Positions 1 to 64,000 of a stretch of 64,000 bases of DNA are shown here, piece by piece. Under the pieces are notes generated by a model, which had not been told where the DNA came from, made no database searches, and worked only from the letters and a program-made list of their open reading frames with translations. Location of the stretch: positions 72,958-136,957 of the forward strand of contig JBMFOH010000001.1 of assembly GCA_049969715.1 (NCBI GenBank), written 5' to 3'. This stretch comes from a bacterium. GTDB lineage: Bacteria; DUMJ01. Positions within the stretch are counted from its first letter, which is position 1. The number at the start of each line of letters is the position of its first letter. The translations under genes and the position numbers were made by a program.

Positions 1-1
1 T

Positions 2-811
2 GACTATGTAGATTATATATCCCTCCACATCTATCTTGGAAATAGAGAAGACGATACAATGAACTTTTTGGCAAAGGTAAGGGATATGTCTAATTATATA
101 GAGACTGTCATTGCTACCTGTGACTATATAAAGGCTAAGAAGAGGTCAAAGAAGACCTTGTATCTCTCATTTGATGAATGGAATGTATGGTTCCATTCGA
201 GAGATAAGGATAAGGCTATAGAACCTTGGTCTATTGCTCCTCCACTCCTTGAGGATGTATACAATTTTGAGGATGCTATGGTGGTTGGAGATATGTTGAT
301 TACCCTCTTGAATCACTCTGATAGAGTTAAGATAGCCTGTCTAGCTCAGCTTGTAAATGTAATTGCTCCTATAATGACTGAGGATAATGGTCCCTCCTGG
401 AGGCAGACGATATACTATCCGTTTATGTATACTGCTAGATATGGTAAGGGGGATGTTTTGAAACCTATTATCTATTCCCCCCTATTTGATACAAAAGAAT
501 TTTCAGATGTACCTTTTATTGATGCATCAGCAGTTCTCAATGACAGTGGAGAGTTAGTAGTATTCTTGATAAATAAGAGTATGGATTCTTCTATTCCATT
601 AGAATGTATCCTAAACGGTTTTGAAGGTAATTTCTATGTAAAGAAGCATATCTTATATTCAAGTAGCGATCCCAAGGCAGAAAATACTAAAGAGAATGCT
701 TTTAATATAATTCCTAGAGAGATTAAAGGCTCTTATTCTATGGATGGGAATAGATTGAATGTGACACTTGAACCATTTTCTTGGAATCTTCTTGTCTTAG
801 CTGAAAAATAG
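2..811 (+). CDS. abfA: alpha-L-arabinofuranosidase, GH51, C-terminal part (5' end outside window)
   Basis: The frame is open from position 2. The translation carries the GH51 block LSFDEWNVWFHS and the downstream ...EPWSIAPPLLEDVYNFEDA..VVG.MLITLL.H.DRVKIACLAQLVNVIAPIMT... block, which matches Geobacillus AbfA closely. Confidence 0.8.
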   Translation, partial: DYVDYISLHIYLGNREDDTMNFLAKVRDMSNYIETVIATCDYIKAKKRSKKTLYLSFDEWNVWFHSRDKDKAIEPWSIAPPLLEDVYNFEDAMVVGDMLITLLNHSDRVKIACLAQLVNVIAPIMTEDNGPSWRQTIYYPFMYTARYGKGDVLKPIIYSPLFDTKEFSDVPFIDASAVLNDSGELVVFLINKSMDSSIPLECILNGFEGNFYVKKHILYSSSDPKAENTKENAFNIIPREIKGSYSMDGNRLNVTLEPFSWNLLVLAEK

Positions 812-849
812 CGTAAGTTTGACAGGTAAAAGGCAAAATGCGGGTTCTC

Positions 850-1827
850 TCAATATCTGATCTGATTTAGGAGGTGCTCCTTATAGGTTTTAGAGAATAT
901 ATGATGTCCATCTCCTTTTGCCACATAGTAGAGGTAGTCAGTATTGGATGGATTTATTACTGCCTTTATAGAGGAGAGCCCAGGATTTGATATGGCTCCA
1001 GGAGGAAGTCCATAGTATAGATAAGTATTGTAGGGAGATTGGATCTTCAGGTCATCATATGTTAACCTCTCTTTTGGTTTATCTAGGAGGTACTGAATAG
1101 TGGCATCACACTGAAGTTTCATACCTATTTTTAGTCGTTTAAGAAGGACCTGAGCTATTATAGGCCTTTCATAATCGAATCTTGCTTCTTTCTCTACAAG
1201 GGAGGCTAATATTATTGTCTCTCTAGGAGAGAGATTTAATCTTAATGCCTTCTTTTCGAAATCAGATGGAAGTACCTTTATAAATCTATCTAAAAATTTC
1301 TTTATTACCAACTCTGGCTTCATCCCTATATAAAATTCGTATGTGTCAGGAAAGAGAAACCCTTCATATGGAGGAGAGATAAATGATGGATAATTGCCCT
1401 CTATCCTATTATTTAGTGCTGATAAGAAGGCCTCTTTAGAGACAACCCCAGCTGATTCTAGCCTTTGGGCAATCTCTTTTGAGTTAAATCCTTCTGGTAT
1501 TGTAACCCATACTACCTCTGGTTTAGCCCTCAATAGAAATCTTATTACTTTATCTACTCGAAGGCCTCTTGGCACATTAAAGATACCAGGGGAAAATTTG
1601 GTATCAGTATTTAATATTCTAGAGAGGTATAGGAATACCCTCTTAGAGGAGATAAGCCCCTTTCCCTTTAATATAGAGGCTATATTACTGGCATCCATAT
1701 TATATCTTATATTTATCCTCTCTTCTCCATAGTATGGAAGAGGAGGATAGAGAAAAAATGAAATAAAGATCAAAAAACCACAAGAAAAAAGAAGTATAAG
1801 CTTTAATATCGGGAACATTCTCCTCAT
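850..1827 (-). CDS. mltG: endolytic murein transglycosylase MltG/YceG family
   Basis: 325 aa with an N-terminal TM helix. YceG-like architecture, and it directly follows prfB as in many genomes. Confidence 0.75.
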   Translation of the reverse strand: MRRMFPILKLILLFSCGFLIFISFFLYPPLPYYGEERINIRYNMDASNIASILKGKGLISSKRVFLYLSRILNTDTKFSPGIFNVPRGLRVDKVIRFLLRAKPEVVWVTIPEGFNSKEIAQRLESAGVVSKEAFLSALNNRIEGNYPSFISPPYEGFLFPDTYEFYIGMKPELVIKKFLDRFIKVLPSDFEKKALRLNLSPRETIILASLVEKEARFDYERPIIAQVLLKRLKIGMKLQCDATIQYLLDKPKERLTYDDLKIQSPYNTYLYYGLPPGAISNPGLSSIKAVINPSNTDYLYYVAKGDGHHIFSKTYKEHLLNQIRY

Positions 1828-2910
1828 TTACTCTCTATAACAGCCATATTTTTTAGATACGAATATATAAATATATCTATCTCTCCATCTAAGACCCCCT
1901 GGACATTACCAACTTCTAGTCCTGTGCGATGGTCCTTTACTAGGGTATATGGATGTAGTACATATGAGCGGATCTGATTGCCCCAGGCGATATCCTTTCT
2001 CTCACCTCTGAGATTTTGTATCTCTTTTTCTCTTTTTTCTTTTTCAAGAGCGAAGAGTTTAGCCTTGAGGATTCTCATAGCTGTTTCTCTGTTTTGAAGC
2101 TGTGACCTCTCACTCTGACATTCAACTACTATCCCTGTAGGGATATGGACAATCCTTACCGCTGATTCTGTCTTGTTTACATACTGTCCTCCAGGACCAC
2201 TAGCCCTGAATGTATCTATCTTTAAATCCTCCTGTTTTATCTCTATCTCTATTTCATTACCTATGTCTGGAACAACTTCTACAAGGGCAAAGGATGTGTG
2301 TCTTCTATGTGCAGCATCAAATGGGGAGATCCTTACCAATCTATGAACCCCCCGTTCTGACTTCATAAGGCCATAGGCAAATGTTCCTTTAAGGAGGAAG
2401 GTAGTACTTTTTATCCCAGCCTCTTCTCCATAGGAGGTGTCTATAATCTCTATATTAAGCCTGTTTCTTTCAGCCCATCTAGCATACATTCTCAAGAGCA
2501 ACTCAGCCCAATCTTGTGCATCTGTCCCCCCAGCACCAGCGTGGATAGTTACTACTGCATTATAATTATCATATTCTTCCCTAAAGAGTGTCTCTAACTC
2601 AAGGGTATCTAAAAGTTTCTTAGCCCTATCCAATTCAAGTCTTAACTCACCTTCTAAGCTATTGTCTTCTCCTACTAGTTCTAGGAACTCTTTGAGAGAA
2701 TTTATAGCCTTTTCTATCTTTTCTCCTTTTTCTACAAATTCTCTTATCCTACTTACTTCAGATAGCAACCTTTGCGCCTCTGAGGGATTATCCCAGAGGT
2801 CTTCTCTCTGTATCTCTTCTTCTAAACTGGAAAGCCTTATCTTTTGCTTTTCAAAGGTAATCACTGAGATCTCTATATCTCTTTTCGATCTCCAATATTT
2901 CTTCCTTCAT
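1824..2910 (-). CDS. prfB: peptide chain release factor 2, with programmed +1 ribosomal frameshift
   Basis: The long frame (1824..2864) is the RF2 body, including the SPF motif and the GGQ motif (SGPGGQ). A short upstream frame ATG(2910)[22 protein letters not shown] ends in CTT TGA, and the +1 frame continues as EKQKIR... The ATG overlaps the secA stop (TAATG). Confidence 0.85.
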
Positions 2911-5396
2911 TATGCATCCCTTCCACAGCAATTTTTATACTTTTTTCCACTACCACAAGGACACGGGTCATTTCTACCGATCTTCTTTACCTTTACAGGA
3001 GTTTTCTTTGTTTCTGGTGAATTAGTTATAGTATGTGTTCTTTCTGATTTTCTTTCCTCCCTAATCTCTAGCCTCATAAGGAATCTAGTGATATCCCTTC
3101 TTATCCCTGAAAGCATCTCCTGGAACATTTCGTACGCCTCTCTCTTATACTCTATGAGAGGCTCCCTCTGTCCATAAGCTCTTAGCCCTATTCCTTCTTT
3201 CAGGAACTCCATATTCTCTATATGTTCTATCCAATGATTGTCTAATACCCTCAACATTATGTATTTTTCTGCCTGTCTTAGGAGTTCTGTCCCTACAGAT
3301 TCTTCCTTCTCTTCGTATTTTTGAGTTATCTTTTCCTTACATATTTCTGTAATCTCTTCACGTTTTAGTTCTTCTAGCATCTTTTCTGTAACATCTATAT
3401 CAAAGAGGGCTTTTACACTATTCACTAGACCCTCTACATCCCACATATCTCTATGATTTTCAGGAAGATAGGAGTCAACAATTTCTTTAAGAGTATCGTT
3501 CATAACAGACAGGACAGAGGACTTTAAATCCTTGCTAGTTAGTATCTTTTTTCTCTCCTCATATATGACTTTACGCTGGGTCTCCATAACATCGTCATAC
3601 TCTAGGAGTTGTTTGCGGATGTCAAAGTGATAAGATTCTACCTTCTTCTGAGCATTTTCTATAGCCTTTGAGATCATAGGATGCTCTATTGGCTGATTTT
3701 CATCTATCCCCAACTTATCCATAATCCCCTTTACTCTATCGGATCCGAATAGCCTCATTAGTTCGTCTTCTAATGATACATAGAATCTCGAAGAACCTGG
3801 GTCTCCCTGTCTTCCTGCCCTTCCTCTTAATTGATTATCAATTCTTCTAGACTCATGCCTTTCTGTTCCTATTATATGTAATCCACCTAGTTCAACCACT
3901 CCTTCTCCAAGGACTATATCTACCCCTCTTCCAGCCATATTGGTAGCTATTGTAACCATTCCCTTTTCCCCAGCATGGGCTATTATCTGTGCCTCTTTCT
4001 CATGGTATTTGGCATTTAATACCTGATGGGGAATACCTAGATGCTTAAGCATGCTACTTAACATCTCTGACCTTTCTACTGAACGGGTTCCCACAAGGAC
4101 AGGTCGTCCTATCTTGTAGTGAGAAACTATCTCTTGGATAATAGCATTAAATTTGGCTTTTTCTGTCTTATATACTGCATCAGGGTAATCTATTCTAATC
4201 ATAGGTTTATTGGTTGGTATTACTACCACTTCTAATCCATATATCTTTAGGAATTCATCAGCTTCTGTAGCTGCTGTTCCAGTCATCCCTGCAAGCTTCT
4301 TATACATCCTAAAGTAATTCTGTAATGTTATTGTGGCTAAGGTCTGCGCCTCTTGCTTTATCTTTAATCCTTCCTTTGCCTCTATCGCTTGATGGATACC
4401 GTCACTATAACGTCTTCCATACATAAGCCTTCCTGTGAACTCGTCTACTATTATTACCTCTCCATCATTCACTATATACTCTACATCTTTTTTGAATAGT
4501 TCCTTAGCTTTAAGAGCGGCAACAAGGTAGGATAGATAGTCTATGTCTCCTTCTCCATAGATATTTTCTATTCCTAGCATCTTTTCTACCTTTCTTGCCC
4601 CTACATCTGTGAGTACTACATTTTTTAGCTTCTCATCTACAGTATAATCTGTGTCTTTTATTAGTCTCCTTGCTACTTGAGCGAACTGATAATATAGCTT
4701 TGTCGGTTTATCTGCCATACCTGAGATAATAAGAGGAGTTCTTGCCTCATCTATAAGGATACTATCCACCTCATCTACTATGGCATAGTTGAACTCTCTC
4801 TGGACAACCTCTTCCATGCTTAAAGCCATATTATCTCTAAGATAATCGAAGCCAAATTCGGTATTCGTTCCATAGGTAATATCAGAATTATATGCTTCTC
4901 TTCGTTCTTCCGTTGTAGAGTCATGTTGAAGAAGTCCTACCTTGAGTCCTAGAGATTCGTATATGGGTCCCATCCAGTACCTATCTCTCTTGGCTAGATA
5001 GTCATTTACTGTAACTATGTGAACCCCTCTTCCCGTGAGGGCATTGAGATATGCTGGCATAGTAGCTACAAGGGTTTTACCTTCTCCTGTTTTCATCTCT
5101 GCAATCTTACCCTCATGAAGGACGATTGCTCCTATAAGCTGAACATCAAAGGGCCTCATATTTGTCTTTCTCTTCGCTACCTCTCTAACTACAGCGAATG
5201 CCTCTACCATAATATCGTCTAAGGTTTCTCCTCGGTTGAGTCTATCCTTAAATTCCAAGGTCTTTACCGAGAGTTCTTCATCAGTAAGGATAGAAACCCT
5301 AGATTCTAACTCATTTATCTCCTCTACTATTCTCCAATATTTGGCTAACTCTCTATCGGCAGCTTTACCGATAAGTTTTTCTAAAAGTTTAAACAT
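2910..5396 (-). CDS. secA: preprotein translocase ATPase SecA
   Basis: 828 aa with DEAD-like motor motifs and a C-terminal zinc-binding tail [18 protein letters not shown]. Confidence 0.95.
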
Positions 5397-5412
5397 ATTA
5401 CATTACCTTCTT

Positions 5413-8400
5413 TCAAAAGTTCAATACTACCCTCTCTCTATCCTTAGAGACTATGGTCTCTACAAAATCTTTATATTCTTTATAATTGTCAGGCGAGATA
5501 TATATACTTCTAATCTGAAAGACCCTTTCTACTTTTAGGATATTCCCCTCTAATCTAAATGTCATACTATAGAAGCCAAAAGGCTTATCAATAGATATAT
5601 CATTTGGAAGATGCATAATATTTATTCCCTCAGGTAATGTGTATGTTACCGTGTCTTTTGTAGTATAAGGACTCCAGTATGTTATTGGATAGGTCCTTGT
5701 TGTCTTGGCTACTGACTCACTAGACTCTAATCTCTCCATAATAGATGGTAAGAAAGATATGGTGTTTCCTGCTACCTGGGCATATCCAGGGGCATGGAAT
5801 GAATACTCTTCCCAAACGTCTTCATCTATATTCCTTAGGTTTGAAAGTTTATATGAATCAAGGGATGCATTGGGTACGAGAGAATTTAGGGATGCTCCTA
5901 ATGCCTCTTTTATCTCTCTATCACTTGCAGACTTCCATTGACCTCTTAAGAATGTATCATAGAACCCTTTCAGTGTTACCTTTGTCTCCCCTTTTATTGA
6001 ACCATCTTTTGCGAGCTCAATCTTTATATCTCTGGCTTTTACATTTATAGAAGCGTCATCTACAGGTATGTCTACCAATAGTGGTTTCCCATCCTCAATG
6101 AGTAGCGCCTTTGTTCCCTGGTCCATAGATGGAATATAACCAAATCTGTTATCTTCAGCTGTTCCATCAAGGAAGTATAGTTTGTTGTTAAATTTTATAG
6201 CACATATAGCATGGTCAAATTGGAAACCTGGGGAGTCTACTGGCAATGCTCCCCTGTCTCTAGTTCTTACTAAAACATAGTAGGCTGGGATATTTATCTC
6301 CTTAAACATAGAGATAAGAAGGGTGGCTTTATCCTTGCAGTCCCCATATTTATACTTAAATACCTCGCTTGCCTGATGCGGCATAAGCCCACCTATCCCA
6401 AACTCTAGCCCTACATACCTTATTTCATTGGTAACAAAAGAGTATATTGCCTTTGCCTTTTCTTCTAAGTTTGGCTTATCTTTGGTAAGTTCTGTTACCT
6501 TTGCCTTTATTGCATCATCAGCCTGTGTTTTGGGATTAGCTATGCTATAGTACCAACTAGCCACATCATCCCAGGACTTGAAAGTAGTTATCTCTAATCT
6601 AGGTGCTATATCTCCCAAAGGAGGCATATAGTCTTCAGGGATGATCTGAGGGACATTACTCATTTCCCACGTGTAAGAGATAGTAGAATCCTTCTCGCTG
6701 ATATTAGGATTAAGGTTTCCATTCCACATCTTATAGTAGATAGGCATCCCTTTAGGGACAGTTACTGTATACCTTGCATTGATGATAGGGTCAAAGTCTT
6801 GGAAGTAAAATTCATCTTGGAAATTCTTTCCTATAGCGCCTCTACCAAGCTCATCTATTGTATATGCATACTCTATAATTGCATTGTTTTCAATAGCTGG
6901 CATAGATATCACCTTTGCCATAGCATCGGAATATAGGTGATACCCTTCAGCAAGAGATACATCGTTTATAGCAGTTGCCTCTACCTCTGTTCCATCTGGC
7001 TTTATCGTCCTAGCCCTCAGTATTTTTACCCTTTCGCTTAAAAGGCTGTATGGTATGAATACCTCTCCATAGTTCTCTCTTCCTCGCTCATTTAGTATCT
7101 TTATCACTCTATGGTATGTTATAGAAGAGGTGCCGTCAGGATGCACTACCCTTTCTCCATTGTCAAGGAGGATGATACTTGATGCATCAGGATAATCCTT
7201 TTGAGTAGGAGTATTAGCAATTAGCTTTGACACATCAGTTAATGTATAAGATTCCTTTTTGAGAAAACTTATATAGTCTTTTAGAGTGATATTACCTGGT
7301 TCTATCTCTAACGCCTTCTCCCAATATACGATAGCTTTTTCTTCTTCCTCTAGGTCATAGTATATGTTACCCAAGGAAGAATAGACTTCTGGTCGGTAGG
7401 GAGACAGTGTGGATGCCTTCTCTAGGATTGAGATAGCTTCTTTTGGTTTTTTATCACTTATATATAGGTCTGATAAGTCTAGGTATAGAGAAACATTATA
7501 TGGTTCTCTAGTCAAACTATCCTGGACTATAGATATCGCCTCTTTATACCTTCCCATAGTCTTGTATAGAGAGAATAGGTTTGTAAAGGCGCTAGAAAAG
7601 GCTCTATTTATATCGAGTACCTTCTGATAAAATTTGATTGCATCTTCATACCATCCCCTTCTCTCCGAGATGACTCCATCTAGATAGTATCCAAGTGTAT
7701 ATGTACTATTTATATTTAATGCCTTCTTTATGTTAGACTCTGCATCTTTTAGCCAACCCCTTGTAAGATACGTCCAAGCCAAATAGGTGTATGCTTGAGT
7801 ATACTCCGGATTATCCTTTAACGCCTCCTGGAAATATCCTATTGCTTCATCATATAAGCCTTTTCCATATCTATTCCAGCCTAATTCTATATATGCCCTA
7901 GCAAAATTATCAGCAAGAGACGTGGCTTTTTTAAGTTCAGATATTCCTTCATCAGATTTTTCATTGTCTAAGTAGGTAATTCCTAAAAAGTAATGAGGAA
8001 GAGCTGTATCAGATAACTCTATCGCTCTAGAGAAGCATCTTTCTGCCTTATCCCATATTCCATGCTTACGATATATAATTCCTGCATATATGAGATTCCA
8101 GTAATCTTCAGGTAATGGATCATTTACTAACTCATATTTAGTGCCCTTAGCAAAGTCCTTTGGCTCTAGGCTGTAGTTCAATTCAGGAATGATGTTTCCG
8201 TCCTTATCTGTAATCCTTAAGATGAAGCCCCATCTTCCTGTATCCTGGCAAACCTTAACTAGAATTTTATTCCAACCCTTATTTAGCTGACATTTTACTA
8301 TATCCTGATCTATATATAGCTGTCTATAGAGGTCCTGAGATAGAACCTTGGTATCGTTTAGCCATATGGAAGATGCCCCTGTACTTCCAAATCTTATATA

Positions 8401-9057
8401 AGCCTCTCTATCACTTGGACTATAAACATAATTTAAGGCATATGCAACCCCTTCGGTAGAAGGATATAAGAGAGTATCAAATTTCATTACCCCAAAGGTA
8501 GTTCCAGAAGGAAACCATTTTACTTCTATCCCATTTTTACCGACATAGACCTTATCTAGTTTTACCTCTTCCTCTGGGTCAAAGACCTTATAAAACCCAG
8601 ACCTACCGACATTATCAAATGGCCCTATTACAAGCCAACTGTCTATAATTCCTAATTTTGCTAAGGATTCCTTTGCTAAGGAATACTCTCCTATACTCAG
8701 TAGGTTTTGGACACGTTCCCACTCTATAGAACCTTTAAGATAGGGACTGTTGGTAGCTTTCTTTGATACTTCATCTATAAGAGATAAAGCCTCCTTGTGG
8801 AGACCGTTATCGTTGATAATGTCTCCTATAAGATACCAATAACTGAGAACCATCCTTTCATTTGGAGAGTCTAATAACCTAGTCCAATTAGAAATAGCTT
8901 CTCTATCATTACCTTCAACCCACGCCTTCCATCCCTCTAACTCATACGAGACATCACTCTTTAGAGAGAGTTTATCAACAGTTTCTTGGGAAAAGGCTAG
9001 GGAGGGGATTAATAAGAGAAGTACTAATATTACTGATATAATTCGCCTAAGGTTCAC
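5413..9057 (-). CDS. secreted TPR-repeat / DUF3857 / transglutaminase-like domain protein
   Basis: 1214 aa with a signal peptide (MNLRRIISVILVLLLLIPSLAFSQE) and multiple TPR-like repeats in the middle. Near the C-terminus there is a transglutaminase-like core (YKYGDCKDKATLLISMF...). Confidence 0.65.
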   Translation of the reverse strand: MNLRRIISVILVLLLLIPSLAFSQETVDKLSLKSDVSYELEGWKAWVEGNDREAISNWTRLLDSPNERMVLSYWYLIGDIINDNGLHKEALSLIDEVSKKATNSPYLKGSIEWERVQNLLSIGEYSLAKESLAKLGIIDSWLVIGPFDNVGRSGFYKVFDPEEEVKLDKVYVGKNGIEVKWFPSGTTFGVMKFDTLLYPSTEGVAYALNYVYSPSDREAYIRFGSTGASSIWLNDTKVLSQDLYRQLYIDQDIVKCQLNKGWNKILVKVCQDTGRWGFILRITDKDGNIIPELNYSLEPKDFAKGTKYELVNDPLPEDYWNLIYAGIIYRKHGIWDKAERCFSRAIELSDTALPHYFLGITYLDNEKSDEGISELKKATSLADNFARAYIELGWNRYGKGLYDEAIGYFQEALKDNPEYTQAYTYLAWTYLTRGWLKDAESNIKKALNINSTYTLGYYLDGVISERRGWYEDAIKFYQKVLDINRAFSSAFTNLFSLYKTMGRYKEAISIVQDSLTREPYNVSLYLDLSDLYISDKKPKEAISILEKASTLSPYRPEVYSSLGNIYYDLEEEEKAIVYWEKALEIEPGNITLKDYISFLKKESYTLTDVSKLIANTPTQKDYPDASSIILLDNGERVVHPDGTSSITYHRVIKILNERGRENYGEVFIPYSLLSERVKILRARTIKPDGTEVEATAINDVSLAEGYHLYSDAMAKVISMPAIENNAIIEYAYTIDELGRGAIGKNFQDEFYFQDFDPIINARYTVTVPKGMPIYYKMWNGNLNPNISEKDSTISYTWEMSNVPQIIPEDYMPPLGDIAPRLEITTFKSWDDVASWYYSIANPKTQADDAIKAKVTELTKDKPNLEEKAKAIYSFVTNEIRYVGLEFGIGGLMPHQASEVFKYKYGDCKDKATLLISMFKEINIPAYYVLVRTRDRGALPVDSPGFQFDHAICAIKFNNKLYFLDGTAEDNRFGYIPSMDQGTKALLIEDGKPLLVDIPVDDASINVKARDIKIELAKDGSIKGETKVTLKGFYDTFLRGQWKSASDREIKEALGASLNSLVPNASLDSYKLSNLRNIDEDVWEEYSFHAPGYAQVAGNTISFLPSIMERLESSESVAKTTRTYPITYWSPYTTKDTVTYTLPEGINIMHLPNDISIDKPFGFYSMTFRLEGNILKVERVFQIRSIYISPDNYKEYKDFVETIVSKDRERVVLNF

Positions 9058-9072
9058 TTTAATATCATCTCC

Positions 9073-10212
9073 TTATAGATTATGTTTATAGATAACAAAA
9101 CCAGCCCCTACCTTTGGATAAAAGTAGGTAGTCTTATGTGGCAATCTATCTCCAGATTCTACCACAGACTTTATACTTTCCATAGATACTGGAGTTAATA
9201 TAAATGCCATTTCATAATCTCCACTATCTACTAGGGCTATGGCTTCCTTTTCACTATTGGTATAGTAAAATGTTAGGTTTTGGAATAAATCAAGGAACCT
9301 ATGGAGGGAAACAACATTTAGCCCTTCTGTGGTAAATCTATATAATCCGCCCTTTCTATAATAGTATACTGTGTGCTCGTTATCACCCAGATGGACTTGG
9401 GTGTCCTTTTCTGGTGAAAACACCTCTTCTAGTCGTCTTTGGAAGTCTATTGGAACATTCTTTATAACTCTATGTGTAGGCAGCAAGATTAATCCACCCG
9501 TATTAGCCTCTACTAGAAACATCATCACATAACTGTATGGACCATCCCTTCCATACTTTTTTACCATCTCTTCCTTATAGGTAAGCGCAGTTTCATATCT
9601 ATGGTGTCCATCTGCAATAAGGATGACCTTATCAGCAAGAGACCGCATAACAGACCTTGCAATATCTCCCTCAAGAGCCCAAAACCTAAAACTGTCTCCA
9701 TCGAAGATAGTTTTATAAGCCCCTACTTCCTTCCAAATATCTATACCATTATCATCATTATTAAAATATATGCCTAAGACTGGACTTATGTTCGATCTAG
9801 TAGCCCTAAGGAGATTGAGCCTATCCTCTTTGGGCTTAGAAAATGTAAATTCATGGGGAAGGATTATCCTTTTTTCGAACGGTTCTAATCTTACTATTGC
9901 AAAAAAACCACGAAGGACCCTTCTTACATTATAAACTTCATAGGTCCTTTCATAAAAGTATAGAGCCTCTTCTTCATGAAATATTAGAATCCTTTTCTCT
10001 ATCCAATCATTTAGTATATTTTTGGCTTCAGAATATTTATCTTGTCCTCCTATAGGGAATTCTAACCTTACTATATTGTAAGGATGACGACTGAGGAGTT
10101 CTCTATATAATTCTCTTGAAATGGTATCAAATGGGGGAGAGATTACATCCTCTAGATTTTCAATAACCTTGGGATTATATATAAGCCCTCTAAAGGGCCT
10201 TACTTCAGCCAC
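9073..10212 (-). CDS. DUF1015 family protein
   Basis: 379 aa. The N-terminus MAEVRPFRGLIYNP is typical of DUF1015. The stop/start overlaps the upstream SEC-C protein gene. Confidence 0.55.
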   Translation of the reverse strand: MAEVRPFRGLIYNPKVIENLEDVISPPFDTISRELYRELLSRHPYNIVRLEFPIGGQDKYSEAKNILNDWIEKRILIFHEEEALYFYERTYEVYNVRRVLRGFFAIVRLEPFEKRIILPHEFTFSKPKEDRLNLLRATRSNISPVLGIYFNNDDNGIDIWKEVGAYKTIFDGDSFRFWALEGDIARSVMRSLADKVILIADGHHRYETALTYKEEMVKKYGRDGPYSYVMMFLVEANTGGLILLPTHRVIKNVPIDFQRRLEEVFSPEKDTQVHLGDNEHTVYYYRKGGLYRFTTEGLNVVSLHRFLDLFQNLTFYYTNSEKEAIALVDSGDYEMAFILTPVSMESIKSVVESGDRLPHKTTYFYPKVGAGFVIYKHNL

Positions 10213-11312
10213 TACGAATCCTCCATATCTTCCCCTGAAAATTCCGATGTGTCTTTCTGATGTACAATGAGACCTTTTAAGATTTCTTCTAAGGTAGATC
10301 TTAGATCTTCTAAGTTCTCCCTTGTATCTGACATCCCTACTAGGATGTTCTCTGGTGCCTTCATAACTATAACTGACCCGATATATCCACTAAGAAGGTC
10401 TTCTTCCTCTTCTCTCAACGTGTTTAATAGGAGTCTCTTTTTAGGTGTTTTTATACAGTTAAATGCCTCTCCTTCCCTGAATGAATTTGTTCTGAAGAAA
10501 AATGGAGAGAGACTCAAGAGATTTATCACCTTATTATAGTCATTCAGGGAGTAGATTGCCTTATAACTGGTTGGACTTTTTATCTCTCTGCCTATAGTAT
10601 CTCCTAAGATGTCTTCTCTCTCTTCAAAGAGTCTATATCCATACATTCTTAGTAGGTCTTCGGGAGACATACCTCCTCTTTTAAGGGAGAATATCTTTTC
10701 ATCTACGAACCTCTTTATCTTTTCCTTATCCTTTTCCCAGTATGGGAAGAAGACATAGCCGACGATATAAAAGCTTTTATATGGGACAAGTCTAGTGAAT
10801 ATGATCTCTCCTTTGGCAATATCTAGCCTTTCTATTATAGGGTCAAAGACCGTATAGGCTTTATTTAAGAGTAGGTCGGATAGGTCGAGCCTATTGATAC
10901 TTGGGAAGATCCCTTCTATCTTGTAGAAAGACCAATATGTAGAGAGCCAATTCGTAAAAAAATTCTTTATATCAGAAGGGGCATCTCCTTCTTCTAAAAA
11001 TAGTTCTAGAGGTGTCTTCCCCTTAGAGACGTATTCATTGAACATAAACCATTCAAGCGGATATATAGCCTCATTCTCATCCAAAAGGTCATTAAACGTT
11101 TCTATAGAAGAAAGCTTCTTCATTTCGAATTTACCGAGTACATCCCTGAATGAATCTTTGTATCTAGAGAACGAATACTCTCCTAGAAGAAATAATGCAT
11201 CAATCTTCTTCTCGTTTACGTCTATAGATTCCTCATAAAATGGTAAACAGCACTTCTTATATTTCTTCCCACTTCCACAGGGACAAGGGTCGTTTCTCCC
11301 TATGTTAGCCAT
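10212..11312 (-). CDS. SEC-C motif (SecA C-terminal-like zinc finger) domain protein of unknown function
   Basis: The N-terminus [22 protein letters not shown] is nearly identical to the SecA tail in this window. The remaining ~340 aa have no recognisable motif. Confidence 0.6.
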   Translation of the reverse strand: MANIGRNDPCPCGSGKKYKKCCLPFYEESIDVNEKKIDALFLLGEYSFSRYKDSFRDVLGKFEMKKLSSIETFNDLLDENEAIYPLEWFMFNEYVSKGKTPLELFLEEGDAPSDIKNFFTNWLSTYWSFYKIEGIFPSINRLDLSDLLLNKAYTVFDPIIERLDIAKGEIIFTRLVPYKSFYIVGYVFFPYWEKDKEKIKRFVDEKIFSLKRGGMSPEDLLRMYGYRLFEEREDILGDTIGREIKSPTSYKAIYSLNDYNKVINLLSLSPFFFRTNSFREGEAFNCIKTPKKRLLLNTLREEEEDLLSGYIGSVIVMKAPENILVGMSDTRENLEDLRSTLEEILKGLIVHQKDTSEFSGEDMEDS

Positions 11313-11315
11313 ATA

Positions 11316-12611
11316 TTACAGATCTCCTTTTGATACAAGTTTTACAAATAGGGGCATAAGCTGATGCCCTAAGAGCCTTCCTAGGGAACCTTTTGCACAC
11401 TCCTTCTCTGAGTATTGTGTAGTTCCATCGCTAGAGATCTTATCTCCTGAAACGATAAGAGGTACAGGGTCATCTGAATGTGCCTTTAGTGTGCAAGGGG
11501 TAGAGTGGTCAGCTGTTACTGTGATTACTACATTAGAAAGGTCTATTTTTGGCAAGAGATTCCCGAAAAAGTACTTATCTATATTAGAGATACTGTCCCT
11601 TTTTTCTAGGGCTTTTCCATCGTGACCTGGGACATCAGGTCCTTTGAGATGTATATAGAGGGCATCGAATTTATTAAGAGATTGAATTGCTTTTTCCGCC
11701 CTTAGAGGATAATCTATCTCAGGATTTCCAGTTGGAGTAGGCAGTTCTACTATCTCCATACCGGTCAACATTGCTATCCCCATTTCTACAGGCATCTCGG
11801 CAAAACAGCCAAACCTTAAGCCAAATAGATTCTTTATATCAGGGAATTCTGGTAACCTATCTCCTGCATCCCTAGTAAGTATTACATTCCCTATCATCTT
11901 ACCTTGAGACTTTCTCTTTCTATTGACCTCTGATTCATTCAATACAAGATGACTCTTCTGGACAAATTCGTTTGTTAGGTCGGCTGCCCTCTTTGCCTCT
12001 ATACTGCTATCTAGAGGCTGGCAGACCTGAAGGTAGGGCTCAAACTTTTCTTTAGCTACCCCGAAGTATCCAACTTTATCATACGCTGGATCAGTATTGG
12101 TGATATTAGCTGATAGAGGACCATCTAGACATCTTATCCATAAGACACCCCTATGTTCTACAGTACTAATGAACTTGAATATGGCAGGATAGCTAGTAAG
12201 TTTTACCTTACTATTGACCTCTTCTGCCAACAGTTTTGCCTCCTCAGTAGATAGGTCTCTACCTGCTCTTCTATCCACAAGACGCCTATCTTCATCCATC
12301 GTAGCGAAATTAACCCTAAAGGCAAGGTCTCCTGGTTTTAAATCAATTCCAGAGGCAAAACATTCCAATGGACCTCTACCTGTATAATACTTTTCTGCCT
12401 CATATCCTAATATACTTATAACCGCTATGTCAGACTCTGGTGCTATCCCTGGTCCTACTGTATCTACAATGCCACTTTTCCCACTTTTTGCTAGTCCATC
12501 CATATAGGGAGTGTCGGCTGCCTCAAGGGGAGTCTTTCCTCCTAATTCAGGGCAGGGTCTATCACCTAGCCCATCCAGTACTATATAGAGTAGTTTATAC
12601 ACTGTTATCAC
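11316..12611 (-). CDS. apgM: cofactor-independent phosphoglycerate mutase, archaeal type
   Basis: 431 aa with LDGLGDRP near the N-terminus and TADHSTP near the C-terminus (metal-dependent alkaline-phosphatase-like fold). Confidence 0.75.
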   Translation of the reverse strand: MITVYKLLYIVLDGLGDRPCPELGGKTPLEAADTPYMDGLAKSGKSGIVDTVGPGIAPESDIAVISILGYEAEKYYTGRGPLECFASGIDLKPGDLAFRVNFATMDEDRRLVDRRAGRDLSTEEAKLLAEEVNSKVKLTSYPAIFKFISTVEHRGVLWIRCLDGPLSANITNTDPAYDKVGYFGVAKEKFEPYLQVCQPLDSSIEAKRAADLTNEFVQKSHLVLNESEVNRKRKSQGKMIGNVILTRDAGDRLPEFPDIKNLFGLRFGCFAEMPVEMGIAMLTGMEIVELPTPTGNPEIDYPLRAEKAIQSLNKFDALYIHLKGPDVPGHDGKALEKRDSISNIDKYFFGNLLPKIDLSNVVITVTADHSTPCTLKAHSDDPVPLIVSGDKISSDGTTQYSEKECAKGSLGRLLGHQLMPLFVKLVSKGDL

Positions 12612-12674
12612 CCCTCTAAGAATAACTTTTAATAATCCAATCTATTATAACATCTAATAAAGAAATTTTAAAAG

Positions 12675-13847
12675 TTATTCTATCTTAAACATAGTTATTA
12701 GGACTACAGCAATCAATGAGCATACCGCTCCAAAAAAGAACGGTGTGGATGGAGATATCTTATCCCATAGTAAACCAGCAATAGCACTTGCTGGTATTGC
12801 CAGTATCCCTACTGAGGCATTATACAATCCAAATGCAGTTCCCCTTATTTTTTCATCTACCAGATGTACTACTAAGGATTTCGCTACTCCTTCTGTAGTT
12901 GAGTAGTATACCCCATAAATGATGTATAGGACCCATATATGCCAGGGCAACCTCGCTATGGCAAAACCTATATAGGTAATAGCATATATAAGCCATCCCA
13001 ACCTTATTACATTAACTCTTCCGATCTTATCCGAGAGGACCCCACTTGGGAGAGAGAGCAATGCATAGAATAGATTAAATATAGCTATGATTACTGGTAT
13101 TGTTGTAGGCGATACCCCTACGTTTTCAGCTCTTAGGATCAAAAAAGCATCACTACTGTTTCCTAATGTAAAGACCATCATTCCAATAAAGAACAAAAGG
13201 AACTTGCCTTTAAGTAGTGATGGGTCTATCTTGAATCCTGTTCCTACCTTTTCTCCTACCCTTTCTTTTACAAATAAACCTATGAGGATTATTGTTACAA
13301 AGGCAACAAGTCCACCGATTATAAATATATATCTATATTTCATCAATCCAAATGAGGCGAACCTTATCAATAGATATGTAGCTATTAATGGACCAACAAA
13401 TGAACCTAATGTATCTAACATCCTCTGAAGACCAAAGGCAAAACCTGTTCTAGATTTACTAGATGACTTTGCTACAAGTGCATCTCTTGGGGCATCCTTT
13501 AATCCCTTCCCAACTCCATCTAACAACCTAAGACCTAAAACACTACCTGCCCCTGTTGTTAAGAATAATAGGAGTCTTCCTATAGCAGACAATAGGTATC
13601 CAATGAAAACGATAGACTTCCTTTTACCTAGTTTATCAGAGATGATTCCAGAGAGGATTTTAAATATACTCACTACAGTGGTCATACTCCCCTCAATGAG
13701 GCCTATAGTCTCTTTACTTAGACCTAGTACCTGGGCGTAGAATGTGGGGAGTATAGGCGATATCATATCCTGGCTTAGACCACCAAAGAAGGCGACCCAT
13801 CCCAATACAATAATATTTTTTGTTCCTTCTTTATTGTTCCCTTTCAA
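12675..13847 (-). CDS. MFS transporter
   Basis: 390 aa, about 12 TM helices, MFS-like loop motifs (G..SDK.GRR). Confidence 0.75.
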   Translation of the reverse strand: MKGNNKEGTKNIIVLGWVAFFGGLSQDMISPILPTFYAQVLGLSKETIGLIEGSMTTVVSIFKILSGIISDKLGKRKSIVFIGYLLSAIGRLLLFLTTGAGSVLGLRLLDGVGKGLKDAPRDALVAKSSSKSRTGFAFGLQRMLDTLGSFVGPLIATYLLIRFASFGLMKYRYIFIIGGLVAFVTIILIGLFVKERVGEKVGTGFKIDPSLLKGKFLLFFIGMMVFTLGNSSDAFLILRAENVGVSPTTIPVIIAIFNLFYALLSLPSGVLSDKIGRVNVIRLGWLIYAITYIGFAIARLPWHIWVLYIIYGVYYSTTEGVAKSLVVHLVDEKIRGTAFGLYNASVGILAIPASAIAGLLWDKISPSTPFFFGAVCSLIAVVLITMFKIE

Positions 13848-13867
13848 GACACATCGCTCCTTTCTAT

Positions 13868-13903
13868 AATAAAAATAGACTTCTACCTAATTTTAGGTAG
13901 AAG
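13868..13903 (-). terminator. intrinsic terminator downstream of the GH3 gene
   Basis: Inverted repeat CTTCTACCTA/TAGGTAGAAG (13880-13903). On the minus-strand transcript it is followed by a T-rich tract (TATTTTTATTATAG). Confidence 0.5.
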
Positions 13904-13953
13904 TCATCATCCCTTTAAGGGATATTTCTGTTAGGCTTCATCACCTGTGAAAA

Positions 13954-16236
13954 CTATTTAACTTCAAATCTACCACTTAATCTTATGTCAAGGGAAGATG
14001 CACCTATCATTATCTCAAAGACTCCTGGCTCTACTATCAATTTCATATCCATATCTAAGAATGCTAAGTCTTCTGGGGTAAGAGTAAAGTTTATGCTCTT
14101 CTTTTCTTTGACATCAAGTGTAACCCTCTTGAATCTTCTAAGCTCTTTTACTGGTCTTGATACACTTGAAACTAGATCACAGATATAAAGTTGGACTATC
14201 TCATCTCCTTTATATCTTCCTACATTCTCTATATCCAAGGAAATATTTACCTTTCCATCTTTCCCTATGACCTCAGGACTAATCTTAAGGTTACTGTATT
14301 TGAACTCTGTGTAGCTTAAGCCATATCCAAATGGGAATAATGGTTGGGTTCCTCTTAGGTCAGCATAATCTTCTACTCTCCCTGAAGGCTTATAGTTATA
14401 GTATAGAGGTAATTGTCCAACAAATTTTGGAAAGGTAATAGGAAGCTTTCCTCCAGGGTTATAGTCTCCAAATAGTATATCTGCTATAGCATTTCCTCCT
14501 TCTTCTCCAGGATACCATGCTTCTAGAATGGCTTGAACTCCATCGATCCACCTTGTCATAGTGATGGCACTCCCATTTATAAGTACTACCACTACTGGGG
14601 TTCCTGCGTTGGATACCTCTCTTATTAGGTCTTCTTGAACCCCAGGTAGGTCTAGATTACACCTATCTCTTTGTTCTCCTTCGGTCTCAGGGACAGAGTT
14701 TCCAACAAAGATAATCGCTACATCACTACTCTTGGCTATCTCTACGGCCTCCTCAAATCCTTTTTTAGATAGATCTACTAAGTCACATCCCTGGGCAAAT
14801 CGGACCTCTATCTTTTCTCCAACCTTATTCTTGATCCCTTCTAACGGGGTTACTACCTTTATTCCATGTCCACTATAACCACCTAGTCTAGGAACCGCCG
14901 CATTTGGCCCAATAACAGCTATAGACTTGACATCCTTAGATAATGGCAAGATTCCATTATTTTTTAGTAAAACCATCGCCTCTCTTGCTGTTTTTAATGC
15001 CAACTCTCTGTGCTCTTTACAGTCACATACCTTTTCTGCATACTCTGGGTCTACATATGGATTATCGAATAGTCCTGTCCAGAATTTTACCCTTAGTATC
15101 CTTCTTACTGCTTCATCTACTACACTCTCAGAGAGTTTATTCTCCTTGACTAGAGGTAAAACCTCTTCAAAACAGTCACTTGCTGGTAGTTCCATATCTA
15201 GTCCTGCTTCAAGGGCTTTTTTGGCTGCTTCCGCTTTTGAATCAGCCACTTTATGCTTGGTATAGATATGGATCACAGAACCATAGTCAGAGACTACATA
15301 ACCCTTAAATCCCCATTCCTTCCTTAATATATCTGTGAGGAGCCATCTGTTTGAAGAGCAGGGAATACCGTCTATAGAGTTGTATGCTGCCATTATGGAG
15401 AGGGCTTTGCCTTTTTCTATGGCGGATTTAAATGCTGGGAAGTATATCTCTCTCATGAGTCTTTCCGAGATGTGTATAGCGTTACTGTCTCTACCCCCAT
15501 CACCAACAAAATTGGCTGCAAAATGTTTTGGGGTAGTTATAACTCCTTGCCCTTGTAATCCTTCTATAAATGAAACTGCCATAGCTGAGGTTAGATATGG
15601 GTCCTCTCCATAAGTTTCTTCCGTTCTCCCGCATCTAGGGTCCCTAGCGATATTTATAGTCGGAGAGAGTGCCTGGTGGATACCTCTAGATTTGGTCTCT
15701 TTGCCGATAGCAGTGGCAACCTCTTTCATAAGTTCTGGATTCCATGTACTTGCTATTGCTATAGACTGTGGAAAACTTGTTGAACCTTTAGCCATACATC
15801 CATGGAGACACTCGTCATGTATTAATACGGGTATCCCTAGTCTTGTATTCTCTATAACATACTTTTGAATCTCATTTGCAAATTCTGCCCCTTCTTTAGG
15901 AGAGAACGGTCTTAAGACACAACTCAATTCCCCTATGCCATATCTTTTATCCCCTTCTCCCTCTGTAATGACTTCCTTCCAGTGCTTCTTCCAGTAGTTT
16001 CCCGAGAGAGCCTCCATAAGCTCTCCTTCACCAGCAAAAAGCCTGAATAATACTTCATCCAGTCTTTTTGTATACTTTTCGGGTAACCCCTCAAAGAGAT
16101 CAGAAAATAGCTTCCACACATGGAGCATACTTGCCTTTAACTGTCCAACCTTTTCCTCTAAGGTCATCTTAGAAAGGAGAGCTTCCACCCTTTCATCTAT
16201 AGATAGCTCAGGGTTTAGATAATCCTCTTTCATCAC
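13954..16236 (-). CDS. bglX: beta-glucosidase, glycoside hydrolase family 3 (BglX-like) with C-terminal FnIII-like domain
   Basis: 760 aa with the GH3 N-terminal (KHF..GDGG) and C-terminal domains. Confidence 0.85.
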   Translation of the reverse strand: MMKEDYLNPELSIDERVEALLSKMTLEEKVGQLKASMLHVWKLFSDLFEGLPEKYTKRLDEVLFRLFAGEGELMEALSGNYWKKHWKEVITEGEGDKRYGIGELSCVLRPFSPKEGAEFANEIQKYVIENTRLGIPVLIHDECLHGCMAKGSTSFPQSIAIASTWNPELMKEVATAIGKETKSRGIHQALSPTINIARDPRCGRTEETYGEDPYLTSAMAVSFIEGLQGQGVITTPKHFAANFVGDGGRDSNAIHISERLMREIYFPAFKSAIEKGKALSIMAAYNSIDGIPCSSNRWLLTDILRKEWGFKGYVVSDYGSVIHIYTKHKVADSKAEAAKKALEAGLDMELPASDCFEEVLPLVKENKLSESVVDEAVRRILRVKFWTGLFDNPYVDPEYAEKVCDCKEHRELALKTAREAMVLLKNNGILPLSKDVKSIAVIGPNAAVPRLGGYSGHGIKVVTPLEGIKNKVGEKIEVRFAQGCDLVDLSKKGFEEAVEIAKSSDVAIIFVGNSVPETEGEQRDRCNLDLPGVQEDLIREVSNAGTPVVVVLINGSAITMTRWIDGVQAILEAWYPGEEGGNAIADILFGDYNPGGKLPITFPKFVGQLPLYYNYKPSGRVEDYADLRGTQPLFPFGYGLSYTEFKYSNLKISPEVIGKDGKVNISLDIENVGRYKGDEIVQLYICDLVSSVSRPVKELRRFKRVTLDVKEKKSINFTLTPEDLAFLDMDMKLIVEPGVFEIMIGASSLDIRLSGRFEVK

Positions 16237-16303
16237 GAGAACCTCCTTTTTCAGTTTATTTCTAGCACAATTATAGCTCTAATCTAGAGAAAAAATCAAC
16301 CAT

Positions 16304-17263
16304 TTACCTAAACATACCATTAACCTTCTTATCCTCATATAGGAGCTTATCGGCTACCTCTATTATCTCTCTCTTTGTCTTTCCATCTTTAGGAAAAGAG
16401 GATAAACCCATTGAGACACCTATCTCATTTATTTCCATCGTTACCTTATTCTTTATCCTTTTAAATATAGAGTTAATATTAATACTAGAAGGATTTAAGA
16501 ATATTATAACAAATTCGTCTCCACCGTATCTAAAACCTCTATCAATACTTCTTATAGAGTGGGTCAATATATTAGCAAATGCTTTAAGGGCTTCATCCCC
16601 AGCCTGATGTCCATAAGTATCATTAAATCTTTTAAAACCATCGAGATCACACATAAGAAGGATAAATGGTTTTCCTATTTTTATTAGCTCATCCATATAT
16701 TCCTCGAGAGCTCTCCTGTTATAGAGCCCTGTAAGATGGTCTCTTTTAGTCGATTCCTCAAGAGATGAAGTGTAATCTAGATAGAGTTCCTGATTTCTCG
16801 TTATAAGCGTAGCTAATCCATATGATAGAATAAAAACTCCGATGGTATAACTAAGACCAGGAATATCTGACCTTATAATCGAATATATAATAAGGAACAC
16901 AAAGAAGAAAATGTTAAGACTGAATACTTTTGTTGCCCAGATAGGGTTTCTTTCTAGCCCATAGGTAATGATAGGTACTAGAAGGAAAAAGAGAAATGGA
17001 CTTCTCTCCATACCAGTATTATATATAATAGAGATATTAAGTAAGTGCCCTAACATAGGCATAATCCAAGGGTTTTGAGATGTCCTTACAGAGAGAAGAT
17101 AAACTATGGCAAAAAGAATAGCAAAGAACAGAGGGAGCAATATAGATGTTCTCCCCTTTGCCATTAAAAGATAAGACGGGATAAATGCAATAACCATTAG
17201 TACCCTAATGTTAAAGGCAACCTTCTTTATCCCTTCACCTAAGTTATGGTAATTCATTTCCAT
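16304..17263 (-). CDS. membrane-anchored diguanylate cyclase (GGDEF domain)
   Basis: Multi-TM N-terminus, then a GGDEF domain with RYGGDEF. Confidence 0.8.
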   Translation of the reverse strand: MEMNYHNLGEGIKKVAFNIRVLMVIAFIPSYLLMAKGRTSILLPLFFAILFAIVYLLSVRTSQNPWIMPMLGHLLNISIIYNTGMERSPFLFFLLVPIITYGLERNPIWATKVFSLNIFFFVFLIIYSIIRSDIPGLSYTIGVFILSYGLATLITRNQELYLDYTSSLEESTKRDHLTGLYNRRALEEYMDELIKIGKPFILLMCDLDGFKRFNDTYGHQAGDEALKAFANILTHSIRSIDRGFRYGGDEFVIIFLNPSSININSIFKRIKNKVTMEINEIGVSMGLSSFPKDGKTKREIIEVADKLLYEDKKVNGMFR

Positions 17264-17335
17264 CTAGAATAGCACAACATCTAGTGATTTTTCAACTCTT
17301 ATGTGATATCATAGAAAGAAAAAGGAGTCTTTGGG

Positions 17336-18361
17336 ATGGTTTTCAGAAAGAAGGCCAGTATATTGGAAGTAGCCGAGAAAGCAGGGGTCTCTCCGGCTAC
17401 CGTCTCTCGTGTATTAAATAAGACTGCTAGGGTAAGCCCTCAGCTGACTAAAAGGGTTCTCTCTGCAGTAGAGGAGTTAAGATATGCTCCGGACCCATTT
17501 GCCTATGGAATGAGGACAAAGAAGACCCGTACTATTGGTCTTATTATTTCTGATATTACTAACCCATTTTTTCCTGAAATGACGAGAGCAATAGAGGATT
17601 ATGCCCGTAGCAGAGGGTACTCATTAATCTTATGCAATACAGGTAGTAATATCGAAAAAGGGAAGAGCTATGTACACCTATTACTTAATAGAGGAGTAGA
17701 TGGTCTTATCTTTACTTCTCTAAGGATAGGTAAGGAGGAGGTGCTTTCTATTTTAAAGGAGAATATTCCGTGTATTCTTGTCGGCCGTAGGGCAGAAGGG
17801 ATAGAGGGTCTAAGTTACATCGTAACTGATAACTATAAGGGAGGAATGATTGCAGCAGATTATCTCTTTGAATTAGGTCATAGAAGATTTGTCCATGTTA
17901 CTGGCACCTTAGATAACTCTACCGGGAAGGAAAGATTGAATGGGTTTATAAATAGGTTAAAGGGGAGGGGAGTAAAGGAGGAAGATATCTATATCATAAA
18001 GGGTAACTTTAAGATGGAGAGTGGATATAAAGCGGCGAAAGAGGTCTTAAAGTTAAAACCATTACCTACTGCCATATTTTTCGCTAATGATGCGATGGCT
18101 ATAGGGGCATTGCAGAGGTTTTGGGAAGAGAGGATAATAATTCCAGAAACCTTTTCTATTGTTGGCTTTGACAATATAAAGGTATCTAGCCTTGTAGCCC
18201 CACCACTTACTACTATAAGTCAAGAGATATATAAGCTTGGAGAATTGGCTGCTCAACGTCTTATAGGATTTATAGAAGGGGATAAAGAGAAGGTAAAAAT
18301 TGTCCTTGAGCCTACTTTGGTAGAGAGGAAATCTTGTAGGAGGGTTTTAGATGAAACTTAG
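17336..18361 (+). CDS. LacI family transcriptional regulator
   Basis: N-terminal HTH (ASILEVAEKAGVSPATVSRVLN) followed by a periplasmic-binding-protein-like sugar-binding domain. Confidence 0.85.
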   Translation: MVFRKKASILEVAEKAGVSPATVSRVLNKTARVSPQLTKRVLSAVEELRYAPDPFAYGMRTKKTRTIGLIISDITNPFFPEMTRAIEDYARSRGYSLILCNTGSNIEKGKSYVHLLLNRGVDGLIFTSLRIGKEEVLSILKENIPCILVGRRAEGIEGLSYIVTDNYKGGMIAADYLFELGHRRFVHVTGTLDNSTGKERLNGFINRLKGRGVKEEDIYIIKGNFKMESGYKAAKEVLKLKPLPTAIFFANDAMAIGALQRFWEERIIIPETFSIVGFDNIKVSSLVAPPLTTISQEIYKLGELAAQRLIGFIEGDKEKVKIVLEPTLVERKSCRRVLDET

Positions 18362-19121
18362 TTTTGTTATTCAGTATCAAGATCTAGATGGATTGAGAAA
18401 ATATACAGAACTTATGTCTTCTTTAGGTTATGAGGGAATAGAGCTTGGAATAAAAGACCCAGAACTTATAGATAGAGAAAAGATTGCCAGTATTCTTTCT
18501 AGGTACAGATTGCCTCTTATTGCCCAAGGTACAGGGAGAGCATTTACTGAGGATGGTCTCTCTCTTTCTAGCAAGGAGATAAAGATAAGAGAGGCTTCTA
18601 TTAAAAGGCTTAAGGCTCATATAGACCTTGCCTCTAGTTTTTCTAGTTTTGTTATAGTGGGACTTATAAGGGGCAATATTCAGGAAGAGACCCAGCAAGG
18701 ATATGTAAGAGAGACATTAAGAGGTCTCTGTGATTATGCTAGGACTAAGGATGTAAAGATTCTCCTAGAGCCTATAAATAGATATGAGATAAATTGGATA
18801 AACACAGTAGAAGAGGCATATAATTTCATTATGGAACTAGAGAGAGATAATATTGGATTACTCATTGATACGTTTCATATGAATATAGAGGAACCTTCTA
18901 TTGCAGGCTCTATTTTTAAGGCACGGCAATTGATATGGCATCTACATATAGCAGACAGTAATAGACTTACTCCAGGATTGGGGCATATAGACTTTAAGGA
19001 TATCTTTAGAATCCTTGACTCTATAGGATACTCAGGTTTTGTATCTAGTGAGATCATAACCAGACCATCACTAGAAGAGGCAATATCTCAGACCGCTAGG
19101 TATGTAAGGAATATAATGTAA
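18351..19121 (+). CDS. sugar phosphate isomerase/epimerase (xylose isomerase-like TIM barrel)
   Basis: 256 aa, AP-endonuclease-2 / TIM-barrel family. Overlaps the end of the LacI gene. Confidence 0.7.
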   Translation: MKLSFVIQYQDLDGLRKYTELMSSLGYEGIELGIKDPELIDREKIASILSRYRLPLIAQGTGRAFTEDGLSLSSKEIKIREASIKRLKAHIDLASSFSSFVIVGLIRGNIQEETQQGYVRETLRGLCDYARTKDVKILLEPINRYEINWINTVEEAYNFIMELERDNIGLLIDTFHMNIEEPSIAGSIFKARQLIWHLHIADSNRLTPGLGHIDFKDIFRILDSIGYSGFVSSEIITRPSLEEAISQTARYVRNIM

Positions 19122-19135
19122 GAGGAGGCGAGATT

Positions 19136-20197
19136 ATGCGTGCAATAGTAAATCATGGTCCTATGGATTATAGATTAGAAGAAGTTCCTGAACCTATAGC
19201 TGGACCAGAAGAGGTAGTAATAAAGGTAAAGGCTAGTGGACTATGTGCTAGTGACCTCAAGTGTTATCATGGGGGTCCTTCATTCTGGCAGGGGAACCCA
19301 CCCTATGTAAAACCTCCAGTCATCCCTGGGCATGAATTTATAGGAGAGGTAGTGGCATTAGGTGAAGGAGCGAGGGAAAGATACGGCATTGAGGTTGGAG
19401 ACAAGGCAGTGGCAGAACAAATACTTCCTTGTTGGGAATGCAGGTTCTGTAAAACAGGGAAGTACTGGATGTGTGAGAGAAATTATGTCTTTGGTTTTCA
19501 AGGCGGAATAGATGATGGTGGTATGGCTGAGTATGCAAGGTTTCCGAAGGGCTCTATTATTCACAAGGTACCAAGGGAGTTGCCAGATACATATGGTGCC
19601 CTTATAGAGCCATTGTCCTGCGCCATACATGCAGTAGAGAGGGGAGAGATACAACTAGGAGATACGGTAGTTATATCAGGAATGGGTCCTATTGGACTTA
19701 TGATGCTTCAGGTGGCAAAACTAAAGAATCCAGGGCTATTGATAGCATTAGATACTAGAGACTTTAGGCTTAATATAGCCAAAGAACTTGGAGCAGATGT
19801 AGTAATAAATGTAACAGAGGAGGATGCTATAAAAAAGGTAAAGGAATTAACAGGGGGTTATGGATGTGATGTATATATAGAGGCAAGTGGATATCCAAAA
19901 TCTGTACCCCAGGGATTAGATATGATAAGGAAGCTAGGGACATTCGTTGAGTTTGGGGTATTTGGAGAACCTGCAGTAGCTGATTGGACGATAATAGGAG
20001 ACAGGAAGGAACTAACTATACATGGGTCGCATCTAGGTCCATACCGGTATCCTCTTGCAATAGAATATCTTACAAAAGGGATAATAAAAGCTCCCTCTAT
20101 AATAACTCATACATTTCCTTTAGAGAGATTTCAAGATGCTATTAAGCTTGCAGAGGACCCAAACGGAAACTCGATTAAGATCCTGCTCATTCCTTAG
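19136..20197 (+). CDS. zinc-dependent alcohol/polyol dehydrogenase (MDR family)
   Basis: 353 aa with a GHE zinc site and a structural zinc Cys cluster (C-x2-C-x2-C-x7-C). A strong AGGAGG RBS precedes it. Confidence 0.8.
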   Translation: MRAIVNHGPMDYRLEEVPEPIAGPEEVVIKVKASGLCASDLKCYHGGPSFWQGNPPYVKPPVIPGHEFIGEVVALGEGARERYGIEVGDKAVAEQILPCWECRFCKTGKYWMCERNYVFGFQGGIDDGGMAEYARFPKGSIIHKVPRELPDTYGALIEPLSCAIHAVERGEIQLGDTVVISGMGPIGLMMLQVAKLKNPGLLIALDTRDFRLNIAKELGADVVINVTEEDAIKKVKELTGGYGCDVYIEASGYPKSVPQGLDMIRKLGTFVEFGVFGEPAVADWTIIGDRKELTIHGSHLGPYRYPLAIEYLTKGIIKAPSIITHTFPLERFQDAIKLAEDPNGNSIKILLIP

Positions 20198-20206
20198 GAG
20201 GGAACT

Positions 20207-20851
20207 ATGTTTGTAAGATGGAAAATGACTCCAAACCCTATAGTTATTGATCCTGATGTGAGCCTCCTTGAGGCATTGCATCTAATGAAGATAAATAATA
20301 TTAGAAGGCTTCCTGTTGTGGCTCATGGAAGGCTTGTAGGGATTGTTACAGAAAGGGACCTTAGAGAATCTCCATCTTTAAGGGCGAGTAGTTTAAGCAT
20401 ATATGAATTGAATTATCTACTGGCTAAAACCCCTGTAAAAGAGGTGATGACTAAGGACCCCATCACTGTTGACCCTAATACTACTATAGAAGAGGCAGCT
20501 GTAATAATGAGGGATAACCAGATAAGCGGACTTCCGGTTGTAGAAGATGGAAAGATCGTTGGAATTATAACTGAGACAGACCTATTCGATATGCTAGTAA
20601 GGTTACTTGGTTTTAGACGAGGGATAAGATTTACACTATTTTTAGAAAATAAGATAGGAGCTATAGCAGATTTGGCGGAGATCTTTAGAAAACTTAATAT
20701 AAATATAATAAGTATAGTAGCATTTGAACCAGTTGGAAGAGAATATGAAAAGGAAGGAAATGTAGTAGTAAGGATAGAGACCGAGGATATAGACGAGGTA
20801 TCTTCCGCACTTGAATCTTCTGGGATAAAAGTGGTTCATATCTCAAGATGA
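20207..20851 (+). CDS. CBS-pair plus ACT domain protein (AcuB-like)
   Basis: Two CBS motifs followed by an ACT-like C-terminal domain. Confidence 0.65.
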   Translation: MFVRWKMTPNPIVIDPDVSLLEALHLMKINNIRRLPVVAHGRLVGIVTERDLRESPSLRASSLSIYELNYLLAKTPVKEVMTKDPITVDPNTTIEEAAVIMRDNQISGLPVVEDGKIVGIITETDLFDMLVRLLGFRRGIRFTLFLENKIGAIADLAEIFRKLNINIISIVAFEPVGREYEKEGNVVVRIETEDIDEVSSALESSGIKVVHISR

Positions 20852-22149
20852 AACTTCTTGATATTTCAGATATCTTAGAAGGTAAACTCAAAGAGCTCTC
20901 ACCAGATACCGCTATAGATGATATAGCTATAGATTCGAGAGTTATAACTGGTGGAGAGCTCTTTTTTGCCTTAAGAGGGGAGCAAAATGATGGTCATAAT
21001 TTTATCCCTCAAGCATTGGAAAAAGGTGCTATTGGAGCTGTAATGGATAGAGACCTCCCTTTTCCTGGGATGATAGTGAAGGATACTACTGCCTCTCTTT
21101 TTAGACTCTCTAGAGAGATAAGAAGACTCTATCCGATTCCATTAATAGGGGTTGCTGGTAGTAGTGGAAAGACTACTACTAAGGAGCTTATCGCCCTTGT
21201 ATTAGAGAAAGACTATAAGGTTATAAAGTCTGAAGGGAACCAGAATACACAATTTAGTCTACCCTTGATGATATTTAAGACCCCATTATTTAATATAGCT
21301 ATAGCAGAACTTGGCGTAAGAAAGCCAGGAGATATGAAACTTCTCTCTGATATAACTGTGCCTAACATAGTAGTCTTTACCCATATCGATAAGGAACATT
21401 TGGAATTTTTCCCTTCGTTTGAGTATGTAATAAAAGAAGAGTTAAGTATCATTAATGAAAGTATATCTGTTGTCTATAATAGAGATGATCCATTTCTGAA
21501 GGGATTGAATGGATTGAGTTACGGGATTAAAAATAGTGCAGACATAATTGGATTTGATATAGAAATACAGAACGAAGGCACCCATTTTAAAGTATTGTTT
21601 CCTGACGGTATATCACATAAGGTATTTTTGAGGGCTTGGGGTGTTCATATAGTAGAGGATGCCCTTGCTAGCTTAGCAGTAAGTTGGTTATTCAAGATAA
21701 AACCAGAATCAGCCATAGAGGGTATAGAGAGGTTCTCTCCCCTCTGGGGAAGAATGGAAACGTTAAGACTTAAAAGTGGTGGAATATTGATATTTGATGG
21801 TTATAATGCCAATCCTCTCTCTATGAAAAGGGCTATAGAGACAGTAGAAAGTTTACCCTACAAGAGGAGACTCTATATCATTGGAGATATGTTGGAATTA
21901 GGCTCTGAGACTGAAAGTTCTCATAGAGAGCTTGGTAAGATATTAAAAAATGTGCAGGGGGATATAGTCCTTATAGGTAACTTCATAAAGATTGTCTCTG
22001 AAGAGCTAAAAGAAAAGGCAGTTTACTTTACCAGTATAGATAAGTCTTTAGATTATATAAAAAAAATAATCTCTAATTATGATGTAATTCTAGTGAAGGC
22101 ATCTAGAGGTATGAAGTTAGAGAGGATAGTAAAAGAGATAGATGGATGA
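20848..22149 (+). CDS. murF: UDP-N-acetylmuramoyl-tripeptide--D-alanyl-D-alanine ligase
   Basis: 433 aa with a Mur ligase P-loop GSSGKTTTKE and a MurF-like N-terminus. Confidence 0.75.
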   Translation: MKLLDISDILEGKLKELSPDTAIDDIAIDSRVITGGELFFALRGEQNDGHNFIPQALEKGAIGAVMDRDLPFPGMIVKDTTASLFRLSREIRRLYPIPLIGVAGSSGKTTTKELIALVLEKDYKVIKSEGNQNTQFSLPLMIFKTPLFNIAIAELGVRKPGDMKLLSDITVPNIVVFTHIDKEHLEFFPSFEYVIKEELSIINESISVVYNRDDPFLKGLNGLSYGIKNSADIIGFDIEIQNEGTHFKVLFPDGISHKVFLRAWGVHIVEDALASLAVSWLFKIKPESAIEGIERFSPLWGRMETLRLKSGGILIFDGYNANPLSMKRAIETVESLPYKRRLYIIGDMLELGSETESSHRELGKILKNVQGDIVLIGNFIKIVSEELKEKAVYFTSIDKSLDYIKKIISNYDVILVKASRGMKLERIVKEIDG

Positions 22150-23091
22150 ATGAATGATATTTCTGTTATTACTGTATCGAGAGAGTTCGGAAGTCAGGGT
22201 GAAATGATCTCTGAAGAGCTTGCAAAGAGACTTGGTTTTTTGCTTTTAAATAGGGCTACCATTTCTAAACTCCTTGCCTCGTATGGGATAGAGGAATTTA
22301 CGTTTGATTCTATAGATGAGAACTTCTCAGGCCGATATAGTGAATTGAAAAAGAAGTATATAAGGATAATGCATAATGTCTTATTGGACCTTACTAAAAA
22401 CGAAAGGTTTGTCCTTCTGGGAAGAGGGGGCCAGTTTATATTTCGTAACTTTCCTAGGGCATTTCATCTTAAAATAATAGCTTCTCTAGAGACAAGGGTA
22501 AAAAGGATAATCTTGGAGCATGGTTTGGATAGAGTAGGAGCTCTTCGTCTTATCTCTGAACAAGATTCTAAACGGGACCTGTATCTGAGAAAGGTCTTTA
22601 ATGGGGATTGGAATGACCCCTCTCTCTATGACCTAGTTATAAACACAGATTATTTTGATGTAAAAGGAGCAGTAGACCTGGCAATAGAGGCTATGAAGGT
22701 CATAAGATTGAAAGATGTGAGATATGAAAGTGAAGTCTCCAAGTATGAGGCTCCTAAGGATGCTGTTGGATATGTACCTAGATTTGCCCATCCATCAGAG
22801 GAAGAATTTGCAAAATTACTAGATTTTTACCAGATTAAATGGCTCTATGAGCCAAAATCATTTCCTTTGGAGTGGGATAGTGAGGGAAGAATGAAGGAGG
22901 CTTTTACTCCTGATTTTTATCTACCTGACTTTGACCTATACATAGAACTTACAACCCAGAGGCAGAAACTTGTTACATATAAGAATAAAAAGATTAGAAG
23001 GCTTAGAGAGCTTTATCCCGGTATAAATATAAAGATACTTTATAGTAGGGATTACAAGAATCTACTTAAAAGATTTGGAGTAATTGAGTGA
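22150..23091 (+). CDS. cytidylate kinase-like family protein fused to a ~110-aa C-terminal domain of unknown function
   Basis: The N-terminal ~200 aa resemble the cytidylate-kinase-like family (ITVSREFGSQGE...). The C-terminal block FAHPSEEEFAKLLDFYQIKWLYEP...FTPDFYLPDFDLYIELT is unassigned. Confidence 0.5.
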   Translation: MNDISVITVSREFGSQGEMISEELAKRLGFLLLNRATISKLLASYGIEEFTFDSIDENFSGRYSELKKKYIRIMHNVLLDLTKNERFVLLGRGGQFIFRNFPRAFHLKIIASLETRVKRIILEHGLDRVGALRLISEQDSKRDLYLRKVFNGDWNDPSLYDLVINTDYFDVKGAVDLAIEAMKVIRLKDVRYESEVSKYEAPKDAVGYVPRFAHPSEEEFAKLLDFYQIKWLYEPKSFPLEWDSEGRMKEAFTPDFYLPDFDLYIELTTQRQKLVTYKNKKIRRLRELYPGINIKILYSRDYKNLLKRFGVIE

Positions 23092-23594
23092 AGGAGATAC
23101 TTATAGACGAAGAACACATAAAGGAGAGGGTAAGAGAGCTTGGTTTTGAGATATCTAGGGACTATGATGGAAAGGAAGTGGTAATCATATGTGTTCTTAA
23201 GGGGGCAGCTTACTTTGCAGTAGACCTTACAAGAGAACTTTCTATTCCATTTATCTTGGATTTTATATCTATATCTAGCTATGGAAATAGCCCCTCTGGA
23301 GTAGTACGGATAACGAAGGATTTAGATATAAATATATTAGAAAGGTATGTCCTCTTGGTAGAGGATATAGTCGATACTGGATTAACCTTGAGCTATCTTT
23401 TGAGAAGTTTAAGGGCTCGTAATCCAGAAGACCTTAAGGTATGTACATTTCTAGACTGCCCCTCTAGACGTATAGTAGAGGTCCCTATAGATTATAAGGG
23501 ATTTGAAATACCTAATGTATTTGTGGTAGGGTATGGCTTAGATTATAGAGAAAGATTTAGGTCCCTTCCATACGTTGCAGTATTTGAAAGATAA
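23088..23594 (+). CDS. hpt: hypoxanthine phosphoribosyltransferase
   Basis: 168 aa with a PRTase motif (LLVEDIVDTGLTLSYL) and HPRT-like flanks. Probable GTG start overlapping the previous stop. Confidence 0.8.
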   Translation: MKEILIDEEHIKERVRELGFEISRDYDGKEVVIICVLKGAAYFAVDLTRELSIPFILDFISISSYGNSPSGVVRITKDLDINILERYVLLVEDIVDTGLTLSYLLRSLRARNPEDLKVCTFLDCPSRRIVEVPIDYKGFEIPNVFVVGYGLDYRERFRSLPYVAVFER

Positions 23595-23665
23595 TAACTC
23601 TCTTGAAATATTCCTATCTACTGTGATACTATTATATTAGAAAATATTAAGGATGGTGATGTGCG

Positions 23666-24205
23666 ATGTGGGTAATCTTGATTCTTATAGCACTTGCCCT
23701 TTATGTTATTTATCTATATAACCATCTCATTACCCTGAGAAATCGAGTAGATAATGCTTGGGCTCAGATTGATATACAACTTAAAAGGAGATACGACTTA
23801 ATACCAAACCTAGTAGAGACAGTTAAAGCCTATGCTGCTCATGAGAAGGAGATTTTTGAGAAGATAACGGAGTTGAGGTATAGAGCTATGAGTGCAAAGG
23901 GGGTGTCAGACGCTTCTCAGGCAAATAATGAACTTACCCAGGCGTTAAGGACCTTATTTGCTTTAGCTGAAGCCTATCCAGAATTGAAGGCAAATCAAAA
24001 TTTTCTAAGTCTTCAGGAAGAACTTACAAATACAGAGAATAAGATTGCCTTCTCTCGTCAATTCTATAATGATGTAGTCCTAGAGTTTAATAGGGCTATA
24101 GAAGTGTTTCCTACCAACATTATAGCCAGGTGGATGAATCTTACCCCTAAGGTTTACTATCAAGTCCCTGAAGAGGAGCGTGGACCTATAAAGGTGCAGT
24201 TTTAG
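23666..24205 (+). CDS. lemA: LemA family membrane protein
   Basis: N-terminal TM helix followed by the conserved LemA core. Confidence 0.8.
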   Translation: MWVILILIALALYVIYLYNHLITLRNRVDNAWAQIDIQLKRRYDLIPNLVETVKAYAAHEKEIFEKITELRYRAMSAKGVSDASQANNELTQALRTLFALAEAYPELKANQNFLSLQEELTNTENKIAFSRQFYNDVVLEFNRAIEVFPTNIIARWMNLTPKVYYQVPEEERGPIKVQF

Positions 24206-24218
24206 GAGGTGAAAGGTT

Positions 24219-25108
24219 TTGGCAAATACCTTATATGACCTTATAAGTGCAAATAGAAGAAAGACTTGGCTATTTATTATAGTATTTAGCCTTCTTTTGG
24301 GGCTTGTGGGTTATGTTATTGTGAATCTATTCGATTGGGGAACTGTTGGTTATATCTTTTGGGCTATATTTATCATCTTCTACAATCTCATCACCTATTA
24401 CTATAGTGATAAGATTGCTTTAGCCTCTAGTGGAGCTAAGCCTGCAGATCCCAATGAATTTAAAGTCCTACACAATGTCGTAGAAGAAGTGGCGATAGCA
24501 GCAGGGATTCCTAAGCCAAAGGTCTATGTAATTAATGACCCTGCCCCTAATGCATTTGCTACAGGAAGAAGCCCAAATAATGCTTCTATTGCAGTAACTA
24601 CAGGGATGTTGCTTTTGGCGGATAGGCATGAACTCCAAGGAGTTATAGCTCACGAGATGTCTCACATTAGAAACTATGACATACTTCTTATGACTATAGC
24701 AGCAGTGATGGGTGGTCTCATTATACTTTTGAGAGACTTCTTTTTCTTCTTTAGACCTGGTAGGAGAGACAGTGATAGAGATAATATTGGGCTACTCTAT
24801 ATTATTGGAATCATCCTGGCTATCATCTCTCCCATCCTTGTAGCACTAATAAGGGCTGCTATATCAAGACAGAGAGAGTATTTAGCTGATGCCTCTGGAG
24901 CAATGATTATAAGAGATCCAGAAGCTTTGGCTAGTGCGCTAGAAAAGTTGCTTCATTTTCAGAAGAATATGACCAATGCTAGTGATGCTACTGCACACCT
25001 GTTTATTGCCAACCCATTCGGTCAAGATAAAGCTTCAGTCACAAGTCTATTTGCTACCCATCCTCCACTAGAAGATAGAATAAGGAGACTGAGAAGTCTC
25101 ATTGTATA

Positions 25109-25109
<1 letters not shown>
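24219..25109 (+). CDS. htpX: M48 family zinc metalloprotease (HtpX-like)
   Basis: HEMSH zinc motif, an NAFATG segment and multiple TM helices. Confidence 0.75.
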
Positions 25110-28927
<3,818 letters not shown>

Positions 28928-30703
28928 TTATCCTTCTACAAACTCTTCCCTTTCTACTCCAAATTCATATAGGGTTTTATAGAGACCATTTTTCTTTATA
29001 AGCTCGTTGTGTGAACCTCTCTCTACTATTTCTCCATTTTCTATAACCAAGATATAATCTGCCTCTTTTACAAAACCTAATCTATGAGAGATGATAAATG
29101 TAGTCCTTCCCTTCATAAGCTTCTTTATGGCGTCTTTTATCGCTACCTCTGACTCTGAATCAAGCCCTGAAGTTGCCTCATCTAATATGAGAATCCTTGG
29201 GTTATGTAAGAATGCCCTTGCTATTGCAATGCGTTGCTTCTGACCTCCAGAAAGATTTATACCGGCTTCATCTCCAATTACTGTGTCATAGCCGTTTGGA
29301 AGGTTCATAATGAATTCATGGGCATTGGCAAGTTTGGCTGCCTCTATTACCTCTTCCCTACTGGCATAAGGGGTTCCATAGCGTATATTTTCTAGGATGG
29401 AGCTAGAGAAAAGTACAGTCTCCTGGGGTACTATACTCATCTGCCTTCTAAGGCTCTGAATCTGCAGATTCCTTATATCTATTTTATCTATCAATATTAC
29501 CCCTTCCTGAGGATCGTAGAATCTCATAAGGAGATTTACTATGGTAGTTTTTCCTGCCCCACTTCTTCCAACAAGAGCTATTACTTCTCCTGGAGAGACT
29601 AAGAAAGACACATTCCTAATGATGGGTCTCTCTTTTTCATATCCAAATGTTACATTTTTAAACTCGATCTCTCCGTTTAGCCTCAATATAGAAATGGCAT
29701 TTGGAAGTTCCTTTATACTGGGCTCGGTTTCAAATAATTCAAAGACCCTTCCTATTGCTCCTGCACTCTGACTTAAATTATTAAAACTTCTTGAGATTGA
29801 ATATATAGGGTCTGTAAGCATTAATAGTGCAGTGAAGAATGCCATAAGGTCTCCTGATGTCATATTTCTGTTTAACACCTGAACCCCTCCAAACCAGAGG
29901 ACAGCTAAGAGTCCAATCGTTTGGAGTAGGGTTACTATTGGCGTTTGAGTTGCCACTATCTTGGCACTCTTTAGTGATATCTCTAGGTTCTCTTTACTTA
30001 CCTCTTGGAATTTGTAGATCTCTGTCTCTTCCATTCCAAAAGACTTTATAAGATGCATTCCTCTTATTTTCTCCTCTATGAGCTTTACTACCTCGGCAAA
30101 CCTCTGTTGAACTTGTCTTGTAACTCTTATCATCTGTTGGCCAAAGTATGAGACTATGGAAGCTATAAATGGAAGGATGGCTAAGGTAAAGATCGTAAGC
30201 CTCCAATTGAGATAAACCATATATCCTAAGGCTCCAATAATAGTAAGTCCCCCTAGTGGTATATCTATCAGGACTGCATTGATCGCTTGAGGGATCAAGG
30301 TGATATCATTAGAGAGACGTGAAACTATCTCTCCTGTATGCCATCTCTCATAAAATTCCATAGAGAGCTTTTGTAGGTGTGAATATACTTTTACCCTTAG
30401 GTCATTCATCAATCGCTGTGTTATTACTGACTGGGTATAAATCTGGAGGTATTGTAGTATACCCTGGACTATGGTTACGCCTATTATTACAAAGATTATC
30501 GTGTGGAGGTTCAACATCGCTTGATTATAATCTGACTTTGCATTAAAGACATTATCAAATAGAAATTTTAGTATAGGGGAGAAGATTAATCTTGAAGGGG
30601 CAAGTAGGAGGGTAAGAAGAAAAAGTTCAAATACTAATAGCTTATAAGGCTTTATATAGAGAAATAATTCCTTATAAACCCTTGAAATATTACCTTTCAT
30701 CAC
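28928..30703 (-). CDS. ABC transporter permease/ATP-binding protein (fused exporter, MsbA-like)
   Basis: 6-TM domain followed by an NBD with Walker A (GRSGAGKTT), signature (LSGGQKQR) and Walker B (ILILDEATS). Confidence 0.85.
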   Translation of the reverse strand: MMKGNISRVYKELFLYIKPYKLLVFELFLLTLLLAPSRLIFSPILKFLFDNVFNAKSDYNQAMLNLHTIIFVIIGVTIVQGILQYLQIYTQSVITQRLMNDLRVKVYSHLQKLSMEFYERWHTGEIVSRLSNDITLIPQAINAVLIDIPLGGLTIIGALGYMVYLNWRLTIFTLAILPFIASIVSYFGQQMIRVTRQVQQRFAEVVKLIEEKIRGMHLIKSFGMEETEIYKFQEVSKENLEISLKSAKIVATQTPIVTLLQTIGLLAVLWFGGVQVLNRNMTSGDLMAFFTALLMLTDPIYSISRSFNNLSQSAGAIGRVFELFETEPSIKELPNAISILRLNGEIEFKNVTFGYEKERPIIRNVSFLVSPGEVIALVGRSGAGKTTIVNLLMRFYDPQEGVILIDKIDIRNLQIQSLRRQMSIVPQETVLFSSSILENIRYGTPYASREEVIEAAKLANAHEFIMNLPNGYDTVIGDEAGINLSGGQKQRIAIARAFLHNPRILILDEATSGLDSESEVAIKDAIKKLMKGRTTFIISHRLGFVKEADYILVIENGEIVERGSHNELIKKNGLYKTLYEFGVEREEFVEG

Positions 30704-31382
30704 TCACCTCTTTACATAAAGAATATAAAGGACATCCATTATGAATAGGCATCTTCTTGCAGTTTCTCTTTCCTAGTTCTACTAAAAGAGCGTGGAATTC
30801 ATTGTAAATGGAAACCTTCCTAGGAAGATTCTCCATTACAATATGCTGTATCTTCTCATAAGGCTCATCCCCTTTTATTATCCCTAATCTTGAAAATATA
30901 CGTCTAGTGTAACTGTCAACTACAAATATTGGATAGTTTCCTGCATAGAGGAGTATAGAGTCTGCTGTCTCTAGCCCTATCCCTTTTATCCTTAATAGTT
31001 CCCCTCTGAGATTTTCCATGGGAAGTTTAAGAAACTCATCTAAAGAATTATATTCCTTTATTCTTTCCATCATGTTTATAAGACGAGCCACCTTTATATT
31101 ATAATACCCAGCTGGTTTTATAAGTTCCTTCACAACATCTCTATTTTCTAATATCCCTTCTACTGAGAGCATACCTTTAGTTTTAAGATTATAGATGGCC
31201 TTTTCTACATTCTTCCAATTAGTATTTTGAGTTAAGATTGCTCCAATAATTATTTCTAAAGGTGTTTCTCCAGGCCACCAATGTTGTGGACCAAATGTGT
31301 CATATAAGACAGTAAATACCTTATAGAGAAGTGTATCTAGAGATAAATTCCTTGAATCTCTCAAACATCTTACAGTTTTCAT
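30690..31382 (-). CDS. HhH-GPD superfamily DNA glycosylase (endonuclease III-like)
   Basis: 230 aa with an HhH-GPD core (ILTQNTNW ... GIG.ETAD) and a C-terminal Cys cluster (C-x8-C-x5-C). Confidence 0.65.
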   Translation of the reverse strand: MKTVRCLRDSRNLSLDTLLYKVFTVLYDTFGPQHWWPGETPLEIIIGAILTQNTNWKNVEKAIYNLKTKGMLSVEGILENRDVVKELIKPAGYYNIKVARLINMMERIKEYNSLDEFLKLPMENLRGELLRIKGIGLETADSILLYAGNYPIFVVDSYTRRIFSRLGIIKGDEPYEKIQHIVMENLPRKVSIYNEFHALLVELGKRNCKKMPIHNGCPLYSLCKEVSDER

Positions 31383-31502
31383 CTATACTACATTTTATTC
31401 CTTTATCTTGGCTTAATATCTTATCCTTCATTATGCAATCTCCACTATAATCTTTAGAGAACATTATAATTCTATCACATCTCACTTTATATCCAACTAT
31501 CC

Positions 31503-32537
31503 TCATCTAGTTATAGTCACCTTCTTTATATACCTAGGATGGTCAGGATTGTAACCTTTTTCTAAGGCTAAATGGTTAGCGATTATCTGAAAAGAAGGGG
31601 CAAATACTATAGGGCTGATAATCTCTTCTACCTTACTTGGAACGATAAAGTTGATTTTTGCTCTTTCTATCCTTTCAAAACTAAAAGCGAATATCTCGGT
31701 ATGTTTTTCTGACAATATATCTATGATCTCTAATAGATGACTATATGTAGGACCTGAAGGAATGAAAATAAATATGGGGAGATCTGATTTAGCAAGAGCA
31801 AGAGGCCCATGAAGGAAATCTGCTGAACTGAATGATTCTGAGAATATGTATGATGTTTCTTTTAACTTTAGTGAAAATTCCATAGCAGTGGGGTAGTTAA
31901 ATCCTCTGCCAATAATGATACATCTGTCCATAAAGTGATACCGAGTCACATCTATCCTTGATGCTTCAGAGATCACCCCTTCTATATACCTAGGCACTTC
32001 ATAGAGTGACATTAATAGGTCTTTTCTATCTCCTAAGATCGCTGTAAATAGATAGAGGTTAAAGACTTCTGCCAAGTAGGTCTTTGTAGCTGCTACACTT
32101 TTTTCCTCTCCTGCCCAGCAAGGGAGGACCTCATCAGCTGATTGTGCTACAGGACTTTCTATATCGTTAGTTATAGCTATGCAGAATGCACCTTGTTTTT
32201 TGCCCTCTGACATTACCTCTCTTACATCCTCTCCTTTTCCTGATTGGGAGACACCTATCACCAATGACTCGTTTAATATTGGCGGGGTATTGTATATAGT
32301 AAAAAGAGATGGAGCAGAAAGGGCTGTGGGAAATCTCAGAATAGACTCTATCAGATATTTCCCGATAGTACTGGCATTATCGGAGGTTCCTCTTGCCGAT
32401 ATATAAACGCTACTTATCTTTCTAGATTTTACATATTCCTTGATCCTTTCGATAATGGTAATATTGCTTCCTAATATTCTCTCTATCACTTCTGGCTCTT
32501 CGTAGATTTCGCTCTCCATAAATGTTTTATGATTCAA
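31503..32537 (-). CDS. double SIS-domain sugar-phosphate isomerase/deaminase-like protein (AgaS/GlmS-C-like)
   Basis: 344 aa with two SIS domains (VYISARGTSDNA ... GVSQSG). Confidence 0.65.
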   Translation of the reverse strand: MNHKTFMESEIYEEPEVIERILGSNITIIERIKEYVKSRKISSVYISARGTSDNASTIGKYLIESILRFPTALSAPSLFTIYNTPPILNESLVIGVSQSGKGEDVREVMSEGKKQGAFCIAITNDIESPVAQSADEVLPCWAGEEKSVAATKTYLAEVFNLYLFTAILGDRKDLLMSLYEVPRYIEGVISEASRIDVTRYHFMDRCIIIGRGFNYPTAMEFSLKLKETSYIFSESFSSADFLHGPLALAKSDLPIFIFIPSGPTYSHLLEIIDILSEKHTEIFAFSFERIERAKINFIVPSKVEEIISPIVFAPSFQIIANHLALEKGYNPDHPRYIKKVTITR

Positions 32538-32588
32538 TTAGACTTCACCCCTTATTAAGTTTTCTACTTTATTTTATCATAAGTTGTA

Positions 32589-32597
32589 TGCTATAAT
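32589..32597 (+). promoter_or_regulatory. extended -10 promoter element (TGcTATAAT)
   Basis: TGCTATAAT sits 34 nt upstream of the ATG at 32631. A GGGAGG RBS follows. Confidence 0.35.
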
Positions 32598-32630
32598 AAA
32601 GCAAAATAAATAGAAGAGGGAGGCTTTACA

Positions 32631-33167
32631 ATGTATCTAAAGAAGACAGTAGTTTTAGTGGCAGTAGTGTTTTTCCTTTTTGCTAGTATAGGACTCGCTT
32701 TAGCGCAGGAGACTCTGCCAGAGCTATCTAAAAGTTATACTAACGCAGAAGAAGGTTTTAGTATCTCTTATCCAGAAGGATGGGAAGAGGGAGAACCTGG
32801 TAACTCTTTAGCATGGATTCACGATGGGGAAGGTTCAGAGTTAGTAATATTAAAGGATAAGTTAGATTCTGGGATGGACCTTGCAGGTTATGTCGATGCT
32901 ATAGATAAATGGGCAAAGGAAAATCTTCTAGATTATAGTCAGGAGTCTCTAGAAAATTATACCTTGAGTAATGAGCCAAGTATGCTAAGGGTTTATACCT
33001 TCACCTACAAGGGAGAGAATGGGGATATTCCTATCAAAGCAATCGAAGCCTATCTCGTGAAGGAGGGTTATGGCTATACAGTAATATGTGATGCAGAGAC
33101 TTCTACTTATCCTTCAGAGGAGGCTCTTTTTAGAGAGATAATCGGTAGTTTTCATTTTACCAAATAG
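32631..33167 (+). CDS. secreted hypothetical protein (possible PsbP/DUF1795-like fold)
   Basis: Signal peptide [25 protein letters not shown]. No catalytic motif recognised. Confidence 0.5.
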
Positions 33168-33189
33168 TAAAACAAGGAGGTTTGATTTA

Positions 33190-34161
33190 ATGGCTTTCTA
33201 TGACCTACCGCTAGAAGATTTAGAAAGATATCTTCCAGAAAGGTATGAGGAGAAGGATTTTGATAACTTTTGGGAAGCTACAATCTCTGAATCTCAGAGA
33301 TATCCTTTAGACCCTGTCTTTGAAAAGGTGGACTACTATCTGAAAAATGTCGATGTATTTGATGTGACATTTAGTGGATATATGGGACAACGGATAAAGG
33401 GTTGGCTTTTACTTCCTAAATTTAGAACAGGTAAATTACCCTGTATAGTAGAGTTTATAGGATATGGGGGAGGAAGAGGGTTCCCTTTTGATTGGCTCAT
33501 CTGGAGTAGTGCTGGATATGCACATCTAATTATGGATACTAGGGGGCAGGGTACATCCTGGATGAGAGGGGATACCCCTGATTATGAAACTGAGCCGTCT
33601 AATCCTCATGCACCTGGATTTATGACTAAAGGTATTCTTGACCCTAAGACATATTATTATAGAAGGGTATTTACTGACGCAGTAAGGGCGGTAGAGACTG
33701 CAGCGTCATTTCCTGAGGTTGATCCTAGTAGAATAGCGGTAACTGGCGGTAGTCAGGGTGGAGGAATCTCCCTTGCTGTAAGTGGGCTGTCCCCAACGGT
33801 AAGTGCACTTATGACAGATGTTCCATTCTTATGTCACTATAGAAGGGCGACAGAGATAACAGACACCAATCCTTATGGAGAGATTAGCCTTTACTGTAAG
33901 ACGCATCGTGATAAGGTTGAAACTGTGTTTCGTACCCTTTCTTATTTTGATGGGGTAAATTTTGCTGTCAGGGCAAAATGTCCTGCCATATTTTCTGTAG
34001 GACTAATGGATACTATCTGTCCTCCTTCGACCGTTTTTGCTGCCTATAACTATTACAAGGGAGAAAAAGAGATAAGGATATATAGATACAATAATCATGA
34101 AGGAGGAGGGAATTATCATACCTTAGAGAAATTGAAATTCATCAGCAAGCTTTGGGGGTAA
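33190..34161 (+). CDS. axe: acetyl xylan esterase / cephalosporin-C deacetylase, CE7 family
   Basis: CE7 signatures RGQG, GGSQGG (nucleophile Ser) and the HE catalytic region. Confidence 0.85.
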
Positions 34162-34193
34162 TTATATTCCTAGTAGAGATTATTTTTTAATAG

Positions 34194-34226
34194 TTTTTTG
34201 GGCTCGATACATCGAGCCCTTTATAT
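34194..34226. terminator. bidirectional intrinsic terminator between convergent genes
   Basis: TTTTTT-GGGCTCGA-TACA-TCGAGCCC-TTTATATTTTT. An 8-bp GC-rich stem with T/A runs on both sides. Confidence 0.7.
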
Positions 34227-34228
34227 TT

Positions 34229-34870
34229 TTAGAATTGAGCAGAATAGCTACCACCTATAACGAATGCATTCCCAATAAAACCTATATCAATCTTGACTGG
34301 TTTTATATAGGTAATTCTTAAGCCTCCATTAAAGTGACGGCTGTATTCAAATATAACCTCTCCTAGTTTTGGAACATTCAGGTTTAAACCGAGGAATGGT
34401 CCTTCATAGATTCCAGTTCCAAGTCCTATATTAAATTTTAGGTCATCTTTTTCTCCGATGGTCTTAGTAGTAACTACATAGAATGACTGTTTATACTGAT
34501 CAATGATATCAGTAATCCCCACTGCTATAGCTGGTATCTCTCCTTTTTCTTTTATAAGCTGTATCTTACCATTTACAAGTATATAAGTATCTGGACCTAT
34601 AGTGGTAGGTGTTACTCCTAGTTCTACTCCATAACTGGCACCTACACTCATTGGGATACGAAAGATAGTCCCTCCATCTGTCTTTACATTTGCTCCAATG
34701 CTAAATGCTCCCGGACTTAATACCTCAGCAGTGGGAGTCTCTATAAGTCCCGTTGGTCCCCATACACTCTGAGTAGCGTAGGCTAAGGAACCGCCTAATA
34801 ACGTAGTAACTACAACTACTATAGAGAGAAGTAAAAATTTACGCAATTGTCTCATCCTCCTTCTTAACAA
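34229..34870 (-). CDS. secreted beta-rich protein, possible outer-membrane beta-barrel (C-terminal Phe)
   Basis: Signal peptide, alternating hydrophobic beta-strand pattern, ends ...GGSYSAQF. Confidence 0.45.
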   Translation of the reverse strand: MLRRRMRQLRKFLLLSIVVVVTTLLGGSLAYATQSVWGPTGLIETPTAEVLSPGAFSIGANVKTDGGTIFRIPMSVGASYGVELGVTPTTIGPDTYILVNGKIQLIKEKGEIPAIAVGITDIIDQYKQSFYVVTTKTIGEKDDLKFNIGLGTGIYEGPFLGLNLNVPKLGEVIFEYSRHFNGGLRITYIKPVKIDIGFIGNAFVIGGSYSAQF

Positions 34871-34947
34871 GTTTTTATTTTATATATTATATAATATGAT
34901 ACAACAGTATCTGGAGTTCGAATCCTGTGGTATAATGTTACTCTACT

Positions 34948-35838
34948 ATGAGGATTGACTACAAAGGGACTATTTTAGCTATAATTGAAACTCTTAGACC
35001 GAAACAGTGGATCAAAAACTTTTTGGTCTTTGCTGGAATAATATTTTCTAAGAACCTATTTAATGTATCCATGCTCTTAGATGTAATATTAACCTTCTTT
35101 ATCTTCTGCCTTTCTTCTGGCATTATCTACACAATAAATGATATGGTTGATGTTGAAAAGGACAAATCGAATCCTTTAAAGGCTACTAGGCCTATAGCAT
35201 CTGGAAGACTTAAGATTAAAGATGCAAAGATAGTAGTAGCTATTTTACTTCCTATCTGCTTAGCCATCTCTTATTCTATGGATGTAAGGTTCTTTCTAGT
35301 AGTTGTATTGTATATAGCCCTTCAGATATTCTATTCCTTCTATCTTAAGAATATTCCTATTTTAGATATATTCTCAATATCCTTAGGTTCTCTATTAAGA
35401 GTAGTAGGAGGGGTGGTAGTTATAGGTGTGGACATCTCTTCTTGGTTATTTATATGTACTATCCTTCTTGCCTTACTTTTGACTATAAGTAAGCGTAGAT
35501 ATGAACTTATAGCACTAGACCAAGAGGCAAAGAATCATAGAATGGTTCTAGCAGAGTACAGTCCGCACCTCTTAGACCAGATGCTCTCTATAGTCACTAC
35601 CTCTCTCCTTGTTACATATATTATGTATACAATTTCAGAGGAAACTATAACAAGATTCGGGACTAAGAGCCTTGTCTTTACAACCCCTTTTGTCCTCTAT
35701 GGGATATTTAGGTATCTTTATCTAATGTACCAGAAAGACTTTGGAGGGAGCCCTGAAAGTGCTATAATCTTTGATAGACCATTGATGATAAATGTTGCCT
35801 TATGGATTATAATAATATTGATATTGATTTATTTATAA
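34948..35838 (+). CDS. UbiA-family prenyltransferase, decaprenyl-phosphate phosphoribosyltransferase (DPPR synthase)-like
   Basis: 296 aa, about 8 TM helices. Carries LRPKQWIKN, the Asp-rich motif TINDMVDVEKDKSNPLK.RPIASG and a second D-rich region. Confidence 0.7.
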   Translation: MRIDYKGTILAIIETLRPKQWIKNFLVFAGIIFSKNLFNVSMLLDVILTFFIFCLSSGIIYTINDMVDVEKDKSNPLKATRPIASGRLKIKDAKIVVAILLPICLAISYSMDVRFFLVVVLYIALQIFYSFYLKNIPILDIFSISLGSLLRVVGGVVVIGVDISSWLFICTILLALLLTISKRRYELIALDQEAKNHRMVLAEYSPHLLDQMLSIVTTSLLVTYIMYTISEETITRFGTKSLVFTTPFVLYGIFRYLYLMYQKDFGGSPESAIIFDRPLMINVALWIIIILILIYL

Positions 35839-35848
35839 AAGAGGTAAA

Positions 35849-36925
35849 ATGTATAGATCGCAGGTAGTAGTATTAAAGACTAGTCCAGAGAGAGTTCTTG
35901 AAGATTATAAGAAGCTTCTTCATCTGGCAGGATATGAGAGGTTTTTATCTAAGGATAGAGATATCATCCTAAAGCTTAATCTTTCTTGGACAAAATATTT
36001 TCCTGCTTGTTCTTCATCTCCTTGGCAGGTAGAGGGGGTTATAAGGACCCTTTTAGAGGATGGCTATTCTAAGGGCAGGATATTTCCTGTAGAGAATAGA
36101 ACAGTGGTAACAAAGCCGGTTATAGGGGCTAGAAATAATAAATGGCTTCCTATCTTAGAGAGGTACCAACTTCCATTTATTCCTCTCACCGAGGTAGAGT
36201 GGGTGAGGTACGACTTTAAAAATAAACTTCTAAAACTAAATGATATATTCCCAGAAGGTATCGAGATCCCAAAGATGTTTATAGGTAAAGATATAGTTCA
36301 CCTCCCTACTGTTAAGACGCATGGACATTCTACTACTACAGGAGCGATAAAAAATTCCTTTGGAGGACTCTTGAAAGAGGTCAGACATTACTGCCATAAG
36401 TATATCCATGAGGTTCTAGTAGACCTCATGATCATCCAGAAGGAGATACATCCAAATGTCTTTGCTGTAATGGATGGAACAGTCTGTGGGGATGGTTCTG
36501 GACCAAGGACGATGATACCAAGAATAAAGAACTATATACTTGCAAGTAGTGATTCGGTAGCAATAGATGCTGTTAGTGCCAAGATGATGGGATTTGAACC
36601 ATTGGATATTCCATACATCAGGATGTGTAATAAGATGGGGTTAGGGGTAGGGGACGTAAAAAATATAGAGATAATAGGAGAGGATATATCTAAGGTTAAT
36701 TTTGGATTTACTACAAAGAAAAGTTTTGTTATCTGGGGAGACCAACTGGTAAGAAAGGGGGCTTTAAACTTTCTAGAAAAGCCATTACTTCATTCCCCTT
36801 TGGTAATACTCCCTATTATGGCTTCGAACATATACCATGACTATATATGGTACCCGATAATTGGGAGAAAAAGAATAAGAGACTTTATGAAGACAGATTG
36901 GGGGAAGCTATTTGAAAGGTATTGA
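35849..36925 (+). CDS. DUF362 domain protein
   Basis: 358 aa with DUF362-like blocks (LKLNLSW, MDGTVCGDGSGP, DAVSAKMMG). 10-nt gap to the UbiA gene. Confidence 0.6.
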   Translation: MYRSQVVVLKTSPERVLEDYKKLLHLAGYERFLSKDRDIILKLNLSWTKYFPACSSSPWQVEGVIRTLLEDGYSKGRIFPVENRTVVTKPVIGARNNKWLPILERYQLPFIPLTEVEWVRYDFKNKLLKLNDIFPEGIEIPKMFIGKDIVHLPTVKTHGHSTTTGAIKNSFGGLLKEVRHYCHKYIHEVLVDLMIIQKEIHPNVFAVMDGTVCGDGSGPRTMIPRIKNYILASSDSVAIDAVSAKMMGFEPLDIPYIRMCNKMGLGVGDVKNIEIIGEDISKVNFGFTTKKSFVIWGDQLVRKGALNFLEKPLLHSPLVILPIMASNIYHDYIWYPIIGRKRIRDFMKTDWGKLFERY

Positions 36926-38696
36926 AAAGGTCTTAGAGAGCAGGATCCTTTTTCTGTTGATTTTGGCTTTGAGTCTTTTCTATCTATTTACCCCTATTAG
37001 GATTGGATATAACATATATGACGAAGGGATAGTTGTATATGGGGCGAACAGGGTCTTTAATGGGGAGATTCCATATAGGGACTTCTGGACCATGTATGCT
37101 CCTGGACAGTTCTATATGGTAGCCCTTCTCTATAGACTCTTTGGAATAGGGCTCTTCCCTGTAAGGGTATATAGTGCTGTTATAAATTTTCTAATTGCAG
37201 TTCTAGCTTATCTGATTGTTAGAAGATTTGCAGGGCATAAAATTGCCATTCTTTCTTTTATATTCACTGTCCTATGGATGGGAGGATGGGGGATGTTTTA
37301 CGGTTCTCCTACGCCTATTGGGACATTCTGGAGTCTATTTAGTATACTCTTTGTGGTTGATTTCCTTGTTAGAAAAAGAACGACTAGTCTTATAATAGCT
37401 GGACTCCTTACAGGTATAACTAGTGTATTTAGACATGATATTGGAGGATATACATTTATTGCCTCTACACTGGTACTTGTCCCATATATTTACATAAATA
37501 TCTCTAGAAGAAATTTGCTCAACACTATAAGACTATGGGGTAGATATCTTCTTGGAACTATAATTATATTTTTGCCTGTGGCGATATATTTTCTAGTAAA
37601 TGTTCCCTATAGAGAACTTATATATGACCTCATTATCTTTCCTGCCAAGATATTCCCTAAGGTAAGAGACCTGCCATATCCTAAATTCGGTCTTGATTTC
37701 AATACCTTCTTATTCTATGCGCCAATCATTGTATATCTGGTTACTATAGTTGAGTTGATGTTGAATATTAAAGATATTAAGAGGTTTAGAGAAAAGGAGT
37801 GGAGTACTGTTCTCCTTTTGATCCTAGGTGTCCTATTCTTTAATCAGGCATGGGTAAGATCAGATGTCCCTCATCTGCTTCCTACTATTATTCCGGCGAT
37901 GTTGCTCCTTTCGAGTTTGATTGTAAGCCCATTAAATAAGGTATTTAGGAGAGGAGAACTGATATTAAAACTCTTTTTCTTATTCTTATCTTTTATCCTG
38001 ATCCTTGCCCTCTATAATAATACCTTAAGAGAGGTCTCGTTTTCAGTGTATATGCTTCCTATTATAGTCCTTTCTCTATTGATATTACTTATCTCTATGC
38101 TCTTTCAGCTCACCTCTTTTAGGGGAAGACGCATCTATCAGGTAGCAACCATTATACTCTGCGGTTTCATCCTTTTCTCATTCTATACCGACAGAATAGA
38201 GAACACTCCTCTTAGTAAACTTCTGTCTTTTAAGATGTTAGGTCTGGTTCCTCTAGAGACAGAACGTGCTAGAGGTATCTATGTATTTCCTGGTCAGGAT
38301 TATTTTGTTTTGGCTACGGTAAAATTTATCCAGATGAATACAAAACCAGACGAGAAGATCTTTATTGGAGATTCTAGACATGATAGGATCTTTGTAAACG
38401 ACATAATGCTCTATTTCCTCTCTGAAAGGAACAGTGCTACAAAGTATCACGAGCTTCACCCAGGGTTAGCAACTACTAAAGAGGTCCAAGATGAGATTAT
38501 AGAAGAGTTGAAGAGGAATAATGTGAGATATGTAGTTCTATGGAATGGAGCAGAAAATGTTATGGAGCCCAATGAGAGTGCTATCAGCTCTGGGGTTACC
38601 GATCTAGATGATTTTATACAGAAGAACTATCTTCCCGTAATGACTTTTGGCCCATACCAGATAAGAGAAAGGGTAATTAATGGAGAGATAAGTTGA
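36912..38696 (+). CDS. polytopic membrane protein, GT-C-like glycosyltransferase candidate
   Basis: 594 aa with at least 12 TM helices. An acidic motif (YDEG) sits in the first extracytoplasmic loop, and a ~170-aa soluble C-terminal domain follows. The gene overlaps the previous one by 14 nt. Confidence 0.5.
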   Translation: MKGIEKVLESRILFLLILALSLFYLFTPIRIGYNIYDEGIVVYGANRVFNGEIPYRDFWTMYAPGQFYMVALLYRLFGIGLFPVRVYSAVINFLIAVLAYLIVRRFAGHKIAILSFIFTVLWMGGWGMFYGSPTPIGTFWSLFSILFVVDFLVRKRTTSLIIAGLLTGITSVFRHDIGGYTFIASTLVLVPYIYINISRRNLLNTIRLWGRYLLGTIIIFLPVAIYFLVNVPYRELIYDLIIFPAKIFPKVRDLPYPKFGLDFNTFLFYAPIIVYLVTIVELMLNIKDIKRFREKEWSTVLLLILGVLFFNQAWVRSDVPHLLPTIIPAMLLLSSLIVSPLNKVFRRGELILKLFFLFLSFILILALYNNTLREVSFSVYMLPIIVLSLLILLISMLFQLTSFRGRRIYQVATIILCGFILFSFYTDRIENTPLSKLLSFKMLGLVPLETERARGIYVFPGQDYFVLATVKFIQMNTKPDEKIFIGDSRHDRIFVNDIMLYFLSERNSATKYHELHPGLATTKEVQDEIIEELKRNNVRYVVLWNGAENVMEPNESAISSGVTDLDDFIQKNYLPVMTFGPYQIRERVINGEIS

Positions 38697-39043
38697 ACTA
38701 TATATTGTTATTGGCTTCTCTGGTCTCTAATGCCTTGGCAAACGTATTTATAAAGGCCGGAATGAAGGATTATAGTGAAGGCATCAGCCTTAAGATGTTT
38801 TTCTATATACTAAGAAGTCCATTTGTTGTTGTAGGGCTCTTATTCTTTGTCGGTGCATTCATCGGCTATAGTTTTTTGCTTTCTAGGATGCAGCTGAGTA
38901 TCGCCTATCCTATAATGACTGGGGCAGGTTTTGCTATTGTATGTGTACTTTCTTATCTTTGGTTTAACGAAAATTTCAGCGTTCTAAAGGTCTTTGGCAT
39001 CTTACTTATCTTTATCGGTATAGTCTTCCTTTCTAGAGGATAG
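38693..39043 (+). CDS. small 4-TM EamA/SMR-like membrane protein (ArnE/ArnF-like flippase subunit candidate)
   Basis: 116 aa, four hydrophobic helices. ATGA overlap with the upstream gene. Confidence 0.55.
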   Translation: MNYILLLASLVSNALANVFIKAGMKDYSEGISLKMFFYILRSPFVVVGLLFFVGAFIGYSFLLSRMQLSIAYPIMTGAGFAIVCVLSYLWFNENFSVLKVFGILLIFIGIVFLSRG

Positions 39044-39057
39044 TTTTATTTTTATTG

Positions 39058-39066
39058 TGTTATAAT
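39058..39066 (+). promoter_or_regulatory. extended -10 promoter element (TGtTATAAT)
   Basis: TGTTATAAT is about 45 nt upstream of the ATG at 39109, with an AAGGAGGGG RBS. Confidence 0.35.
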
Positions 39067-39108
39067 AAAACTGAAAATTAAAATTCTAATGGTAAGGAGG
39101 GGAATATT

Positions 39109-40194
39109 ATGCCTAGAGCTACAACCAAGAAGGAAGAGAAGAAGACTATTAGGGTGGGTGTCATCGGGGTTGGAAAGATAGCAGAAGTTAGACATATTCC
39201 CGAGTATCTCAGTAACAAATCAGTAGAGATGGTAGCACTTGCTGATATAGATACCGTTCAACTTAAGGAGATAGGTGCCAAGTTTAATATTTCTAGTCTT
39301 TACACAGATTATAAAGAGATGCTAAAAAAGGAAAGACTTGATGCAGTAAGTGTATGTACTCCAAACTATCTTCACGCCTCTATGACCATAGATGCTCTTA
39401 ATGAGGGGATTAATGTTCTAGTAGAGAAACCTATGGCTACATCTTTAGAAGAGGCAGATAAGATGATCGAGGCAGCAAAGAAGAATAAGAAGATTCTTAT
39501 GGTAGATCATAACCAGAGGTTAGCACCAGGACATCAGATAGGGAAGAAGATTTTAGAGAGTGGTATCCTAGGAAAGGTATATACGGTTAGAACAGTCTTT
39601 GGCCATAGTGGTCCAGAATTTTGGAGCCCTAGAGGGAAATGGTTCTTCAGTAAGAAAGAAGCCTTTGCTGGAGTTATGGCTGATCTTGGCGTTCATAAGG
39701 TAGATGTAGTAAGGTGGTTACTTGGGCGAGAGGTAAAAAGAATAGCAGCTTTTGGTGCTACATTTGAAAAGAAGGCAGATGTGGAAGACAATGGAGTAGC
39801 CATTATGGAGTTTGAGAATGGAACATTAGGAATACTTCAAGTAAGCTGGACACTTAAGCCAGGAGAGGACAATAGTACCATATTCTATTGTGAAAAAGGG
39901 ATGCTTAAGCTCTTTACAGACCCAGAAAGACCGGTAATAGTAAGTCTAAGAGAAAAGGGAGATTTTATGGCTGGATTTGCTAAAGGAGAGATGTCATTTT
40001 CTCTGCCTCCTATGCAGACGAATGAGGTTGGCGGACAGTTTAGTAGTGGGATTATTGATTATTTTGTAGATTGTATCCTTAAGAATGAGAAGCCTTTTAT
40101 CTCTGGGGAGGAAGGGAGAAAGGCCATGGAGATTGTAATTGGTATACTGAGGTCTGCGGAGACAGGAAAGGTAGTAGAGCTTCCTTTAAAATAA
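39109..40194 (+). CDS. Gfo/Idh/MocA family NAD(P)-dependent oxidoreductase
   Basis: N-terminal Rossmann (IRVGVIGVGKIA) and an EKP motif, with a C-terminal alpha/beta domain. Confidence 0.8.
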   Translation: MPRATTKKEEKKTIRVGVIGVGKIAEVRHIPEYLSNKSVEMVALADIDTVQLKEIGAKFNISSLYTDYKEMLKKERLDAVSVCTPNYLHASMTIDALNEGINVLVEKPMATSLEEADKMIEAAKKNKKILMVDHNQRLAPGHQIGKKILESGILGKVYTVRTVFGHSGPEFWSPRGKWFFSKKEAFAGVMADLGVHKVDVVRWLLGREVKRIAAFGATFEKKADVEDNGVAIMEFENGTLGILQVSWTLKPGEDNSTIFYCEKGMLKLFTDPERPVIVSLREKGDFMAGFAKGEMSFSLPPMQTNEVGGQFSSGIIDYFVDCILKNEKPFISGEEGRKAMEIVIGILRSAETGKVVELPLK

Positions 40195-40206
40195 GTCTGG
40201 AGGTGA

Positions 40207-41184
40207 TTGAGATTGAAATTGGGTGTGTTTCTTGTATTGTTTCAGAATCTATCATTGGAACAGGCGCTAGATAAGGCTCGTTCCTATGGGCTTGAAGCAG
40301 TAGAGATTGGATGTGGAGGATACCCTGGAAATGCTCATTGTAAACCAGGTGAGCTCTTAAAGGACAAGGAGGCAGTGAAGAAATTTAAGAAGACTGTTGA
40401 GGGTAGGGGTCTTGTTATAAGTGCCTTGAGTGTCCATGGGAATCCTATTCATCCACAGAAGGAGATAGCGGAACAGTTCCATAAGGATTGGGAAGATACG
40501 GTAAGACTAGCTAGTGAGCTAGAGGTTCCAGTAGTAATATCGTTCTCTGGTTGCCCTGGAGATTCCGAAAATTCTAAGTATCCTAACTGGGTAACCTGTG
40601 CCTGGCCTCTTGATTATCAGGCTATCTTAAAATGGCAATGGGAAGAAAAGATTATACCCTACTGGAAGAAACAGGCAGATTTTGCTAACTCTTATGGGAT
40701 AAAGAAGATTGCCTTAGAGTTACATCCGGGTTTTGCTGTTTATAGCGTTGATACCTTACTAAAATTGAGAAAAGCAGTTGGTCCTGCAATAGGTGCAAAT
40801 CTGGATCCAAGTCATCTCTTTTGGCAAGGAGTTGATCCAGTATCCGCGATAAGGGCTTTAGGTAAGGAGAATGCAATCTTCCACTTCCATGCAAAGGATA
40901 CCTATATAGACCCTGTAAATACCTCGGTCAATGGTGTGTTAGACGCCAAGCCTTATACTCAAGTACTGGAGAGGTCTTGGATATTTAGAAGTGTAGGCTA
41001 TGGACATGACTATAAGGTATGGAAGGATATAGTAAGTACGCTTAGAACTGTTGGATATGATTATGTAATGAGTATTGAGCATGAAGATGGGCTAGCCTCT
41101 ATAGAGGAAGGGCTATCCAAAGCAGTAAGTTTCCTAAAAGAGGTTATGTTGAAAGAGCTACCGGCAGTACCCTGGTGGACATAG
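40207..41184 (+). CDS. sugar phosphate isomerase/epimerase (xylose isomerase-like TIM barrel)
   Basis: 325 aa, AP-endonuclease-2 / TIM-barrel family. Confidence 0.7.
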   Translation: MRLKLGVFLVLFQNLSLEQALDKARSYGLEAVEIGCGGYPGNAHCKPGELLKDKEAVKKFKKTVEGRGLVISALSVHGNPIHPQKEIAEQFHKDWEDTVRLASELEVPVVISFSGCPGDSENSKYPNWVTCAWPLDYQAILKWQWEEKIIPYWKKQADFANSYGIKKIALELHPGFAVYSVDTLLKLRKAVGPAIGANLDPSHLFWQGVDPVSAIRALGKENAIFHFHAKDTYIDPVNTSVNGVLDAKPYTQVLERSWIFRSVGYGHDYKVWKDIVSTLRTVGYDYVMSIEHEDGLASIEEGLSKAVSFLKEVMLKELPAVPWWT

Positions 41185-41191
41185 GTTCTTA

Positions 41192-41222
41192 GGGGATAGC
41201 CTAGAGGCTATCCCCTTTTTTA
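41192..41222 (+). terminator. intrinsic terminator
   Basis: GGGGATAGCC-TAGA-GGCTATCCCC followed by TTTTTTACTTTTT. The loop overlaps the herA-like stop codon. Confidence 0.7.
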
Positions 41223-42913
41223 CTTTTTATCCTTCTTATCAGATCGATCTCAGATATCATAAATGAATCTGTTCTATATTCTGATTCTTTACTCTCTTCA
41301 TACCTTGTAGCCCAGGCAGGCATAGGAAACCTTATAAGAACCGTTTGGGGTAGATTCGGCTGATAAACAAGCATCTGTCCAGGTATTAGATATTGAACCC
41401 TTCTTTTATTTAATGGACCTAGATAATCATATTCACTGTGCTCCGCCTCACTAGCATCCATATTGCCGCACACTCTTATAGATGCGTTTGATACAACCCT
41501 ATGAGATACTTCACTAGCAGTTTGCTGTGCTCCTACCAGTATTATCCCTAAACTTCTTCCTCTTTCAGCTATATCGAGGACGGTATCTGCGATGGGACTT
41601 TCTCCTGTTTGAGGAGCATATTTATTGAGTTCGTCAAGAACTATAAATACCAAGGGCCAAGGTGTTCCAGATTCCTCCTTCTTTTCTACTATAGATTTAA
41701 GGACTGCGCCTACAGTAAAATATTGAGCCCTTGGTGTAAGTCTGTGAATATCTATCACATTTACCTGGGCTTCCTCCCAATCTATTCTATAATCTGTTTC
41801 CTCAAAGGGTAAAGACTCAGGCAGTATCAGTGAGCCTATATCGTGTTCAGCCCTATACAACCTTCTTATAAATGCATCTCGAGTGGATTGAGCAACCCTT
41901 CCAAGAATATCATCTATATTGTCTTCTAATGTCTTTACCATACTTTCAATAGACTGAAATCCAAACTCTCCACTCATCTCTTTATTAAGCCAGTTAGTAG
42001 CCAATTTTATTGCCAAATACAGCTGACTTGTATCAGAGAGATCTTTAGGAGAGAATAGATACCAGAATAAGTCTTGAGTTGCAATATCTTTTATAGTCCA
42101 GGCAAAAGGCTTTACTCCATCCATTCTACTTTCAGTATTTGGTAGGACCTCTTCATACTGCCCTCTCCTTGGCCTGGGAGGAGCATAGAATCTTACACTT
42201 CCAAATGGTTTTGGCTCAAGTCCCATAATTTCATATATCTTTTTCTCCTGGTCACTTAACATTACATTTGGTTTATCCAAGAATAAGAGGTCTTCTCCCT
42301 TTACGTTGAATATTACTGCATGAGTATTCCTAAGTCCTGCTGCCGGATAGGCACTTAGAACCTCTTTAAGTTTTGAAAAGAATGAGTAGAGTAAAAATGT
42401 GGCATAAGAGGTCTTAGTTGCTACACCACTCTTACCGCTTATATTTATATGGGCACCTTTCATCCCAAGGAGAAAGTCTAGGTCTATGTATGCAGGGGCA
42501 TTGTTAGAAAGTACTCCACAAGGTATCCTTCTTTTACCCATCGTATCATAATAAAGGGCAAACTCTGTGTCTTGAGCAGTAGCCAATCTTACCTCTTTCC
42601 CAGGCTTTGGAGGGACCTTTGGACTGCTTCCATCATCTGCCAATGTCCTAGTAGCTACTACGTGACAGTAATATGTAAGGTTGGCATCAAAGAGTCCTTG
42701 AGAATGAAATCTTGCCTGTTCATTAGTCTCTATCCCTTCTAATTTATGAATTACCTGATCTACAATTCCATATATCGTTACATTCCCAAACCTAGGATAC
42801 TCACATGAGGTTACTACAATATCATCGACTTGAACAGCGTAATCTGAATTTACCTCTATATAAAATTCAAATGGGGTTGCATCCTTAGTTCCTAATACTA
42901 TTCCTATTGCCAT
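41201..42913 (-). CDS. herA: HerA-like (FtsK/HerA superfamily, DUF87-type) ATPase
   Basis: 570 aa. N-terminal HAS-barrel-like segment (GIVLGTKDATPFEFYIEV...VDDIVV), a P-loop-like ISGKSGVATKTS, a Walker-B-like FIVLDELNKY and a C-terminal GIILVGAQQ block. Confidence 0.65.
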   Translation of the reverse strand: MAIGIVLGTKDATPFEFYIEVNSDYAVQVDDIVVTSCEYPRFGNVTIYGIVDQVIHKLEGIETNEQARFHSQGLFDANLTYYCHVVATRTLADDGSSPKVPPKPGKEVRLATAQDTEFALYYDTMGKRRIPCGVLSNNAPAYIDLDFLLGMKGAHINISGKSGVATKTSYATFLLYSFFSKLKEVLSAYPAAGLRNTHAVIFNVKGEDLLFLDKPNVMLSDQEKKIYEIMGLEPKPFGSVRFYAPPRPRRGQYEEVLPNTESRMDGVKPFAWTIKDIATQDLFWYLFSPKDLSDTSQLYLAIKLATNWLNKEMSGEFGFQSIESMVKTLEDNIDDILGRVAQSTRDAFIRRLYRAEHDIGSLILPESLPFEETDYRIDWEEAQVNVIDIHRLTPRAQYFTVGAVLKSIVEKKEESGTPWPLVFIVLDELNKYAPQTGESPIADTVLDIAERGRSLGIILVGAQQTASEVSHRVVSNASIRVCGNMDASEAEHSEYDYLGPLNKRRVQYLIPGQMLVYQPNLPQTVLIRFPMPAWATRYEESKESEYRTDSFMISEIDLIRRIKSKKGDSL

Positions 42914-43902
42914 CTTTGACCTCCTTTGTGGGCTTCTGCTATAAGTCTTCTCAATGTTACCCTTATATGATCTAGAGGATGAAACATTGCCCTAAGTCTT
43001 CTCTCTAGACTTTCTAAGGGTGCTAGATTCTCTGGAGCCCTGCTACTTAAAGTGTTGCTACTAGCCAAGGTTGGTAAGAGGTACCCTGAGAATTGCGCTA
43101 AGTCTATTACCTCTTCTAATGTTAAATTTGAGGGGGCTTCCAATCTTACCAGTCCTAAAAATTGGTGTTCAAAATACTGAGGGTCTTTTAGTCTTAGATA
43201 CCAAGAATATTTTAATGGCAGGTCCTCTGATGTTTCTATAAGAAATACAGGTGTCCTCTCTCCTCTCCTTAATGAGACTAGTGTCTCCCAACATCTACCT
43301 GTAAGATAGTATCTACGGGTACTTTTTACAAAACCTAAAGTGACCCCTGTTTTAGAAAACGGCACCTGTAATGGTCCATCAGCAATTACAGTATAACCCA
43401 TCATAGATAGTTTTAGTGCTGTTTCCTTTTCTCTTTCTCTCATCTTTTGAAGAAACATTCTGTATATACCCTCGTCCCCTGTTTCTACTGCATTTACTGG
43501 TTCATATCTTGCCTTCCCCAAAAGAAGGGGACTATTTACTGTTATCCCTGGAGGGAATACTATTATACATTCTGCCTGGTTTCTCTCCATCACCTTACCC
43601 TTACTTAGATCAAATGCCCCAACTACGAACTCTCCAAGCAGTGCAGACCTACCTGAGTTACCAATCATAAGATGGGTATCTGTTCTACGAACCCCGTCTA
43701 CCAAGGCTACCTTATCTATTACTACTTTTCTATCTATCTTTATAGGTCGCCAGTTTTTCCCCTCTAGTTCTACGTCTTGATTTACCCTTACCGGTAGGGT
43801 CTCATTATTCAGGTCTACTGGGTCATCTAAGGTATCATTCCACCAGGTTTGAGATATCTCGAACCTTTTTATAAACTCAATTGCCGAACTATCTAATTTC
43901 AT
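42904..43902 (-). CDS. NurA-like nuclease candidate (HerA partner)
   Basis: 332 aa and Arg-rich. The gene is translationally coupled to the ATPase gene (10-nt overlap) and carries hhhDG motifs (ALVDGV, VIADGP). The assignment rests on context and weak motifs. Confidence 0.4.
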   Translation of the reverse strand: MKLDSSAIEFIKRFEISQTWWNDTLDDPVDLNNETLPVRVNQDVELEGKNWRPIKIDRKVVIDKVALVDGVRRTDTHLMIGNSGRSALLGEFVVGAFDLSKGKVMERNQAECIIVFPPGITVNSPLLLGKARYEPVNAVETGDEGIYRMFLQKMREREKETALKLSMMGYTVIADGPLQVPFSKTGVTLGFVKSTRRYYLTGRCWETLVSLRRGERTPVFLIETSEDLPLKYSWYLRLKDPQYFEHQFLGLVRLEAPSNLTLEEVIDLAQFSGYLLPTLASSNTLSSRAPENLAPLESLERRLRAMFHPLDHIRVTLRRLIAEAHKGGQRWQ

Positions 43903-44029
43903 ATTATCTTTTTTCTTATAGAGATTGGTAATGATAGGAGTTCGGAAAGGATAAACCCCTTTATGATGTCACTTTGAGTATAGAGAGGTTGTAATTCTTT
44001 TTCTTCCATAGGCTTTTTAATCTCTTCGT

Positions 44030-45016
44030 TCACTTTTGCTCACCCTCTTGTGGAGGAACCATCTTAGAGAATGATTCCCTCATAGATGTATCAGATTGAA
44101 TATTCTTTAGATTATAATAGTCAAAAACTCCAAGCTTTCCCTCTTTAAATGCCTGGGCAATAGCTCTTGGAATTTCTGCTTCTGCCTCTACCACTTTTGC
44201 TCTCATTTCCTGTGTATATGCCTTCATCTCTTGTTCTTGAGCTACAGCCATAGCTCTCCTCTGTTCTGCTCTTGCCTGGGCTATTCTTTTATCAGCCTCT
44301 GCCTGGTCTATCTGAAGTCTCGCCCCTATATTGGCACCTACATCTACATCTGCTATATCTATAGAGAGTATCTCAAATGCAGTGCCTGCATCTAGCCCTT
44401 TGGCGAGTACTGTTCTAGATATACTATCAGGATTTTCCAGAACCTCCTTATGAGATGCTGCTGACCCTATAGTGGTAACTATCCCTTCTCCTACCCTTGC
44501 AATTATCGTTGCCTCTCCTGCTCCTCCTACTAGTCTATCTATATTTGCCCTTACTGTGACCCTTGCCTTTGCTTTAAGTTCTATCCCGTCTTTGGCAACC
44601 GCTGCTACTACAGGGGTCTCTATAACCTTAGGATTTACGCTCATCTGAACTGCTTCTAAAACGTCTCTTCCTGCTAGGTCTATAGCTGCTGCCCTGGTAA
44701 AATTTAATGGGATTCCTGCTCTTTCTGCGGCAATGATGGCATCAACAACCTTGTCTACATTTCCTCCTGCCAGATAGTGGGCTTCCAATTGATTTATATT
44801 CAAATCTAGTCCTGCCTTTATAGCCTTTATAAGGGGAAGTACTATCTTATGAGGAGGTACCCTTCTCAATCTCATTCCTATAAGGGTTACTATGTTCACC
44901 CTTACTGATGCAGCCATAGCAGATATCCAAAGCCCAAGTGGGACAAACTGGAAAAATAAAATTACAGCAATAATAATGACTATTATTGGCAACCAATAAA
45001 CAAAACCGACCTCCAT
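44030..45016 (-). CDS. floA: flotillin-like protein FloA (UPF0365/YqfA family)
   Basis: 328 aa with an N-terminal TM helix and an SPFH-like core that closely resembles YqfA. Confidence 0.8.
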
Positions 45017-45026
45017 ATTGCACCTC

Positions 45027-46304
45027 CTAAATCTTTCTCACGAATATTTTATTACCTACTACCTTTGTAACTATTACCCTAGTACCAGAAGATATATATT
45101 CGCCTTCCGTAAGACAGTCATACCTTTCCCCTCCTATTTCTACTATTCCAGTAGGCCTCAACAGGGTAACTGCTGTACCTTCTTTTCCTATAAGTCTTTC
45201 CTGCTGAACTACTACGGTAGTGAATCCTCCCTCTGATCTCTCAGACTCTTTTAAAGCAACACGTTTCCAGATAAAGCTTTCAGGTAGGTAACGTATAAAT
45301 AGAATCACTATAGCTACAATGAGTACAGTTGCCATAGTAAGAGACCTTACAGCGTTTATTCCTCCTCCCAATACTAGGTAGAGGCTAATAAATATAGATA
45401 CTATCCCTGTTATCCCAGTAATACCAAACCCTGGGGTATGAAGTTCTATAAGAAGGAGTATTATACCTCCTATTATCAAGATAATTGCTTCTATTCCTGC
45501 TAGACCTGCAAGATAATTACCAACAAAGGTAATCACTATAAGTGTAATACCTAGTATTCCAGGTATTCCAAATCCAGGTATCTGAAATTCTATGAGGAGT
45601 AAGAGTATACCTCCAAGAAGGAAGAGAAAACTATAAGTACTATCTGAAGTGATCTGGGATAACCTCTCTGACCAGTTCATATTTTCATCTATCACTCTAG
45701 GATTTGATAGGTTTAGCTTCTTCCAGAGTTCTTCATAATTATTTGCTATAAAGTCTCCATAGCCAAGCTCTTTTGCCTGTTTAGATGTAATAGTAAGAAG
45801 CTTCCCTGGTGGCTTTATGTTCTTTAAAGAAATACTTTGGTCTACCATTGCCCCTGCTATCTCTGGATTCCTTCCTCTCTTTTCTGCAGTGGCTTCAAAT
45901 TCAGCCCTTAATGCAGATACAGTCTTTTCTTCTAAAGGACGTGGCTCGGCTGCACCCATAGAGCCACTTTCAGTGAACGCAATCTTATTACATGCCAATG
46001 CTATGAGCGCACCAGCAGACCATGCTCTGTTCTTTATAAATGCTACTGTAGGAATAGAACCTTCCAAAAGGATATCCCTAATCTTTACAGCAGAGGCCAC
46101 TAAGCCTCCGAATGTATCTATCTCTACTATAACATAACTGGCATCATCTCTAGCAGCATCACTTAGTCCTCTCCTAACAAGGGTAAAGATCCCTTCATTA
46201 ATCATCCCTGAGATATGGATGATGTAAACAGTATTCGCTCTACTATAGCTAGGAAAGATCAATACGATTATTAGGACCAAGAGAGAAAACAAGACCCTTT
46301 TCAC
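45027..46304 (-). CDS. nfeD: NfeD-like membrane protein (ClpP-class protease domain, TM region, C-terminal OB domain)
   Basis: 425 aa with a signal/TM segment, a ClpP-like domain, 4-5 TM helices and a C-terminal NfeD beta-barrel. It lies upstream of floA, as in the yqeZ-yqfA pair. Confidence 0.75.
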
Positions 46305-46387
46305 TATCTCCTCCTGGATAGTATTATACCATACTATCGAATTAGTTTGTTTTTGCAGAGATGTTTGATAGATTCCCTAATTGAATT

Positions 46388-46903
46388 CTATTCTAGTTTA
46401 AGTGGATCTACAAAAAGGTCAACCCATGGTGACTTGTATGTAAACCAAACAAATAAGAATGCAGATGCAATAAATAGTATAAATACAACTATCTTAAACC
46501 CCAGAGAGACTCTAGCCTTCTCTACTCCTTTTTCTAATATTGCGGCGAATATTCCGGATATATATGTTACTATTAAAGCCCATGAGATCTCTCCGGGAGT
46601 TGTAGAGAATTTGCCCCAAAGAGCAGGAGCAAGATACCAGACTAGAAAGATTATCCAAGGTATAAAAATGGTTGCTAATGTTCTAGAATACCAAAAGTTA
46701 TTACCTCTAAATCTTTTTTTGATAATTCCATACTCTATTATAAAGACAAAAAAGTAGGCAAAAAACCCCATCTTTAGATGCTGAAAAATGGATTCATTTG
46801 TTCCACATATTGGCTTTAGAAATTGTAGTCCGGTAGAGTCATAGCCAAAATGGAGTAAACTGAATAAAATTAGATAAATTAGTGCCTTTAGATATATATT
46901 CAT
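46388..46903 (-). CDS. hypothetical membrane protein
   Basis: 171 aa with 5 predicted TM helices. Preferred over the overlapping plus-strand ORF. Confidence 0.5.
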   Translation of the reverse strand: MNIYLKALIYLILFSLLHFGYDSTGLQFLKPICGTNESIFQHLKMGFFAYFFVFIIEYGIIKKRFRGNNFWYSRTLATIFIPWIIFLVWYLAPALWGKFSTTPGEISWALIVTYISGIFAAILEKGVEKARVSLGFKIVVFILFIASAFLFVWFTYKSPWVDLFVDPLKLE

Positions 46904-46955
46904 ATTATCCTCCCTTCCATAAACACAAAGTCTAGATCAATTATAACTTGAATCC

Positions 46956-46964
46956 TGGTATAAT
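46956..46964 (+). promoter_or_regulatory. extended -10 promoter element (TGgTATAAT)
   Basis: TGGTATAAT lies upstream of the yjbQ-like gene. Confidence 0.35.
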
Positions 46965-46986
46965 GAAATTTGAATCCAAATAATCT

Positions 46987-47394
46987 TTGAAGAGGTTGAT
47001 GTGTATGATTGAATATATTAGTATTAAAAGCTCATATAAACAGCAATTTATAAATATTACAGGATTGGTTCAGAGCGTTATAGATAGGCTAGGTGTTAGG
47101 GAAGGGGTATGTATAGTCTATGTTCCACATACTACTGCCGGTATAACGATAAATGAAGATGCGGACCCTGATGTAATAGGAGATATTGGAAGACATCTAG
47201 ACAGACTAGTTCCAGAAGGTATAGAGTTTAGACATATAGAAGGGAACTCTCCTGCACATATAAAGAGTTCATTAATAGGGCATTCTGTTACTATCCCCCT
47301 AGAGAATGGAAAGCTTCTACTTGGCAGATGGCAAGGAATATTCTTCTGTGAATTTGATGGTCCGAGGCCTAGACAGGTTATAGTAAAACTATAG
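46987..47394 (+). CDS. yjbQ: YjbQ family (UPF0047) secondary thiamine-phosphate synthase-like protein
   Basis: 135 aa with the conserved VPHTTAGITINE and GHS..IP..NG.L.LG.WQGI blocks. Confidence 0.8.
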   Translation: MKRLMCMIEYISIKSSYKQQFINITGLVQSVIDRLGVREGVCIVYVPHTTAGITINEDADPDVIGDIGRHLDRLVPEGIEFRHIEGNSPAHIKSSLIGHSVTIPLENGKLLLGRWQGIFFCEFDGPRPRQVIVKL

Positions 47395-47431
47395 CTCTTT
47401 TAGAAAGACTTGTTGCAAATGTTGAGATTCT

Positions 47432-47468
47432 AGTCCTCCTTATGAGGACTCCTTCGCTCACCTCTTTT
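47432..47468 (+). terminator. possible weak terminator hairpin
   Basis: AGTCCTC-CTTAT-GAGGACT, then a T-run (CTCTTTTTCT) about 14 nt downstream. Confidence 0.3.
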
Positions 47469-47516
47469 TCTGTTGGGCCTTATATGCTATTCTTAGTATA
47501 GAAAGGAGACTGAAAG

Positions 47517-48578
47517 ATGAATCATGCTAGAAAGGAAAGAGTTGAGAATTATCTAAGAGCGATAAATTTTCAACATCCAATATGGATACCTAGCAGGGTT
47601 AGTATTATGCCTGCTACTTGGAGAAAGTATCGAGAGGCTTTAGAAGAAATTGTTCTTAGACATCCTAAGATATTCCCCGATTACAGAAAGGGAAGCGTAG
47701 ACTTTGATGCAGTGAGTGATCCAGGATACCGTAAGGGAAAATTTAAAGACAGCTGGGGATGCGTATGGGAAAATATAGAAGAGGGGTTAGAAGGAATAGT
47801 TATAGAGTCTCCACTAGATGATTGGGAGAAGTTTGATAGTTATATTCCACCAGACCCTATAGTGCAGGAAGAAAGAGGAGGGGAACTAGACTGGGAAAAG
47901 GCTAGAGAAGTATTGAGAGAAAGAAAACTTAGGGGAGAATTAGCTACAGGTGGACTACGTCACGGATTTATGTATATGAGACTTTACTACCTTAGAGGTT
48001 TTGAGAATCTTATGATAGATATAGCAACAGAAGACCCAAGATTAGAGAGACTGATAGATATGGTTCTTGAATATAATATAAAGCTTATAAAGAAATGGAT
48101 CGATGTAGGGGCAGAATTCCTATACTTTGGAGACGATTTAGGAAATCAAGATAGGCTCCCGATAAGTCCTGAGAAATGGAGAAGATATCTAAAGCCATGT
48201 TATAAAGAAATGTTTGGTTTATGTAGAGAAAACAATGTCTATGTTTATTTCCATACCGATGGTCATATCCTAGAGATTGTAGATGACTTGATAGAATGTG
48301 GAATAAATGTATTGAACCCACAGGTAAGAGCGAATACGATAGATGGGCTAGTAAAGACAGCAAAAGGTAAGGTGTGTATAGATTTAGACCTAGATAGACA
48401 GTTATTTCCATTTGCCACACCTAAAGAGATAAGAGAACATATAGAAGAGGCAGTGAGAAGATTAAACAGCCCGAATGGTGGTTTGATTCTTATGGCTGAA
48501 TGTGAGCCAGATGTTCCTCTTGAGAATATAGATGCTATATGTAGTGTATTAGAAGATGTCGGAGGGCCATCGGTATAG
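47517..48578 (+). CDS. uroporphyrinogen decarboxylase (URO-D) family protein
   Basis: 353 aa with a URO-D-like TIM barrel. Exact function unclear (MtaA/CmuA-like is possible). Confidence 0.6.
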   Translation: MNHARKERVENYLRAINFQHPIWIPSRVSIMPATWRKYREALEEIVLRHPKIFPDYRKGSVDFDAVSDPGYRKGKFKDSWGCVWENIEEGLEGIVIESPLDDWEKFDSYIPPDPIVQEERGGELDWEKAREVLRERKLRGELATGGLRHGFMYMRLYYLRGFENLMIDIATEDPRLERLIDMVLEYNIKLIKKWIDVGAEFLYFGDDLGNQDRLPISPEKWRRYLKPCYKEMFGLCRENNVYVYFHTDGHILEIVDDLIECGINVLNPQVRANTIDGLVKTAKGKVCIDLDLDRQLFPFATPKEIREHIEEAVRRLNSPNGGLILMAECEPDVPLENIDAICSVLEDVGGPSV

Positions 48579-49148
48579 GGTTATCTTGTATCTTTTCTCT
48601 CTTTCTATAACTACTATAGTATTATGGGAGATGTCAAGGTTCCAGTATGTATTACCAGTAGAGCCTATTAGGTCAAATATAAGTGCTTTTATAGGTCCTG
48701 CATGTGTGACTACTAAGATATCCTGAGATTTATTACTCTGAAACATCTCCTCTATTGCAGCTCTTACTCTATTGGCAAGTTCTTTTAGGGTCTCTCCATT
48801 GGGAGGAGACACTGTCCAGGGGTCTTTTTGCCACATCTTGAATAGTTTTGAATCCTCTTCCATCTCAAAGATAGATTTTCCTGTCCAGTTACCAAAGTCC
48901 ATTTCTCTAAGAGATTCTTTGTATGTGATGTTTTGGAGATCTAACTCTTTTGCTATAATCTCTGCCGTCTCCTTTGCCCTAGTTAGGTCACTTGAATATA
49001 TAATAGAGACCCTCTTACCTTTAAATGCAGAAGCTAAAACCTTGGCTTCTTTTCTTCCCAGTTCATTTAGAGGTATATCTTTTTGCCCCTGATATAATCC
49101 GTTTTTATTCCAATCTGTTTCTCCATGCCTTACAAGGTATATCTTCAT
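48549..49148 (-). CDS. cobC: alpha-ribazole phosphatase (histidine phosphatase family)
   Basis: N-terminus MKIYLVRHGETDWN (RHG catalytic motif). Last gene of the cob salvage operon. Confidence 0.7.
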   Translation of the reverse strand: MKIYLVRHGETDWNKNGLYQGQKDIPLNELGRKEAKVLASAFKGKRVSIIYSSDLTRAKETAEIIAKELDLQNITYKESLREMDFGNWTGKSIFEMEEDSKLFKMWQKDPWTVSPPNGETLKELANRVRAAIEEMFQSNKSQDILVVTHAGPIKALIFDLIGSTGNTYWNLDISHNTIVVIEREKRYKITLYRWPSDIF

Positions 49149-49855
49149 AATATCAACAGGGTAATTAATTCAGTTATTTCACATATAGCACCATACATAT
49201 CCCCTGTAAGTCCTCCTATCCTTCTAGTAAGATATAATCCTATTAGATATCCTATAATAATTACAGCAAAAAATGCAAGTAATCCCTTCTCCCCTCCTGT
49301 TAAAAGACCCAGTACTAGAGTAATAGCTCCAGAAAAGATGATATCTCGTTGGGTTAATACGTTAGAGAATATACTCCCCTTTCCCTCCTTCCTTCCGTAT
49401 GGGAAGAGATAGATGGAAAGAGTTATTAGAAACCTTCCATATATAGGAGCCACTATAACTCGTGTATAAGCGTTATATCCCTCTCCCAAGGAGAGAAACT
49501 TAAGTGTTAGCAGAAAGAATATTGCTAGTGCACCCATTGTGCCTATCCTACTATCCCTCATAACCTCTAAGATACTTTCTCTGTCCTTTCTGCTAAGAAT
49601 ACCATCAAAGGTATCTGCTAGTCCATCTATATGGATACCACCAGTTATACCCTCCCAAGCTAGGATAGTAAGCATTATAGATATCCAGTACCCAGTAATT
49701 CTAGAAAAGAAGAATAAGAAAAGGGATAGGCTAAGACCTAGAAAAAATCCAACTAAGGGGAAAACTCTTGGGCTTTTTGCTAAAGCCCTCTCGTCTGTGC
49801 TTCTATTTATAGGCACAATTGTGAGAAATTTTAGAGCCTCGAGAAACTCATTCAC
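49145..49855 (-). CDS. cobS: adenosylcobinamide-GDP ribazoletransferase (cobalamin synthase)
   Basis: CobS-like TM protein. I prefer the GTG start at 49855 (MNEFLEALKFLTIVP) because it has an AGGAG RBS and overlaps the cobT stop by 8 nt. The ORF-track start at 49903 would overlap cobT by 56 nt. Confidence 0.75.
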   Translation of the reverse strand: MNEFLEALKFLTIVPINRSTDERALAKSPRVFPLVGFFLGLSLSLFLFFFSRITGYWISIMLTILAWEGITGGIHIDGLADTFDGILSRKDRESILEVMRDSRIGTMGALAIFFLLTLKFLSLGEGYNAYTRVIVAPIYGRFLITLSIYLFPYGRKEGKGSIFSNVLTQRDIIFSGAITLVLGLLTGGEKGLLAFFAVIIIGYLIGLYLTRRIGGLTGDMYGAICEITELITLLIL

Positions 49856-50906
49856 CCTTTGAAACTCCTGCCTCTTCGAATGTGAGCATATTATAGTAGG
49901 CATTTAGGGCACAGTCTATAATTATCATCCCTATAGCTGAACCAGTGCCTTCACCAAGTCGCATATCTAAGGTAAGCATCGATCTAAGACCCATTTGGTC
50001 TAGGGCTATCTTATGTCCTGGTTCTTGGGATAGATGCGAAGGTATGATATAGGGAAGGACATCTGGCGTAATCTTGTAAGCTAATAATGCTCCGATCGTA
50101 GAGATAAATCCATCTATTACCACTGGCTTTCTAAGATAAGCACACCCTATGACGAGTCCTGCTATTGCTCCTATCTCTAGTCCCCCTACCTTCTCTAGCA
50201 CATCAATAGGGTCATTAGGATTTGGTTTATGAAGCCTTATTGCTTCACTTATAACTGTTCTTTTCTTCTTTATACCCTCTTTATCTAATCCTGTCCCAGC
50301 ACCTACTATTGAATCTAAAGATACATCCTTAGCAAATACACTAAGTATAGCAGTAGATGGGGTTGTATTCCCTATCCCCATCTCACCTGTCCCTACGATG
50401 TCTATCTTCATTTTATCTAATTCTTCTGCCATCTGGATACCAACCTCTATACATTTTATGGCTTCATCTCTAGTCATAGCTGGCTCTTGAGAGAAGTCAT
50501 TTGTCCCATGTCTTACATTATAATTCCTGAATGAAGGGTGGTTAAATTCAACAGGATGAGCTATCCCTACATCTACCACAAAAACCTCTGCGTTGGCTCT
50601 AGATGCAATAGCATTTATTCCTGCTCCTCCATTTAGAAAATTCCTTACCATCTGAACGGTTACCTCTTGGGGATAGGCGCTGACTCCCCTTTTTACGATT
50701 CCATGGTCTCCAACCATTATTACTATAGCCTTTTTGTTTATCTTGGGAGAGGGGTCTCCTCTAATCCCAGCTAATTGGACTACTATCTCTTCCAACCTTC
50801 CTAAACTCTTACGGGGCTTTGTTAAGCTATCCCATCTCTTCCATGCCTTTTCTTGGGCATCCTCTACTAATGGTCTTATATTAGACACTATTTCATCAAG
50901 TTTCAT
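49848..50906 (-). CDS. cobT: nicotinate-nucleotide--dimethylbenzimidazole phosphoribosyltransferase
   Basis: 352 aa with conserved CobT blocks (GIGNTT, ...GE.GIG). Confidence 0.85.
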   Translation of the reverse strand: MKLDEIVSNIRPLVEDAQEKAWKRWDSLTKPRKSLGRLEEIVVQLAGIRGDPSPKINKKAIVIMVGDHGIVKRGVSAYPQEVTVQMVRNFLNGGAGINAIASRANAEVFVVDVGIAHPVEFNHPSFRNYNVRHGTNDFSQEPAMTRDEAIKCIEVGIQMAEELDKMKIDIVGTGEMGIGNTTPSTAILSVFAKDVSLDSIVGAGTGLDKEGIKKKRTVISEAIRLHKPNPNDPIDVLEKVGGLEIGAIAGLVIGCAYLRKPVVIDGFISTIGALLAYKITPDVLPYIIPSHLSQEPGHKIALDQMGLRSMLTLDMRLGEGTGSAIGMIIIDCALNAYYNMLTFEEAGVSKGE

Positions 50907-51405
50907 TCTTTACCTCCATGGGAATTCCTGCCACCATAAAGTAAACCTTCTGGGCTAGTTTTGCAAATATCTGATTAACCTTTCCTAATGTATCCCTATA
51001 CCTTCTTGCCAGAGGATATTCTGGAACTATACTGAGTCCAACCTCATTAGAAACTACAATTACCTTCTTATCTATAGACCTAACATATTGAGCTATCTCT
51101 TCTGCCATTTCTACTATATGTTTATCTGGATACTTCTCTATCAGGTTAGATACCCAGAGTGTAAGGCAATCTAAGATTATACAGTCCTCTTTTACCACTT
51201 TTATGGCACTCATTATATCCTCTGGAGCTTCTATAGTTTTCCAGTGCGAAGGCCTTTCAATTTTATGCCTTTCTATCCTCTCTTTCATCTCCTCATCTAA
51301 GGGTAATGCGGTGGCTATAAAAGCCACCGCATCGCCCTTACTAAGTTCCAATGCGAAGCTACTCTTTCCACTTCTAGCTCCGCCAATGATAAATACTAAA
51401 CTCAT
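50896..51405 (-). CDS. cobU: adenosylcobinamide kinase / adenosylcobinamide-phosphate guanylyltransferase
   Basis: 169 aa with P-loop GGARSGKS. Confidence 0.85.
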   Translation of the reverse strand: MSLVFIIGGARSGKSSFALELSKGDAVAFIATALPLDEEMKERIERHKIERPSHWKTIEAPEDIMSAIKVVKEDCIILDCLTLWVSNLIEKYPDKHIVEMAEEIAQYVRSIDKKVIVVSNEVGLSIVPEYPLARRYRDTLGKVNQIFAKLAQKVYFMVAGIPMEVKNET

Positions 51406-52298
51406 TTGAACAACTCTGGATGTAAGTACTTTGCTATTATCTCTAAGGCATCAACCAGTCTTGGGCCTGGCCTAAAGATGATATTATCATCTATAGTAAA
51501 AATTCTTCCCTCTTTAACAGCCTTTAGAGATGACCATCCTGGACGAGTAGCTACATTAAGGGGACCTGCACCCATACTTGATGCTGCCCCTATAATAACA
51601 TCTGGGTCTTCCTTGATTAACTCCTCAAGACTGAATATAGGATAAGGTGTCTTTGCATTTCCAGCTATATTTATTCCTCCAGCCTTTTTTATTAGGTCAT
51701 CTACAAATGAACCTGGGCCTACACTCATCAAAGGTTCATGCCAAAGTTCAAAGAATACCTTTGGTTTTTGTTGAGCCTTTTTGACCCTACTTACTACAGT
51801 AGAGACCCTGAACTTTAGGTTAAAACCTAAGTCTCTCGCTACCTTATCTTGTCCTGTTATATGTCCTACCTTGTATATAGTAGTTATAACATCATCTATT
51901 GTTTTGGGGTCTATTACATACACAGTGATTCCTAGCTGCTGGAGTTTTTCTACGATCGGCATCTGTATCCCTCCAGTAGCTAAAACTAGGTCAGGTTTTA
52001 GGGAGAGGATTTTTTCTACATTTGGAGCCTGGAAATCTCCTATCTTCTCCTTCTTAGTAGCCTCTTTTGGATAGTCACACCATGTTGTTACTCCCACTAC
52101 CTTGTCTCCTAGTCCTAACGAAAAGAGTATCTCTGTATTGGCTGGAGCAATAGAAATGATCCTCTGTGGTAATCTGGAAATGATAACAGTACGCTTTGCA
52201 TCATCCCTTACCTTTAATGGAAATTCTGCTCCAAACACAGTATTTACTAGTAAGGACATAGAAATGAGCAAAATAATACCTATTATAAATCTTCGCAA
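51402..52298 (-). CDS. btuF: ABC transporter periplasmic substrate-binding protein, cobalamin/siderophore (BtuF-like) class
   Basis: 298 aa with a signal peptide and a class III SBP. TTG start with a GGAGGG RBS. First gene downstream of the B12 riboswitch. Confidence 0.7.
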   Translation of the reverse strand: MRRFIIGIILLISMSLLVNTVFGAEFPLKVRDDAKRTVIISRLPQRIISIAPANTEILFSLGLGDKVVGVTTWCDYPKEATKKEKIGDFQAPNVEKILSLKPDLVLATGGIQMPIVEKLQQLGITVYVIDPKTIDDVITTIYKVGHITGQDKVARDLGFNLKFRVSTVVSRVKKAQQKPKVFFELWHEPLMSVGPGSFVDDLIKKAGGINIAGNAKTPYPIFSLEELIKEDPDVIIGAASSMGAGPLNVATRPGWSSLKAVKEGRIFTIDDNIIFRPGPRLVDALEIIAKYLHPELFK

Positions 52299-52429
52299 TT
52301 TTATCCCTCCTAACGAAATAATAGACTAATAGAAACGCCTGTAGAACCTTACTAGTATTTCATTCTATGGACTTCTAATATGCTCCATAAAGGTGTCAAC
52401 CTCCTTTCCTCGAAGGAATTGACATATTC

Positions 52430-52565
52430 TGATAGGCAGGTCTCCTGGCTCCTGGCATCGACCTTGTGCCTTCCCAGTTTCCCAGTGGCATATACAAGGC
52501 CCTTTAAGTCAGTTACAGTAGCGGGACTGCAGTGGATTTTCACCACTTTCCCTTTTCATCTCTGA
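52430..52565 (-). promoter_or_regulatory. cobalamin (AdoCbl) riboswitch
   Basis: The minus-strand RNA reads AAAAGGGAAAGUGGUGAAAAUCCACUGCAGUCCCGCUACUGUAACUGA ... AUGCCACUGGGAAACUGGGAAGGC ... GCCAGGAGCCAGGAGACCUGCC. This matches the B12-element consensus, including the B12 box AGCCAGGAGACCUGCC and the GCCACUG motif. Confidence 0.85.
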
Positions 52566-52637
52566 TAAGAGAACCTATCAGATTATGTACTAGAGAGTAT
52601 GATACTATTTTCCTCTCTCAAAATCAAGCAAGATATT

Positions 52638-53390
52638 CTATATCAGATTGGCTTCTATTAGAAATTCTTGGTCTGAGAATATACTCCTATAATCTCCAGT
52701 TTTTAAAATCTCTTTATTCTCTCCTAATACATATATCTTATCTGCTATATCTGGAATTATCTTTAGGTCATGGGTAGCAGTTATGATTGTTTTATTTTCG
52801 TTGCGGAACCTTTTGATAAATTCTAGTAGTTCCCTGACACTTCTTGGGTCTAGCCCATTAGTTGGTTCGTCTAATAGAAGTACAGTAGGTTCTATAACAA
52901 GTAGACTTGCCAATGCTATTTTCTTCTTCTCCCCCTCACTCAATTGATAGGGTGACAAGCCTAATAGGTGCGAGATACGGAAGAAGTCTGCGGTTTCTTT
53001 TATTCGTTCTTTTATCTTATTGGGGTCAAGCCCAAGTTGAATAAGGCCAAAGGCTATCTCATCCTCAACAGTAGGAGAGAAAAGCTGAGCGTTTACATCC
53101 TGAAAGAGTAAGACTACGTTTCTTCTAAAGAATCTATTAAATTCAGGGTCATCAAAACTCTTCTCTGTTATATCCCTTCCAAATGCATATATAGAACCTC
53201 TAGATGGAAAGATAAGCCCATCTAACAGTTTTAAGAGGGTCGTCTTCCCCGAGCCATTTGCTCCGATGATAGCAACACTCTCTCCTCTTTCCACCTCCAT
53301 GTTTATAGAGGCAAGGGCAAATCTATGGTTTAAATACGAGTAACTTACATTACTAAGTTTAAATATCAGCCTTTGGTCTAACCCTTCCAA
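52638..53390 (-). CDS. cbiO: ECF/ABC transporter ATP-binding protein (CbiO/NikO/LarO-like)
   Basis: 250 aa with Walker A GANGSGKTT, signature LSEGEKKKIA and Walker B LLLDEPT. Confidence 0.75.
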   Translation of the reverse strand: MEGLDQRLIFKLSNVSYSYLNHRFALASINMEVERGESVAIIGANGSGKTTLLKLLDGLIFPSRGSIYAFGRDITEKSFDDPEFNRFFRRNVVLLFQDVNAQLFSPTVEDEIAFGLIQLGLDPNKIKERIKETADFFRISHLLGLSPYQLSEGEKKKIALASLLVIEPTVLLLDEPTNGLDPRSVRELLEFIKRFRNENKTIITATHDLKIIPDIADKIYVLGENKEILKTGDYRSIFSDQEFLIEANLI

Positions 53391-54540
53391 TAGCTTGATT
53401 TATGACCTCCTTCATTATATCCTGTACAGGTAATCCCGTCTTTTCAGCAATAACCTTACAATCATCATATTCTGGCGTTATCTTGGGTGTATCGTCTATA
53501 TAAGAGACCTTTACCTTAGCTATCCCCCATGGGGTATCAACTTCTATTATTTCTCTAGGTAGCATAACCTTCTCTACCTCATACATCCTAACCCCAATAG
53601 AGGTCGTCTCTCTAAATATTATGTCCACGATACTGTTTATCGCATCCTTTGGAGAAATGACAGTAAGCTTTACCGCTGGCCTAGACTTTTTCATATATAT
53701 TGGTGTAAAGAAGACATCGAGTGCTCCAGCACTAAATAACCTATCCATAATATATCCATAGATCTGTGGATTCATATCGTCTATGTTTACATCTATAATC
53801 GTATTTGTATCCCTCTGTTTACTATAATAGAGCTCCCCTATAATAGCTCTTACCATATTTGGTATAGGGAAATCCTTTTTGCCTACCCCATATCCTATCC
53901 TTTCCACTGTAATAAATGGTATCTCTCCAAATCTATAGGTGAGGGTAGAGATGATCCCTGCCCCTGTTGGTGTAACAAGCTCTCCTTTTATACCATTAGA
54001 ATATACTGGAACACCCTTTAATAACTCTACAGTAGCGGGTGCGGGAACAGGAAGCCTTCCATGAGCAGTTTCAATAAATCCTTCTCCCAAAGGCAGAGGA
54101 GAACTGTATACCCTTTCTATACCGAGGAGCTTCAACCCTAACACGCTTCCTACCACGTCTATTATAGTATCTATTCCTGCCAATTCGTGAAGATGGACCT
54201 CTTCTATACTCTCTCCATGGATCTTAGCCTCACTAGATGCGATCTTGTATAATATATTGAGACTTTTCTCTTTTGTACCCTCTTCAAGATCACTTTTTTC
54301 TATAATCTCTAGGATATCCTTTGCGTGTCTATGGGTAACATTGTCTTCTACGATTACATTAACACTTGTTCCAGTTAGAGCCTTCTTCTTTACCCTTGAG
54401 ATTTCTATTCTGTAACCTTTGAGATGGAGTTTTCCTAGCTCTTTTTCCCAGGGTTCTCTATCAAGTCCTAGATCAAAGAGAGCACCAAGAAGCATATCTC
54501 CACTTATCCCATTGAAACAATCCAGATATATAGCCTTCAT
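53359..54540 (-). CDS. larC: nickel-pincer cofactor biosynthesis nickel insertion protein LarC
   Basis: The N-terminus MKAIYLDCFNGISGDMLLGALFDLG is the LarC/DUF111 signature. 393 aa. Confidence 0.85.
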   Translation of the reverse strand: MKAIYLDCFNGISGDMLLGALFDLGLDREPWEKELGKLHLKGYRIEISRVKKKALTGTSVNVIVEDNVTHRHAKDILEIIEKSDLEEGTKEKSLNILYKIASSEAKIHGESIEEVHLHELAGIDTIIDVVGSVLGLKLLGIERVYSSPLPLGEGFIETAHGRLPVPAPATVELLKGVPVYSNGIKGELVTPTGAGIISTLTYRFGEIPFITVERIGYGVGKKDFPIPNMVRAIIGELYYSKQRDTNTIIDVNIDDMNPQIYGYIMDRLFSAGALDVFFTPIYMKKSRPAVKLTVISPKDAINSIVDIIFRETTSIGVRMYEVEKVMLPREIIEVDTPWGIAKVKVSYIDDTPKITPEYDDCKVIAEKTGLPVQDIMKEVINQAIGRVRPKADI

Positions 54541-54541
54541 A

Positions 54542-55294
54542 TTATTCTCCTTTCATATGATTTATCATACTGGCCAGATAACCTGCTCCAAATCCATTGT
54601 CTATATTTACCACTGATAAGCCAGGAACACAGCTATTTAACATAGTTAAGAGTGCAGATAGACCCTTAAAGTTAGCCCCATAACCTACACTTGTAGGTAC
54701 CCCAATTACAGGTTTATCTACAAGCCCAGCCACAACACTTGGAAGTGCCCCTTCCATTCCAGCCACTGCTACTATCACATTTGCCTTTCTTATCCTTTCT
54801 AGGTTGTCAAGCAATCTGTGGAGCCCTGCAACCCCTACATCGTATACTTTCTCCACATAGTTTCCCATAATAAGTGCTGTTTCAACTGCCTCCTCTGCTA
54901 TCGGAAGGTCAGCGGTACCTGCACTTATGACTGTTATATGCCCTATAGGGTCTATGTGAGTTTTTGATATAGTAATAGTTTTAGCCAATTCATTGTATCT
55001 AGCCTCAGGGATATCTAAGACTACCCTATTAAATACCTCTTCTTCCGCCCTAGTAGCCAATACTTTAGAATTTCTAGAGGCTAGTCTTTTTATAATCTCT
55101 ACCGACTGATCTATCTTCTTCCCTTGGCAGAAGACTACCTCAGGAAACCCCTTTCTTAAAGCCCTATGATGGTCAAGACGAGCATATCCTAGGTCTTCAT
55201 AGGGAAGAAGAGTAAGTTTCTCTATTACCTCCTCTATACCTATATTCCCTTCCTTTAGATTTAATAGTAATTCTTTAAGTAACTCCTTATTCAT
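54542..55294 (-). CDS. larB: pyridinium-3,5-biscarboxylic acid mononucleotide synthase LarB (PurE-like)
   Basis: 250 aa with a PurE-like fold and ISAGTADLPIAEEA. Confidence 0.85.
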   Translation of the reverse strand: MNKELLKELLLNLKEGNIGIEEVIEKLTLLPYEDLGYARLDHHRALRKGFPEVVFCQGKKIDQSVEIIKRLASRNSKVLATRAEEEVFNRVVLDIPEARYNELAKTITISKTHIDPIGHITVISAGTADLPIAEEAVETALIMGNYVEKVYDVGVAGLHRLLDNLERIRKANVIVAVAGMEGALPSVVAGLVDKPVIGVPTSVGYGANFKGLSALLTMLNSCVPGLSVVNIDNGFGAGYLASMINHMKGE

Positions 55295-56103
55295 AAAAGT
55301 CCCTTCTTTACGCCTATATTCATACTTCCAGTTTTATAACCCTCTAGGTCCATAGTGATATAAGAGTAGCCTATCTCTTTTAAATATTTTACTATATCCT
55401 CTCTGTATTTTAACAGTTTCTCCATATCTTCAGACAGGACTTCTATCTTAGCGAGATTTCCAAAGTGCCTTAGTCTCACTTGCCTAAATCCTAAATCCAT
55501 TAGTATCCTTTCTCCTCTATCTATCTTTGATAATATTTCTTGAGTAAGTTTTTCTCCATAAGGCACCCTGGTTGCTAGACATGCCAGAGGAGGTTTATCC
55601 CAGGTAGAAAGCCCCAACTCTTTCGATAACATCCTTATCTCTAGTTTTGTAAGTCTAGCATCTTTTAATGGGCTTATTATCCCAAGTTCTTTTAGTGCTT
55701 TTATCCCAGGCCTATAGTCAGTAATATCATCTGCATTAGAACCATCAGCCACAGTATATATATGATATTTTTTAGCCATCTCTTTTATGAGAGAAAAAAC
55801 TTTCACCTTACAGTAGTAGCATCTATCAGGAGGATTACTAGCTATCATCTCATCGTTAAGGACGTCGATATCTATTATCTCCTGTTTTACTCCTATCTCC
55901 TTTGCTAGAGCCTTTGATTCTTCTATCTCCCACCTGGGATGAATCTGTCCAGATACCGTAACTGCTACAACATTATTTCCTAGAACCATACTACTTACCT
56001 TTAATAGGAATGTACTATCTACACCCCCAGAAAATGCAACAACGAGTCTATCATAATTTAAGAGTATATTCTTTAACGCTTCAAACTTCTCTACATATTC
56101 CAT
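55291..56103 (-). CDS. larE: ATP-dependent sacrificial sulfur transferase LarE (PP-loop ATP pyrophosphatase)
   Basis: PP-loop VVAFSGGVDST and the conserved Cys segment PPLACLATR. Confidence 0.85.
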   Translation of the reverse strand: MEYVEKFEALKNILLNYDRLVVAFSGGVDSTFLLKVSSMVLGNNVVAVTVSGQIHPRWEIEESKALAKEIGVKQEIIDIDVLNDEMIASNPPDRCYYCKVKVFSLIKEMAKKYHIYTVADGSNADDITDYRPGIKALKELGIISPLKDARLTKLEIRMLSKELGLSTWDKPPLACLATRVPYGEKLTQEILSKIDRGERILMDLGFRQVRLRHFGNLAKIEVLSEDMEKLLKYREDIVKYLKEIGYSYITMDLEGYKTGSMNIGVKKGLL

Positions 56104-56894
56104 CCTAATCTCCTATCAATATATAGAATAACTATATTTAAAATTACTGTTAAGCCTAGAGCTAGGATATCAGAAAAATACACCTTGCTAGAATTTAAGT
56201 ATCTTATATTTTTGTTGACACCTCTAGAGACCATACCTTGATAGACCTCTCTACTAAGCTGTTGGGTCTTTATCGCTAGGACCCCAACCGTTGAACCTAG
56301 CCACTGCTGTTCTCTTCTGGTATCTGTTATTATAGTTCTCATCTTTTTTGCTAGGAATAGATTCTCTGCGGTCTCTAAGAGGAGGAAGATATACCTATAA
56401 CTCATACTGATGATACTTACAAATACATTAGGTACTCCTATATATCTTAGAGAAAAGAGGAGCTTTGTCCATCTTGTAGTGAGAATGACAAGAGTCACAT
56501 AAGAGATAGATGTTGCCACCCTCAGGACAAGACGCACCATAACAACCAATCCTTCTATAGTAAATCCAAATTCGAGCCTCCCTGGTACTATAAACAGAGA
56601 GGGAATAGCGATTACTAACGTAAATATAGGTATGAATATCCAGACCTTTCTGAAAAATAATGCAAGATTTATCTTACTAAGATAGGCTAGGAGTATGCTA
56701 AAAAGATAGAGTAATAATAGAGAGTAAATATTTGTCATAAGGCTTATTCCGATGATAAAGATGATCAAAGATATAACCTTTACAGGTTCATTTAACCTTG
56801 ATATAAATGAATCTGGCATATAATCTACTATAAAAGCCTCCTTTAAGAAGGAGGCCATCTCTTTTAATGTCTTATCTAATACGTTCCTACTCAA
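56091..56894 (-). CDS. cbiQ: ECF transporter transmembrane (T) component CbiQ/NikQ-like
   Basis: 267 aa, about 5-6 TM helices, CbiQ-like. Confidence 0.7.
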   Translation of the reverse strand: MSRNVLDKTLKEMASFLKEAFIVDYMPDSFISRLNEPVKVISLIIFIIGISLMTNIYSLLLLYLFSILLAYLSKINLALFFRKVWIFIPIFTLVIAIPSLFIVPGRLEFGFTIEGLVVMVRLVLRVATSISYVTLVILTTRWTKLLFSLRYIGVPNVFVSIISMSYRYIFLLLETAENLFLAKKMRTIITDTRREQQWLGSTVGVLAIKTQQLSREVYQGMVSRGVNKNIRYLNSSKVYFSDILALGLTVILNIVILYIDRRLGWNM

Positions 56895-56896
56895 GG

Positions 56897-57217
56897 TTAT
56901 CTCCTAGATAATGCCCTTCCTATGAGAAACGCTACACCTGCTACTATTCCTACTCCAATAAGTCCTGAGATTATATATCCTATGCTCTGATAGGTAAGAG
57001 GCTTCCCCTCCCATCCCTTTAGATTATAGTCTGGAAGTAAAGGCCTTCCTAGGGATGAAAGTCTTTCTAGACCTGCTGGCACATATCCGATAAGTTCCTT
57101 TATCTCGTCTGGACCCCATTCCCCCCAAGCTGAGCCAGCCTTTACTAGGTATGGGATAATAATTCCCAATGGAGAAAGAATGACTAGTAAGATTATTATC
57201 TTCCAAAGTCTATGCAT
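56897..57217 (-). CDS. small membrane component of Ni/Co ECF transporter (CbiN/NikN- or PDGLE-domain-like)
   Basis: 106 aa with TM helices at both ends flanking a soluble segment (GEWGPDEIKELIG). Sits between the cbiM and cbiQ genes. Confidence 0.5.
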   Translation of the reverse strand: MHRLWKIIILLVILSPLGIIIPYLVKAGSAWGEWGPDEIKELIGYVPAGLERLSSLGRPLLPDYNLKGWEGKPLTYQSIGYIISGLIGVGIVAGVAFLIGRALSRR

Positions 57218-57886
57218 ACTCCCACTCCTTTATAAAATTCGTCCTCAATAGATAGGCTAATGCAGCCATAGTTACTATGGCTTCTACCCAACCAAAAATT
57301 ACAAGATGTTCTCCTAACATAGCAGGTACCGTAATAGAAAGAGGATATGGAGAATATAGAGGGACCCCTTTATCAGTATGACTTATCAAAGGTTGTAATC
57401 CAAGCTCTATACCTGCAAATAGAGCTGCTACATTCAGCCCAACATACCCTCCTATTCCTGCTGCTATTATCCTTCTTTTTGAATTTAAAGGGCTATTCCC
57501 ACTTATCAACTTATATGTATAATATCCGACAAATGGAAGGATAAAACCCATATTGAAACAGTTAGCTCCAATAGCAGTGATCCCTCCGTCTCCAAAGATA
57601 AGGGCTTGAATTACAAGAACAATAGTAATAACTATTAATGTTGCCCATGGACCTATAAGAATAGAGAGGATCATCCCACCAACTGCATGTCCTGTAGTAC
57701 CTCCTGGGATAGGTACATTAAACATCATAATGACAAAAGAGAATGCTGCTCCAAGGGCAATCAATGGTACCTGAGACATCTTTAAGGTCTTATTCAAAAC
57801 CTTACTTGCCTTGAACCATAAAGGTATCATTACCCCAAACATCGTCCCATATGTCTGAGGGCCTAAATACCCATCAGGGATATGCA
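57210..57886 (-). CDS. cbiM: Ni/Co ECF transporter substrate-specific component CbiM/NikM
   Basis: I prefer the GTG start at 57886, giving the canonical MHIPDGYL N-terminus needed for metal coordination. A GGAGGTG RBS lies 5 nt upstream. The ORF-track start at 57914 adds 9 residues. Confidence 0.8.
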
Positions 57887-57899
57887 CAATATCACCTCC

Positions 57900-57955
57900 A
57901 AAAATAAAGACCACAAAAGTCTCCTAGCTCATCTAGGATATTGACCTTCGTGGTC
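57900..57955 (-). promoter_or_regulatory. terminator-like hairpin in the cbiM leader (candidate attenuator)
   Basis: Minus-strand RNA: GACCAC-gaaggucaaua-UCCUAG-augag-CUAGGA-gacuuuu-GUGGUC-UUUAUUUUU, immediately followed by RBS GGAGGUG and the GTG start. Confidence 0.4.
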
Positions 57956-58132
57956 TTAAATTTTGCTATATTAAACTATTAAGATTATACACGAAAAAAG
58001 GTAACAGTGCAAGGGAAGTAGGTGTGAAAGGTAAAAAGTTATACGTGATTCTCTTTTCCTCTATGTCCCAATTTATAACTGTGGTATCATAATATTAAAG
58101 CTTAAAATTAATCTTGAAAGGAGTGAAGAAAA

Positions 58133-60849
58133 TGGACAGTTTGTTAAATCTCTTAAATGAGAGCCTTAAAGGTATGGGTTGGGAGATAGAGAGGTTCAAG
58201 TATGAGGTGAATTTTGCCATAAAACTCACTGAAGCATTTCCAGATAAGAAAGATGAGTGGCTAAGGCTTATAGAGAAAGCCGTCTCATTGGTCTCTCAGA
58301 ACCTCGGTAAGAAAGAAACTAGTTCTTTAGTAGAAGAAGGAGAAAAGGTTCTTTCTCCAATAGGTGAAATTGCCAAGACCTTTACTATCCACTATGTAGG
58401 CCATGCCCATATAGATATGAATTGGCTATGGGACTGGCCAGAGACTGTAGATACGGCATATAAGACGTTTATTACTGCCATTAGACTTATGGATGAGTTC
58501 CCAGACTTTAAGTTCTCTCAGAGTCAAACCTCTGTATATTCTGCTATGGAAAAGTATAGCCCTGAGACGTTTGAGATGATTAAGGAAAAGGTCAAAAAAG
58601 GGCAATGGGAAGTAACTGCTAATCATTGGGTGGAAGGAGATAAAAATCTTGCCTCAGGAGAGGCGCTAATAAGACATATCCTCTATACCAAGAGATACTT
58701 CAACGAGAAGTTTGGATTTTCCTATGATGCTATAAAGATTGACTGGGAGCCAGATACCTTTGGACATCACTGGATGCATCCTCAGATATTGAGAAAGTCA
58801 GGTATAACAAGATACTATTTCTGTAGAGCAGGAAGAGGGCCTCGCATCTTTTGGTGGGCTAGTCCTGATGGTTCAAAAATACTTGCCTGGGATGATGGTA
58901 AACTTTGGTATCTAGGACCTGTGAAACCAGAGGATGTGGTAGAGGCAGTAGAACTCTATAAAAGTACTGGGATGAAAGATTATCTAGTTGTCTATGGGGT
59001 AGGCGACCATGGAGGTGGTCCAACAAGAAGGGATCTCCAGTTGATAGAAGAGATGAAATCCTGGCCTATATTCCCAAAGGTTAAGTGTAGCACTACTGAT
59101 GAATTTTTCTCTATAGCAGAAAGGTTTGGAGATAGATTCCCAGTAGTGAATGATGAATTGAATTTTGTATTCAGAGGATGTTATACGTCTCAAAGTAATA
59201 TAAAAGAGGCAAACAAAAGAGCAGAGACCTTACTGACTACTGTAGAAACTATTGGCCTATTAGCCAGTAAATTGTCTGGTAAGATGTATTCTGAAGAGCT
59301 CTTAAAAGAAGGATGGATAAATACTCTGTTTAATCAGTTCCATGATATCTTACCAGGATCTGGGATACCTGAGACATACAAGTATGCCCAAGGATTATTC
59401 CAGAATGCAAAGGCAGCTGGAAATATGATAAAAGAACTCTCTCTGAAGGCGATAGTTAAAGAGATAGATACAAAGAGTTCCATTGATGGACTTCCCATCG
59501 TCGTATTTAATCCTTTAGGATGGACAAGACAGGATACTATAACAGTTGATATATATGATACGTTTAGTGAGAAGGATACCCTTGAGCTTGTAGATGAGGA
59601 GGGCAATACTTATCCTGTTCAATATAAGGAATACTCCTTCTTCCAGACCTGTTTAAGGGTAACGTTTACCACTAAGGATGTTCCTGGGTACGGTTATAAG
59701 ACCTATTATTTGAGACGGAGAGAAAAAGGATTTGTGAATTCAGAAGTAAAGGTTACTGATGCTTTCACTGGACAGGTCACTGAGAGTGGGGTAAGAGCTA
59801 GCAACAAATACATCCTAGAAAATGAGTATCTAAAGGTAACCCTAGAGACAGGTTCGGGAGCCATTACAAGTATTATAGACAAAGCTACCGGCAAAGAGTT
59901 TGTCCCTAAAGGAAGCAAATCTGCTCTTCTTCAGATGCTCTATGAGGCGCCTCATCCAATGAGTGCTTGGGAGATTGGACAGATAATAAATACTGTAGAT
60001 TTAGATACAGGTGCCACCCTTGAGGTGATAGAAAAGGGTCCTTCTAGGGCTATTGTGCGAAGTAAAAGGAGATATGGTAACTCTGAATTTATCCTTGATA
60101 CCATACTAAACAATAATGTCCCTAGAATAGATTTTAGACTTGAGTTATTGTGGTTTGAATTTGGAAGTAGAGAAGTAGGTGTACCTATGCTAAAGGTCGC
60201 CTTTCCAGTGAATGCGATTAAGGGAAGAGCAAGATTTGACATTCCATTTGGTAGTATAGAAAGACCAGCCAATGGGGAGGAAGTCCCTAGCCAAAAATGG
60301 GTAGACCTTACTGGGATAGATACTCAAGGTGAAGCCCTTGGGATGGCCCTTTCAAGTACAGCTAAGTATGGATATGATGTAAAAGACAATACTATTAGAA
60401 TGACTGTCTTGAGAAGTTCATATGAGCCTGATCCAGTGCCAGAAAGAGGAAGATATGAATTTACATTTTCCTTACTACCACATATTGGTGAATTGGCTCC
60501 TTCCAATCTTACAAGATTTGGAAACGAAGTCAACTATCCTCTAATCCCCTATGTAACAGATATGCATCCAGGTAGGTTAGAGAGAGTCTTAGAAGTAATT
60601 AAGGTGGAGCCAAGGAACATAGTAGTATCTATCCTTAAGAAGGCAGAAGACAATAATGATATAATACTAAGGGTCTATGAGGTCGATGGTTACGAGGTAG
60701 AATCAAAAATAATGCTTGGGCTACCTTTTAGTTCTTATGTAGAAACGGATCTTCTTGAACAACCTATAAAGGATGTAGTCCAATGTAAGGATGCAGTTAT
60801 AACACTAGATTTAAAGCCATACGAAATAAAAACAGTAAGAATAAGATAG
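58133..60849 (+). CDS. alpha-mannosidase, glycoside hydrolase family 38
   Basis: About 905 aa with the GH38 N-terminal catalytic region (HAHIDMNWLW), a central domain and a C-terminal beta-sandwich. The ATG at 58133 with an AAAGGAGTG RBS is preferred over the TTG at 58114. Confidence 0.75.
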
Positions 60850-60877
60850 AATCAAGTGCTGTAGGAAGAAAACTTTC

Positions 60878-62011
60878 CTACAGCACTATCATCATTCCTA
60901 GTGCTGCTACTATCCCCATAATTCCACCAAAATAGAACGGAGCACTAGCTCCTAGAAGATTCCAGAGTAATCCTGCAATAGAAGATGCCGGTAATAGCCC
61001 TACTCCTTCTAGGGTGGCATGAAGCCCGATCAGAGTAGCCCTTGTTTCTACTGGGGCTATATCCGATATTAAAGCCTTTTGCACTCCTTCAGTGAGCCCT
61101 ATATAGATTCCATAAAGACCAAAGAGTGTCCAAAGATAAGAAGCCTTAGTAACTATTGCAAATCCAAGATAGACAATCCCATAGAATACATATCCTATAA
61201 CGATCAGTCTCTTTCTGCCAATTCTATCTGAAAGCCTTCCAGCAGGATATGCGAATACCATATATACAAGATTATAGGCAAGATACAATAGAAGGACTGT
61301 TGCATCGTTGAAGCCTAAATTCTTTGCCCTAAGGAGTAGAAATTGGTTGGAAGAATTTCCCAGTGTAAATAGAAAGGTCACTATGAGAAAGCCTTTGAGT
61401 CTTTTATCTAGACCCGACCATTTTAGTTTTGGTCTTGAATTACTAGATACCTTTGCCTGTTTCCCCTCTCTTGCAAAGAATAATACCCCGATGCCAAGGA
61501 ATGCAGGTACAAGTGAATACAGGAATACCCTAGAATAGTCCCCTGAGAATCTTGTAAAGAAATAATAGGCAAGTATCACGCCGATAGCTGCCCCAAGGGT
61601 ATCCATAGTCCTATGGAGACCAAAAGCTCTTCCTCTCTTTGTTTGTTCTGTTGAGTCCGCTATCAATGCATCTCTAGGAGCGGTTCTTATACCTTTACCA
61701 AATCTATCAATCCATCGTCCGGCAAATACCATCCCCCATGAGCGTGATAGATAGAGGAATACTTTGCCTATAGTAGAAGACCCATATCCCAGTATTGCTA
61801 GAGGCTTTCTCTTTCCTACTAGATCAGATATATATCCAGAAAAGACCCTCAATAGGCTGGCAGTACTTTCGGCTACCCCTTCTATTATCCCAACTATAGC
61901 TGGGCTAGCTCCAAGTTTTGATACTAAATATAGAGGGATAAGAGGATAGACCATCTCAGTGCTTATATCGGTAAGAAAGCTTACAATACCTAGAATTATA
62001 ACATTAAACAT
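60878..62011 (-). CDS. MFS transporter
   Basis: 377 aa, about 12 TM helices, same subfamily as the 12675..13847 gene. Confidence 0.75.
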   Translation of the reverse strand: MFNVIILGIVSFLTDISTEMVYPLIPLYLVSKLGASPAIVGIIEGVAESTASLLRVFSGYISDLVGKRKPLAILGYGSSTIGKVFLYLSRSWGMVFAGRWIDRFGKGIRTAPRDALIADSTEQTKRGRAFGLHRTMDTLGAAIGVILAYYFFTRFSGDYSRVFLYSLVPAFLGIGVLFFAREGKQAKVSSNSRPKLKWSGLDKRLKGFLIVTFLFTLGNSSNQFLLLRAKNLGFNDATVLLLYLAYNLVYMVFAYPAGRLSDRIGRKRLIVIGYVFYGIVYLGFAIVTKASYLWTLFGLYGIYIGLTEGVQKALISDIAPVETRATLIGLHATLEGVGLLPASSIAGLLWNLLGASAPFYFGGIMGIVAALGMMIVL

Positions 62012-62048
62012 TTTTCCCTCCTTGGTAATTGAGATACAGATTATTATA

Positions 62049-62426
62049 CTACTTTTTCAGAATTTTTTCTGCCTCGAAAGCGGCTTTTCTCACTGTTACA
62101 TATGGATGAGATTTTGCCCTTTCTATCACATCCAGAGCCCTTACACCGCCAATCTTTGCTAGGGCTATTACTGCTTCTCCTGCTATGTATGGGTCTTGCT
62201 CTTCTATTGCTGCAGCTAGGGCATCTATAGCCTGAGGGTTGCCTATTTCCCCAAGGATATATGCTGCTCTTCTAGCTGTAAAGCCATCTTTCGACTTTAA
62301 AGCAGAAATGAGCTTTTCTAAATATGTATTATTTTCTCCTAGATTAGCCCTACAGAAAGGGCATATTTTTGTATCCTTAGGGATTTCTTCCCAACAATTT
62401 GGGCAGAAGTAATGTAATTTACCCAT
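62049..62426 (-). CDS. zinc-ribbon plus HEAT-repeat (PBS lyase-like) protein
   Basis: N-terminal CPNC...CPFC zinc ribbon, then E-Z type HEAT repeats (ARRAAYILGEIGNPQAIDAL...). Confidence 0.65.
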   Translation of the reverse strand: MGKLHYFCPNCWEEIPKDTKICPFCRANLGENNTYLEKLISALKSKDGFTARRAAYILGEIGNPQAIDALAAAIEEQDPYIAGEAVIALAKIGGVRALDVIERAKSHPYVTVRKAAFEAEKILKK

Positions 62427-62434
62427 AATAAATT

Positions 62435-63058
62435 TTACACCTTCTTCTTCCCTACTAATTTCTCTATTGCCTTGTATCGAGCTCTATATTCTTTTCCCCT
62501 TGGCTCATTTTGGAATCTATAATCACTCTTACGAATAATCTCTGAAAGATCAAATGATAACTCTTCTAGCCTTTGTTTTTCTAATTCTATTAGAAATTTT
62601 TTAGTCTCTTCGTTATTGGCAAGATTAATACACATCTTTAAATGAGGATAGCATAATCCATCGGAGGCTATATACTTTTGATAAAATGCATCCTCTTGCA
62701 GGTATTTTAAGAAAACCTCTACATATCTTTTACTAGCATTAGCTTCTACATTACACACTGGACAAGAAATTTCAGGATCTAAAGGATTACCTATATATTT
62801 GATATGATGGTCTACCAAGCGTTTATATATGATGGCTGTCCCTAAAACTTCCTGATAAGAATATAAAAGCCATGAGTGCAAATTACAAAAACCTCCACTT
62901 TTTACGATTCTTTCTGCCGTATGAGAATCATTTACATATTCATAGAGGAGAGATTTTACATAGCTATGTACAACCTCTTTTGTAAGGGTACATATAGGGC
63001 AACCCTCTCCTTCTAATGCATCACATAACTTTGAATATAATACATCCTTCTCCTTCAT
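62435..63058 (-). CDS. cysteine-rich protein of unknown function (possibly DUF6062-like)
   Basis: 207 aa carrying two copies of a C-x2-C ... C-x-L-H arrangement (CPIC...CNLH; CPVC...CYPH). GGAGGGG RBS. Confidence 0.55.
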   Translation of the reverse strand: MKEKDVLYSKLCDALEGEGCPICTLTKEVVHSYVKSLLYEYVNDSHTAERIVKSGGFCNLHSWLLYSYQEVLGTAIIYKRLVDHHIKYIGNPLDPEISCPVCNVEANASKRYVEVFLKYLQEDAFYQKYIASDGLCYPHLKMCINLANNEETKKFLIELEKQRLEELSFDLSEIIRKSDYRFQNEPRGKEYRARYKAIEKLVGKKKV

Positions 63059-63089
63059 TTATTAGCCCCTCCATTAAAAATCAAAAAGC

Positions 63090-63128
63090 TCCTACTAGAA
63101 CTAATCTAGTAGGAGCTATCAGCCCTGC
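63090..63128 (-). terminator. intrinsic-terminator-like hairpin in 5' leader of the 62435..63058 operon
   Basis: Minus-strand RNA: CUCCUACUAG-auuaguu-CUAGUAGGAG-c-UUUUUGAUUUUU, about 15 nt upstream of the RBS. Confidence 0.45.
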
Positions 63129-63214
63129 TTAAGGCAAATACTTTGGACGAGCTCCATCGTCCAAAAAGATTATACTATTCTTTTCTCTCTTCGTCAAATA
63201 AAATAGGAAGAGTA

Positions 63215-63223
63215 TGTTATAAT
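63215..63223 (+). promoter_or_regulatory. extended -10 promoter element (TGtTATAAT) for the GH130 gene
   Basis: TGTTATAAT is about 30 nt upstream of the ATG at 63254, with an AGGAGGG RBS. Confidence 0.4.
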
Positions 63224-63253
63224 AAACTAGAATTTGGAAAAGGAGGGAGAAAA

Positions 63254-64000
63254 ATGGAGATCAAGATTTTAGGACAACCTCTATCTAATATACCCTGGGA
63301 GGATAAGCCTAAGGATTGTAAAGAGATTGTCTGGCGTTCTAAGAGAAATCCCATAATTAGAAGGAATCAGGCTAAGGATGCAAATAGTATCTTCAATAGT
63401 GCTGTGGTTCCCTTTGAAGACGGGTTTGCTGGAATCTTTAGAGTAGATGATAGGTCTAGGTCTATGAATATAAGAAGGGGGTTCTCTAAAGATGGAATCA
63501 ATTGGGAGATTGATGATAAACCTATTGATTTTATTCAAGAGACTAGAGACCCTTTAATAAGTGAGTATAAGTATGATCCGAGGGTTACATTTATAGAAGA
63601 TAGGTATTATATCACTTGGTGTAACGGTTATTATGGGCCTACCATAGGGGTTGGCTATACTTTCGACTTTGAAAGGTTTTATCAGATTGAGAATGCATTC
63701 CTTCCATACAATAGAAATGGAGTCTTATTTCCAAGAAAGATCAATGGAAAGTATGCAATATTAAGTAGGCCGTCTGACACTGGGCATACTGCTTTTGGGG
63801 ATATATTCTACAGTGAGAGCCCAGATATGATATATTGGGGGCGTCATAGGCATGTGATGTCTAGAGGTTACACTAGTTGGCAATCGTTAAAGATAGGAGC
63901 TGGACCTACACCTATTGAAACCAGTGAGGGTTGGCTACTTATATATCATGGAGTATTGTTATCCTGTAATGGCTATGTCTATAGTTTTGGAGCAGCTTTA
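63254..64000 (+). CDS. GH130 family beta-mannoside phosphorylase/glycosidase (3' end outside window)
   Basis: The frame is open from ATG 63254 to the window end (249 codons). The translation [19 protein letters not shown]...[19 protein letters not shown]... matches GH130 mannosylglucose/mannooligosaccharide phosphorylases. Confidence 0.7.

Follow-up and report, generated by a model that had tools for sequence, protein, structure and literature searches.

Six genes of the window (the whole stretch of 64,000 nucleotides analysed) form a cluster representing a variant of the three-component systems for pentofuranose glycosylation, whose prototype consists of ORF15, ORF14 and ORF12 of Citrobacter youngae O1/O2, plus ORF13 in O2 (Kelly et al., PNAS 2024, PMC11127046). 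At the system level, the cluster probably carries out extracytoplasmic pentofuranose glycosylation of this three-component type; taken as a whole, this reading is, with slightly less assurance, the best explanation, its weakest part being the epimerase step attributed to DUF362. The first-pass annotation had stated that no such pathway was known outside Actinobacteria; this is wrong, as the Citrobacter O antigens are characterised and Pseudomonas homologues are discussed in the same work.

Gene organization and the conserved components

All six open reading frames lie on the forward strand (34948–41184), with the coordinates and junction gaps previously given (Table 1), and the motifs pointed out at the time are present: LRPKQW and N64-D65-x2-D68-x3-D72 in the UbiA-family protein, and Y36-D37-E38-G39 in the 594-aa protein. 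The four core genes (UbiA, DUF362, GT-C and SMR) are translationally coupled, with successive junctions of +10, −14 and −4 nt. An extended −10-like element 12 nt before the start codon of the UbiA gene is a candidate promoter of these genes, as judged from its match to the consensus. The separate extended −10 claimed for the Gfo gene was recovered in the 65-nt spacer that follows the SMR gene, where no terminator hairpin was found. Strong terminator-like hairpins flank the block, and the one that ends it is common to a convergent HerA-like gene. The six-gene order is repeated in two related metagenomic contigs (L088 and L090) and, minus the Gfo gene, in a third (L089); because the order recurs with different flanks, the arrangement is non-random.

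Table 1. Positions of the genes and sequence elements in the window
Feature	Position	Strand	Remarks
Terminator-like hairpin	34200–34219		strong
Extended −10-like element TGGTATAAT	34928–34936	+	regex scan and sequence reading, consensus match only
UbiA-superfamily gene	34948–35838	+	296 aa
DUF362 gene	35849–36925	+	358 aa
GT-C gene	36912–38696	+	594 aa
SMR-like 4-TM gene	38693–39043	+	116 aa
Extended −10-like element TGTTATAAT	39058–39066	+	in SMR–Gfo spacer
Gfo/Idh/MocA gene	39109–40194	+	361 aa
TIM-barrel gene	40207–41184	+	325 aa
Hairpin terminator	41191–41216		strong; 11-bp stem, 7 G-C pairs
cbiM–cbiN-like–cbiQ–larE–larB–larC–cbiO	52638–57914	−	Pfam and NCBIfam
cbiN-like ORF	56897–57217		

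The Pfam assignments of all six proteins exceed the gathering cut-offs. The 296-aa protein matches UbiA (86.7 bits) and two NCBIfam equivalogs, NF008977 (278.6 bits, cut-off 234) and NF008978 (207.8 bits, cut-off 207). Its residues 9–290 match M. tuberculosis Rv3806c (PDB 8j8j, E 1e-30), of which R22, K28, Y70, N73, D77, K87, R90, Q135, Y138 and K143 are kept, Y157 and K208 being replaced by S and M, respectively; a fused phosphatase domain is absent. Judged by its sequence, the gene product is a polyprenyl-phosphate 5-phosphoribosyltransferase of the DPPR/PPPR-synthase type, as the first-pass annotation had proposed in preference to a quinone, haem or chlorophyll prenyltransferase.

For the two membrane proteins, too, the suggested types are supported. 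The larger one (594 aa) adopts a GT-C fold, with a PMT_2 match of 33.1 bits (cut-off 26.1), about 11 or more transmembrane helices and a C-terminal α/β domain at approximately residues 440–594; the first external loop bears D37-E38 and D57 motifs, and the expected acidic motif is conserved. It is of the PMT_2/ArnT-like type and is unrelated to GT136 and the Aft/Emb enzymes; therefore, the donor could be another polyprenyl-P-sugar. Homologues at 41% identity or less are found in loci without UbiA or DUF362. The 116-aa protein, whose gene is coupled to that of the GT-C protein, matches Multi_Drug_Res/SMR (37.4 bits, cut-off 23.7) and weakly EamA, the NCBIfam scores for ArnF (3e-6) and ArnE (8e-3) being weak and both far below cut-off, and a reading of the sequence reveals no acidic residue in TM1. 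SMR homologues also lie 3' of DUF362 in loci L002, L037 and L066, and the genomic context suggests this 4-TM protein as a candidate flippase subunit for polyprenyl-P-pentose.

The DUF362 protein and its proposed role

Relatives of the DUF362 protein are encoded in 448 species genomes. A UbiA gene lies within 600 bp of the DUF362 gene in 46 of 80 loci, or in 43 of the 67 with sufficient upstream flank (21 of these 67 lack UbiA within 8 kb), and the pairing is still present at 31% DUF362 identity (L092). The 358-aa protein (Pfam DUF362, 87.3 bits) is cytoplasmic and has a LarA-like racemase/epimerase fold. The LarA superfamily (DUF2088), which includes single-histidine LarA homologues (9q3j; PMC12611868), consists of nickel-pincer nucleotide racemases and epimerases of 2-hydroxy acids. 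DUF362 shares this fold but is about 70 residues shorter than LarA, possesses a conserved C-terminal helical extension of its own and shows no significant sequence similarity (hhalign probability about 1%); its presumed substrate is a lipid-linked sugar, whereas that of LarA is a hydroxy acid. In the best profile alignments, which are non-significant, H158 and K168 fall on LarA H174 and K184, and a classical DUF362 protein has HEMAGFGGAIK at the position of LarA HFFAGFSGGRK. Both residues are invariant only inside the close subfamily (H158 occurs in 27 and K168 in 15 of 39 more distant sequences), D209, D235 and D240 being invariant family-wide; inteins are inserted exactly between K156 and T157. 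No biochemically characterised DUF362 protein was found in the literature. We tentatively propose, as one possibility, that DUF362 tailors the lipid-linked pentose as an epimerase, in the role of DprE1/DprE2.

The same window contains a complete nickel-pincer nucleotide cofactor biosynthesis set within a Ni/Co ECF transporter operon (Table 1), with Pfam matches to Ni_insertion (478 bits), AIRC, CbiQ and CbiM and NCBIfam equivalogs for LarC (206.9, cut-off 90, with LarC2), LarB (300.4, cut-off 175) and LarE (324.8, cut-off 150). The larE/larB/larC set could supply the cofactor to DUF362. No DUF2088/LarA protein was found among window ORFs of at least 120 aa or in about 10 kb past the right end. 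A LarA gene may lie elsewhere in the genome. There were no lar genes within 8 kb of DUF362 in 92 loci (80 of them DUF362-anchored); a LarC-anchored survey, of little power, recovered only two DUF362 genes from 80 loci. A DUF362 gene lies 3–4 kb downstream in two independent LarC loci.

According to Pfam and NCBIfam, the six-gene cluster encodes no phosphatase for the 5-phosphate, a gap on which the first-pass annotation had not remarked. DUF362 might itself be the missing 5-phosphoribose phosphatase, corresponding in function to Rv3807c or to the HAD PRP domain in Citrobacter ORF15, the cluster then delivering unmodified ribofuranose. All lipid donors derived from PRPP have to be dephosphorylated, while their epimerisation is optional (PMC11127046), and the universal step of dephosphorylation would therefore be filled most simply by the universal partner of the synthase; moreover, neither the cluster nor most two-gene modules include another phosphatase, and the conserved Ser/Thr-rich loops SSSPW and HSTTTG could bind phosphate. 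We nevertheless find this unlikely, since hydrolases are unknown among LarA-fold members (PMC11770544) and since a HAD gene with nucleotidase-like matches adjoins the pair in 12 Planctomycetota loci, as does a PHP phosphoesterase gene in L175, both being separate phosphatase candidates that would be redundant were DUF362 the phosphatase.

Accessory genes and genomic neighbourhoods

The 361-aa protein, with both GFO_IDH_MocA domains (N and C), is an NAD-dependent sugar oxidoreductase, its closest PDB relatives being inositol 2-dehydrogenase (3cea) and the C-glycoside 3-oxidoreductase DgpA (7xr9), at E about 1e-31. The 325-aa protein matches AP_endonuc_2 (xylose-isomerase-like TIM barrel, 112 bits), and its sole PDB sequence match is 2zds (8.5e-16). 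The first-pass annotation had cast these two proteins as the analogue of DprE1/DprE2, converting lipid-linked ribose by oxidation and then isomerisation or reduction, which would leave DUF362 a non-catalytic or unrelated role. Both genes accompany the four-gene core in L088 and L090 despite the different flanks, there is no terminator between them and the SMR gene, and relatives of the Gfo protein include sugar 3-dehydrogenases (DgpA) and glycoside 3-dehydrogenases, enzymes that act jointly with TIM-barrel partners. However, the Gfo gene accompanies the cluster in L002, L088 and L090, and the TIM-barrel gene in these and L089, which keeps the remaining cluster without Gfo; the two are missing in every other phylum with UbiA–DUF362, whereas DUF362, with its racemase/epimerase fold, is kept across phyla. 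They also have their own promoter-like element, and further Gfo and TIM-barrel genes of this genome lie in sugar-catabolic contexts (window 18351–19121, and L093 with a trio Gfo–small membrane protein–TIM). This assignment was thus not supported and is about as improbable as the phosphatase role; the two genes are lineage-specific accessories that may serve a second tailoring step or unrelated sugar metabolism.

The neighbours of the UbiA–DUF362 pair are SMR and PMT_2 in L066, TMEM260-like/PMT_2 in L065, PMT_2 in L054 and GT87 in L071; L174 has the order GT87–UbiA–DUF362–Glycos_transf_4 amid Wzy and glycosyltransferase genes, and in Zixibacteria and Ignavibacteria the pair lies 3' of Wza, Wzz, tyrosine-kinase-like and deacetylase genes. 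With GT-C genes from three or more families, as well as classical genes for surface glycans, adjoining the pair in unrelated phyla, and with the four window genes translationally coupled, it is very improbable that the product of UbiA–DUF362 is a separate PRPP-derived membrane lipid or a cofactor-like metabolite, beside an unrelated ArnT-like module (GT-C and SMR) that became fused into the operon in this lineage, although conservation at a housekeeping level (identity of about 70% across phyla) and inteins are unusual for serotype-type decoration genes and many loci lack glycan genes nearby, as in Aminicenantes, where the pair occurs with queF, queE and queC.

Relation to known pathways and proposed mechanism

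The Citrobacter system and the window share a cluster of genes for a UbiA-type polyprenyl-phosphoribose synthase that depends on PRPP, for a flippase that is small or polytopic and for a GT-C protein, along with an optional cytoplasmic epimerase determining pentose identity. They differ in that no HAD phosphatase domain is fused to the window synthase, the candidate flippase is SMR-like instead of MATE, the GT-C protein is PMT_2/ArnT-like instead of GT136, and Gfo and TIM-barrel genes are appended; the epimerase candidate is the LarA-fold DUF362, as against an SDR enzyme (ORF13) in Citrobacter and DprE1/DprE2 in mycobacteria. The mycobacterial decaprenyl-phospho-arabinose pathway involves Rv3806c, Rv3807c, DprE1/DprE2, Rv3789 and the Aft/Emb GT-C enzymes. 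Its first enzyme is homologous to the window synthase, in which the ligands for PRPP, Mg and 5-phosphate are conserved; the logic, from lipid-linked ribose through epimerisation and flipping to GT-C transfer, is the same, and each has a small 4-TM flippase candidate. The ArnT/ArnE/ArnF system (lipid A aminoarabinose) likewise places a PMT_2/ArnT-type GT-C gene beside that of a small SMR/DMT-like membrane protein and uses a polyprenyl-P-pentose donor of cytoplasmic origin; this donor, however, derives from UDP-sugar chemistry (ArnA, ArnB, ArnC, ArnD, all absent here), whereas the window synthase is PRPP-dependent.

The scheme of making, tailoring, flipping and transferring a polyprenyl-P-sugar, put forward in the first-pass annotation, fits this known type of system for making, flipping and transfer, but not for tailoring by the Gfo/TIM-barrel pair. 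In the pentofuranose pathway that we favour, the UbiA protein would move 5-phosphoribose from PRPP onto polyprenyl phosphate at the cytoplasmic face, a step shown by homology and conserved substrate-binding residues, and a phosphatase encoded outside the cluster would presumably remove the 5-phosphate. The SMR-like protein would, to judge from its context, flip the polyprenyl-P-pentose, and the GT-C protein, whose fold is established, would pass the pentose from this presumed donor to an envelope acceptor, be it glycan, lipid or protein. The least certain step is the one preceding flipping, in which DUF362 would invert a single hydroxyl on the ring of the lipid-linked ribose by hydride transfer via a transient keto intermediate, inversion at C2 giving arabinofuranose and at C3 xylofuranose; the nickel-pincer nucleotide, with its biosynthesis genes at a distance of 16 kb, may serve as the cofactor. 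A single DUF362 protein would then do the work of DprE1 plus DprE2, or of the SDR enzyme ORF13, and, if this reading is true, may represent a new kind of sugar epimerase.

The six-gene cluster

The six open reading frames described in the first-pass annotation were recovered at the same positions, all on the plus strand, and the first four are joined by gaps or overlaps of +10, -14 and -4 nt. Each product scores above the gathering score of a Pfam family (in order UbiA, DUF362, PMT_2, Multi_Drug_Res (SMR), GFO_IDH_MocA and AP_endonuc_2). The motifs LRPKQW, NDxxDxxxD and YDEG, as well as the extended -10 element TGTTATAAT inside the 65-nt gap preceding the Gfo gene, are likewise present as annotated. 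Strong hairpin terminators flank the six-gene block, the interior of which has none. In the NCBI record of the source MAG, the first three genes are annotated as decaprenyl-phosphate phosphoribosyltransferase, DUF362 domain-containing protein and ArnT family glycosyltransferase.

Coordinates of the features in the window and in other loci
Feature	Sequence	Position	Strand
Strong hairpin terminator	window	34200	
Gene for YjbH-domain protein	window	34229-34870	-
UbiA gene	window	34948-35838	+
DUF362 gene	window	35849-36925	+
GT-C gene	window	36912-38696	+
SMR-like gene	window	38693-39043	+
Extended -10 element	window	39058	
Gfo gene	window	39109-40194	+
TIM-barrel gene	window	40207-41184	+
Strong hairpin terminator	window	41191	
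Genes for 570-aa and 332-aa proteins	window	41201-43902	-
Cobalamin region (with binding-protein and methyltransferase genes)	window	47517-48578	+
Cobalamin region (with binding-protein and methyltransferase genes)	window	48549-51405	-
Nickel-pincer nucleotide cofactor set inside Ni/Co ECF transporter operon	window	52638-57914	-
larB, larC, larE	window	53359-56103	-
Gfo, small membrane protein and TIM-barrel genes	L093	4179-6494	
nikR-like, cbiM, cbiN-like, cbiQ	L010	6066-8479	
lar cluster with classical DUF362	L166	6328-15175	one strand

Divergent from the UbiA gene lies a gene whose 213-aa secreted product carries a YjbH (exopolysaccharide-associated) domain and whose adjacency to the cluster is not conserved in relatives. 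Convergent with the cluster on its other side is the gene for a 570-aa protein that weakly matches HerA/DUF87 ATPases, overlapped by that for a 332-aa protein without family match and followed by FloA flotillin and NfeD; these four genes also trail the cluster in two related metagenomic loci (L088 and L089). The genes of the window are those of a saccharolytic organism of about 38% G+C, including alpha-L-arabinofuranosidase, GH3, GH2, GH38 and acetyl-xylan esterase.

The UbiA protein (296 aa) scores 278.6 bits against NF008977 (cut-off 234) and 207.8 bits against NF008978 (cut-off 207), both NCBIfam equivalog models of decaprenyl-phosphate phosphoribosyltransferase. Models of quinone, haem and chlorophyll prenyltransferases reach 20-58 bits against cut-offs of 180-390, and those of archaeal-lipid prenyltransferases are also far under their cut-offs. 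Over its full length the protein can be aligned with M. tuberculosis Rv3806c as solved by cryo-EM (8j8j, E 1e-30), and this alignment served to map the ligand residues of Rv3806c (PMC10994848). All ten residues contacting Mg, pyrophosphate, ribose and the 5-phosphate are kept: R22, K28, Y70, N73, D77, K87, R90, Q135, Y138 and K143 of Rv3806c correspond to R17, K23, Y61, N64, D68, K78, R81, Q126, Y129 and K134 of the window protein. They comprise the Mg/pyrophosphate ligands (N73 and D77, the K/R cluster R22, K87, R90 and K143, and Y138) and the phosphoribose-specific ligands K28, Y70 and Q135, which are missing from ordinary UbiA enzymes (PMC10994848); only Y157 (S in the window protein) and K208 (M) differ among the mapped ligands. 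The equivalog scores and the conserved ligands therefore keep the protein from grouping with quinone, haem or chlorophyll enzymes, and a role as one of these prenyltransferases is rejected. The Rv3806c-type reading of the first-pass annotation stands, and the assignment as a polyprenyl-phosphate phosphoribosyltransferase, predicted to convert PRPP and polyprenyl-P to polyprenyl-P-ribose-5-P, is well supported.

The 594-aa protein possesses a polytopic membrane domain with a GT-C fold. In the loop following TM1, D37 and E38 are found in 37 and 36 of 47 relatives, respectively, and D57, within YRDFW, in all 47; these residues match the acidic motif that GT-C catalysts carry in their first extracytoplasmic loop. 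The fold and the acidic residues agree with the earlier GT-C reading, which is well supported. The Pfam match is PMT_2, and no annotated GT136 member occurs among the 110 relatives of the family. The family as a whole does not travel with UbiA and DUF362: homologues at no more than 41% identity (from Roseilinea, Thioalkalivibrio and others) lie in other glycan loci, where they show no linkage to either gene.

The 116-aa protein scores 37.4 bits against Pfam PF00893 (cut-off 23.7), and its four hydrophobic segments fit the four TM helices of SMR proteins of about 110 aa. Among NCBIfam models, similarity to ArnF and ArnE is faint and all drug-efflux models are far under their cut-offs. SMR drug/H+ antiport requires a membrane-embedded glutamate in TM1 (E14 of EmrE); TM1 of the window protein, MNYILLLASLVSNALANVFIKAG, contains no acidic residue. 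Both this and the faintness of the ArnF/ArnE similarity count against drug/proton antiport and are in line with a flippase of lipid-linked sugars, for which the protein is a candidate from its context.

Among solved structures, the Gfo protein comes closest to inositol 2-dehydrogenase and the C-glycoside 3-oxidoreductase DgpA, and the TIM-barrel protein has just one, distant, relative. Both genes are kept with the cluster in the lineage of the window and are found nowhere else beside the UbiA-DUF362 pair; additional Gfo and TIM-barrel genes occur in catabolic settings of the same genome. The two genes may serve a second modification step, or they may form an adjacent module of sugar metabolism that has its own promoter-like element. 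About 4-6 kb past the right end of the window (locus L093), a Gfo/Idh/MocA gene (two ORFs, possibly frameshifted), a small membrane protein gene (Sm_multidrug_ex) and a xylose-isomerase-like TIM-barrel gene mirror the SMR-Gfo-TIM order, suggesting that these three genes may form an independent module.

Comparison with known pentofuranose glycosylation systems

The statement in the first-pass annotation that no such pathway is characterised outside Actinobacteria is contradicted by Citrobacter and many other bacteria (PMC11127046). The three-component systems described there consist of an Rv3806c-homologous polyprenyl phosphoribose synthase, a flippase and a GT-C glycosyltransferase (Kelly et al., PNAS 2024, PMC11127046), with optional cytoplasmic epimerases, namely the SDR ORF13 leading to xylofuranose or DprE1/DprE2 homologues leading to arabinofuranose (PMC11127046). 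In the window, the UbiA, SMR-like and GT-C genes share one translationally coupled block, and the cluster is best read as a differing version of these systems; its acceptor and the identity of its pentose are presumptive. The candidate flippase is SMR-like whereas that of the prototype belongs to the MATE family, and the GT-C is PMT_2/ArnT-like, that of the prototype being a GT136 enzyme (PMC11127046). The cluster also differs from the prototype (PMC11127046) in having neither an SDR nor DprE1/DprE2; no SDR or FAD-oxidase gene was found in it, nor was any called in the Pfam-annotated related loci. Finally, whereas systems of this type have a phosphoribose phosphatase, either as a fused PRP/HAD domain or as a separate protein (PMC11127046), the window cluster contains neither domain nor gene of this kind.

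No HAD, PAP2 or PHP gene is present between 34.2 and 41.2 kb, the UbiA protein consists of the UbiA domain only, and the histidine-phosphatase and metallophosphoesterase genes in other parts of the window stand in unrelated contexts. A 5-phosphatase is required by the pathway but missing from the window cluster, so the DUF362 protein could be this enzyme. Two observations speak against it: an HAD hydrolase with nucleotidase-like profile matches directly follows DUF362 in 12 planctomycete loci, and in the related locus L175 a PHP phosphoesterase gene overlaps the start of the UbiA gene. Phosphatase families also vary among the known systems, and a Pseudomonas synthase with a separate phosphatase is mentioned (PMC11127046). 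A phosphatase that varies beside a constant, racemase-fold DUF362 protein would favour a tailoring role for the latter.

The DUF362 protein as partner of the synthase

Relatives of the 358-aa DUF362 protein number in the thousands, and the best 120 are 71-91% identical to it despite belonging to different phyla. A scan of one genome per species found it encoded in 448 species, the carriers including Planctomycetota, Nitrospirota, Zixibacteria, Aminicenantes, Ignavibacteria, Acidobacteriota, Latescibacterota, Bacillota and Actinomycetota; no phage-borne version was found in IMG/VR. Of the 80 best loci, 46 have a DPPRS-like UbiA gene no more than 600 bp from DUF362 (34 co-directional and 12, all planctomycete, divergent), and 43 of the 67 loci with sufficient upstream sequence have UbiA within this distance. 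Even a DUF362 protein at 31% identity is still paired, with a UbiA that passes the equivalog cut-off (L092).

Among the DUF362 loci, GT-C, SMR, Gfo and TIM-barrel genes of the window type are detectable only in the closest lineage, where the six-gene order is stable while the flanks vary (all six genes in L088 and L090; L089 lacks Gfo). In other phyla the pair is adjoined by GT-C genes of different families, namely SMR and PMT_2 (L066), TMEM260-like/PMT_2 (L065), GT87 (L071) or PMT_2 with TPR repeats (L054), and a Thermodesulfobacteriota locus (L174) has the order GT87-UbiA-DUF362-Glycos_transf_4 within a typical surface-glycan locus of Wzy and glycosyltransferases. In Zixibacteria and Ignavibacteria, DUF362 comes last in an operon that also contains Wza-like, Wzz-like, tyrosine-kinase-like and polysaccharide-deacetylase genes; some of these loci have UbiA and others do not. 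The conserved co-occurrence expected of the cluster thus holds for UbiA with DUF362 and for their link to GT-C as a class, but fails for the Gfo and TIM-barrel genes outside the lineage.

The sole Pfam match of the DUF362 protein is PF04015, without a match to PF09861/DUF2088, and neither its sequence nor its profile matches the PDB even at E = 10. Its AlphaFold model (pLDDT 85.6) matches the LarA superfamily only, and Foldseek independently ranks ten LarA-family chains at the top. DUF362 and DUF2088 (LarA) share the Pfam clan CL0471 (PMC11770544). Profile alignments to LarA (reference sequence identical to 5huq) were built from the close subfamily, from 39 diverse relatives, and from those 39 plus classical DUF362s against three LarA sequences; because they were never significant (probability 0.1-1.4%), the residue mapping is only suggestive. 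In the register on which these non-significant alignments agree, H158 falls on the catalytic H174 of LarA and K168 on the cofactor-tethering K184, and H180, H183 and H187 lie 12-19 residues past K168, against 16 in LarA, near the position of the nickel ligand H200. No DUF362 histidine aligns, at the same lack of significance, with LarA H108, where E82 and N83 are conserved. In one classical ferredoxin-containing DUF362 protein, HEMAGFGGAIK occupies the place of HFFAGFSGGRK of LarA. H158, K168, H180, H183 and H187 are invariant in the close subfamily; among relatives with 30-45% identity, 27 of 39 retain H158 and 15 of 39 retain K168, whereas D209, D235 and D240 do not vary.

A membrane anchor was rejected, the protein having no TM segment (maximum Kyte-Doolittle 19-residue mean 1.14); its aromatic-rich C-terminal extension could, speculatively, be interfacial. 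One full-length homologue (P0234, 53% identical to the window protein) has R, Y and E in place of H158, H160 and K168 and replacements of other motif residues, and is possibly an inactive paralogue.

Seven cluster representatives of the DUF362 clade (P0231, P0233, P0239, P0248, P0252, P0253 and P0256) contain inteins, five of them with a LAGLIDADG endonuclease, and in the three sequences read the insertion site is exactly between K156 and T157 of the invariant PTVK/THGH. Inteins typically reside in functionally critical motifs of highly conserved proteins, and the intein therefore marks this loop as important; to our knowledge inteins have not been reported before in DUF362. The literature searched holds no functional report on DUF362, PF04015 or Npun_F2552 and no mention of a LarA-fold DUF362 as regular synthase partner across phyla. 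What is new is the deeply conserved DUF362 protein with its LarA fold and inteins, which regularly accompanies the synthase across many phyla.

Nickel-pincer genes and the proposed epimerase

LarA enzymes invert a C-OH centre by transferring a hydride to the nickel-pincer nucleotide and then back onto the other face of the keto intermediate. Such an inversion is also the overall chemistry of DprE1/DprE2 on decaprenyl-phospho-ribose. The window contains an operon of cbiM, cbiN-like, cbiQ, larE, larB, larC and cbiO, in which larB, larC and larE all score above their NCBIfam equivalog cut-offs, and the organism is predicted to be able to make the nickel-pincer cofactor. The nearest named relatives of this LarC are from Dictyoglomaceae (54-61% identity). 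No DUF2088/LarA was found among the ORFs of the 64-kb window or in about 10 kb past its right end (L093); among the products of the 20 or so genes nearest to larC, a LarA fold is seen only in the DUF362 protein, encoded roughly 18 genes away, and LarA may be encoded in another part of the genome. Orphan lar clusters have served the recent discovery of new nickel-pincer enzymes (PMC13524815). No lar gene was found within 8 kb of DUF362 in 92 loci, and only cbiM and cbiQ in L010; conversely, 80 LarC-anchored metagenome loci, a set with too little power to decide, gave no LarA and two independent DUF362 neighbours (L166 and L110). The lar operon of the window is thus a suggestive, not conclusive, sign of nickel-pincer chemistry in DUF362, and this link is the least certain of our proposals.

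In L010, a Nitrospirota MAG, the nickel-related genes lie about 4 kb downstream of a UbiA-type DUF362, with no UbiA gene in the 870 bp of upstream sequence. L166, a candidate lar cluster without LarA, comprises two aldo-keto-reductase-like genes with Fe-S tails, an MBL-fold gene, larC, larE, larB, the nickel permease NiCoT and a ferredoxin-containing classical DUF362, and in L110 another DUF362 lies 3.3 kb after larB-larC. The cobalamin region of the window, which separates the glycosylation cluster from the lar operon, contains lower-ligand and nucleotide-loop genes (a cobC-like histidine phosphatase, cobS, cobT and cobU), together with genes for a periplasmic binding protein and a URO-D/MtaA-like methyltransferase; CobU, CobT and CobS genes also occur near the UbiA-DUF362 pair in L175.

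Taken in full, the proposal is that, in the PPPRS-associated DUF362 clade, a single protein would epimerise polyprenyl-phospho-ribofuranose by means of the nickel-pincer nucleotide and would stand in for the non-homologous DprE1/DprE2 in more than 15 bacterial phyla; we put it forward tentatively and consider it unlikely.

PRPP-derived lipid-linked pentofuranoses supply the mycobacterial arabinan pathway, the target of ethambutol and of DprE1 inhibitors. In 2024 they were also recognised as a general way of decorating the surface glycans of bacteria (PMC11127046). A branch of this route, spread across many, mostly uncultured, phyla, has as synthase partner an exceptionally conserved LarA-fold DUF362 protein, and neither DprE1/DprE2 nor an SDR. 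If DUF362 is an epimerase, this would be the first role for the large family DUF362/PF04015 and a one-enzyme, redox-neutral answer to lipid-linked sugar epimerisation; if it is in addition nickel-pincer dependent, this chemistry would be widened from hydroxy acids to membrane glycolipids. The protein would then be the first LarA-superfamily enzyme acting on a lipid-linked sugar and would help to account for the presence of larB, larC and larE without LarA in some organisms.

Follow-up and report, generated by a model that had tools for sequence, protein, structure and literature searches.

A probably resident, bacterial-type NurA–HerA gene pair at the end of a compact nfeD–floA string

Two overlapping minus-strand genes, nurA and herA, lie at positions 41201–43902 of the window, that is, of the whole 64-kb stretch of bacterial DNA analyzed here; NCBI annotates them as "hypothetical protein" and "ATP-binding protein". 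The first (42904–43902) encodes a 332-aa NurA nuclease of the bacterial type with an RNase-H-like fold, and the second (41201–42913), a 570-aa protein predicted from its sequence to be a bacterial-type HerA ATPase and dsDNA translocase. Both open reading frames, as well as their 10-nt overlap (42904–42913), are found exactly where the initial annotation had placed them. The nurA stop codon, TAG, occupies 42904–42906, and a putative Shine–Dalgarno sequence for herA, AAAGGAGGT (42919–42927, minus strand), read from the sequence, is located within the final codons of nurA, with a 5-nt spacer to the herA ATG (42913). The two genes are translationally coupled.

The pair closes a compact nfeD–floA–orf44–nurA–herA string, in which neighboring genes are joined by overlaps or gaps of 4 to 10 nt. 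The first gene, nfeD (45027–46304, minus strand), matches the Pfam models NfeD1b_N, NfeD_membrane, and NfeD; its stop is separated by 10 nt, with GGAGGTG in between, from the ATG of the flotillin-like gene floA (44030–45016, minus strand; Pfam FloA, E = 1.5e-164). Then follows orf44 (43899–44033, minus strand), a conserved, clade-restricted gene of 44 aa that bridges floA and nurA, overlapping the stop of the former by GTGA and the start of the latter by ATGA. A search for a terminator-like site on the minus strand of the floA–nurA interval found none; a weak match to –35/–10 promoter elements is present at 43931–43903. Being the upstream gene of the same tight string, floA is context and lies outside the nuclease machine.

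On the opposite side, a GC-rich hairpin with an 11-bp stem (41191–41216, plus strand) separates herA from the AP_endonuc_2 gene that converges on it, and has the herA stop codon in its loop. The strong terminator initially noted here is real as a hairpin, but its T-run is present on the plus strand only, and hence it serves the convergent AP_endonuc_2 operon, not herA. Other neighbors identified by Pfam are a GFO_IDH_MocA oxidoreductase and an AP_endonuc_2 TIM-barrel protein, and the earlier description of the setting, floA–nfeD on one side and sugar-type genes on the other, holds. In the whole window, Rfam yields only a cobalamin riboswitch.

For the 570-aa protein, HerA of Deinococcus radiodurans (drHerA; PDB 7F6D chain B) is a full-length match (phmmer against PDB, E = 3.6e-110), and the HerA profile (A2) matches the same chain with E = 1.6e-195 at positions 3–542 of 557, the next match having an E-value of only 9e-6. 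More than 7,800 homologues are known from the search, the best 120 of them at 42–92% identity. The architecture, an N-terminal HAS-barrel and a RecA-like core, is the one suggested initially for an FtsK/HerA-type ATPase: residues 2–103 align to the HAS-barrel region of drHerA (14–111), and the Pfam HAS-barrel model alone scores below threshold (13.3 bits vs. the cut-off of 25.2). The deviant P-loop, the Walker B motif, and the GAQQ block, all listed in the initial annotation, are real and kept across 26 family members. In the P-loop, GKSGVATKT, the Walker A segment SGVATKT is the same as in drHerA, and K167/T168 map to K175/T176; E207/D208 correspond to E219/D220 (the ASCE acidic residue), and D427/E428 from Walker B, VLDELN, to D487/E488. 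Walker A, E207/D208, and Walker B are invariant or nearly so across the 26 sequences, and the RecA-like core also carries R451.

For the 332-aa partner, homology to NurA is established by sequence, profile, and fold. The single sequence retrieves 7f6d_H (1.6e-15) and Thermotoga NurA, 1zup_A (8.5e-6), from PDB with phmmer; the NurA profile (A1) retrieves D. radiodurans NurA (drNurA, 3.3e-46) and 1ZUP (3.7e-17). Foldseek comparison of the AF2 model (pLDDT 81.3, pTM 0.80) returns the same two proteins first, 7f6d_G with 7.9e-19 (TM 0.66) and 1zup with 2.6e-16 (TM 0.62–0.71), and further matches include EndoV and Tn5 transposase, both RNase-H-like. The initial annotation had allowed for a non-NurA effector in this position; the protein is a true bacterial-type NurA. 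Both of the weak "hhhDG" motifs seen earlier are real, LVDG (D69) and IADG (D175), and both are invariant in 19 homologues, as are W21, E158, K193, and R288; W21, D69, K193, and R288 map to drNurA W8, D53, K201, and R309. The Pfam NurA model PF09376 gives no match to the window protein at E ≤ 1, and membership in this family is transitive, since one homologue (L010) matches both profile A1 (2e-79) and PF09376 (27.6 bits vs. the cut-off of 21). According to the searches, the bacterial-type NurA family is large (some 2,000 clusters when grouped at 50% identity), and its members occur well outside Deinococcus–Thermus.

Hence, the guess that this is a NurA–HerA pair was right, and it stands on firmer ground than the first reading assumed. 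Only the PDB sequence search made the pair identifiable, Pfam, NCBIfam, and PADLOC being uninformative.

Mutations known to abolish the activity of the D. radiodurans complex affect K175, D487, and E488 of drHerA and D53, K201, and R309 of drNurA, and mutation of drNurA W8 lowers it (PMC9960219). All of these activity-abolishing residues, along with W8, are present in the window pair and invariant in the family. Two pore arginines of drHerA, R495 and R552, required for end resection and dsDNA translocation (PMC9960219), are replaced by Q435 and H492; they are mechanistic features of drHerA, not a formal definition of the family. In the clade of the window, Q, I, or L is found at the R495 site and H at the R552 site, while most other family members have R at the first. 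K431 and R505, near the replaced sites, are conserved. At the position of the drNurA pin (residues 10–15, directly following the conserved Trp), the window NurA has a segment of approximately residues 23–28 (DTLDDP) that lacks the aromatic residue, and residues 22–37 are modeled with pLDDT below 50.

The initial annotation had also described the pair as compositionally distinct, with GC content of about 40–50% against roughly 35% elsewhere. However, the GC content of 41201–43902 is 0.397 compared to 0.3845 for the window, and the two genes, with 0.393 and 0.404, deviate little from the mean of 0.384 (sd 0.022, 53 ORFs; z = +0.4 and +0.9). Their GC3 values are 0.295 and 0.319 vs. 0.324, and by codon-usage deviation they rank only 39th and 16th of 53, so that in all these measures the pair stays within 1.1 sd of the genes of the window. 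The contrast drawn between Arg/Ala/Gln-rich proteins and Lys/Ile-rich flanks is retained in part: NurA alone is biased, with 8.4% Arg (z +1.9) and 4.8% Ile (z –2.0), whereas the Arg and Lys contents of HerA are average, no protein of the window is richer in Ala than the adjacent FloA, and the overall amino-acid bias is weak.

These data bear on the suggestion that the pair arrived recently as a mobile island. It could be linked to the somewhat Arg-rich, Ile-poor composition of NurA, and bacterial nurA–herA is regarded in the literature as an ancient transfer from archaea (PMC12977600, PMC5448004). Against it stand the native GC, GC3, and codon usage, the lack of any integrase, transposase, tRNA, or flanking repeats seen adjoining the pair, and the flanks, which remain the same even in relatives whose NurA is only 60% identical, with neighboring genes diverging proportionally. 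On the grounds of composition, and of synteny held across a clade with 60–83% NurA identity, recent horizontal transfer was rejected, and recent acquisition of a mobile module is effectively refuted.

The nfeD–floA–orf44–nurA–herA string with its convergent neighbors recurs in each of the eight relatives studied for synteny (L001–L008, NurA identity only 60–83%). The small orf44 product is characterized by a C-terminal motif, DI[IV][KR]xF[IVL]FxEL[IL]SxP[IV]S[ILM]R[RK], and has no match in Pfam; homology search yields 21 clusters of homologues, all of 43–66 aa and all from the same clade, and therefore orf44 can be assigned neither to floA nor to nurA–herA.

This arrangement could be taken to mean that, in this uncultured clade, the FloA/NfeD membrane-microdomain operon has recruited NurA–HerA, orf44 serving as the adaptor, and that the pair would act as a membrane-tethered machine for DNA processing or transfer (uptake, export, or nucleoid–membrane processing) rather than as a soluble enzyme of classical end resection. 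The tight packing with no minus-strand terminator between floA and nurA, the preservation of the arrangement in 8/8 relatives, the conserved clade-specific orf44, and pore arginines and interface residues unlike those of drHerA are all compatible with it, as is the finding that Thermus needs HepA both to be competent and to donate DNA in transjugation (PMC5448004); if true, a membrane-tethered NurA–HerA would echo these defects of Thermus ΔhepA. On the other hand, none of the loci sampled outside the clade has the pair beside floA, HepA of Thermus is a soluble cytoplasmic protein, and Thermus nurA–hepA is co-transcribed with unrelated metabolic genes without a functional link (PMC5448004). As the eight loci with this synteny all belong to a single, rather narrow clade, the linkage to floA may simply be inherited. 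We consider both the recruitment and such a tethered machine highly improbable.

Outside this clade, a different association is observed. The distant relatives sampled are homologues at 42–47% HerA identity, most of them linked to sbcCD. Of the seven distant loci whose upstream region is included, six have a nurA gene adjoining herA, and over both sets of relatives nurA is directly upstream of, and co-oriented with, herA in L001–L011, L014, and L016. Contiguous nurA–herA–sbcD(–sbcC) is present in five loci (L009, L010, L011, L014, and L016), and in one more (L013) sbcCD lies 2 kb from the pair. The pair followed by sbcD–sbcC (Mre11/Rad50) thus occurs in at least three phyla, with relatives from Chloroflexota, Acidobacteriota, and Actinomycetota, and the same order has been reported for Oceanithermus (PMC5448004). 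A tblastn search of the 64-kb window with sbcD and sbcC from L010 and L011 found no counterparts. The joining of sbcCD to the NurA family in several phyla supports a role of the family in DNA-end processing.

HerA-family ATPases paired with effectors are established defense systems, and the initial annotation had proposed the pair as a candidate defense module. The HerA ring would then feed invading linear DNA to NurA for wholesale degradation, by analogy with TdpAB, Sir2–HerA, DUF4297–HerA, and the proposed defense role of archaeal HerA–NurA. In structure, the NurA-like subunit of TdpAB, 8wfd_G (E = 2.5e-6, TM 0.47), ranks third among the matches of the NurA model; a 2026 study argued that both DNA strands are degraded by archaeal HerA–NurA, which may have an antiviral function (PMC12977600); the D. 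radiodurans knockout lacks damage sensitivity; and one family member (L015) is located beside a DNA methylase and another ATPase of the DUF87 type. Weak PADLOC matches to HerA and mad8 models point in the same direction, but Pfam, NCBIfam, and PADLOC give only sub-threshold matches for HerA and nothing for NurA. The best PADLOC match of HerA, to mad8 (2.1e-9), is weak and partial, and the same model scores an ordinary ABC-transporter ATPase of the window better, at 1.6e-13; there is no family-level PADLOC match, and the similarity is that of generic P-loops. PDB profiles are strong only for drHerA and drNurA, the defense HerAs scoring 9e-6 or worse and TdpAB being absent. No tdpC-like modification gene or other defense gene is seen in the operon or among the scanned ORFs of the 64-kb window. 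Given also the native composition, the position fixed among housekeeping genes across the clade, and the tie of the family to sbcCD in at least three phyla, we regard a defense function as unlikely.

Several specific candidates were rejected. Identity with TdpAB was rejected for the absence of sequence-profile matches to the 8wfd chains and of tdpC, the neighbors being floA/orf44 and AP_endonuc_2. Anti-phage systems of HerA with another effector (Sir2–HerA, DUF4297–HerA, and MADS mad8) do not fit, the partner being NurA and the PADLOC matches weak. The whole-window PADLOC matches (mad3, AriA, PtuA, and mad8) are generic, and correspond to two ordinary ABC-transporter ATPases and the SEC-C motif of SecA.

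The best explanation of the locus, with a probability of roughly 80%, is a resident, vertically inherited NurA–HerA complex of the bacterial type, orthologous to the 7F6D pair and to Thermus NurA–HepA. The mechanism can be drawn from the solved and mutagenized D. radiodurans complex. Six HerA subunits would form a ring, which would use ATP, through K167/T168, D427/E428, and E207/D208, to pump broken-end dsDNA through the pore, the DNA leaving toward a NurA dimer docked at the HAS-barrel face, in a probable 6:2 assembly. The N-terminal segment of NurA past W21 (the "pin") may part the strands of the duplex, and the RNase-H-like site (D69, E158, and D175, with K193 and R288 assisting) would cleave mainly the 5' strand during translocation, likely leaving a 3' tail for recombination. 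Counting against this explanation are the replaced pore arginines, the non-conserved ionic interface, the low-confidence pin, a 64-kb window in which no sbcCD was found, the sub-threshold results of Pfam, NCBIfam, and PADLOC, and the unsettled role of such pairs in vivo.

As for the cellular role, which would be one in DNA-end processing or repair, DNA-end processing is favored over an anti-phage function, because family members in other phyla sit in nurA–herA–sbcD–sbcC operons. The in vivo role of bacterial NurA–HerA is unsettled: loss of both genes raises the resistance of D. radiodurans to UV and MMC approximately 10-fold, whereas the ΔhepA strain of Thermus shows UV and heat sensitivity (PMC5448004).

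The NurA–HerA system itself is already known and solved, the pair is an ordinary bacterial version of it, and current understanding is unchanged by these findings. Their practical value lies in annotation, as the pair is confidently assigned to a structurally solved bacterial system. Moreover, the natural Q and H substitutions at two "essential" pore arginines allow the published translocation model to be tested on a variant that already exists.

Among known systems, Sir2–HerA and DUF4297–HerA (PDB 8WIV, 8XAU) share with the window HerA the FtsK/HerA-superfamily ATPase core near Walker B, yet only about 80 residues align (best profile E = 9e-6), the effector is another one, and a defense-island context is lacking here. 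TdpAB of the TdpABC phosphorothioate restriction system (PDB 8WFD/8WET) also combines a HerA-like ring with a NurA-like dimer, but the match is at the fold level only (TM 0.47, 13% identity), and no tdpC-type gene stands beside the pair. The archaeal HerA–Mre11–Rad50–NurA system (Sulfolobus, Pyrococcus, Thermococcus) is closer in design, with a HAS-barrel and a RecA-like ATPase, an RNase-H-like nuclease, and what would be the same combination of a HerA hexamer and a NurA dimer, and in most of the distant bacterial relatives sampled the pair is linked to Mre11/Rad50 homologues as well. It differs in that the literature puts the identity below 20%, archaeal NurA has a hydrophobic interface and no pin motif, archaeal NurA structures are absent from the top 50 Foldseek matches of the NurA model, and no mre11/rad50 (sbcCD) genes adjoin the pair in the window.

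Thermus thermophilus NurA–HepA, by its published description, is likewise bacterial-type, with overlapping stop and start codons, and lies inside an unrelated metabolic operon, sharing its transcript, with a GC content typical of the genome (PMC5448004); the window pair has a similar placement and is probably co-transcribed with its host operon, which is nfeD–floA–orf44 here and that of malic enzyme there. The most detailed comparison is with D. radiodurans NurA–HerA (PDB 7F6D, 7WRW/7WRX; Xu et al., 2022; Yang et al., 2023, PMC9960219). Besides Q435 and H492 in place of R495 and R552, its ionic interface is not conserved in the window pair, the acidic patch of drHerA, D78/E80/D81, aligning to Q66/R68/F69, and the basic motif-3 residues K299/K303/H305/K306 of drNurA, to T278/S282/T284/L285; according to its authors, these interface residues are conserved only within Deinococcus and align poorly outside it. 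Relative to its D. radiodurans counterpart, the window HerA lacks 48 aa and its helix-bundle insert is shorter; NurA, at an identity of only approximately 24%, extends 13 residues further N-terminally of the conserved Trp, and the pair is packed behind floA with the clade-specific orf44. The two systems share the order of nurA followed by herA, the full-length homology of HerA, the homology and fold of NurA, Walker A SGVATKT, the DE of Walker B, the acidic pair at 219–220, and NurA W8, D53, K201, and R309.

The 570-aa ORF at 41201..42913(-) and the upstream 332-aa ORF at 42904..43902(-), both read from the sequence, are a bacterial-type HerA and NurA pair and share 10 nt, exactly as the initial annotation had placed them. 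Their identity was settled by a PDB sequence search after profile libraries had proved unhelpful: in the 570-aa protein Pfam DUF87 and HAS-barrel both stayed below threshold, the NCBIfam HerA models reached ~19 bits where 800–970 are required, and PADLOC yielded weak partial matches only, while the 332-aa partner had no match in Pfam, NCBIfam or PADLOC. In the PDB, the former matches Deinococcus radiodurans HerA (drHerA; 7F6D chain B, E=3.6e-110), and the latter matches NurA from the same entry (drNurA; chain H, 1.6e-15) and Thermotoga TM1739 (1ZUP, 8.5e-6), the first bacterial NurA structure (PMC9960219). With family profiles, HerA retrieves drHerA at 1.6e-195, the runner-up, a DUF4297-type defence HerA, reaching merely 9e-6, and NurA retrieves drNurA at 3.3e-46 and 1ZUP at 3.7e-17. 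The predicted fold agrees: a structure search with the AlphaFold2 model of NurA (pLDDT 81, pTM 0.80) ranks drNurA first (E=7.9e-19, TM 0.66) together with 1ZUP, followed by TdpAB chain G (TM 0.47) and then by endonuclease V and Tn5 transposase, which represent the RNase-H-like fold class. The HerA-like and NurA-like assignments are thus upheld, including that of the partner, of which the initial annotation had been unsure.

The motifs noticed earlier are real. Walker A of HerA (GKSGVATKT, with Thr in place of the usual Gly preceding Lys), Walker B (VLDELN), the GAQQ block and both NurA hhhDG motifs, LVDG (D69) and IADG (D175), are invariant throughout the family alignments. We aligned the proteins to the drHerA and drNurA sites mutated in PMC9960219, and found counterparts of Walker A K175/T176 (here K167/T168), the ASCE acidic pair E219/D220 (E207/D208) and Walker B D487/E488 (D427/E428) in HerA, and of the catalytic and DNA-positioning residues D53, K201, R309 and W8 (D69, K193, R288 and W21) in NurA, whose E158 and D175 are likewise family-invariant. 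As these functional residues are conserved, both proteins look catalytically competent, judging by sequence.

The pair closes a minus-strand gene series, nfeD (45027..46304), floA (44030..45016), orf44 (43899..44033, a 44-aa ORF bridging floA and nurA), nurA and herA. There is a 10-nt gap between nfeD and floA, a GTGA overlap of floA and orf44, and an ATGA overlap of orf44 and nurA, and no terminator-like site is seen on this strand from floA to nurA. A Shine-Dalgarno sequence, AAAGGAGGT, lies inside the last nurA codons, 5 nt ahead of the herA ATG (42913), making translational coupling of the two genes plausible. orf44 has no match in Pfam; it is kept in frame in every relative examined (43–66 aa), its middle is acidic and variable, whilst its C-terminus bears the common motif DI[IV][KR]xF[IVL]FxEL[IL]SxP[IV]S[ILM]R[RK], and its homologs were found only within the clade of the window, always on contigs carrying NurA–HerA relatives. 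On the other side, a strong GC-rich hairpin does exist at 41191–41216, between convergent genes, where the initial annotation had noted a strong terminator beside the pair. It has a T-run on the plus strand only, and one arm encodes the last four herA codons, with the stop codon in the loop, so that it primarily terminates the AP_endonuc_2/GFO_IDH_MocA genes, which converge on herA.

The pair had been described as compositionally distinct and possibly acquired horizontally; the first claim fails, and the second is not supported. GC content of 41201–43902 is 0.397 against 0.3845 for the whole window (herA 0.393, nurA 0.404; mean 0.384, sd 0.022 over the 53 long ORFs), GC3 is 0.295 and 0.319, respectively (mean 0.324), and by synonymous-codon deviation herA ranks 39th and nurA 16th of 53. 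Mild outliers are seen only in NurA (Arg z +1.9, Ile z -2.0). In the eight syntenic loci of the clade (NurA 60–83%, HerA 73–92% identity) the arrangement nfeD-floA-small ORF-nurA-herA, convergent with AP_endonuc_2, as well as the SMR and PMT_2 genes, is always kept, GFO_IDH_MocA is missing only from L006, and divergence is proportional across neighboring genes. This conserved arrangement and proportional divergence indicate vertical inheritance of nurA-herA; native GC and codon usage together with clade-wide synteny speak against a compositionally foreign mobile island. In L005, the locus of the closest relative (NurA 83% identical), GFO_IDH_MocA and SMR are separated by an N6_N4 DNA methyltransferase and a 279-aa ORF (13007–14995), absent from the window and other relatives and probably a small restriction-modification insertion.

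The NurA profile retrieves 2,034 clusters at 50% identity from 1.84 billion representatives (494 at E<=1e-30), of which the window's clade is one. In more distant loci (HerA 42–47% identical), labeled Chloroflexota/Dehalococcoidia, Bryobacterales and Solirubrobacteraceae, L009, L010, L011, L013, L014 and L016 have a NurA gene ahead of herA; sbcD directly follows herA in all of these except L013, with sbcC next where the sequence reaches, and in L013 sbcD-sbcC lies 2 kb downstream, beside an AlkA-type glycosylase. This sbcCD linkage across phyla, also reported in Oceanithermus (PMC5448004), supports a role of the pair in DNA-end processing. L013 (4152–13713), a variant arrangement with an Exo_endo_phos nuclease/phosphatase gene between nurA and herA and the glycosylase after herA, is a cluster of DNA-repair genes. 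In L010 (Bryobacterales), a reverse-transcriptase ORF (10934–11923(-), Pfam RVT_1, 3.8e-21) is convergent to sbcC right after nurA-herA-sbcD-sbcC. L015 is the only exception among the distant loci: no NurA adjoins the family HerA (P0066), a NurA profile search of the locus being empty; its neighbors (6001–13659) are a DNA methylase, an HhH-GPD protein, a second DUF87 HerA-like ATPase and an HATPase_c_3 protein, so that this stray member of the family may lie in defence-type surroundings.

The remaining genes of the window are housekeeping ones (SecA, Mur ligase, phosphoglycerate mutase, glycoside hydrolases, MFS and ABC transporters, cobalamin salvage). A cobalamin riboswitch (52418–52593(-), Rfam RF00174, 117.9 bits) adjoins the salvage and transport cluster (CobU, DBI_PRT/CobT, CobS, His_Phos_1, CbiM, ABC ATPase). 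Over all 55 ORFs PADLOC gives only the SecA SEC-C motif and generic cross-matches of two ABC-transporter ATPases, 52638–53390(-) (mad3, AriA, PtuA, AbiLi, mad8) and 28928–30703(-) (mad3), with mad3 scores of 1.6e-35 and 1.7e-34; mad8, a weak match of HerA, scores one of these ATPases above HerA. Hence, these five models should be used with caution, as they cross-match housekeeping ATPases. The framing of the pair as a defence module therefore finds no backing here: a recent study of the archaeal complex favors such a role (PMC12977600, 2026), but for this pair it is unlikely, as composition is native, the housekeeping context is fixed, no modification or sensor gene accompanies the two genes, and defence HerAs give no match at the family level. 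For the NurA–HerA family as a whole the cellular role is uncertain: besides this study, the D. radiodurans double knockout raised UV and MMC resistance, and Thermus ΔhepA is UV- and heat-sensitive and impaired in transformation and DNA donation (PMC5448004).

Returning to DNA-end processing, in the drNurA–HerA model a HerA hexamer, starting at a DNA end, would translocate the duplex into a NurA dimer; the dimer would split the strands and cut mainly the 5' one, leaving a 3' tail (PMC9960219); by analogy, this mechanism most likely applies to the window pair. The location within an unrelated operon at genome-typical GC has a precedent in Thermus nurA-hepA, probably co-transcribed with its host operon (PMC5448004). 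Compared to the Deinococcus complex, the ionic interface is not conserved: drHerA D78/E80/D81 correspond to Q/R/F, and drNurA K299/K303/H305/K306, to T/S/T/L, in line with the authors' remark that these residues align poorly beyond Deinococcus (PMC9960219). The drNurA pin segment after the conserved Trp has a counterpart, modeled at low confidence. In the pore, two drHerA arginines whose mutation to alanine abolishes end resection (PMC9960219), R495 and R552, are replaced by Q435 and H492; throughout the clade Q, I or L occupies the first site, which is R in most other HerA members, and the second is H in the clade. Two Chloroflexota-type members (P0053, P0071) have A or S at the first site. 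On present evidence the pore and interface residues and the floA-orf44 linkage are noteworthy, yet define no new system; the replacements at Q435/H492 constitute a natural test of the published drHerA translocation model.

Follow-up and report, generated by a model that had tools for sequence, protein, structure and literature searches.

Why do genes for the synthesis of the nickel-pincer cofactor lie inside an operon for a metal importer, and which enzyme would use the cofactor when no gene for the lactate racemase LarA adjoins them? Both questions are raised by seven same-direction ORFs (52638-57887, minus strand) in a 64-kb window, the whole stretch of DNA analysed here. Their order, cbiM-N-cbiQ-larE-larB-larC-cbiO, and their place on the minus strand are as an earlier note had given them; of its span, 52638-57886, the start held, while the end lies one nucleotide further out, at the GTG start (57887).

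57210-57887, minus strand: cbiM/nikM, substrate-capture (S) component of an ECF metal importer, N-terminus MHIPDG (PF01891, 198 bits; NF008873, 330 bits, cut-off 225)
56897-57217, minus strand: nikN-like small membrane protein of the PDGLE type, partner of NikM (PF13190, 32.6 bits, cut-off 27)
56091-56894, minus strand: cbiQ/nikQ, ECF transmembrane (T) component (TIGR02454, 131.5 bits, cut-off 111.8; PF02361, 95 bits)
55291-56103, minus strand: larE, ATP-dependent sulfur insertase of the predicted [4Fe-4S] (CXXC-C) type (TIGR00268, 324.8 bits, cut-off 150)
54542-55294, minus strand: larB, NaAD carboxylase/hydrolase for the first step of cofactor synthesis (NF033503, 300.4 bits, cut-off 175)
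53359-54540, minus strand: larC, CTP-dependent nickel insertase (PF01969, 478 bits; TIGR00299, 206.9 bits; NF052512, 153.2 bits)
52638-53390, minus strand: cbiO/nikO, ECF ATPase overlapping the end of larC (PF00005, 101.5 bits)

The proposed lar and transporter identities thus survived profile searches, and several details could be refined. The longest ORF for cbiM spans 57210-57914; the actual start is the GTG at 57887-57885, which lies 5 nt past a Shine-Dalgarno sequence (GGAGGTG) and opens the (M/V/L)HIPDGYL N-terminus found in 77/77 CbiM homologues examined. The nikN-like protein corresponds to the segment 231-318 of NF005598, a model for fused CbiM-PDGLE proteins, and LarC1 and LarC2 are joined in one larC ORF. 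LarE carries SGGVDS at residues 25-30 and only three cysteines (C95, C98 and C175), which by the motif of PMC9283937 is the signature of the [4Fe-4S] CXXC-C type. Indeed, the predicted enzyme shares with the Thermotoga maritima-type LarE of that study the SGGXDS PP-loop and the CXXC-C triad with no further cysteines, although it lacks the fourth cysteine, as do most homologues. For NikO, the highest-scoring NCBIfam models describe ECF ATPases, yet the scores fall under the equivalog cut-offs (211 versus 330 bits). It is 61-66% identical to its counterparts in the canonical M-N-Q-O operons L085 and L092, about as similar as NikM is to canonical NikM (65-67%), and NikO is therefore the cognate ATPase.

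The packing of these genes is as tight as had been claimed, with junctions from +2 to -32 nt (in order from cbiM to cbiO: -8, +2, -13, -4, +1 and -32) and ribosome-binding sites placed within the preceding genes. For example, the Shine-Dalgarno sequence (AGGAG) and ATG of larE sit within the final cbiQ codons, and the conserved NikO N-terminal IFKL starts within the final larC codons. Therefore, the importer would be complete only if the whole lar block were transcribed and translated through to nikO. Three independently assembled MAGs of the species share this gene order with 100% identity, and a distinct relative (L084) has it too; it is therefore neither an assembly artefact nor chance. We consider it highly probable that a single operon here unites a nickel importer with the three enzymes of nickel-pincer cofactor synthesis. 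Judging from family membership, NikM would capture Ni(II) via its N-terminal Met-His, aided by NikN, while NikQ and the NikO dimer would energise import. LarB would carboxylate and hydrolyse NaAD, LarE, as a three-cysteine [4Fe-4S] type, would add two sulfur atoms by catalytic turnover with no cysteine sacrificed, and LarC would insert nickel as one polypeptide.

A divergent GH38 gene forms the upstream boundary of this operon, and three further elements frame it.

57984-58012, minus strand: promoter-like element (TTGCAC at 58012-58007, 17-nt spacer, TG-TATAAT at 57991-57984)
57901-57957, minus strand: structured 5' leader (21-bp hairpin at 57957-57907, then a U-rich tract, directly before the Shine-Dalgarno sequence)
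52418-52593, minus strand: cobalamin riboswitch marking the 3' boundary (RF00174, 117.9 bits, gathering score 31.5)

The promoter-like element was read straight from the sequence; its -35 hexamer fits only 3 of 6 positions, and a consensus scanner overlooked it. It is kept in L084, where the sequence farther upstream is not. The leader hairpin is terminator- or attenuator-like, with a minimum free energy of -33.3 kcal/mol (z = -5.9; 0/200 shuffles fold equally well), two G.U pairs and, in L084, a compensatory replacement of one U-A pair by C-G. An Rfam search of the leader gave no match at E <= 1, and none of the other 75 cbiM homologues examined has the hairpin in front of it. There is no NikR-like sequence anywhere in the 64-kb window, and we infer that control of the operon may be unlike that of its relatives, with a conserved promoter and a terminator-like hairpin leader instead of the typical NikR gene. 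Another conserved hairpin lies within the 5' end of cbiQ (56856-56835); together with the leader terminator it could allow parts of the unit to be expressed independently, which counts against its reading as a single unit. At the other end, no terminator was found after nikO, making readthrough into the downstream riboswitch possible; the riboswitch has its own promoter-like site, 44 nt past the nikO stop, and heads the next operon, btuF-cobU-cobT-cobS-cobC.

Is the imported metal nickel or cobalt? The NCBIfam titles of the M and Q components call them cobalt transporter proteins, and the cobalamin riboswitch with its btuF-cobUTSC operon lies immediately downstream, as it might if the ECF module were a cobalt importer (CbiMNQO) for the neighbouring cobalamin genes and its fusion to lar incidental. 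These names, the adjacent cobalamin-salvage operon and the score of NikO under its equivalog cut-offs are among the points that speak against our overall explanation. However, the riboswitch is positioned after nikO rather than ahead of nikM, where an RNA-family search found no B12 riboswitch; the downstream genes serve cobalamin salvage and remodelling, which requires no cobalt; and expression of the ATPase gene must run through larEBC. The N component is of the PDGLE type and not CbiN, and homologous operons are accompanied by NikR: among the 67 homologous loci for which 600 nt or more of upstream sequence was available, 35 contain a NikR-like gene, which in 9 cases immediately precedes cbiM. 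Several homologous ATPases bear His-rich C-terminal tails, and in eight loci (L038, L040, L057, L076, L077, L085, L098 and L115) lar genes stand right beside an unbroken M-N-Q-O or M-Q-O block. A cobalt importer is thus very improbable. Since homologous M-N-Q-O operons often have NikR and the present cbiM has no B12 riboswitch ahead of it, the importer is best read as putatively nickel-specific, in agreement with the earlier naming of it as a nickel ECF transporter.

How unusual, then, is the interleaving of this nickel importer with larEBC? In Lactiplantibacillus plantarum, Desguin et al. reportedly described in 2014 a larA-larB-larC-larD-larE operon plus a larR(MN)QO transporter operon, and we confirmed the larA-B-C-(D)-E order in two Sporolactobacillus loci (L043 and L069). 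The present operon has the same three cofactor enzymes linked to an ECF-type nickel importer (NikM and PDGLE-N, Q, O), yet it lacks larA, larD and larR, it encodes M and N in two genes and not in a fused one, its LarC is one ORF, its LarE is predicted to be an Fe-S enzyme and not a sacrificial one with a single cysteine, and its lar genes lie between Q and O rather than in a separate operon. Compared with NikR-regulated NikMNQO operons, its M (MHIPDG), PDGLE-N, Q and O share 34-67% identity with their counterparts in 38 contiguous M-N-Q-O operons, of which many have NikR; unlike these, it is split by three biosynthetic genes, has a hairpin leader upstream in a NikR-free window, and encodes an ATPase without the His-rich tail of some homologues.

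Against those 38 contiguous homologous loci, comparison of related genomes revealed one other interleaved locus, L084. Among the loci compared, the interleaved order is thus derived and rare, apparently confined to the source species and one sister lineage, and by this comparison would have arisen through a rearrangement, specific to the lineage, of two modules that usually stand apart or at most side by side. The closest relatives carry larEBC alone; in five of them (L004, L005, L006, L008 and L009) larE-larB-larC directly follows a metallophosphoesterase gene orthologous to one in the present window.

23666-25840, plus strand: block of a 179-aa protein, an M48 peptidase and a metallophosphoesterase, the ancestral larEBC neighbour in related species

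L084 has its interleaved operon 3.8 kb past the orthologous metallophosphoesterase gene, next to the ancestral lar neighbourhood and not at a transporter site. A transporter operon interrupted by lar genes, as the locus had been described, is therefore accurate in placing the lar genes inside the transporter set, but the direction of evolution that it implies is not fixed by the data.

Which enzyme, then, would use the cofactor? No client is encoded in the operon itself. The LarA families PF09861 and PF21113 had no match in window ORFs of at least 250 aa, nor did a LarA HMM match the six-frame translation, bearing out the claim that no canonical LarA lies within more than 10 kb on either side; nor was one found in the ~8.8 kb past the right window edge. 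This absence covers ~73 kb, about 52 kb on one side of the operon and 15 kb on the other. The earlier note had thought the missing neighbour worthy of remark, but it is ordinary, the rule rather than the exception, and already known: of 42 LarC loci flanked on each side by 8 kb or more, 35 had larB and larE, 27 of them with no LarA-like gene, and ~15% of genomes have larBCE without larA (PMC11796402). Having LarC, LarB and LarE with no LarA within 20 ORFs, the features by which such clusters were sought in published work (PMC13524815, PMC11796402), the present locus resembles those from which non-LarA nickel-pincer enzymes have been mined (PMC13524815).

One reading, which we rate a little short of an even chance, is that the user of the cofactor is a canonical LarA-family (DUF2088) racemase or epimerase encoded elsewhere in the genome, and that the DUF362 protein described below plays no part. 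A LarA homologue lies within 8-10 kb in only 9/42 fully flanked LarC loci, the organism is saccharolytic with many sugar-acid-related genes, and Thermotoga-type gluconate epimerase LarA homologues exist (PMC7583248). Against it, none appeared in the 64 kb plus 8.8 kb, a limited span, or within 10 kb of larEBC in the five related species. The sugar isomerases and epimerases to which the earlier note drew attention are present, but these and the oxidoreductases of the window are ordinary enzymes with intact NAD-binding motifs, including the dinucleotide-binding motifs of the NAD-type oxidoreductases near the operon. The note's remark that none looks LarA-like did not hold, however: a DUF362 protein of LarA-like fold is encoded 16 kb from the nickel operon, within a sugar-lipid glycosylation operon, and DUF362 and LarA belong to the same Pfam clan (PMC11770544).

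34948-35838, plus strand: UbiA-family polyprenyl-phosphate phosphoribosyltransferase of the DPPR/PPPR synthase type, first gene of this operon (NF008977, 278.6 bits, cut-off 234; NF008978, 207.8 bits, cut-off 207)
35849-36925, plus strand: DUF362 protein with LarA-like fold, hypothetical nickel-pincer client
36912-38696, plus strand: GT-C-type (PMT_2/ArnT-like) membrane glycosyltransferase (PF13231, 33.1 bits, cut-off 26.1)
38693-39043, plus strand: SMR-family small membrane protein, candidate lipid-linked-sugar flippase, overlapping the GT-C stop codon by 4 nt (PF00893, 37.4 bits, cut-off 23.7)

This protein is the leading candidate client in the window, and we tentatively propose that it epimerises the polyprenyl-phospho-ribofuranose made by the UbiA-type synthase, with the SMR flippase and the GT-C enzyme acting afterwards. 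The overlapping operon resembles three-component pentofuranose systems and mycobacterial DPR-to-DPA conversion (PMC11127046) in its synthase, GT-C transferase and SMR flippase, but differs in having no HAD/PAP2 phosphatase, SDR epimerase or DprE1/DprE2, and in placing a DUF362/LarA-fold protein between synthase and transferase. An hhalign alignment anchors P52, P58 and D209 on LarA P78, P84 and D242, and H158 and K168 on H174 and K184 with equal 10-residue spacing, at a probability below 2% that counts against it; neither these residues nor H180/H183/H187 vary among 121 close homologues. On the other hand, the equivalent of LarA H108 is Gly/Ala, the LarA segment with His200 falls into a gap of the extended alignment, and there is no LarA_C domain.

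Genomic context likewise points both ways. Distant DUF362 genes (~20% identical) follow larE-larB-larC in 6/6 Verrucomicrobiota loci, all of them exopolysaccharide clusters, and their products keep the H-x9-K-N motif, with PHH 14-15 residues past the Lys. UbiA-DUF362 pairs are adjacent in 5/8 distinct contexts across labelled phyla, the GT-C gene likewise follows DUF362 in three loci (L171, L173 and L174), one Edwardsbacteria MAG has both UbiA-DUF362 (L172) and larB-larC (L012), and L170 has a NikR-NikMNQ unit at a distance of 4 kb from its DUF362 gene. However, DUF362 genes of the present subfamily never adjoin lar genes in the loci examined, and the LarA family is known to act on 2-hydroxy acids, not on lipid-linked sugars.

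The same operon could instead be read with the DUF362 protein as the missing 5'-phosphatase, or another His/Asp metal enzyme, and the cofactor going to a non-LarA client elsewhere, of the AKR (NphT) or ornithine-cyclodeaminase type. The three-component pathway requires a phosphoribose 5'-phosphatase (PMC11127046) that the operon does not otherwise encode, the invariant His, Asp, Lys and Arg could bind metal or phosphate, and non-LarA clients are documented (PMC13524815). We find this unlikely: unlike the clusters of NphT and the NPAD-dependent cyclodeaminase, the present locus has no AKR (PF00248) or cyclodeaminase in the window or flank, the Verrucomicrobial lar-DUF362 linkage would be left unexplained, and the only enzymes in which the LarA fold has so far been seen are hydride-transfer epimerases.

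The DUF362 candidate is no more likely than a client encoded elsewhere in the genome, be it a canonical LarA homologue or another enzyme; it differs from the known non-LarA clients in being a relative of LarA and not an unrelated fold. If the DUF362 protein does use the nickel-pincer cofactor, it would do, as a single redox-neutral enzyme, the work of DprE1/DprE2 or of the SDR auxiliary epimerase.

Seven minus-strand open reading frames spanning 52638-57914 (longest-ORF limits) make up the operon, in which the genes for nickel-pincer nucleotide (NPN) biosynthesis are interleaved with those of a metal importer. The gene order and tight packing described for this locus in the earlier note are accurate, with junction spacings along the operon of -8, +2, -13, -4, +1 and -32 nt (thus from +2 to -32 nt). 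The lar assignments also stood up to profile searches: LarE (324.8 bits with TIGR00268, whose cut-off is 150) and LarB (NF033503, 300.4 bits against 175) both exceeded their equivalog cut-offs, while LarC matched PF01969 at 478 bits, TIGR00299 at 206.9 bits and NF052512 at 153.2 bits, with LarC1 and LarC2 contained in a single ORF. By profile membership, LarB, LarE and LarC are therefore predicted to constitute the NPN biosynthesis set. The transporter is represented by a CbiM/NikM S component (NF008873, 330 bits against an NCBIfam cut-off of 225), an N component of 106 aa (PF13190, PDGLE, 32.6 bits against 27) that gave no CbiN match, a CbiQ T component (TIGR02454, 131.5 bits against 111.8) and an ATPase (ABC_tran, 101.5 bits) whose top NCBIfam models are ECF ATPases, yet which scores below their equivalog cut-offs. 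Translation of cbiM begins at a GTG at 57887, 5 nt past GGAGGTG, yielding an N-terminus (MHIPDG) that places Met-His first and is common to all 77 CbiM homologues examined. Farther along, the larE Shine-Dalgarno sequence and ATG lie within the final codons of cbiQ, and the conserved N-terminus of the ATPase starts within the final codons of larC. Three MAG assemblies show this gene order in sequence that is 100% identical, and therefore the interleaved order is not an assembly artefact.

Architecturally, the operon is a rare variation on known modules. In the lactate racemase locus of the Lactobacillus plantarum type, larA adjoins larB, larC and larE and the transporter forms a separate contiguous block, whereas the window lacks larA and carries larE, larB and larC between the Q and O genes. 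Among 80 loci retrieved with LarC as the query, none outside the window's species showed the interleaved order. In the closest species (L004-L009, LarC 70-76% identical) larE-larB-larC stand alone, directly after a metallophosphoesterase gene that is part of a conserved block matching window positions 17336-25840. A further 80 loci were retrieved with CbiM (60-89% identical to the window's); of these, 38 had a contiguous M-N-Q-O arrangement, four had M-Q-O, and a single locus, L084 from a sister lineage, was interleaved, reading M-N-Q-E-B-C up to the contig end (identity to the window 89% for CbiM, 85% for LarB and 78% for LarC). In L084, 3.8 kb separates the unit from that M48/metallophosphoesterase block, which argues that the modules became interleaved close to the ancestral lar site; a subsequent rearrangement in the window's species shifted the unit 27 kb and onto the opposite strand. 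We had considered that larEBC itself moved 27 kb into a transporter operon, and dropped this reading because in L084 the interleaved genes adjoin the ancestral lar neighbourhood. As to how the modules were joined, larEBC may have acquired transporter genes around it, or a neighbouring arrangement like the M-N-Q-O-E-B-C of locus L098 may have been reshuffled. NikO (61-66% identical to canonical proteins) is as canonical-like as NikM (65-67%), and is therefore the cognate ATPase rather than a foreign gene. The result is a tidy and unsurprising case of metabolic streamlining, in which importer and cofactor assembly are forced into co-expression.

NCBIfam names for the transporter components specify cobalt; the evidence points instead to nickel, as judged from gene content and sequence. 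One argument is that the N component is of the PDGLE type, which we take to be NikN, rather than CbiN. Moreover, 35 of the 67 CbiM-homologue loci with at least 600 nt upstream include a NikR-like gene, which in nine of the 35 is directly upstream of cbiM, as in the NikR-CbiM-PDGLE-CbiQ arrangement of L170. Intact transporter blocks also adjoin lar genes in eight loci (L038, L040, L057, L076, L077, L085, L098 and L115). A B12-riboswitch-controlled CbiMNQO cobalt importer is very unlikely, given that the sole riboswitch is 3' of the ATPase gene, the leader matches no Rfam family and a PDGLE protein takes the part of the N component. Nickel is also favoured by the His-rich C-terminal tails (HxHxHKHKD...HxHxH) found on several homologous ECF ATPases (L087, 3152-3967; L124, 9658-10464; L135, 9792-10601); the window ATPase has no such tail. 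Examples of the NikR-like gene among L085-L163 and L170 are at 7532-7927 in L085, 7543-7935 in L092 and 6220-6639 in L170, and a gene ending '...TFTYTF' is conserved immediately before cbiM in many homologous CbiM-PDGLE-CbiQ-CbiO operons.

No NikR-like sequence was detected anywhere in the 64-kb window or at L084. In both, the usual place of NikR is occupied by a leader, which in the window is bounded upstream by a divergent GH38 gene.

Predicted control elements flanking the operon
58012-57984, minus strand: promoter-like TTGCAC-N17-TG-TATAAT in intergenic sequence
57957-57907, minus strand: 21-bp hairpin, U-rich tract, then the cbiM ribosome-binding site (-33.3 kcal/mol, z = -5.9)
52418-52593, minus strand: cobalamin riboswitch (118 bits), 44 nt past the ATPase stop

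The promoter is conserved in L084, where promoter and leader lie at about 6020-6140. The leader hairpin, which holds two G.U pairs, is nearly perfectly kept there with one compensatory U-A to C-G change, unlike the sequence 5' of the promoter, which has diverged between the two. An Rfam search of the leader returned no match, and it may represent a new attenuator or mode of nickel-uptake control. A second terminator-like hairpin, GCCTCCTT-loop-AAGGAGGC and then TTTATAG, is located in the 5' end of cbiQ (56835-56856, minus strand). Comparison with L084 shows a conserved stem, with variation in the loop and at nearby synonymous sites, and the hairpin could be an internal attenuator separating nikMN from the rest of the operon. 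At the other end, the cobalamin riboswitch has its own promoter-like site and heads a btuF-cobU-cobT-cobS-cobC salvage operon (48549-52298, minus strand). Therefore, with the riboswitch only downstream and served by its own promoter-like site, the lar/ECF unit is not expected to be under B12 control. No terminator was detected between the nickel/lar and cobalamin operons, so readthrough into the latter is possible.

The window LarE has the PP-loop SGGXDS motif (SGGVDS, residues 25-30) and only three cysteines, arranged as C95-Y-Y-C98 and C175 (CXXC-C), whereas C176 is the sole cysteine of Sporolactobacillus LarE. In Thermotoga maritima LarE, CXXC-C binds a [4Fe-4S] cluster that permits catalytic, not sacrificial, sulfur transfer (PMC9283937). 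By this motif the window LarE is predicted to be of the [4Fe-4S]-dependent catalytic subtype, and the 'sacrificial' label given by NCBIfam is probably wrong for it.

The earlier note's statement that no larA lies near the cluster was borne out, also just past the right edge: PF09861 and PF21113 gave no match from window position 1 to ~8.8 kb beyond that edge, the additional sequence being taken from a fourth MAG. This search combined precomputed annotation (43.6-64 kb), Pfam scans of the other ORFs and a six-frame translation searched with a LarA HMM. The HMM was narrow, being built from 12 Sporolactobacillus-type sequences, and could pass over divergent LarA-like genes, because it also missed the DUF362 relatives discussed below; the Pfam scans are the broader test. 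The lack of a nearby LarA is ordinary. Of the LarC loci, 42 had 8 kb or more of flanking sequence on each side; 35 of these included larB and larE, and 27 of those 35 had no LarA-like gene. Similarly, larBCE without larA occurs in about 15% of genomes, and Cyanobacteria are reported to make NPN without LarA (PMC11796402). That a cofactor made without LarA implies some other client, as the earlier note reasoned, is likewise already established in the literature: a 2026 study mined larBCE clusters without larA and demonstrated an AKR-fold nickel-pincer enzyme, citing in addition an NPAD-dependent ornithine cyclodeaminase (PMC13524815). Neither an AKR nor a cyclodeaminase was found in the window. 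As the NPN client, a canonical LarA encoded elsewhere in the genome is credible, if somewhat short of probable, and a little likelier than the DUF362 protein described below; use of NPN by another client type seems unlikely.

Two oxidoreductases of the window were considered as NPN enzymes and rejected; both have ordinary partners from an inositol pathway. The Zn-dependent dehydrogenase at 19136-20197 might have been a misannotated NPN enzyme, being 87-89% conserved and upstream of larEBC in relatives, but it retains the GMGPIG Rossmann motif together with the acidic residue, and its partner is an IolO-like epimerase. The GFO/IDH/MocA protein at 39109-40194 similarly retains an intact dinucleotide-binding motif. 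The former, an IolM-like Zn-dehydrogenase that is 87-89% identical in five related species as compared to 60-80% for its neighbours, belongs to a plus-strand group (17336-20197) along with a LacI regulator and an IolO-like TIM-barrel epimerase whose score, 285 bits, falls just short of the cut-off of 300.

One protein of the window does have a LarA-type fold, and was missed when the earlier note stated that none of the sugar-phosphate isomerases and epimerases looks LarA-like.

Candidate client and its operon
35849-36925, plus strand: DUF362 protein (PF04015, 87 bits)
34948-39043, plus strand: four overlapping genes encoding a UbiA-type synthase, the DUF362 protein, a GT-C transferase and an SMR protein

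DUF362 and the DUF2088 domain of LarA share Pfam clan CL0471, and DUF362 has served as the outgroup of the LarA tree (PMC11770544). For the window protein, the relationship to LarA was established by structure comparison alone. Its only match was to PF04015, with none to PF09861, PF21113 or the LarA HMM, and attempts to connect DUF362 with LarA by sequence (phmmer and hmmsearch against PDB sequences, local hmmsearch, and hhalign) either failed or gave probabilities <2%. In the low-probability profile alignment, residues invariant in both families serve as anchors (P52=P78, P58=P84, D209=D242), H158 falls on LarA H174, and K168 falls on the NPN-tethering K184 with the same spacing. The position of LarA H108 is Gly/Ala in DUF362, such that the catalytic two-His pair is not found in this alignment; single-histidine LarA homologues do exist (PMC12611868). 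The segment containing the Ni-binding His200 of LarA is a gap in the extended alignment, and H183 lies 15 residues past K168. Eight residues (K156, H158, H160, K168, R179, H180, H183 and H187) are invariant in 121 homologues (71-91% identical) from MAGs labelled as several phyla, and they are found together in a subgroup that takes in distant members and leaves out some close ones. When the LarA alignment was used to look for homologues, every protein recovered was a lactate racemase with 71-100% identity to the query, and the profile gained no depth.

Loigolactobacillus LarA proteins (P0175, P0176 and P0180) carry a precomputed PF04015 match besides PF09861 and PF21113, and since these are bona fide LarA, the two Pfam families therefore touch at the sequence level. 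The cyanobacterial model NF052623 ('Npun_F2552 family', cut-off 500) scored only 50 bits with the window DUF362 protein and 69.5 bits with the lar-linked DUF362 protein of the Verrucomicrobiota locus L019 (11234-12580). We found no paper linking DUF362 to NPN in the searchable literature, which is incomplete; the 'DUF362' mentions in PMC12423673 refer to DUF3623.

Gene context suggests a connection between the two. With a family HMM, each of the six Verrucomicrobiota loci in the LarC set, none of which contains LarA, was found to encode a DUF362 protein (PF04015, 105-111 bits) just 3' of larE-larB-larC.

Verrucomicrobiota loci pairing lar genes with DUF362
L013, L014, L015, L019, L022 and L046: at about 8.3-13.8 kb within each locus, DUF362 protein of 450-500 aa

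In some of these an acyl- or methyl-transferase gene intervenes between larC and DUF362. The loci are exopolysaccharide clusters with exosortase, several glycosyltransferases and WecG. Their DUF362 proteins are only ~20% identical to that of the window, with H-x9-K-N kept and a 'PHH' 14-15 residues past the Lys; in LarA, the nickel ligand is 16 residues past the tethering Lys.

The window's DUF362 gene also sits in a glycosylation context. Its operon encodes a decaprenyl-phosphate phosphoribosyltransferase of the UbiA family (278.6 bits with NF008977, whose cut-off is 234), a GT-C transferase (PMT_2, 33.1 bits against 26.1) and an SMR protein (PF00893, 37.4 bits against 23.7). All four genes are found together again in L171 and L173/L174, and UbiA and DUF362 are also neighbours in MAGs of Thermodesulfobacteriota (L168) and Edwardsbacteria (L172), for a total of five of eight distinct contexts; the Edwardsbacteria MAG carries larB-larC on another contig (L012). 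More distant homologues (P0002, P0007, P0012 and P0048) are on contigs too short or uninformative for context. Three-component pentofuranose systems comprise a synthase, a flippase (SMR or MATE) and a GT-C, and auxiliary epimerases (SDR or DprE1/E2) in such systems act on lipid-linked ribose (PMC11127046). The window operon resembles these systems in having a polyprenyl-phosphoribose synthase, a GT-C and, in the small SMR protein, a flippase candidate. Unlike them, the operon and its immediate flanks include no 5'-phosphoribose phosphatase, SDR or DprE1/E2, and DUF362 sits where the epimerase would be.

Nearby, two proteins of 570 and 332 aa without Pfam or NCBIfam match are encoded upstream of FloA/NfeD (41201-43902, minus strand) and have the same position in L171, L173 and L174. 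Compared with the window, the sister lineage represented by L173 (13309-15306) and L174 (13196-15307) carries an insertion between the SMR and GFO genes (window equivalent 39043-39109), with genes for an N6/N4 DNA methyltransferase and for a protein of 280 aa.

Based on fold, motif spacing and gene neighbourhood, we tentatively suggest that the DUF362 protein at 35849-36925 may be an NPN client. More specifically, it is possible, if doubtful, that DUF362 (PF04015) includes NPN-dependent sugar epimerases. Under this proposal, the DUF362 protein would receive its cofactor from the larEBC-nickel-importer operon and would epimerize polyprenyl-phospho-ribofuranose, giving a different pentofuranose donor that the GT-C glycosyltransferase would then use. 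Such an enzyme would offer anaerobes of several phyla a single-enzyme, cofactor-recycling alternative to DprE1/DprE2, and in Verrucomicrobiota a related DUF362 enzyme would be co-encoded with larE-larB-larC in the exopolysaccharide clusters. Against this, the residue alignment is weak, the window's subfamily never adjoins lar genes, and the known substrates of LarA are 2-hydroxy acids. Furthermore, a 5'-phosphatase is missing from the pathway as well, and DUF362 could supply that activity instead of epimerization.

The question in this field is which enzymes use NPN in the ~15% of genomes without LarA, for which two unrelated folds are known so far. The value of the operon is as a pointer, in that the window and the six Verrucomicrobiota clusters together nominate DUF362 as an NPN client family. 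What the analysis adds is this lead, in envelope pentofuranose glycosylation, together with a second and smaller one, the conserved terminator-like leader that stands in place of NikR. If the DUF362 proposal is true, nickel-pincer chemistry would reach from 2-hydroxy acids into envelope glycan biosynthesis, the missing epimerase of a widespread glycosylation pathway would be supplied, and a function would be provided for DUF362, a large family of unknown function with thousands of members.

Follow-up and report, generated by a model that had tools for sequence, protein, structure and literature searches.

A probable fluoride riboswitch of the crcB motif class in the leader of an operon encoding DUF6062, zinc-ribbon/HEAT and MFS proteins

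RESULTS AND DISCUSSION

The leader that precedes a three-gene operon on the minus strand (aptamer at 63162..63109 in the 64,000-nucleotide stretch of bacterial DNA analyzed here, called the window below) is very probably a fluoride-responsive transcriptional ON riboswitch, a member of the crcB motif family RF01734. As such, the RNA is an ordinary member of a textbook riboswitch class and does not change our understanding of riboswitches. The more interesting part is the module that it precedes, which encodes a DUF6062 protein, a protein with a zinc ribbon and HEAT repeats, and an MFS transporter, none of them an established fluoride-resistance gene. DUF6062 is a family without a known function for which the riboswitch supplies a clue at the level of the ligand, and in our sample roughly one DUF6062 gene in three directly follows a fluoride riboswitch.

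Architecture of the leader

The initial annotation of this region described a minus-strand TATAAT lying upstream of two hairpins in the same leader. This -10 hexamer is present (63174..63169) and is accompanied by a -35 hexamer, TTGACG, so that the promoter TTGACG-17-TATAAT matches the consensus at 11 of 12 positions and is the top promoter-like site between positions 60500 and 64000 in a consensus scan. Judging by the sequence, the operon would be transcribed from near G63162, 7 nucleotides downstream of the -10.

Both hairpins were found as described except for their stems, the lengths of which had been understated, the perfect arms running to 9 and 13 nucleotides. Hairpin 1 (GGACGA-UGGAGC-UCGUCC) corresponds to a DNA inverted repeat that a repeat finder scores as perfect over 9 nucleotides (63142-63150 / 63157-63165). 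Hairpin 2 has perfect 13-nucleotide arms, AGCUCCUACUAGA and UCUAGUAGGAGCU (63117-63105 / 63099-63087), around a 5-nucleotide UUAGU loop; the U-tract UUUUUGAUUUUU follows at 63086-63075, on its 3' side. The hairpin alone has a folding energy of -21.9 kcal/mol, and the 13-bp hairpin with its U-tract is scored as a terminator by the consensus scan. It does stand just upstream of the GGAGGGG ribosome-binding site, with 14 nucleotides between stem and site. Read along the minus strand, the region runs TTGACG-17-TATAAT, CUUUUU, GGACGAUGGAGCUCGUCC, AAAGUAUUU, GCCUUAAGCAGGGC and UGAU, and from UGAU onward AGCUCCUACUAGA-UUAGU-UCUAGUAGGAGCU, UUUUUGAUUUUU and AAU-GGAGGGG-CUAAUAA-AUG, ending in the DUF6062 start codon at 63058-63056. 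The 115-nucleotide leader folds at -40.9 kcal/mol, compared with -26.8 ± 3.4 kcal/mol for 200 dinucleotide shuffles, none of which is as stable (z = -4.15).

The repeat finder also returned a third complementarity, absent from the initial annotation, between GGAGCU (63155-63150) and AGCUCC (63117-63112). Here the first hairpin's loop can pair with the 5' arm of the second, as a pseudoknot, and this pseudoknot is the identifying element of the structure. The features of the leader and of the divergent promoter next to it are as follows.

63192..63197, minus strand: -35 hexamer TTGACG of the operon promoter (consensus promoter scan)
63169..63174, minus strand: -10 hexamer TATAAT of the operon promoter (sequence and consensus scan)
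63109..63162, minus strand: probable fluoride riboswitch aptamer, from P1 to the conserved CUAC (Rfam and leave-out covariance model R2)
63145..63162, minus strand: P1, GGACG / CGUCC (63162-63158 / 63149-63145), the hairpin 1 described earlier
63150..63155, minus strand: pseudoknot 5' strand GGAGCU, within the P1 loop, complementary at 6/6 positions to 63112-63117
63122..63135, minus strand: P2, GCCU / GGGC with loop UAAGCA (P2 in the alignments to the Rfam model and to R2)
63112..63117, minus strand: pseudoknot 3' strand AGCUCC, also the base of the terminator 5' arm and thus the putative switching sequence
63075..63117, minus strand: terminator, hairpin 2 with U-tract (terminator scan, 13 pairs, 6 G-C)
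63066..63072, minus strand: ribosome-binding site GGAGGGG, 14 nucleotides 3' of the stem and 7 nucleotides 5' of the ATG
63215..63223, plus strand: extended -10 TGTTATAAT of the divergent GH130 gene, outside the riboswitch

The last of these agrees with the -10 candidate that had been placed at 63215 on the side of the GH130 gene, the ATG of which is at 63254 on the plus strand.

Assignment to the fluoride riboswitch family

An Rfam scan, the check proposed at the outset, did identify the leader, yet only below the family's gathering score. In a permissive scan of positions 62000 to 64000, RF01734 matched 63170..63103 on the minus strand over model positions 1-64 of 64 with 28.1 bits (E = 3.3e-5). 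This is less than the gathering score of 34 bits, which is an annotation threshold and not a structural feature, and the site goes unreported in a gathering-threshold Rfam scan of the whole window. The Rfam model has no way to score a pseudoknot. In its alignment, hairpin 1 becomes P1, GCCU/GGGC becomes P2, and the segments GAUG, CUGAU and CUCCUAC fall in register. P1 closes an 8-nucleotide loop, AUGGAGCU, that begins with AUG, and P2 is placed directly 5' of the conserved UGAU. The conserved pocket nucleotides GAUG, UGAU and CUAC are present, as are the A and the U of the linchpin pair. The J1/2 linker is 9 nucleotides long (AAAGUAUUU) and is without the consensus AAC.

We also scored the site with a leave-out covariance model, R2, built from 29 elements, none of them from the window's lineage. 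With this model the site scores 45.3 bits (E = 2.5e-11), more than any other match in the 64-kb window.

The PyrG leader family (RF02371) also matches here (63154..63077, 37.3 bits, E = 0.0072), and it shares with this leader a short length and a strong terminator and U-tract at the end. This match is what favors attenuation of the PyrG type, by reiterative transcription, or another leader mechanism that involves no riboswitch. The reiterative-transcription mechanism needs a GGGC start. The initially transcribed sequence here is UUUUUGGACG, not GGGC, the downstream gene encodes DUF6062 and not PyrG, and the match, which covers essentially the terminator and U-tract, stays well short of the 65-bit gathering score and leaves P2 and the pseudoknot unexplained. 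On all three counts that define the family (score, downstream gene and start sequence) we rejected the PyrG leader, and we find a mechanism of this kind scarcely credible for the locus.

Pairing conserved across relatives

Related elements were collected through the downstream gene, using DUF6062 relatives at 98%, at 83% and, in many cases, at 28 to 40% identity; the distant set consisted of 80 DUF6062 loci from species-representative genomes. An initial regular expression for the motif was too strict, finding only 4 distant loci, and was superseded by a pseudoknot-aware descriptor and then by covariance models. The descriptor required P1, GAU, xAC and a loop able to pair with the 6 nucleotides that follow UGAU; applied to 666 kb, it returned 24 sites, compared with 0 to 5 in each of 20 shuffles, and nearly all of the real sites lie just 5' of a DUF6062 gene.

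An alignment of 19 of these elements supports each helix. P1, P2 and the pseudoknot are together 93.3% paired, and the pseudoknot helix by itself is 99.1% paired, both values being inflated as regards P1 and the pseudoknot because the elements were chosen partly by complementarity in those two helices. P2 and the covariation of pair types are unaffected by this selection. Compensatory changes are seen in 12 of the 15 pairs, distributed over P1 (4/5, with a G-C closing pair in 19/19 elements), P2 (4/4) and the pseudoknot (4/6). The covariation score is 0.513, versus 0.254 for column shuffles, of which 0 of 500 reach 0.513, and no more than 0.18 when the partners are slid. Matches of the first covariance model that were not among its seeds likewise proved 6/6 complementary in the pseudoknot, for which that model had no term. 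The window element also has the expected nucleotide in all of the 15 to 16 columns that do not vary among these 19 elements, including GAUG, UGAU and CUAC.

Three loci with 83% protein identity (L001 to L003) and one with 98% (L004) have identical three-gene operon content, and a fluoride riboswitch match is found upstream of the operon in each of them (30.1 and 26.6 bits with Rfam, 43.8 and 35.0 bits with R2). All four retain the promoter and the U-tract as well. The alignment of orthologous intergenic regions that had been suggested as a check showed that the region from the -35 to the ATG is retained at an 83%-identity locus. In L001 the promoter reads TTGACA-17-TATAAT, the aptamer, the hairpin and the U-tract are kept, and the terminator stem changes from CUACUAG/CUAGUAG in the window to CUACAG/CUGUAG, a compensatory change. 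The L001 sequence 5' of the -35 is unrelated to that of the window, and no GH130 gene is adjacent to the operon in L001 to L003. Since the leader is kept in the orthologs while the upstream DNA and the GH130 neighbor are not, the element travels with the operon and not with the GH130 promoter.

The initial annotation had offered two readings of the inverted repeats, either an attenuator or riboswitch-like arrangement or operator sites through which a regulator would act on the divergent GH130 promoter. The first is now made specific, as an RF01734 fluoride riboswitch with a terminator platform. The second, in which a dimeric regulator would bind the repeats as DNA and control both the GH130 and the operon promoters, draws on the presence of perfect palindromes within a divergent promoter region, but the minus-strand -10 lies upstream of both repeats, which are therefore part of the transcribed leader and coincide there with two stems of a recognized RNA fold, P1 and the terminator. 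Homologs conserve the pairing of these stems and not their sequence, L001 to L003 retain the leader without a GH130 neighbor, and the fold recurs 5' of DUF6062 genes in unrelated phyla with differing sequences. We therefore hold operators to be very improbable.

The only rival that carries some weight is that the element is a decayed or re-specified relative of the fluoride riboswitches, binding no fluoride or some other ligand, with a terminator that is constitutive or otherwise regulated. An Rfam score below the gathering cutoff and an atypical J1/2 would fit such a history, as would the second copy in the window (13951..13892), which does look decayed while its counterpart in a 91%-identity ortholog is intact. 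Against this, the leader element has P1 at 5/5, the pseudoknot at 6/6 and every family-invariant position intact, it scores 45.3 bits with the leave-out model, and orthologs at 83% identity preserve it through compensatory changes; J1/2, moreover, varies even among elements above the gathering score. Decay or re-specification thus seems improbable to us, and a functional fluoride riboswitch remains the preferred reading. A chance origin of the leader structure was also considered and is contradicted by the data above.

Predicted control of transcription

In transcriptional fluoride riboswitches, an intrinsic terminator uses as its base the strand that forms the 3' side of the pseudoknot; fluoride stabilizes long-range contacts, including the A40-U48 linchpin, and the forming terminator then cannot displace the pseudoknot (PMC11077080). 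The leader in the window has the same overlap. Its terminator 5' arm (63117-63105) begins with the pseudoknot 3' strand, and when the pseudoknot strands are barred from other pairing in a folding calculation, only a 7-bp A/U-rich stem remains of the terminator.

On this basis, transcription would start at approximately G63162 from TTGACG-17-TATAAT, and the nascent RNA would form P1 (GGACG/CGUCC) and P2 (GCCU/GGGC), followed by the 6-bp GGAGCU-AGCUCC pseudoknot. If fluoride is present, a Mg2+-F- cluster would be bound as in characterized members, locking the pseudoknot and the long-range A-U linchpin. The locked AGCUCC would then be unavailable for the base of the 13-bp terminator, and polymerase would continue through the U-tract into the genes for DUF6062, the zinc-ribbon/HEAT protein and the MFS transporter. 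If fluoride is absent, UCUAGUAGGAGCU would displace the pseudoknot, the terminator would form, and transcripts would stop at roughly 83 to 88 nucleotides. By analogy, read-through induced by fluoride (an ON switch) is the most likely direction of the response, which, like its size and fluoride binding itself, we infer.

A close counterpart is the crcB riboswitch of Bacillus cereus, which has the same aptamer fold of P1, P2 and a 6-bp pseudoknot and in which, too, the pseudoknot 3' strand forms the terminator base and the fluoride-locked pseudoknot blocks strand displacement (PMC11077080). The two differ in what lies downstream, which is crcB in B. cereus and the genes for DUF6062, zinc-ribbon/HEAT and MFS proteins in the window. 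The window element also has a longer J1/2 (9 nucleotides) and a pseudoknot made up of Watson-Crick pairs only, the last of them U-A, and it differs further in falling below the Rfam gathering threshold.

In the Thermotoga petrophila aptamer, the phosphates of the GAUG and UGAU segments hold the Mg2+-F- cluster. The window has both segments and, with its nucleotides mapped to the T. petrophila numbering, the A and the U of the A40-U48 linchpin. Compared with the T. petrophila aptamer of the crystal structure, the window pseudoknot (GGAGCU/AGCUCC) is less rich in G+C and J1/2 differs in length. Position 42 is an A paired with U in the window, compared with a G paired with C in T. petrophila, and it covaries within the family.

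Genes under the predicted control

The three genes of the operon, all on the minus strand, are as follows.

62435..63058, minus strand: gene 1, DUF6062 protein of 207 amino acids (Pfam PF19538, 90.9 bits)
62049..62426, minus strand: gene 2, N-terminal zinc ribbon and HEAT repeats, 125 amino acids (Pfam HEAT_2, 53.4 bits)
60878..62011, minus strand: gene 3, MFS transporter of 377 amino acids (Pfam MFS_1, 164.1 bits)

The source annotation of the operon goes no further than "DUF6062 family protein" and "MFS transporter." The DUF6062 match is far above the Pfam gathering score of 27. The protein carries a CxxC..CxxH..CxxC..CxxH pattern in which eight residues (C20, C23, C58, H61, C99, C102, C136 and H139) do not vary among 36 aligned sequences and from which two Cys3His sites are predicted, and its AlphaFold2 model is all-alpha (pLDDT 91.8). 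Neither fold nor sequence searches detected a relative in the PDB, NCBIfam returned just a spurious 18-bit CrcB match, and a literature search, which did not extend to the original fluoride-riboswitch gene-association tables, yielded no mention of DUF6062. Gene 2 also matches zinc-ribbon models of Pfam weakly, and PADLOC found no defense-system match except to a generic HEAT model. The MFS transporter has superfamily-level matches only in NCBIfam, and its homologs elsewhere adjoin DUF6062 or fluoride genes. We saw no crcB or CLC-F gene in the 64-kb window, so for this organism the connection with fluoride physiology is drawn from comparisons with other genomes.

A recurring link between DUF6062 and fluoride riboswitches

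The comparative data indicate that the arrangement is widespread. At 19 of the 80 distant DUF6062 loci, a covariance model match with E < 1e-5 lies on the same strand within approximately 400 nucleotides 5' of the gene, and 4 further loci have weaker matches. Three more (L075, L081 and L046) have the riboswitch elsewhere in or beside the operon. This brings the total to approximately 26 of 80 loci with a fluoride riboswitch, a count in which 16 of the elements are themselves seeds of the covariance model used. Rfam's curated model at its gathering threshold confirms the element directly upstream at 11 loci (L079, L019, L055, L041, L025, L021, L008, L071, L040, L061 and L033) and also confirms elements in L075, L081 and L046. 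Chloroflexota, Bacillota, Spirochaetota, Omnitrophota, Aerophobetes, Armatimonadota and UBP3 are among the lineages represented by the loci, and the link to fluoride riboswitches is seen in at least eight lineages of phylum level.

Several elements in this set have features of their own. Those of the Chloroflexota type (L049, L059, L060, L066, L068, L072, L077 and L078, at approximately 3870-3960 in most) have long J1/2-P2 insertions, some have CUAU instead of CUAC, and all pair at 6/6 positions in the pseudoknot while remaining below the Rfam gathering score. Elements at 3048-3110 in L046 and 5870-5813 in L075 are below it as well. L049 has two fluoride riboswitches back to back in divergent orientation (2565-2628, minus strand, and 2709-2791, plus strand), and several Chloroflexota loci appear to have two tandem DUF6062 paralogs behind one riboswitch (ORF pairs in L049, L059 and L078). 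In L079 (3616-3967), DUF6062 begins approximately 350 nucleotides beyond a strong riboswitch match (58.3 bits); this spacer holds short hydrophobic ORFs and no obvious terminator.

Because many copies fall below the Rfam gathering threshold, their leaders go unannotated and fluoride regulons are under-called. Sub-threshold copies linked to DUF6062, especially those in Chloroflexota with long P2 insertions, are skipped by standard pipelines.

Typical partners of fluoride riboswitches are exporters, Na+/H+ antiporters and enolase (PMC11139923). Among the plus-strand ORFs downstream of the riboswitch at the 26 loci, Pfam identified the following numbers of genes: DUF6062, 29; HEAT_2, 6; MFS_1, 5; Na_H_Exchanger, 3; MutS_V, 3; Usp, 2; CRCB, 2; Enolase, 1; and DUF190, 1. 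The association of the window's genes with fluoride toxicity is indirect, in that homologs of the regulated genes share riboswitch operons with CrcB, DUF190, Na+/H+ antiporter, Usp, MutS-related and enolase genes. In L081, for example, the riboswitch is followed by CrcB, DUF190 and DUF6062. A Clostridium sp. genome has the order riboswitch, enolase, DUF190 and MFS with CrcB further along, and Thermoanaerobacterium xylanolyticum has enolase, MFS, riboswitch, a 110-amino-acid ORF, HEAT and MFS. For the MFS clade alone, a riboswitch was found with only 5 of 80 metagenomic homologs, so DUF6062 is the more specific marker.

A close counterpart of the window's operon is L167, where the shared gene module follows a fluoride riboswitch scoring 50.7 bits, above the Rfam gathering score. 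Its order is riboswitch, DUF6062, a 110-amino-acid ORF, HEAT, MFS and MutS-related, and its MFS transporter has an identical counterpart in Caldanaerobacter subterraneus subsp. tengcongensis MB4. The HEAT/zinc-ribbon proteins of the two operons are homologous (32% identity, E = 1e-11). L167 differs from the window in its additional 110-amino-acid ORF and MutS-related genes, and its MFS transporter is of the type of the window's second paralog, being 74% identical to that encoded at 12675-13847.

The small ORF, which encodes 110 to 132 amino acids and belongs to no Pfam family (1757-2089 in L167, 1764-2096 in L168 and 3772-4170 in L166), sits between DUF6062 or the riboswitch and HEAT or MFS in the Caldanaerobacter-type, Thermoanaerobacterium and Clostridium loci, and it is absent from the window operon. 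A separate 211-amino-acid ORF in L166 showed no relation to DUF6062 by hhalign.

The genomic link to fluoride riboswitches bears on association and not on the biochemical activity of the DUF6062, HEAT and MFS proteins. We offer tentatively, and consider it on balance rather doubtful, the idea that DUF6062, the zinc-ribbon/HEAT protein and this MFS clade form a widespread module for responding to fluoride that has gone unrecognized and that is separate from the CrcB/Fluc and CLC-F exporters. The transporter of such a module might export fluoride or a metal-fluoride complex, or else import a protective solute. DUF6062, all-alpha in its model and lacking a solved relative, might then bind metal through Cys3His sites and work beside the transporter. 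A possible additional mechanism of fluoride tolerance is in this way now directly testable.

Other elements in the window

A second fluoride-riboswitch-like element (13951..13892, minus strand) lies between a GH3 gene and a paralog of the operon's MFS transporter (12675-13847, minus strand; 38.5% identical to the operon MFS), upstream of the latter. It is followed by a terminator of its own (13905..13878, with a U-tract to approximately 13866; -18.4 kcal/mol). This element scores 21.5 bits with Rfam and 25.6 bits with the leave-out model, and with P1 paired at 3/5 positions (AGGUG/UAACA) and the pseudoknot at 5/6, it looks decayed. In L165, the ortholog at 91% identity, an intact copy occupies the same place, with AGGUG/CACCU, a 6/6 pseudoknot and an Rfam score of 40.4 bits. 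Directly downstream of this riboswitch-preceded MFS paralog is a gene for a cofactor-independent phosphoglycerate mutase (PhosphMutase/Metalloenzyme), at 11316-12611 (minus strand) in the window and in the same placement in L165 (3745-5031). The phosphoglycerate mutase step immediately precedes the fluoride-sensitive enolase in glycolysis.

Next to the operon, the divergent GH130 promoter consists of the extended -10 TGTTATAAT without a good -35, and the two back-to-back -10 regions form an imperfect 17-nucleotide inverted repeat (76%; 63169-63185 / 63207-63223). The sole Rfam family above its gathering score in the window is a cobalamin riboswitch (52418-52593, minus strand; 117.9 bits). At 55291-57914 on the minus strand, the source annotation names a LarE-like sulfur transferase, and the three membrane-protein ORFs that adjoin its gene look, by eye from their translations, like a metal transporter of the CbiM/CbiN/CbiQ type.
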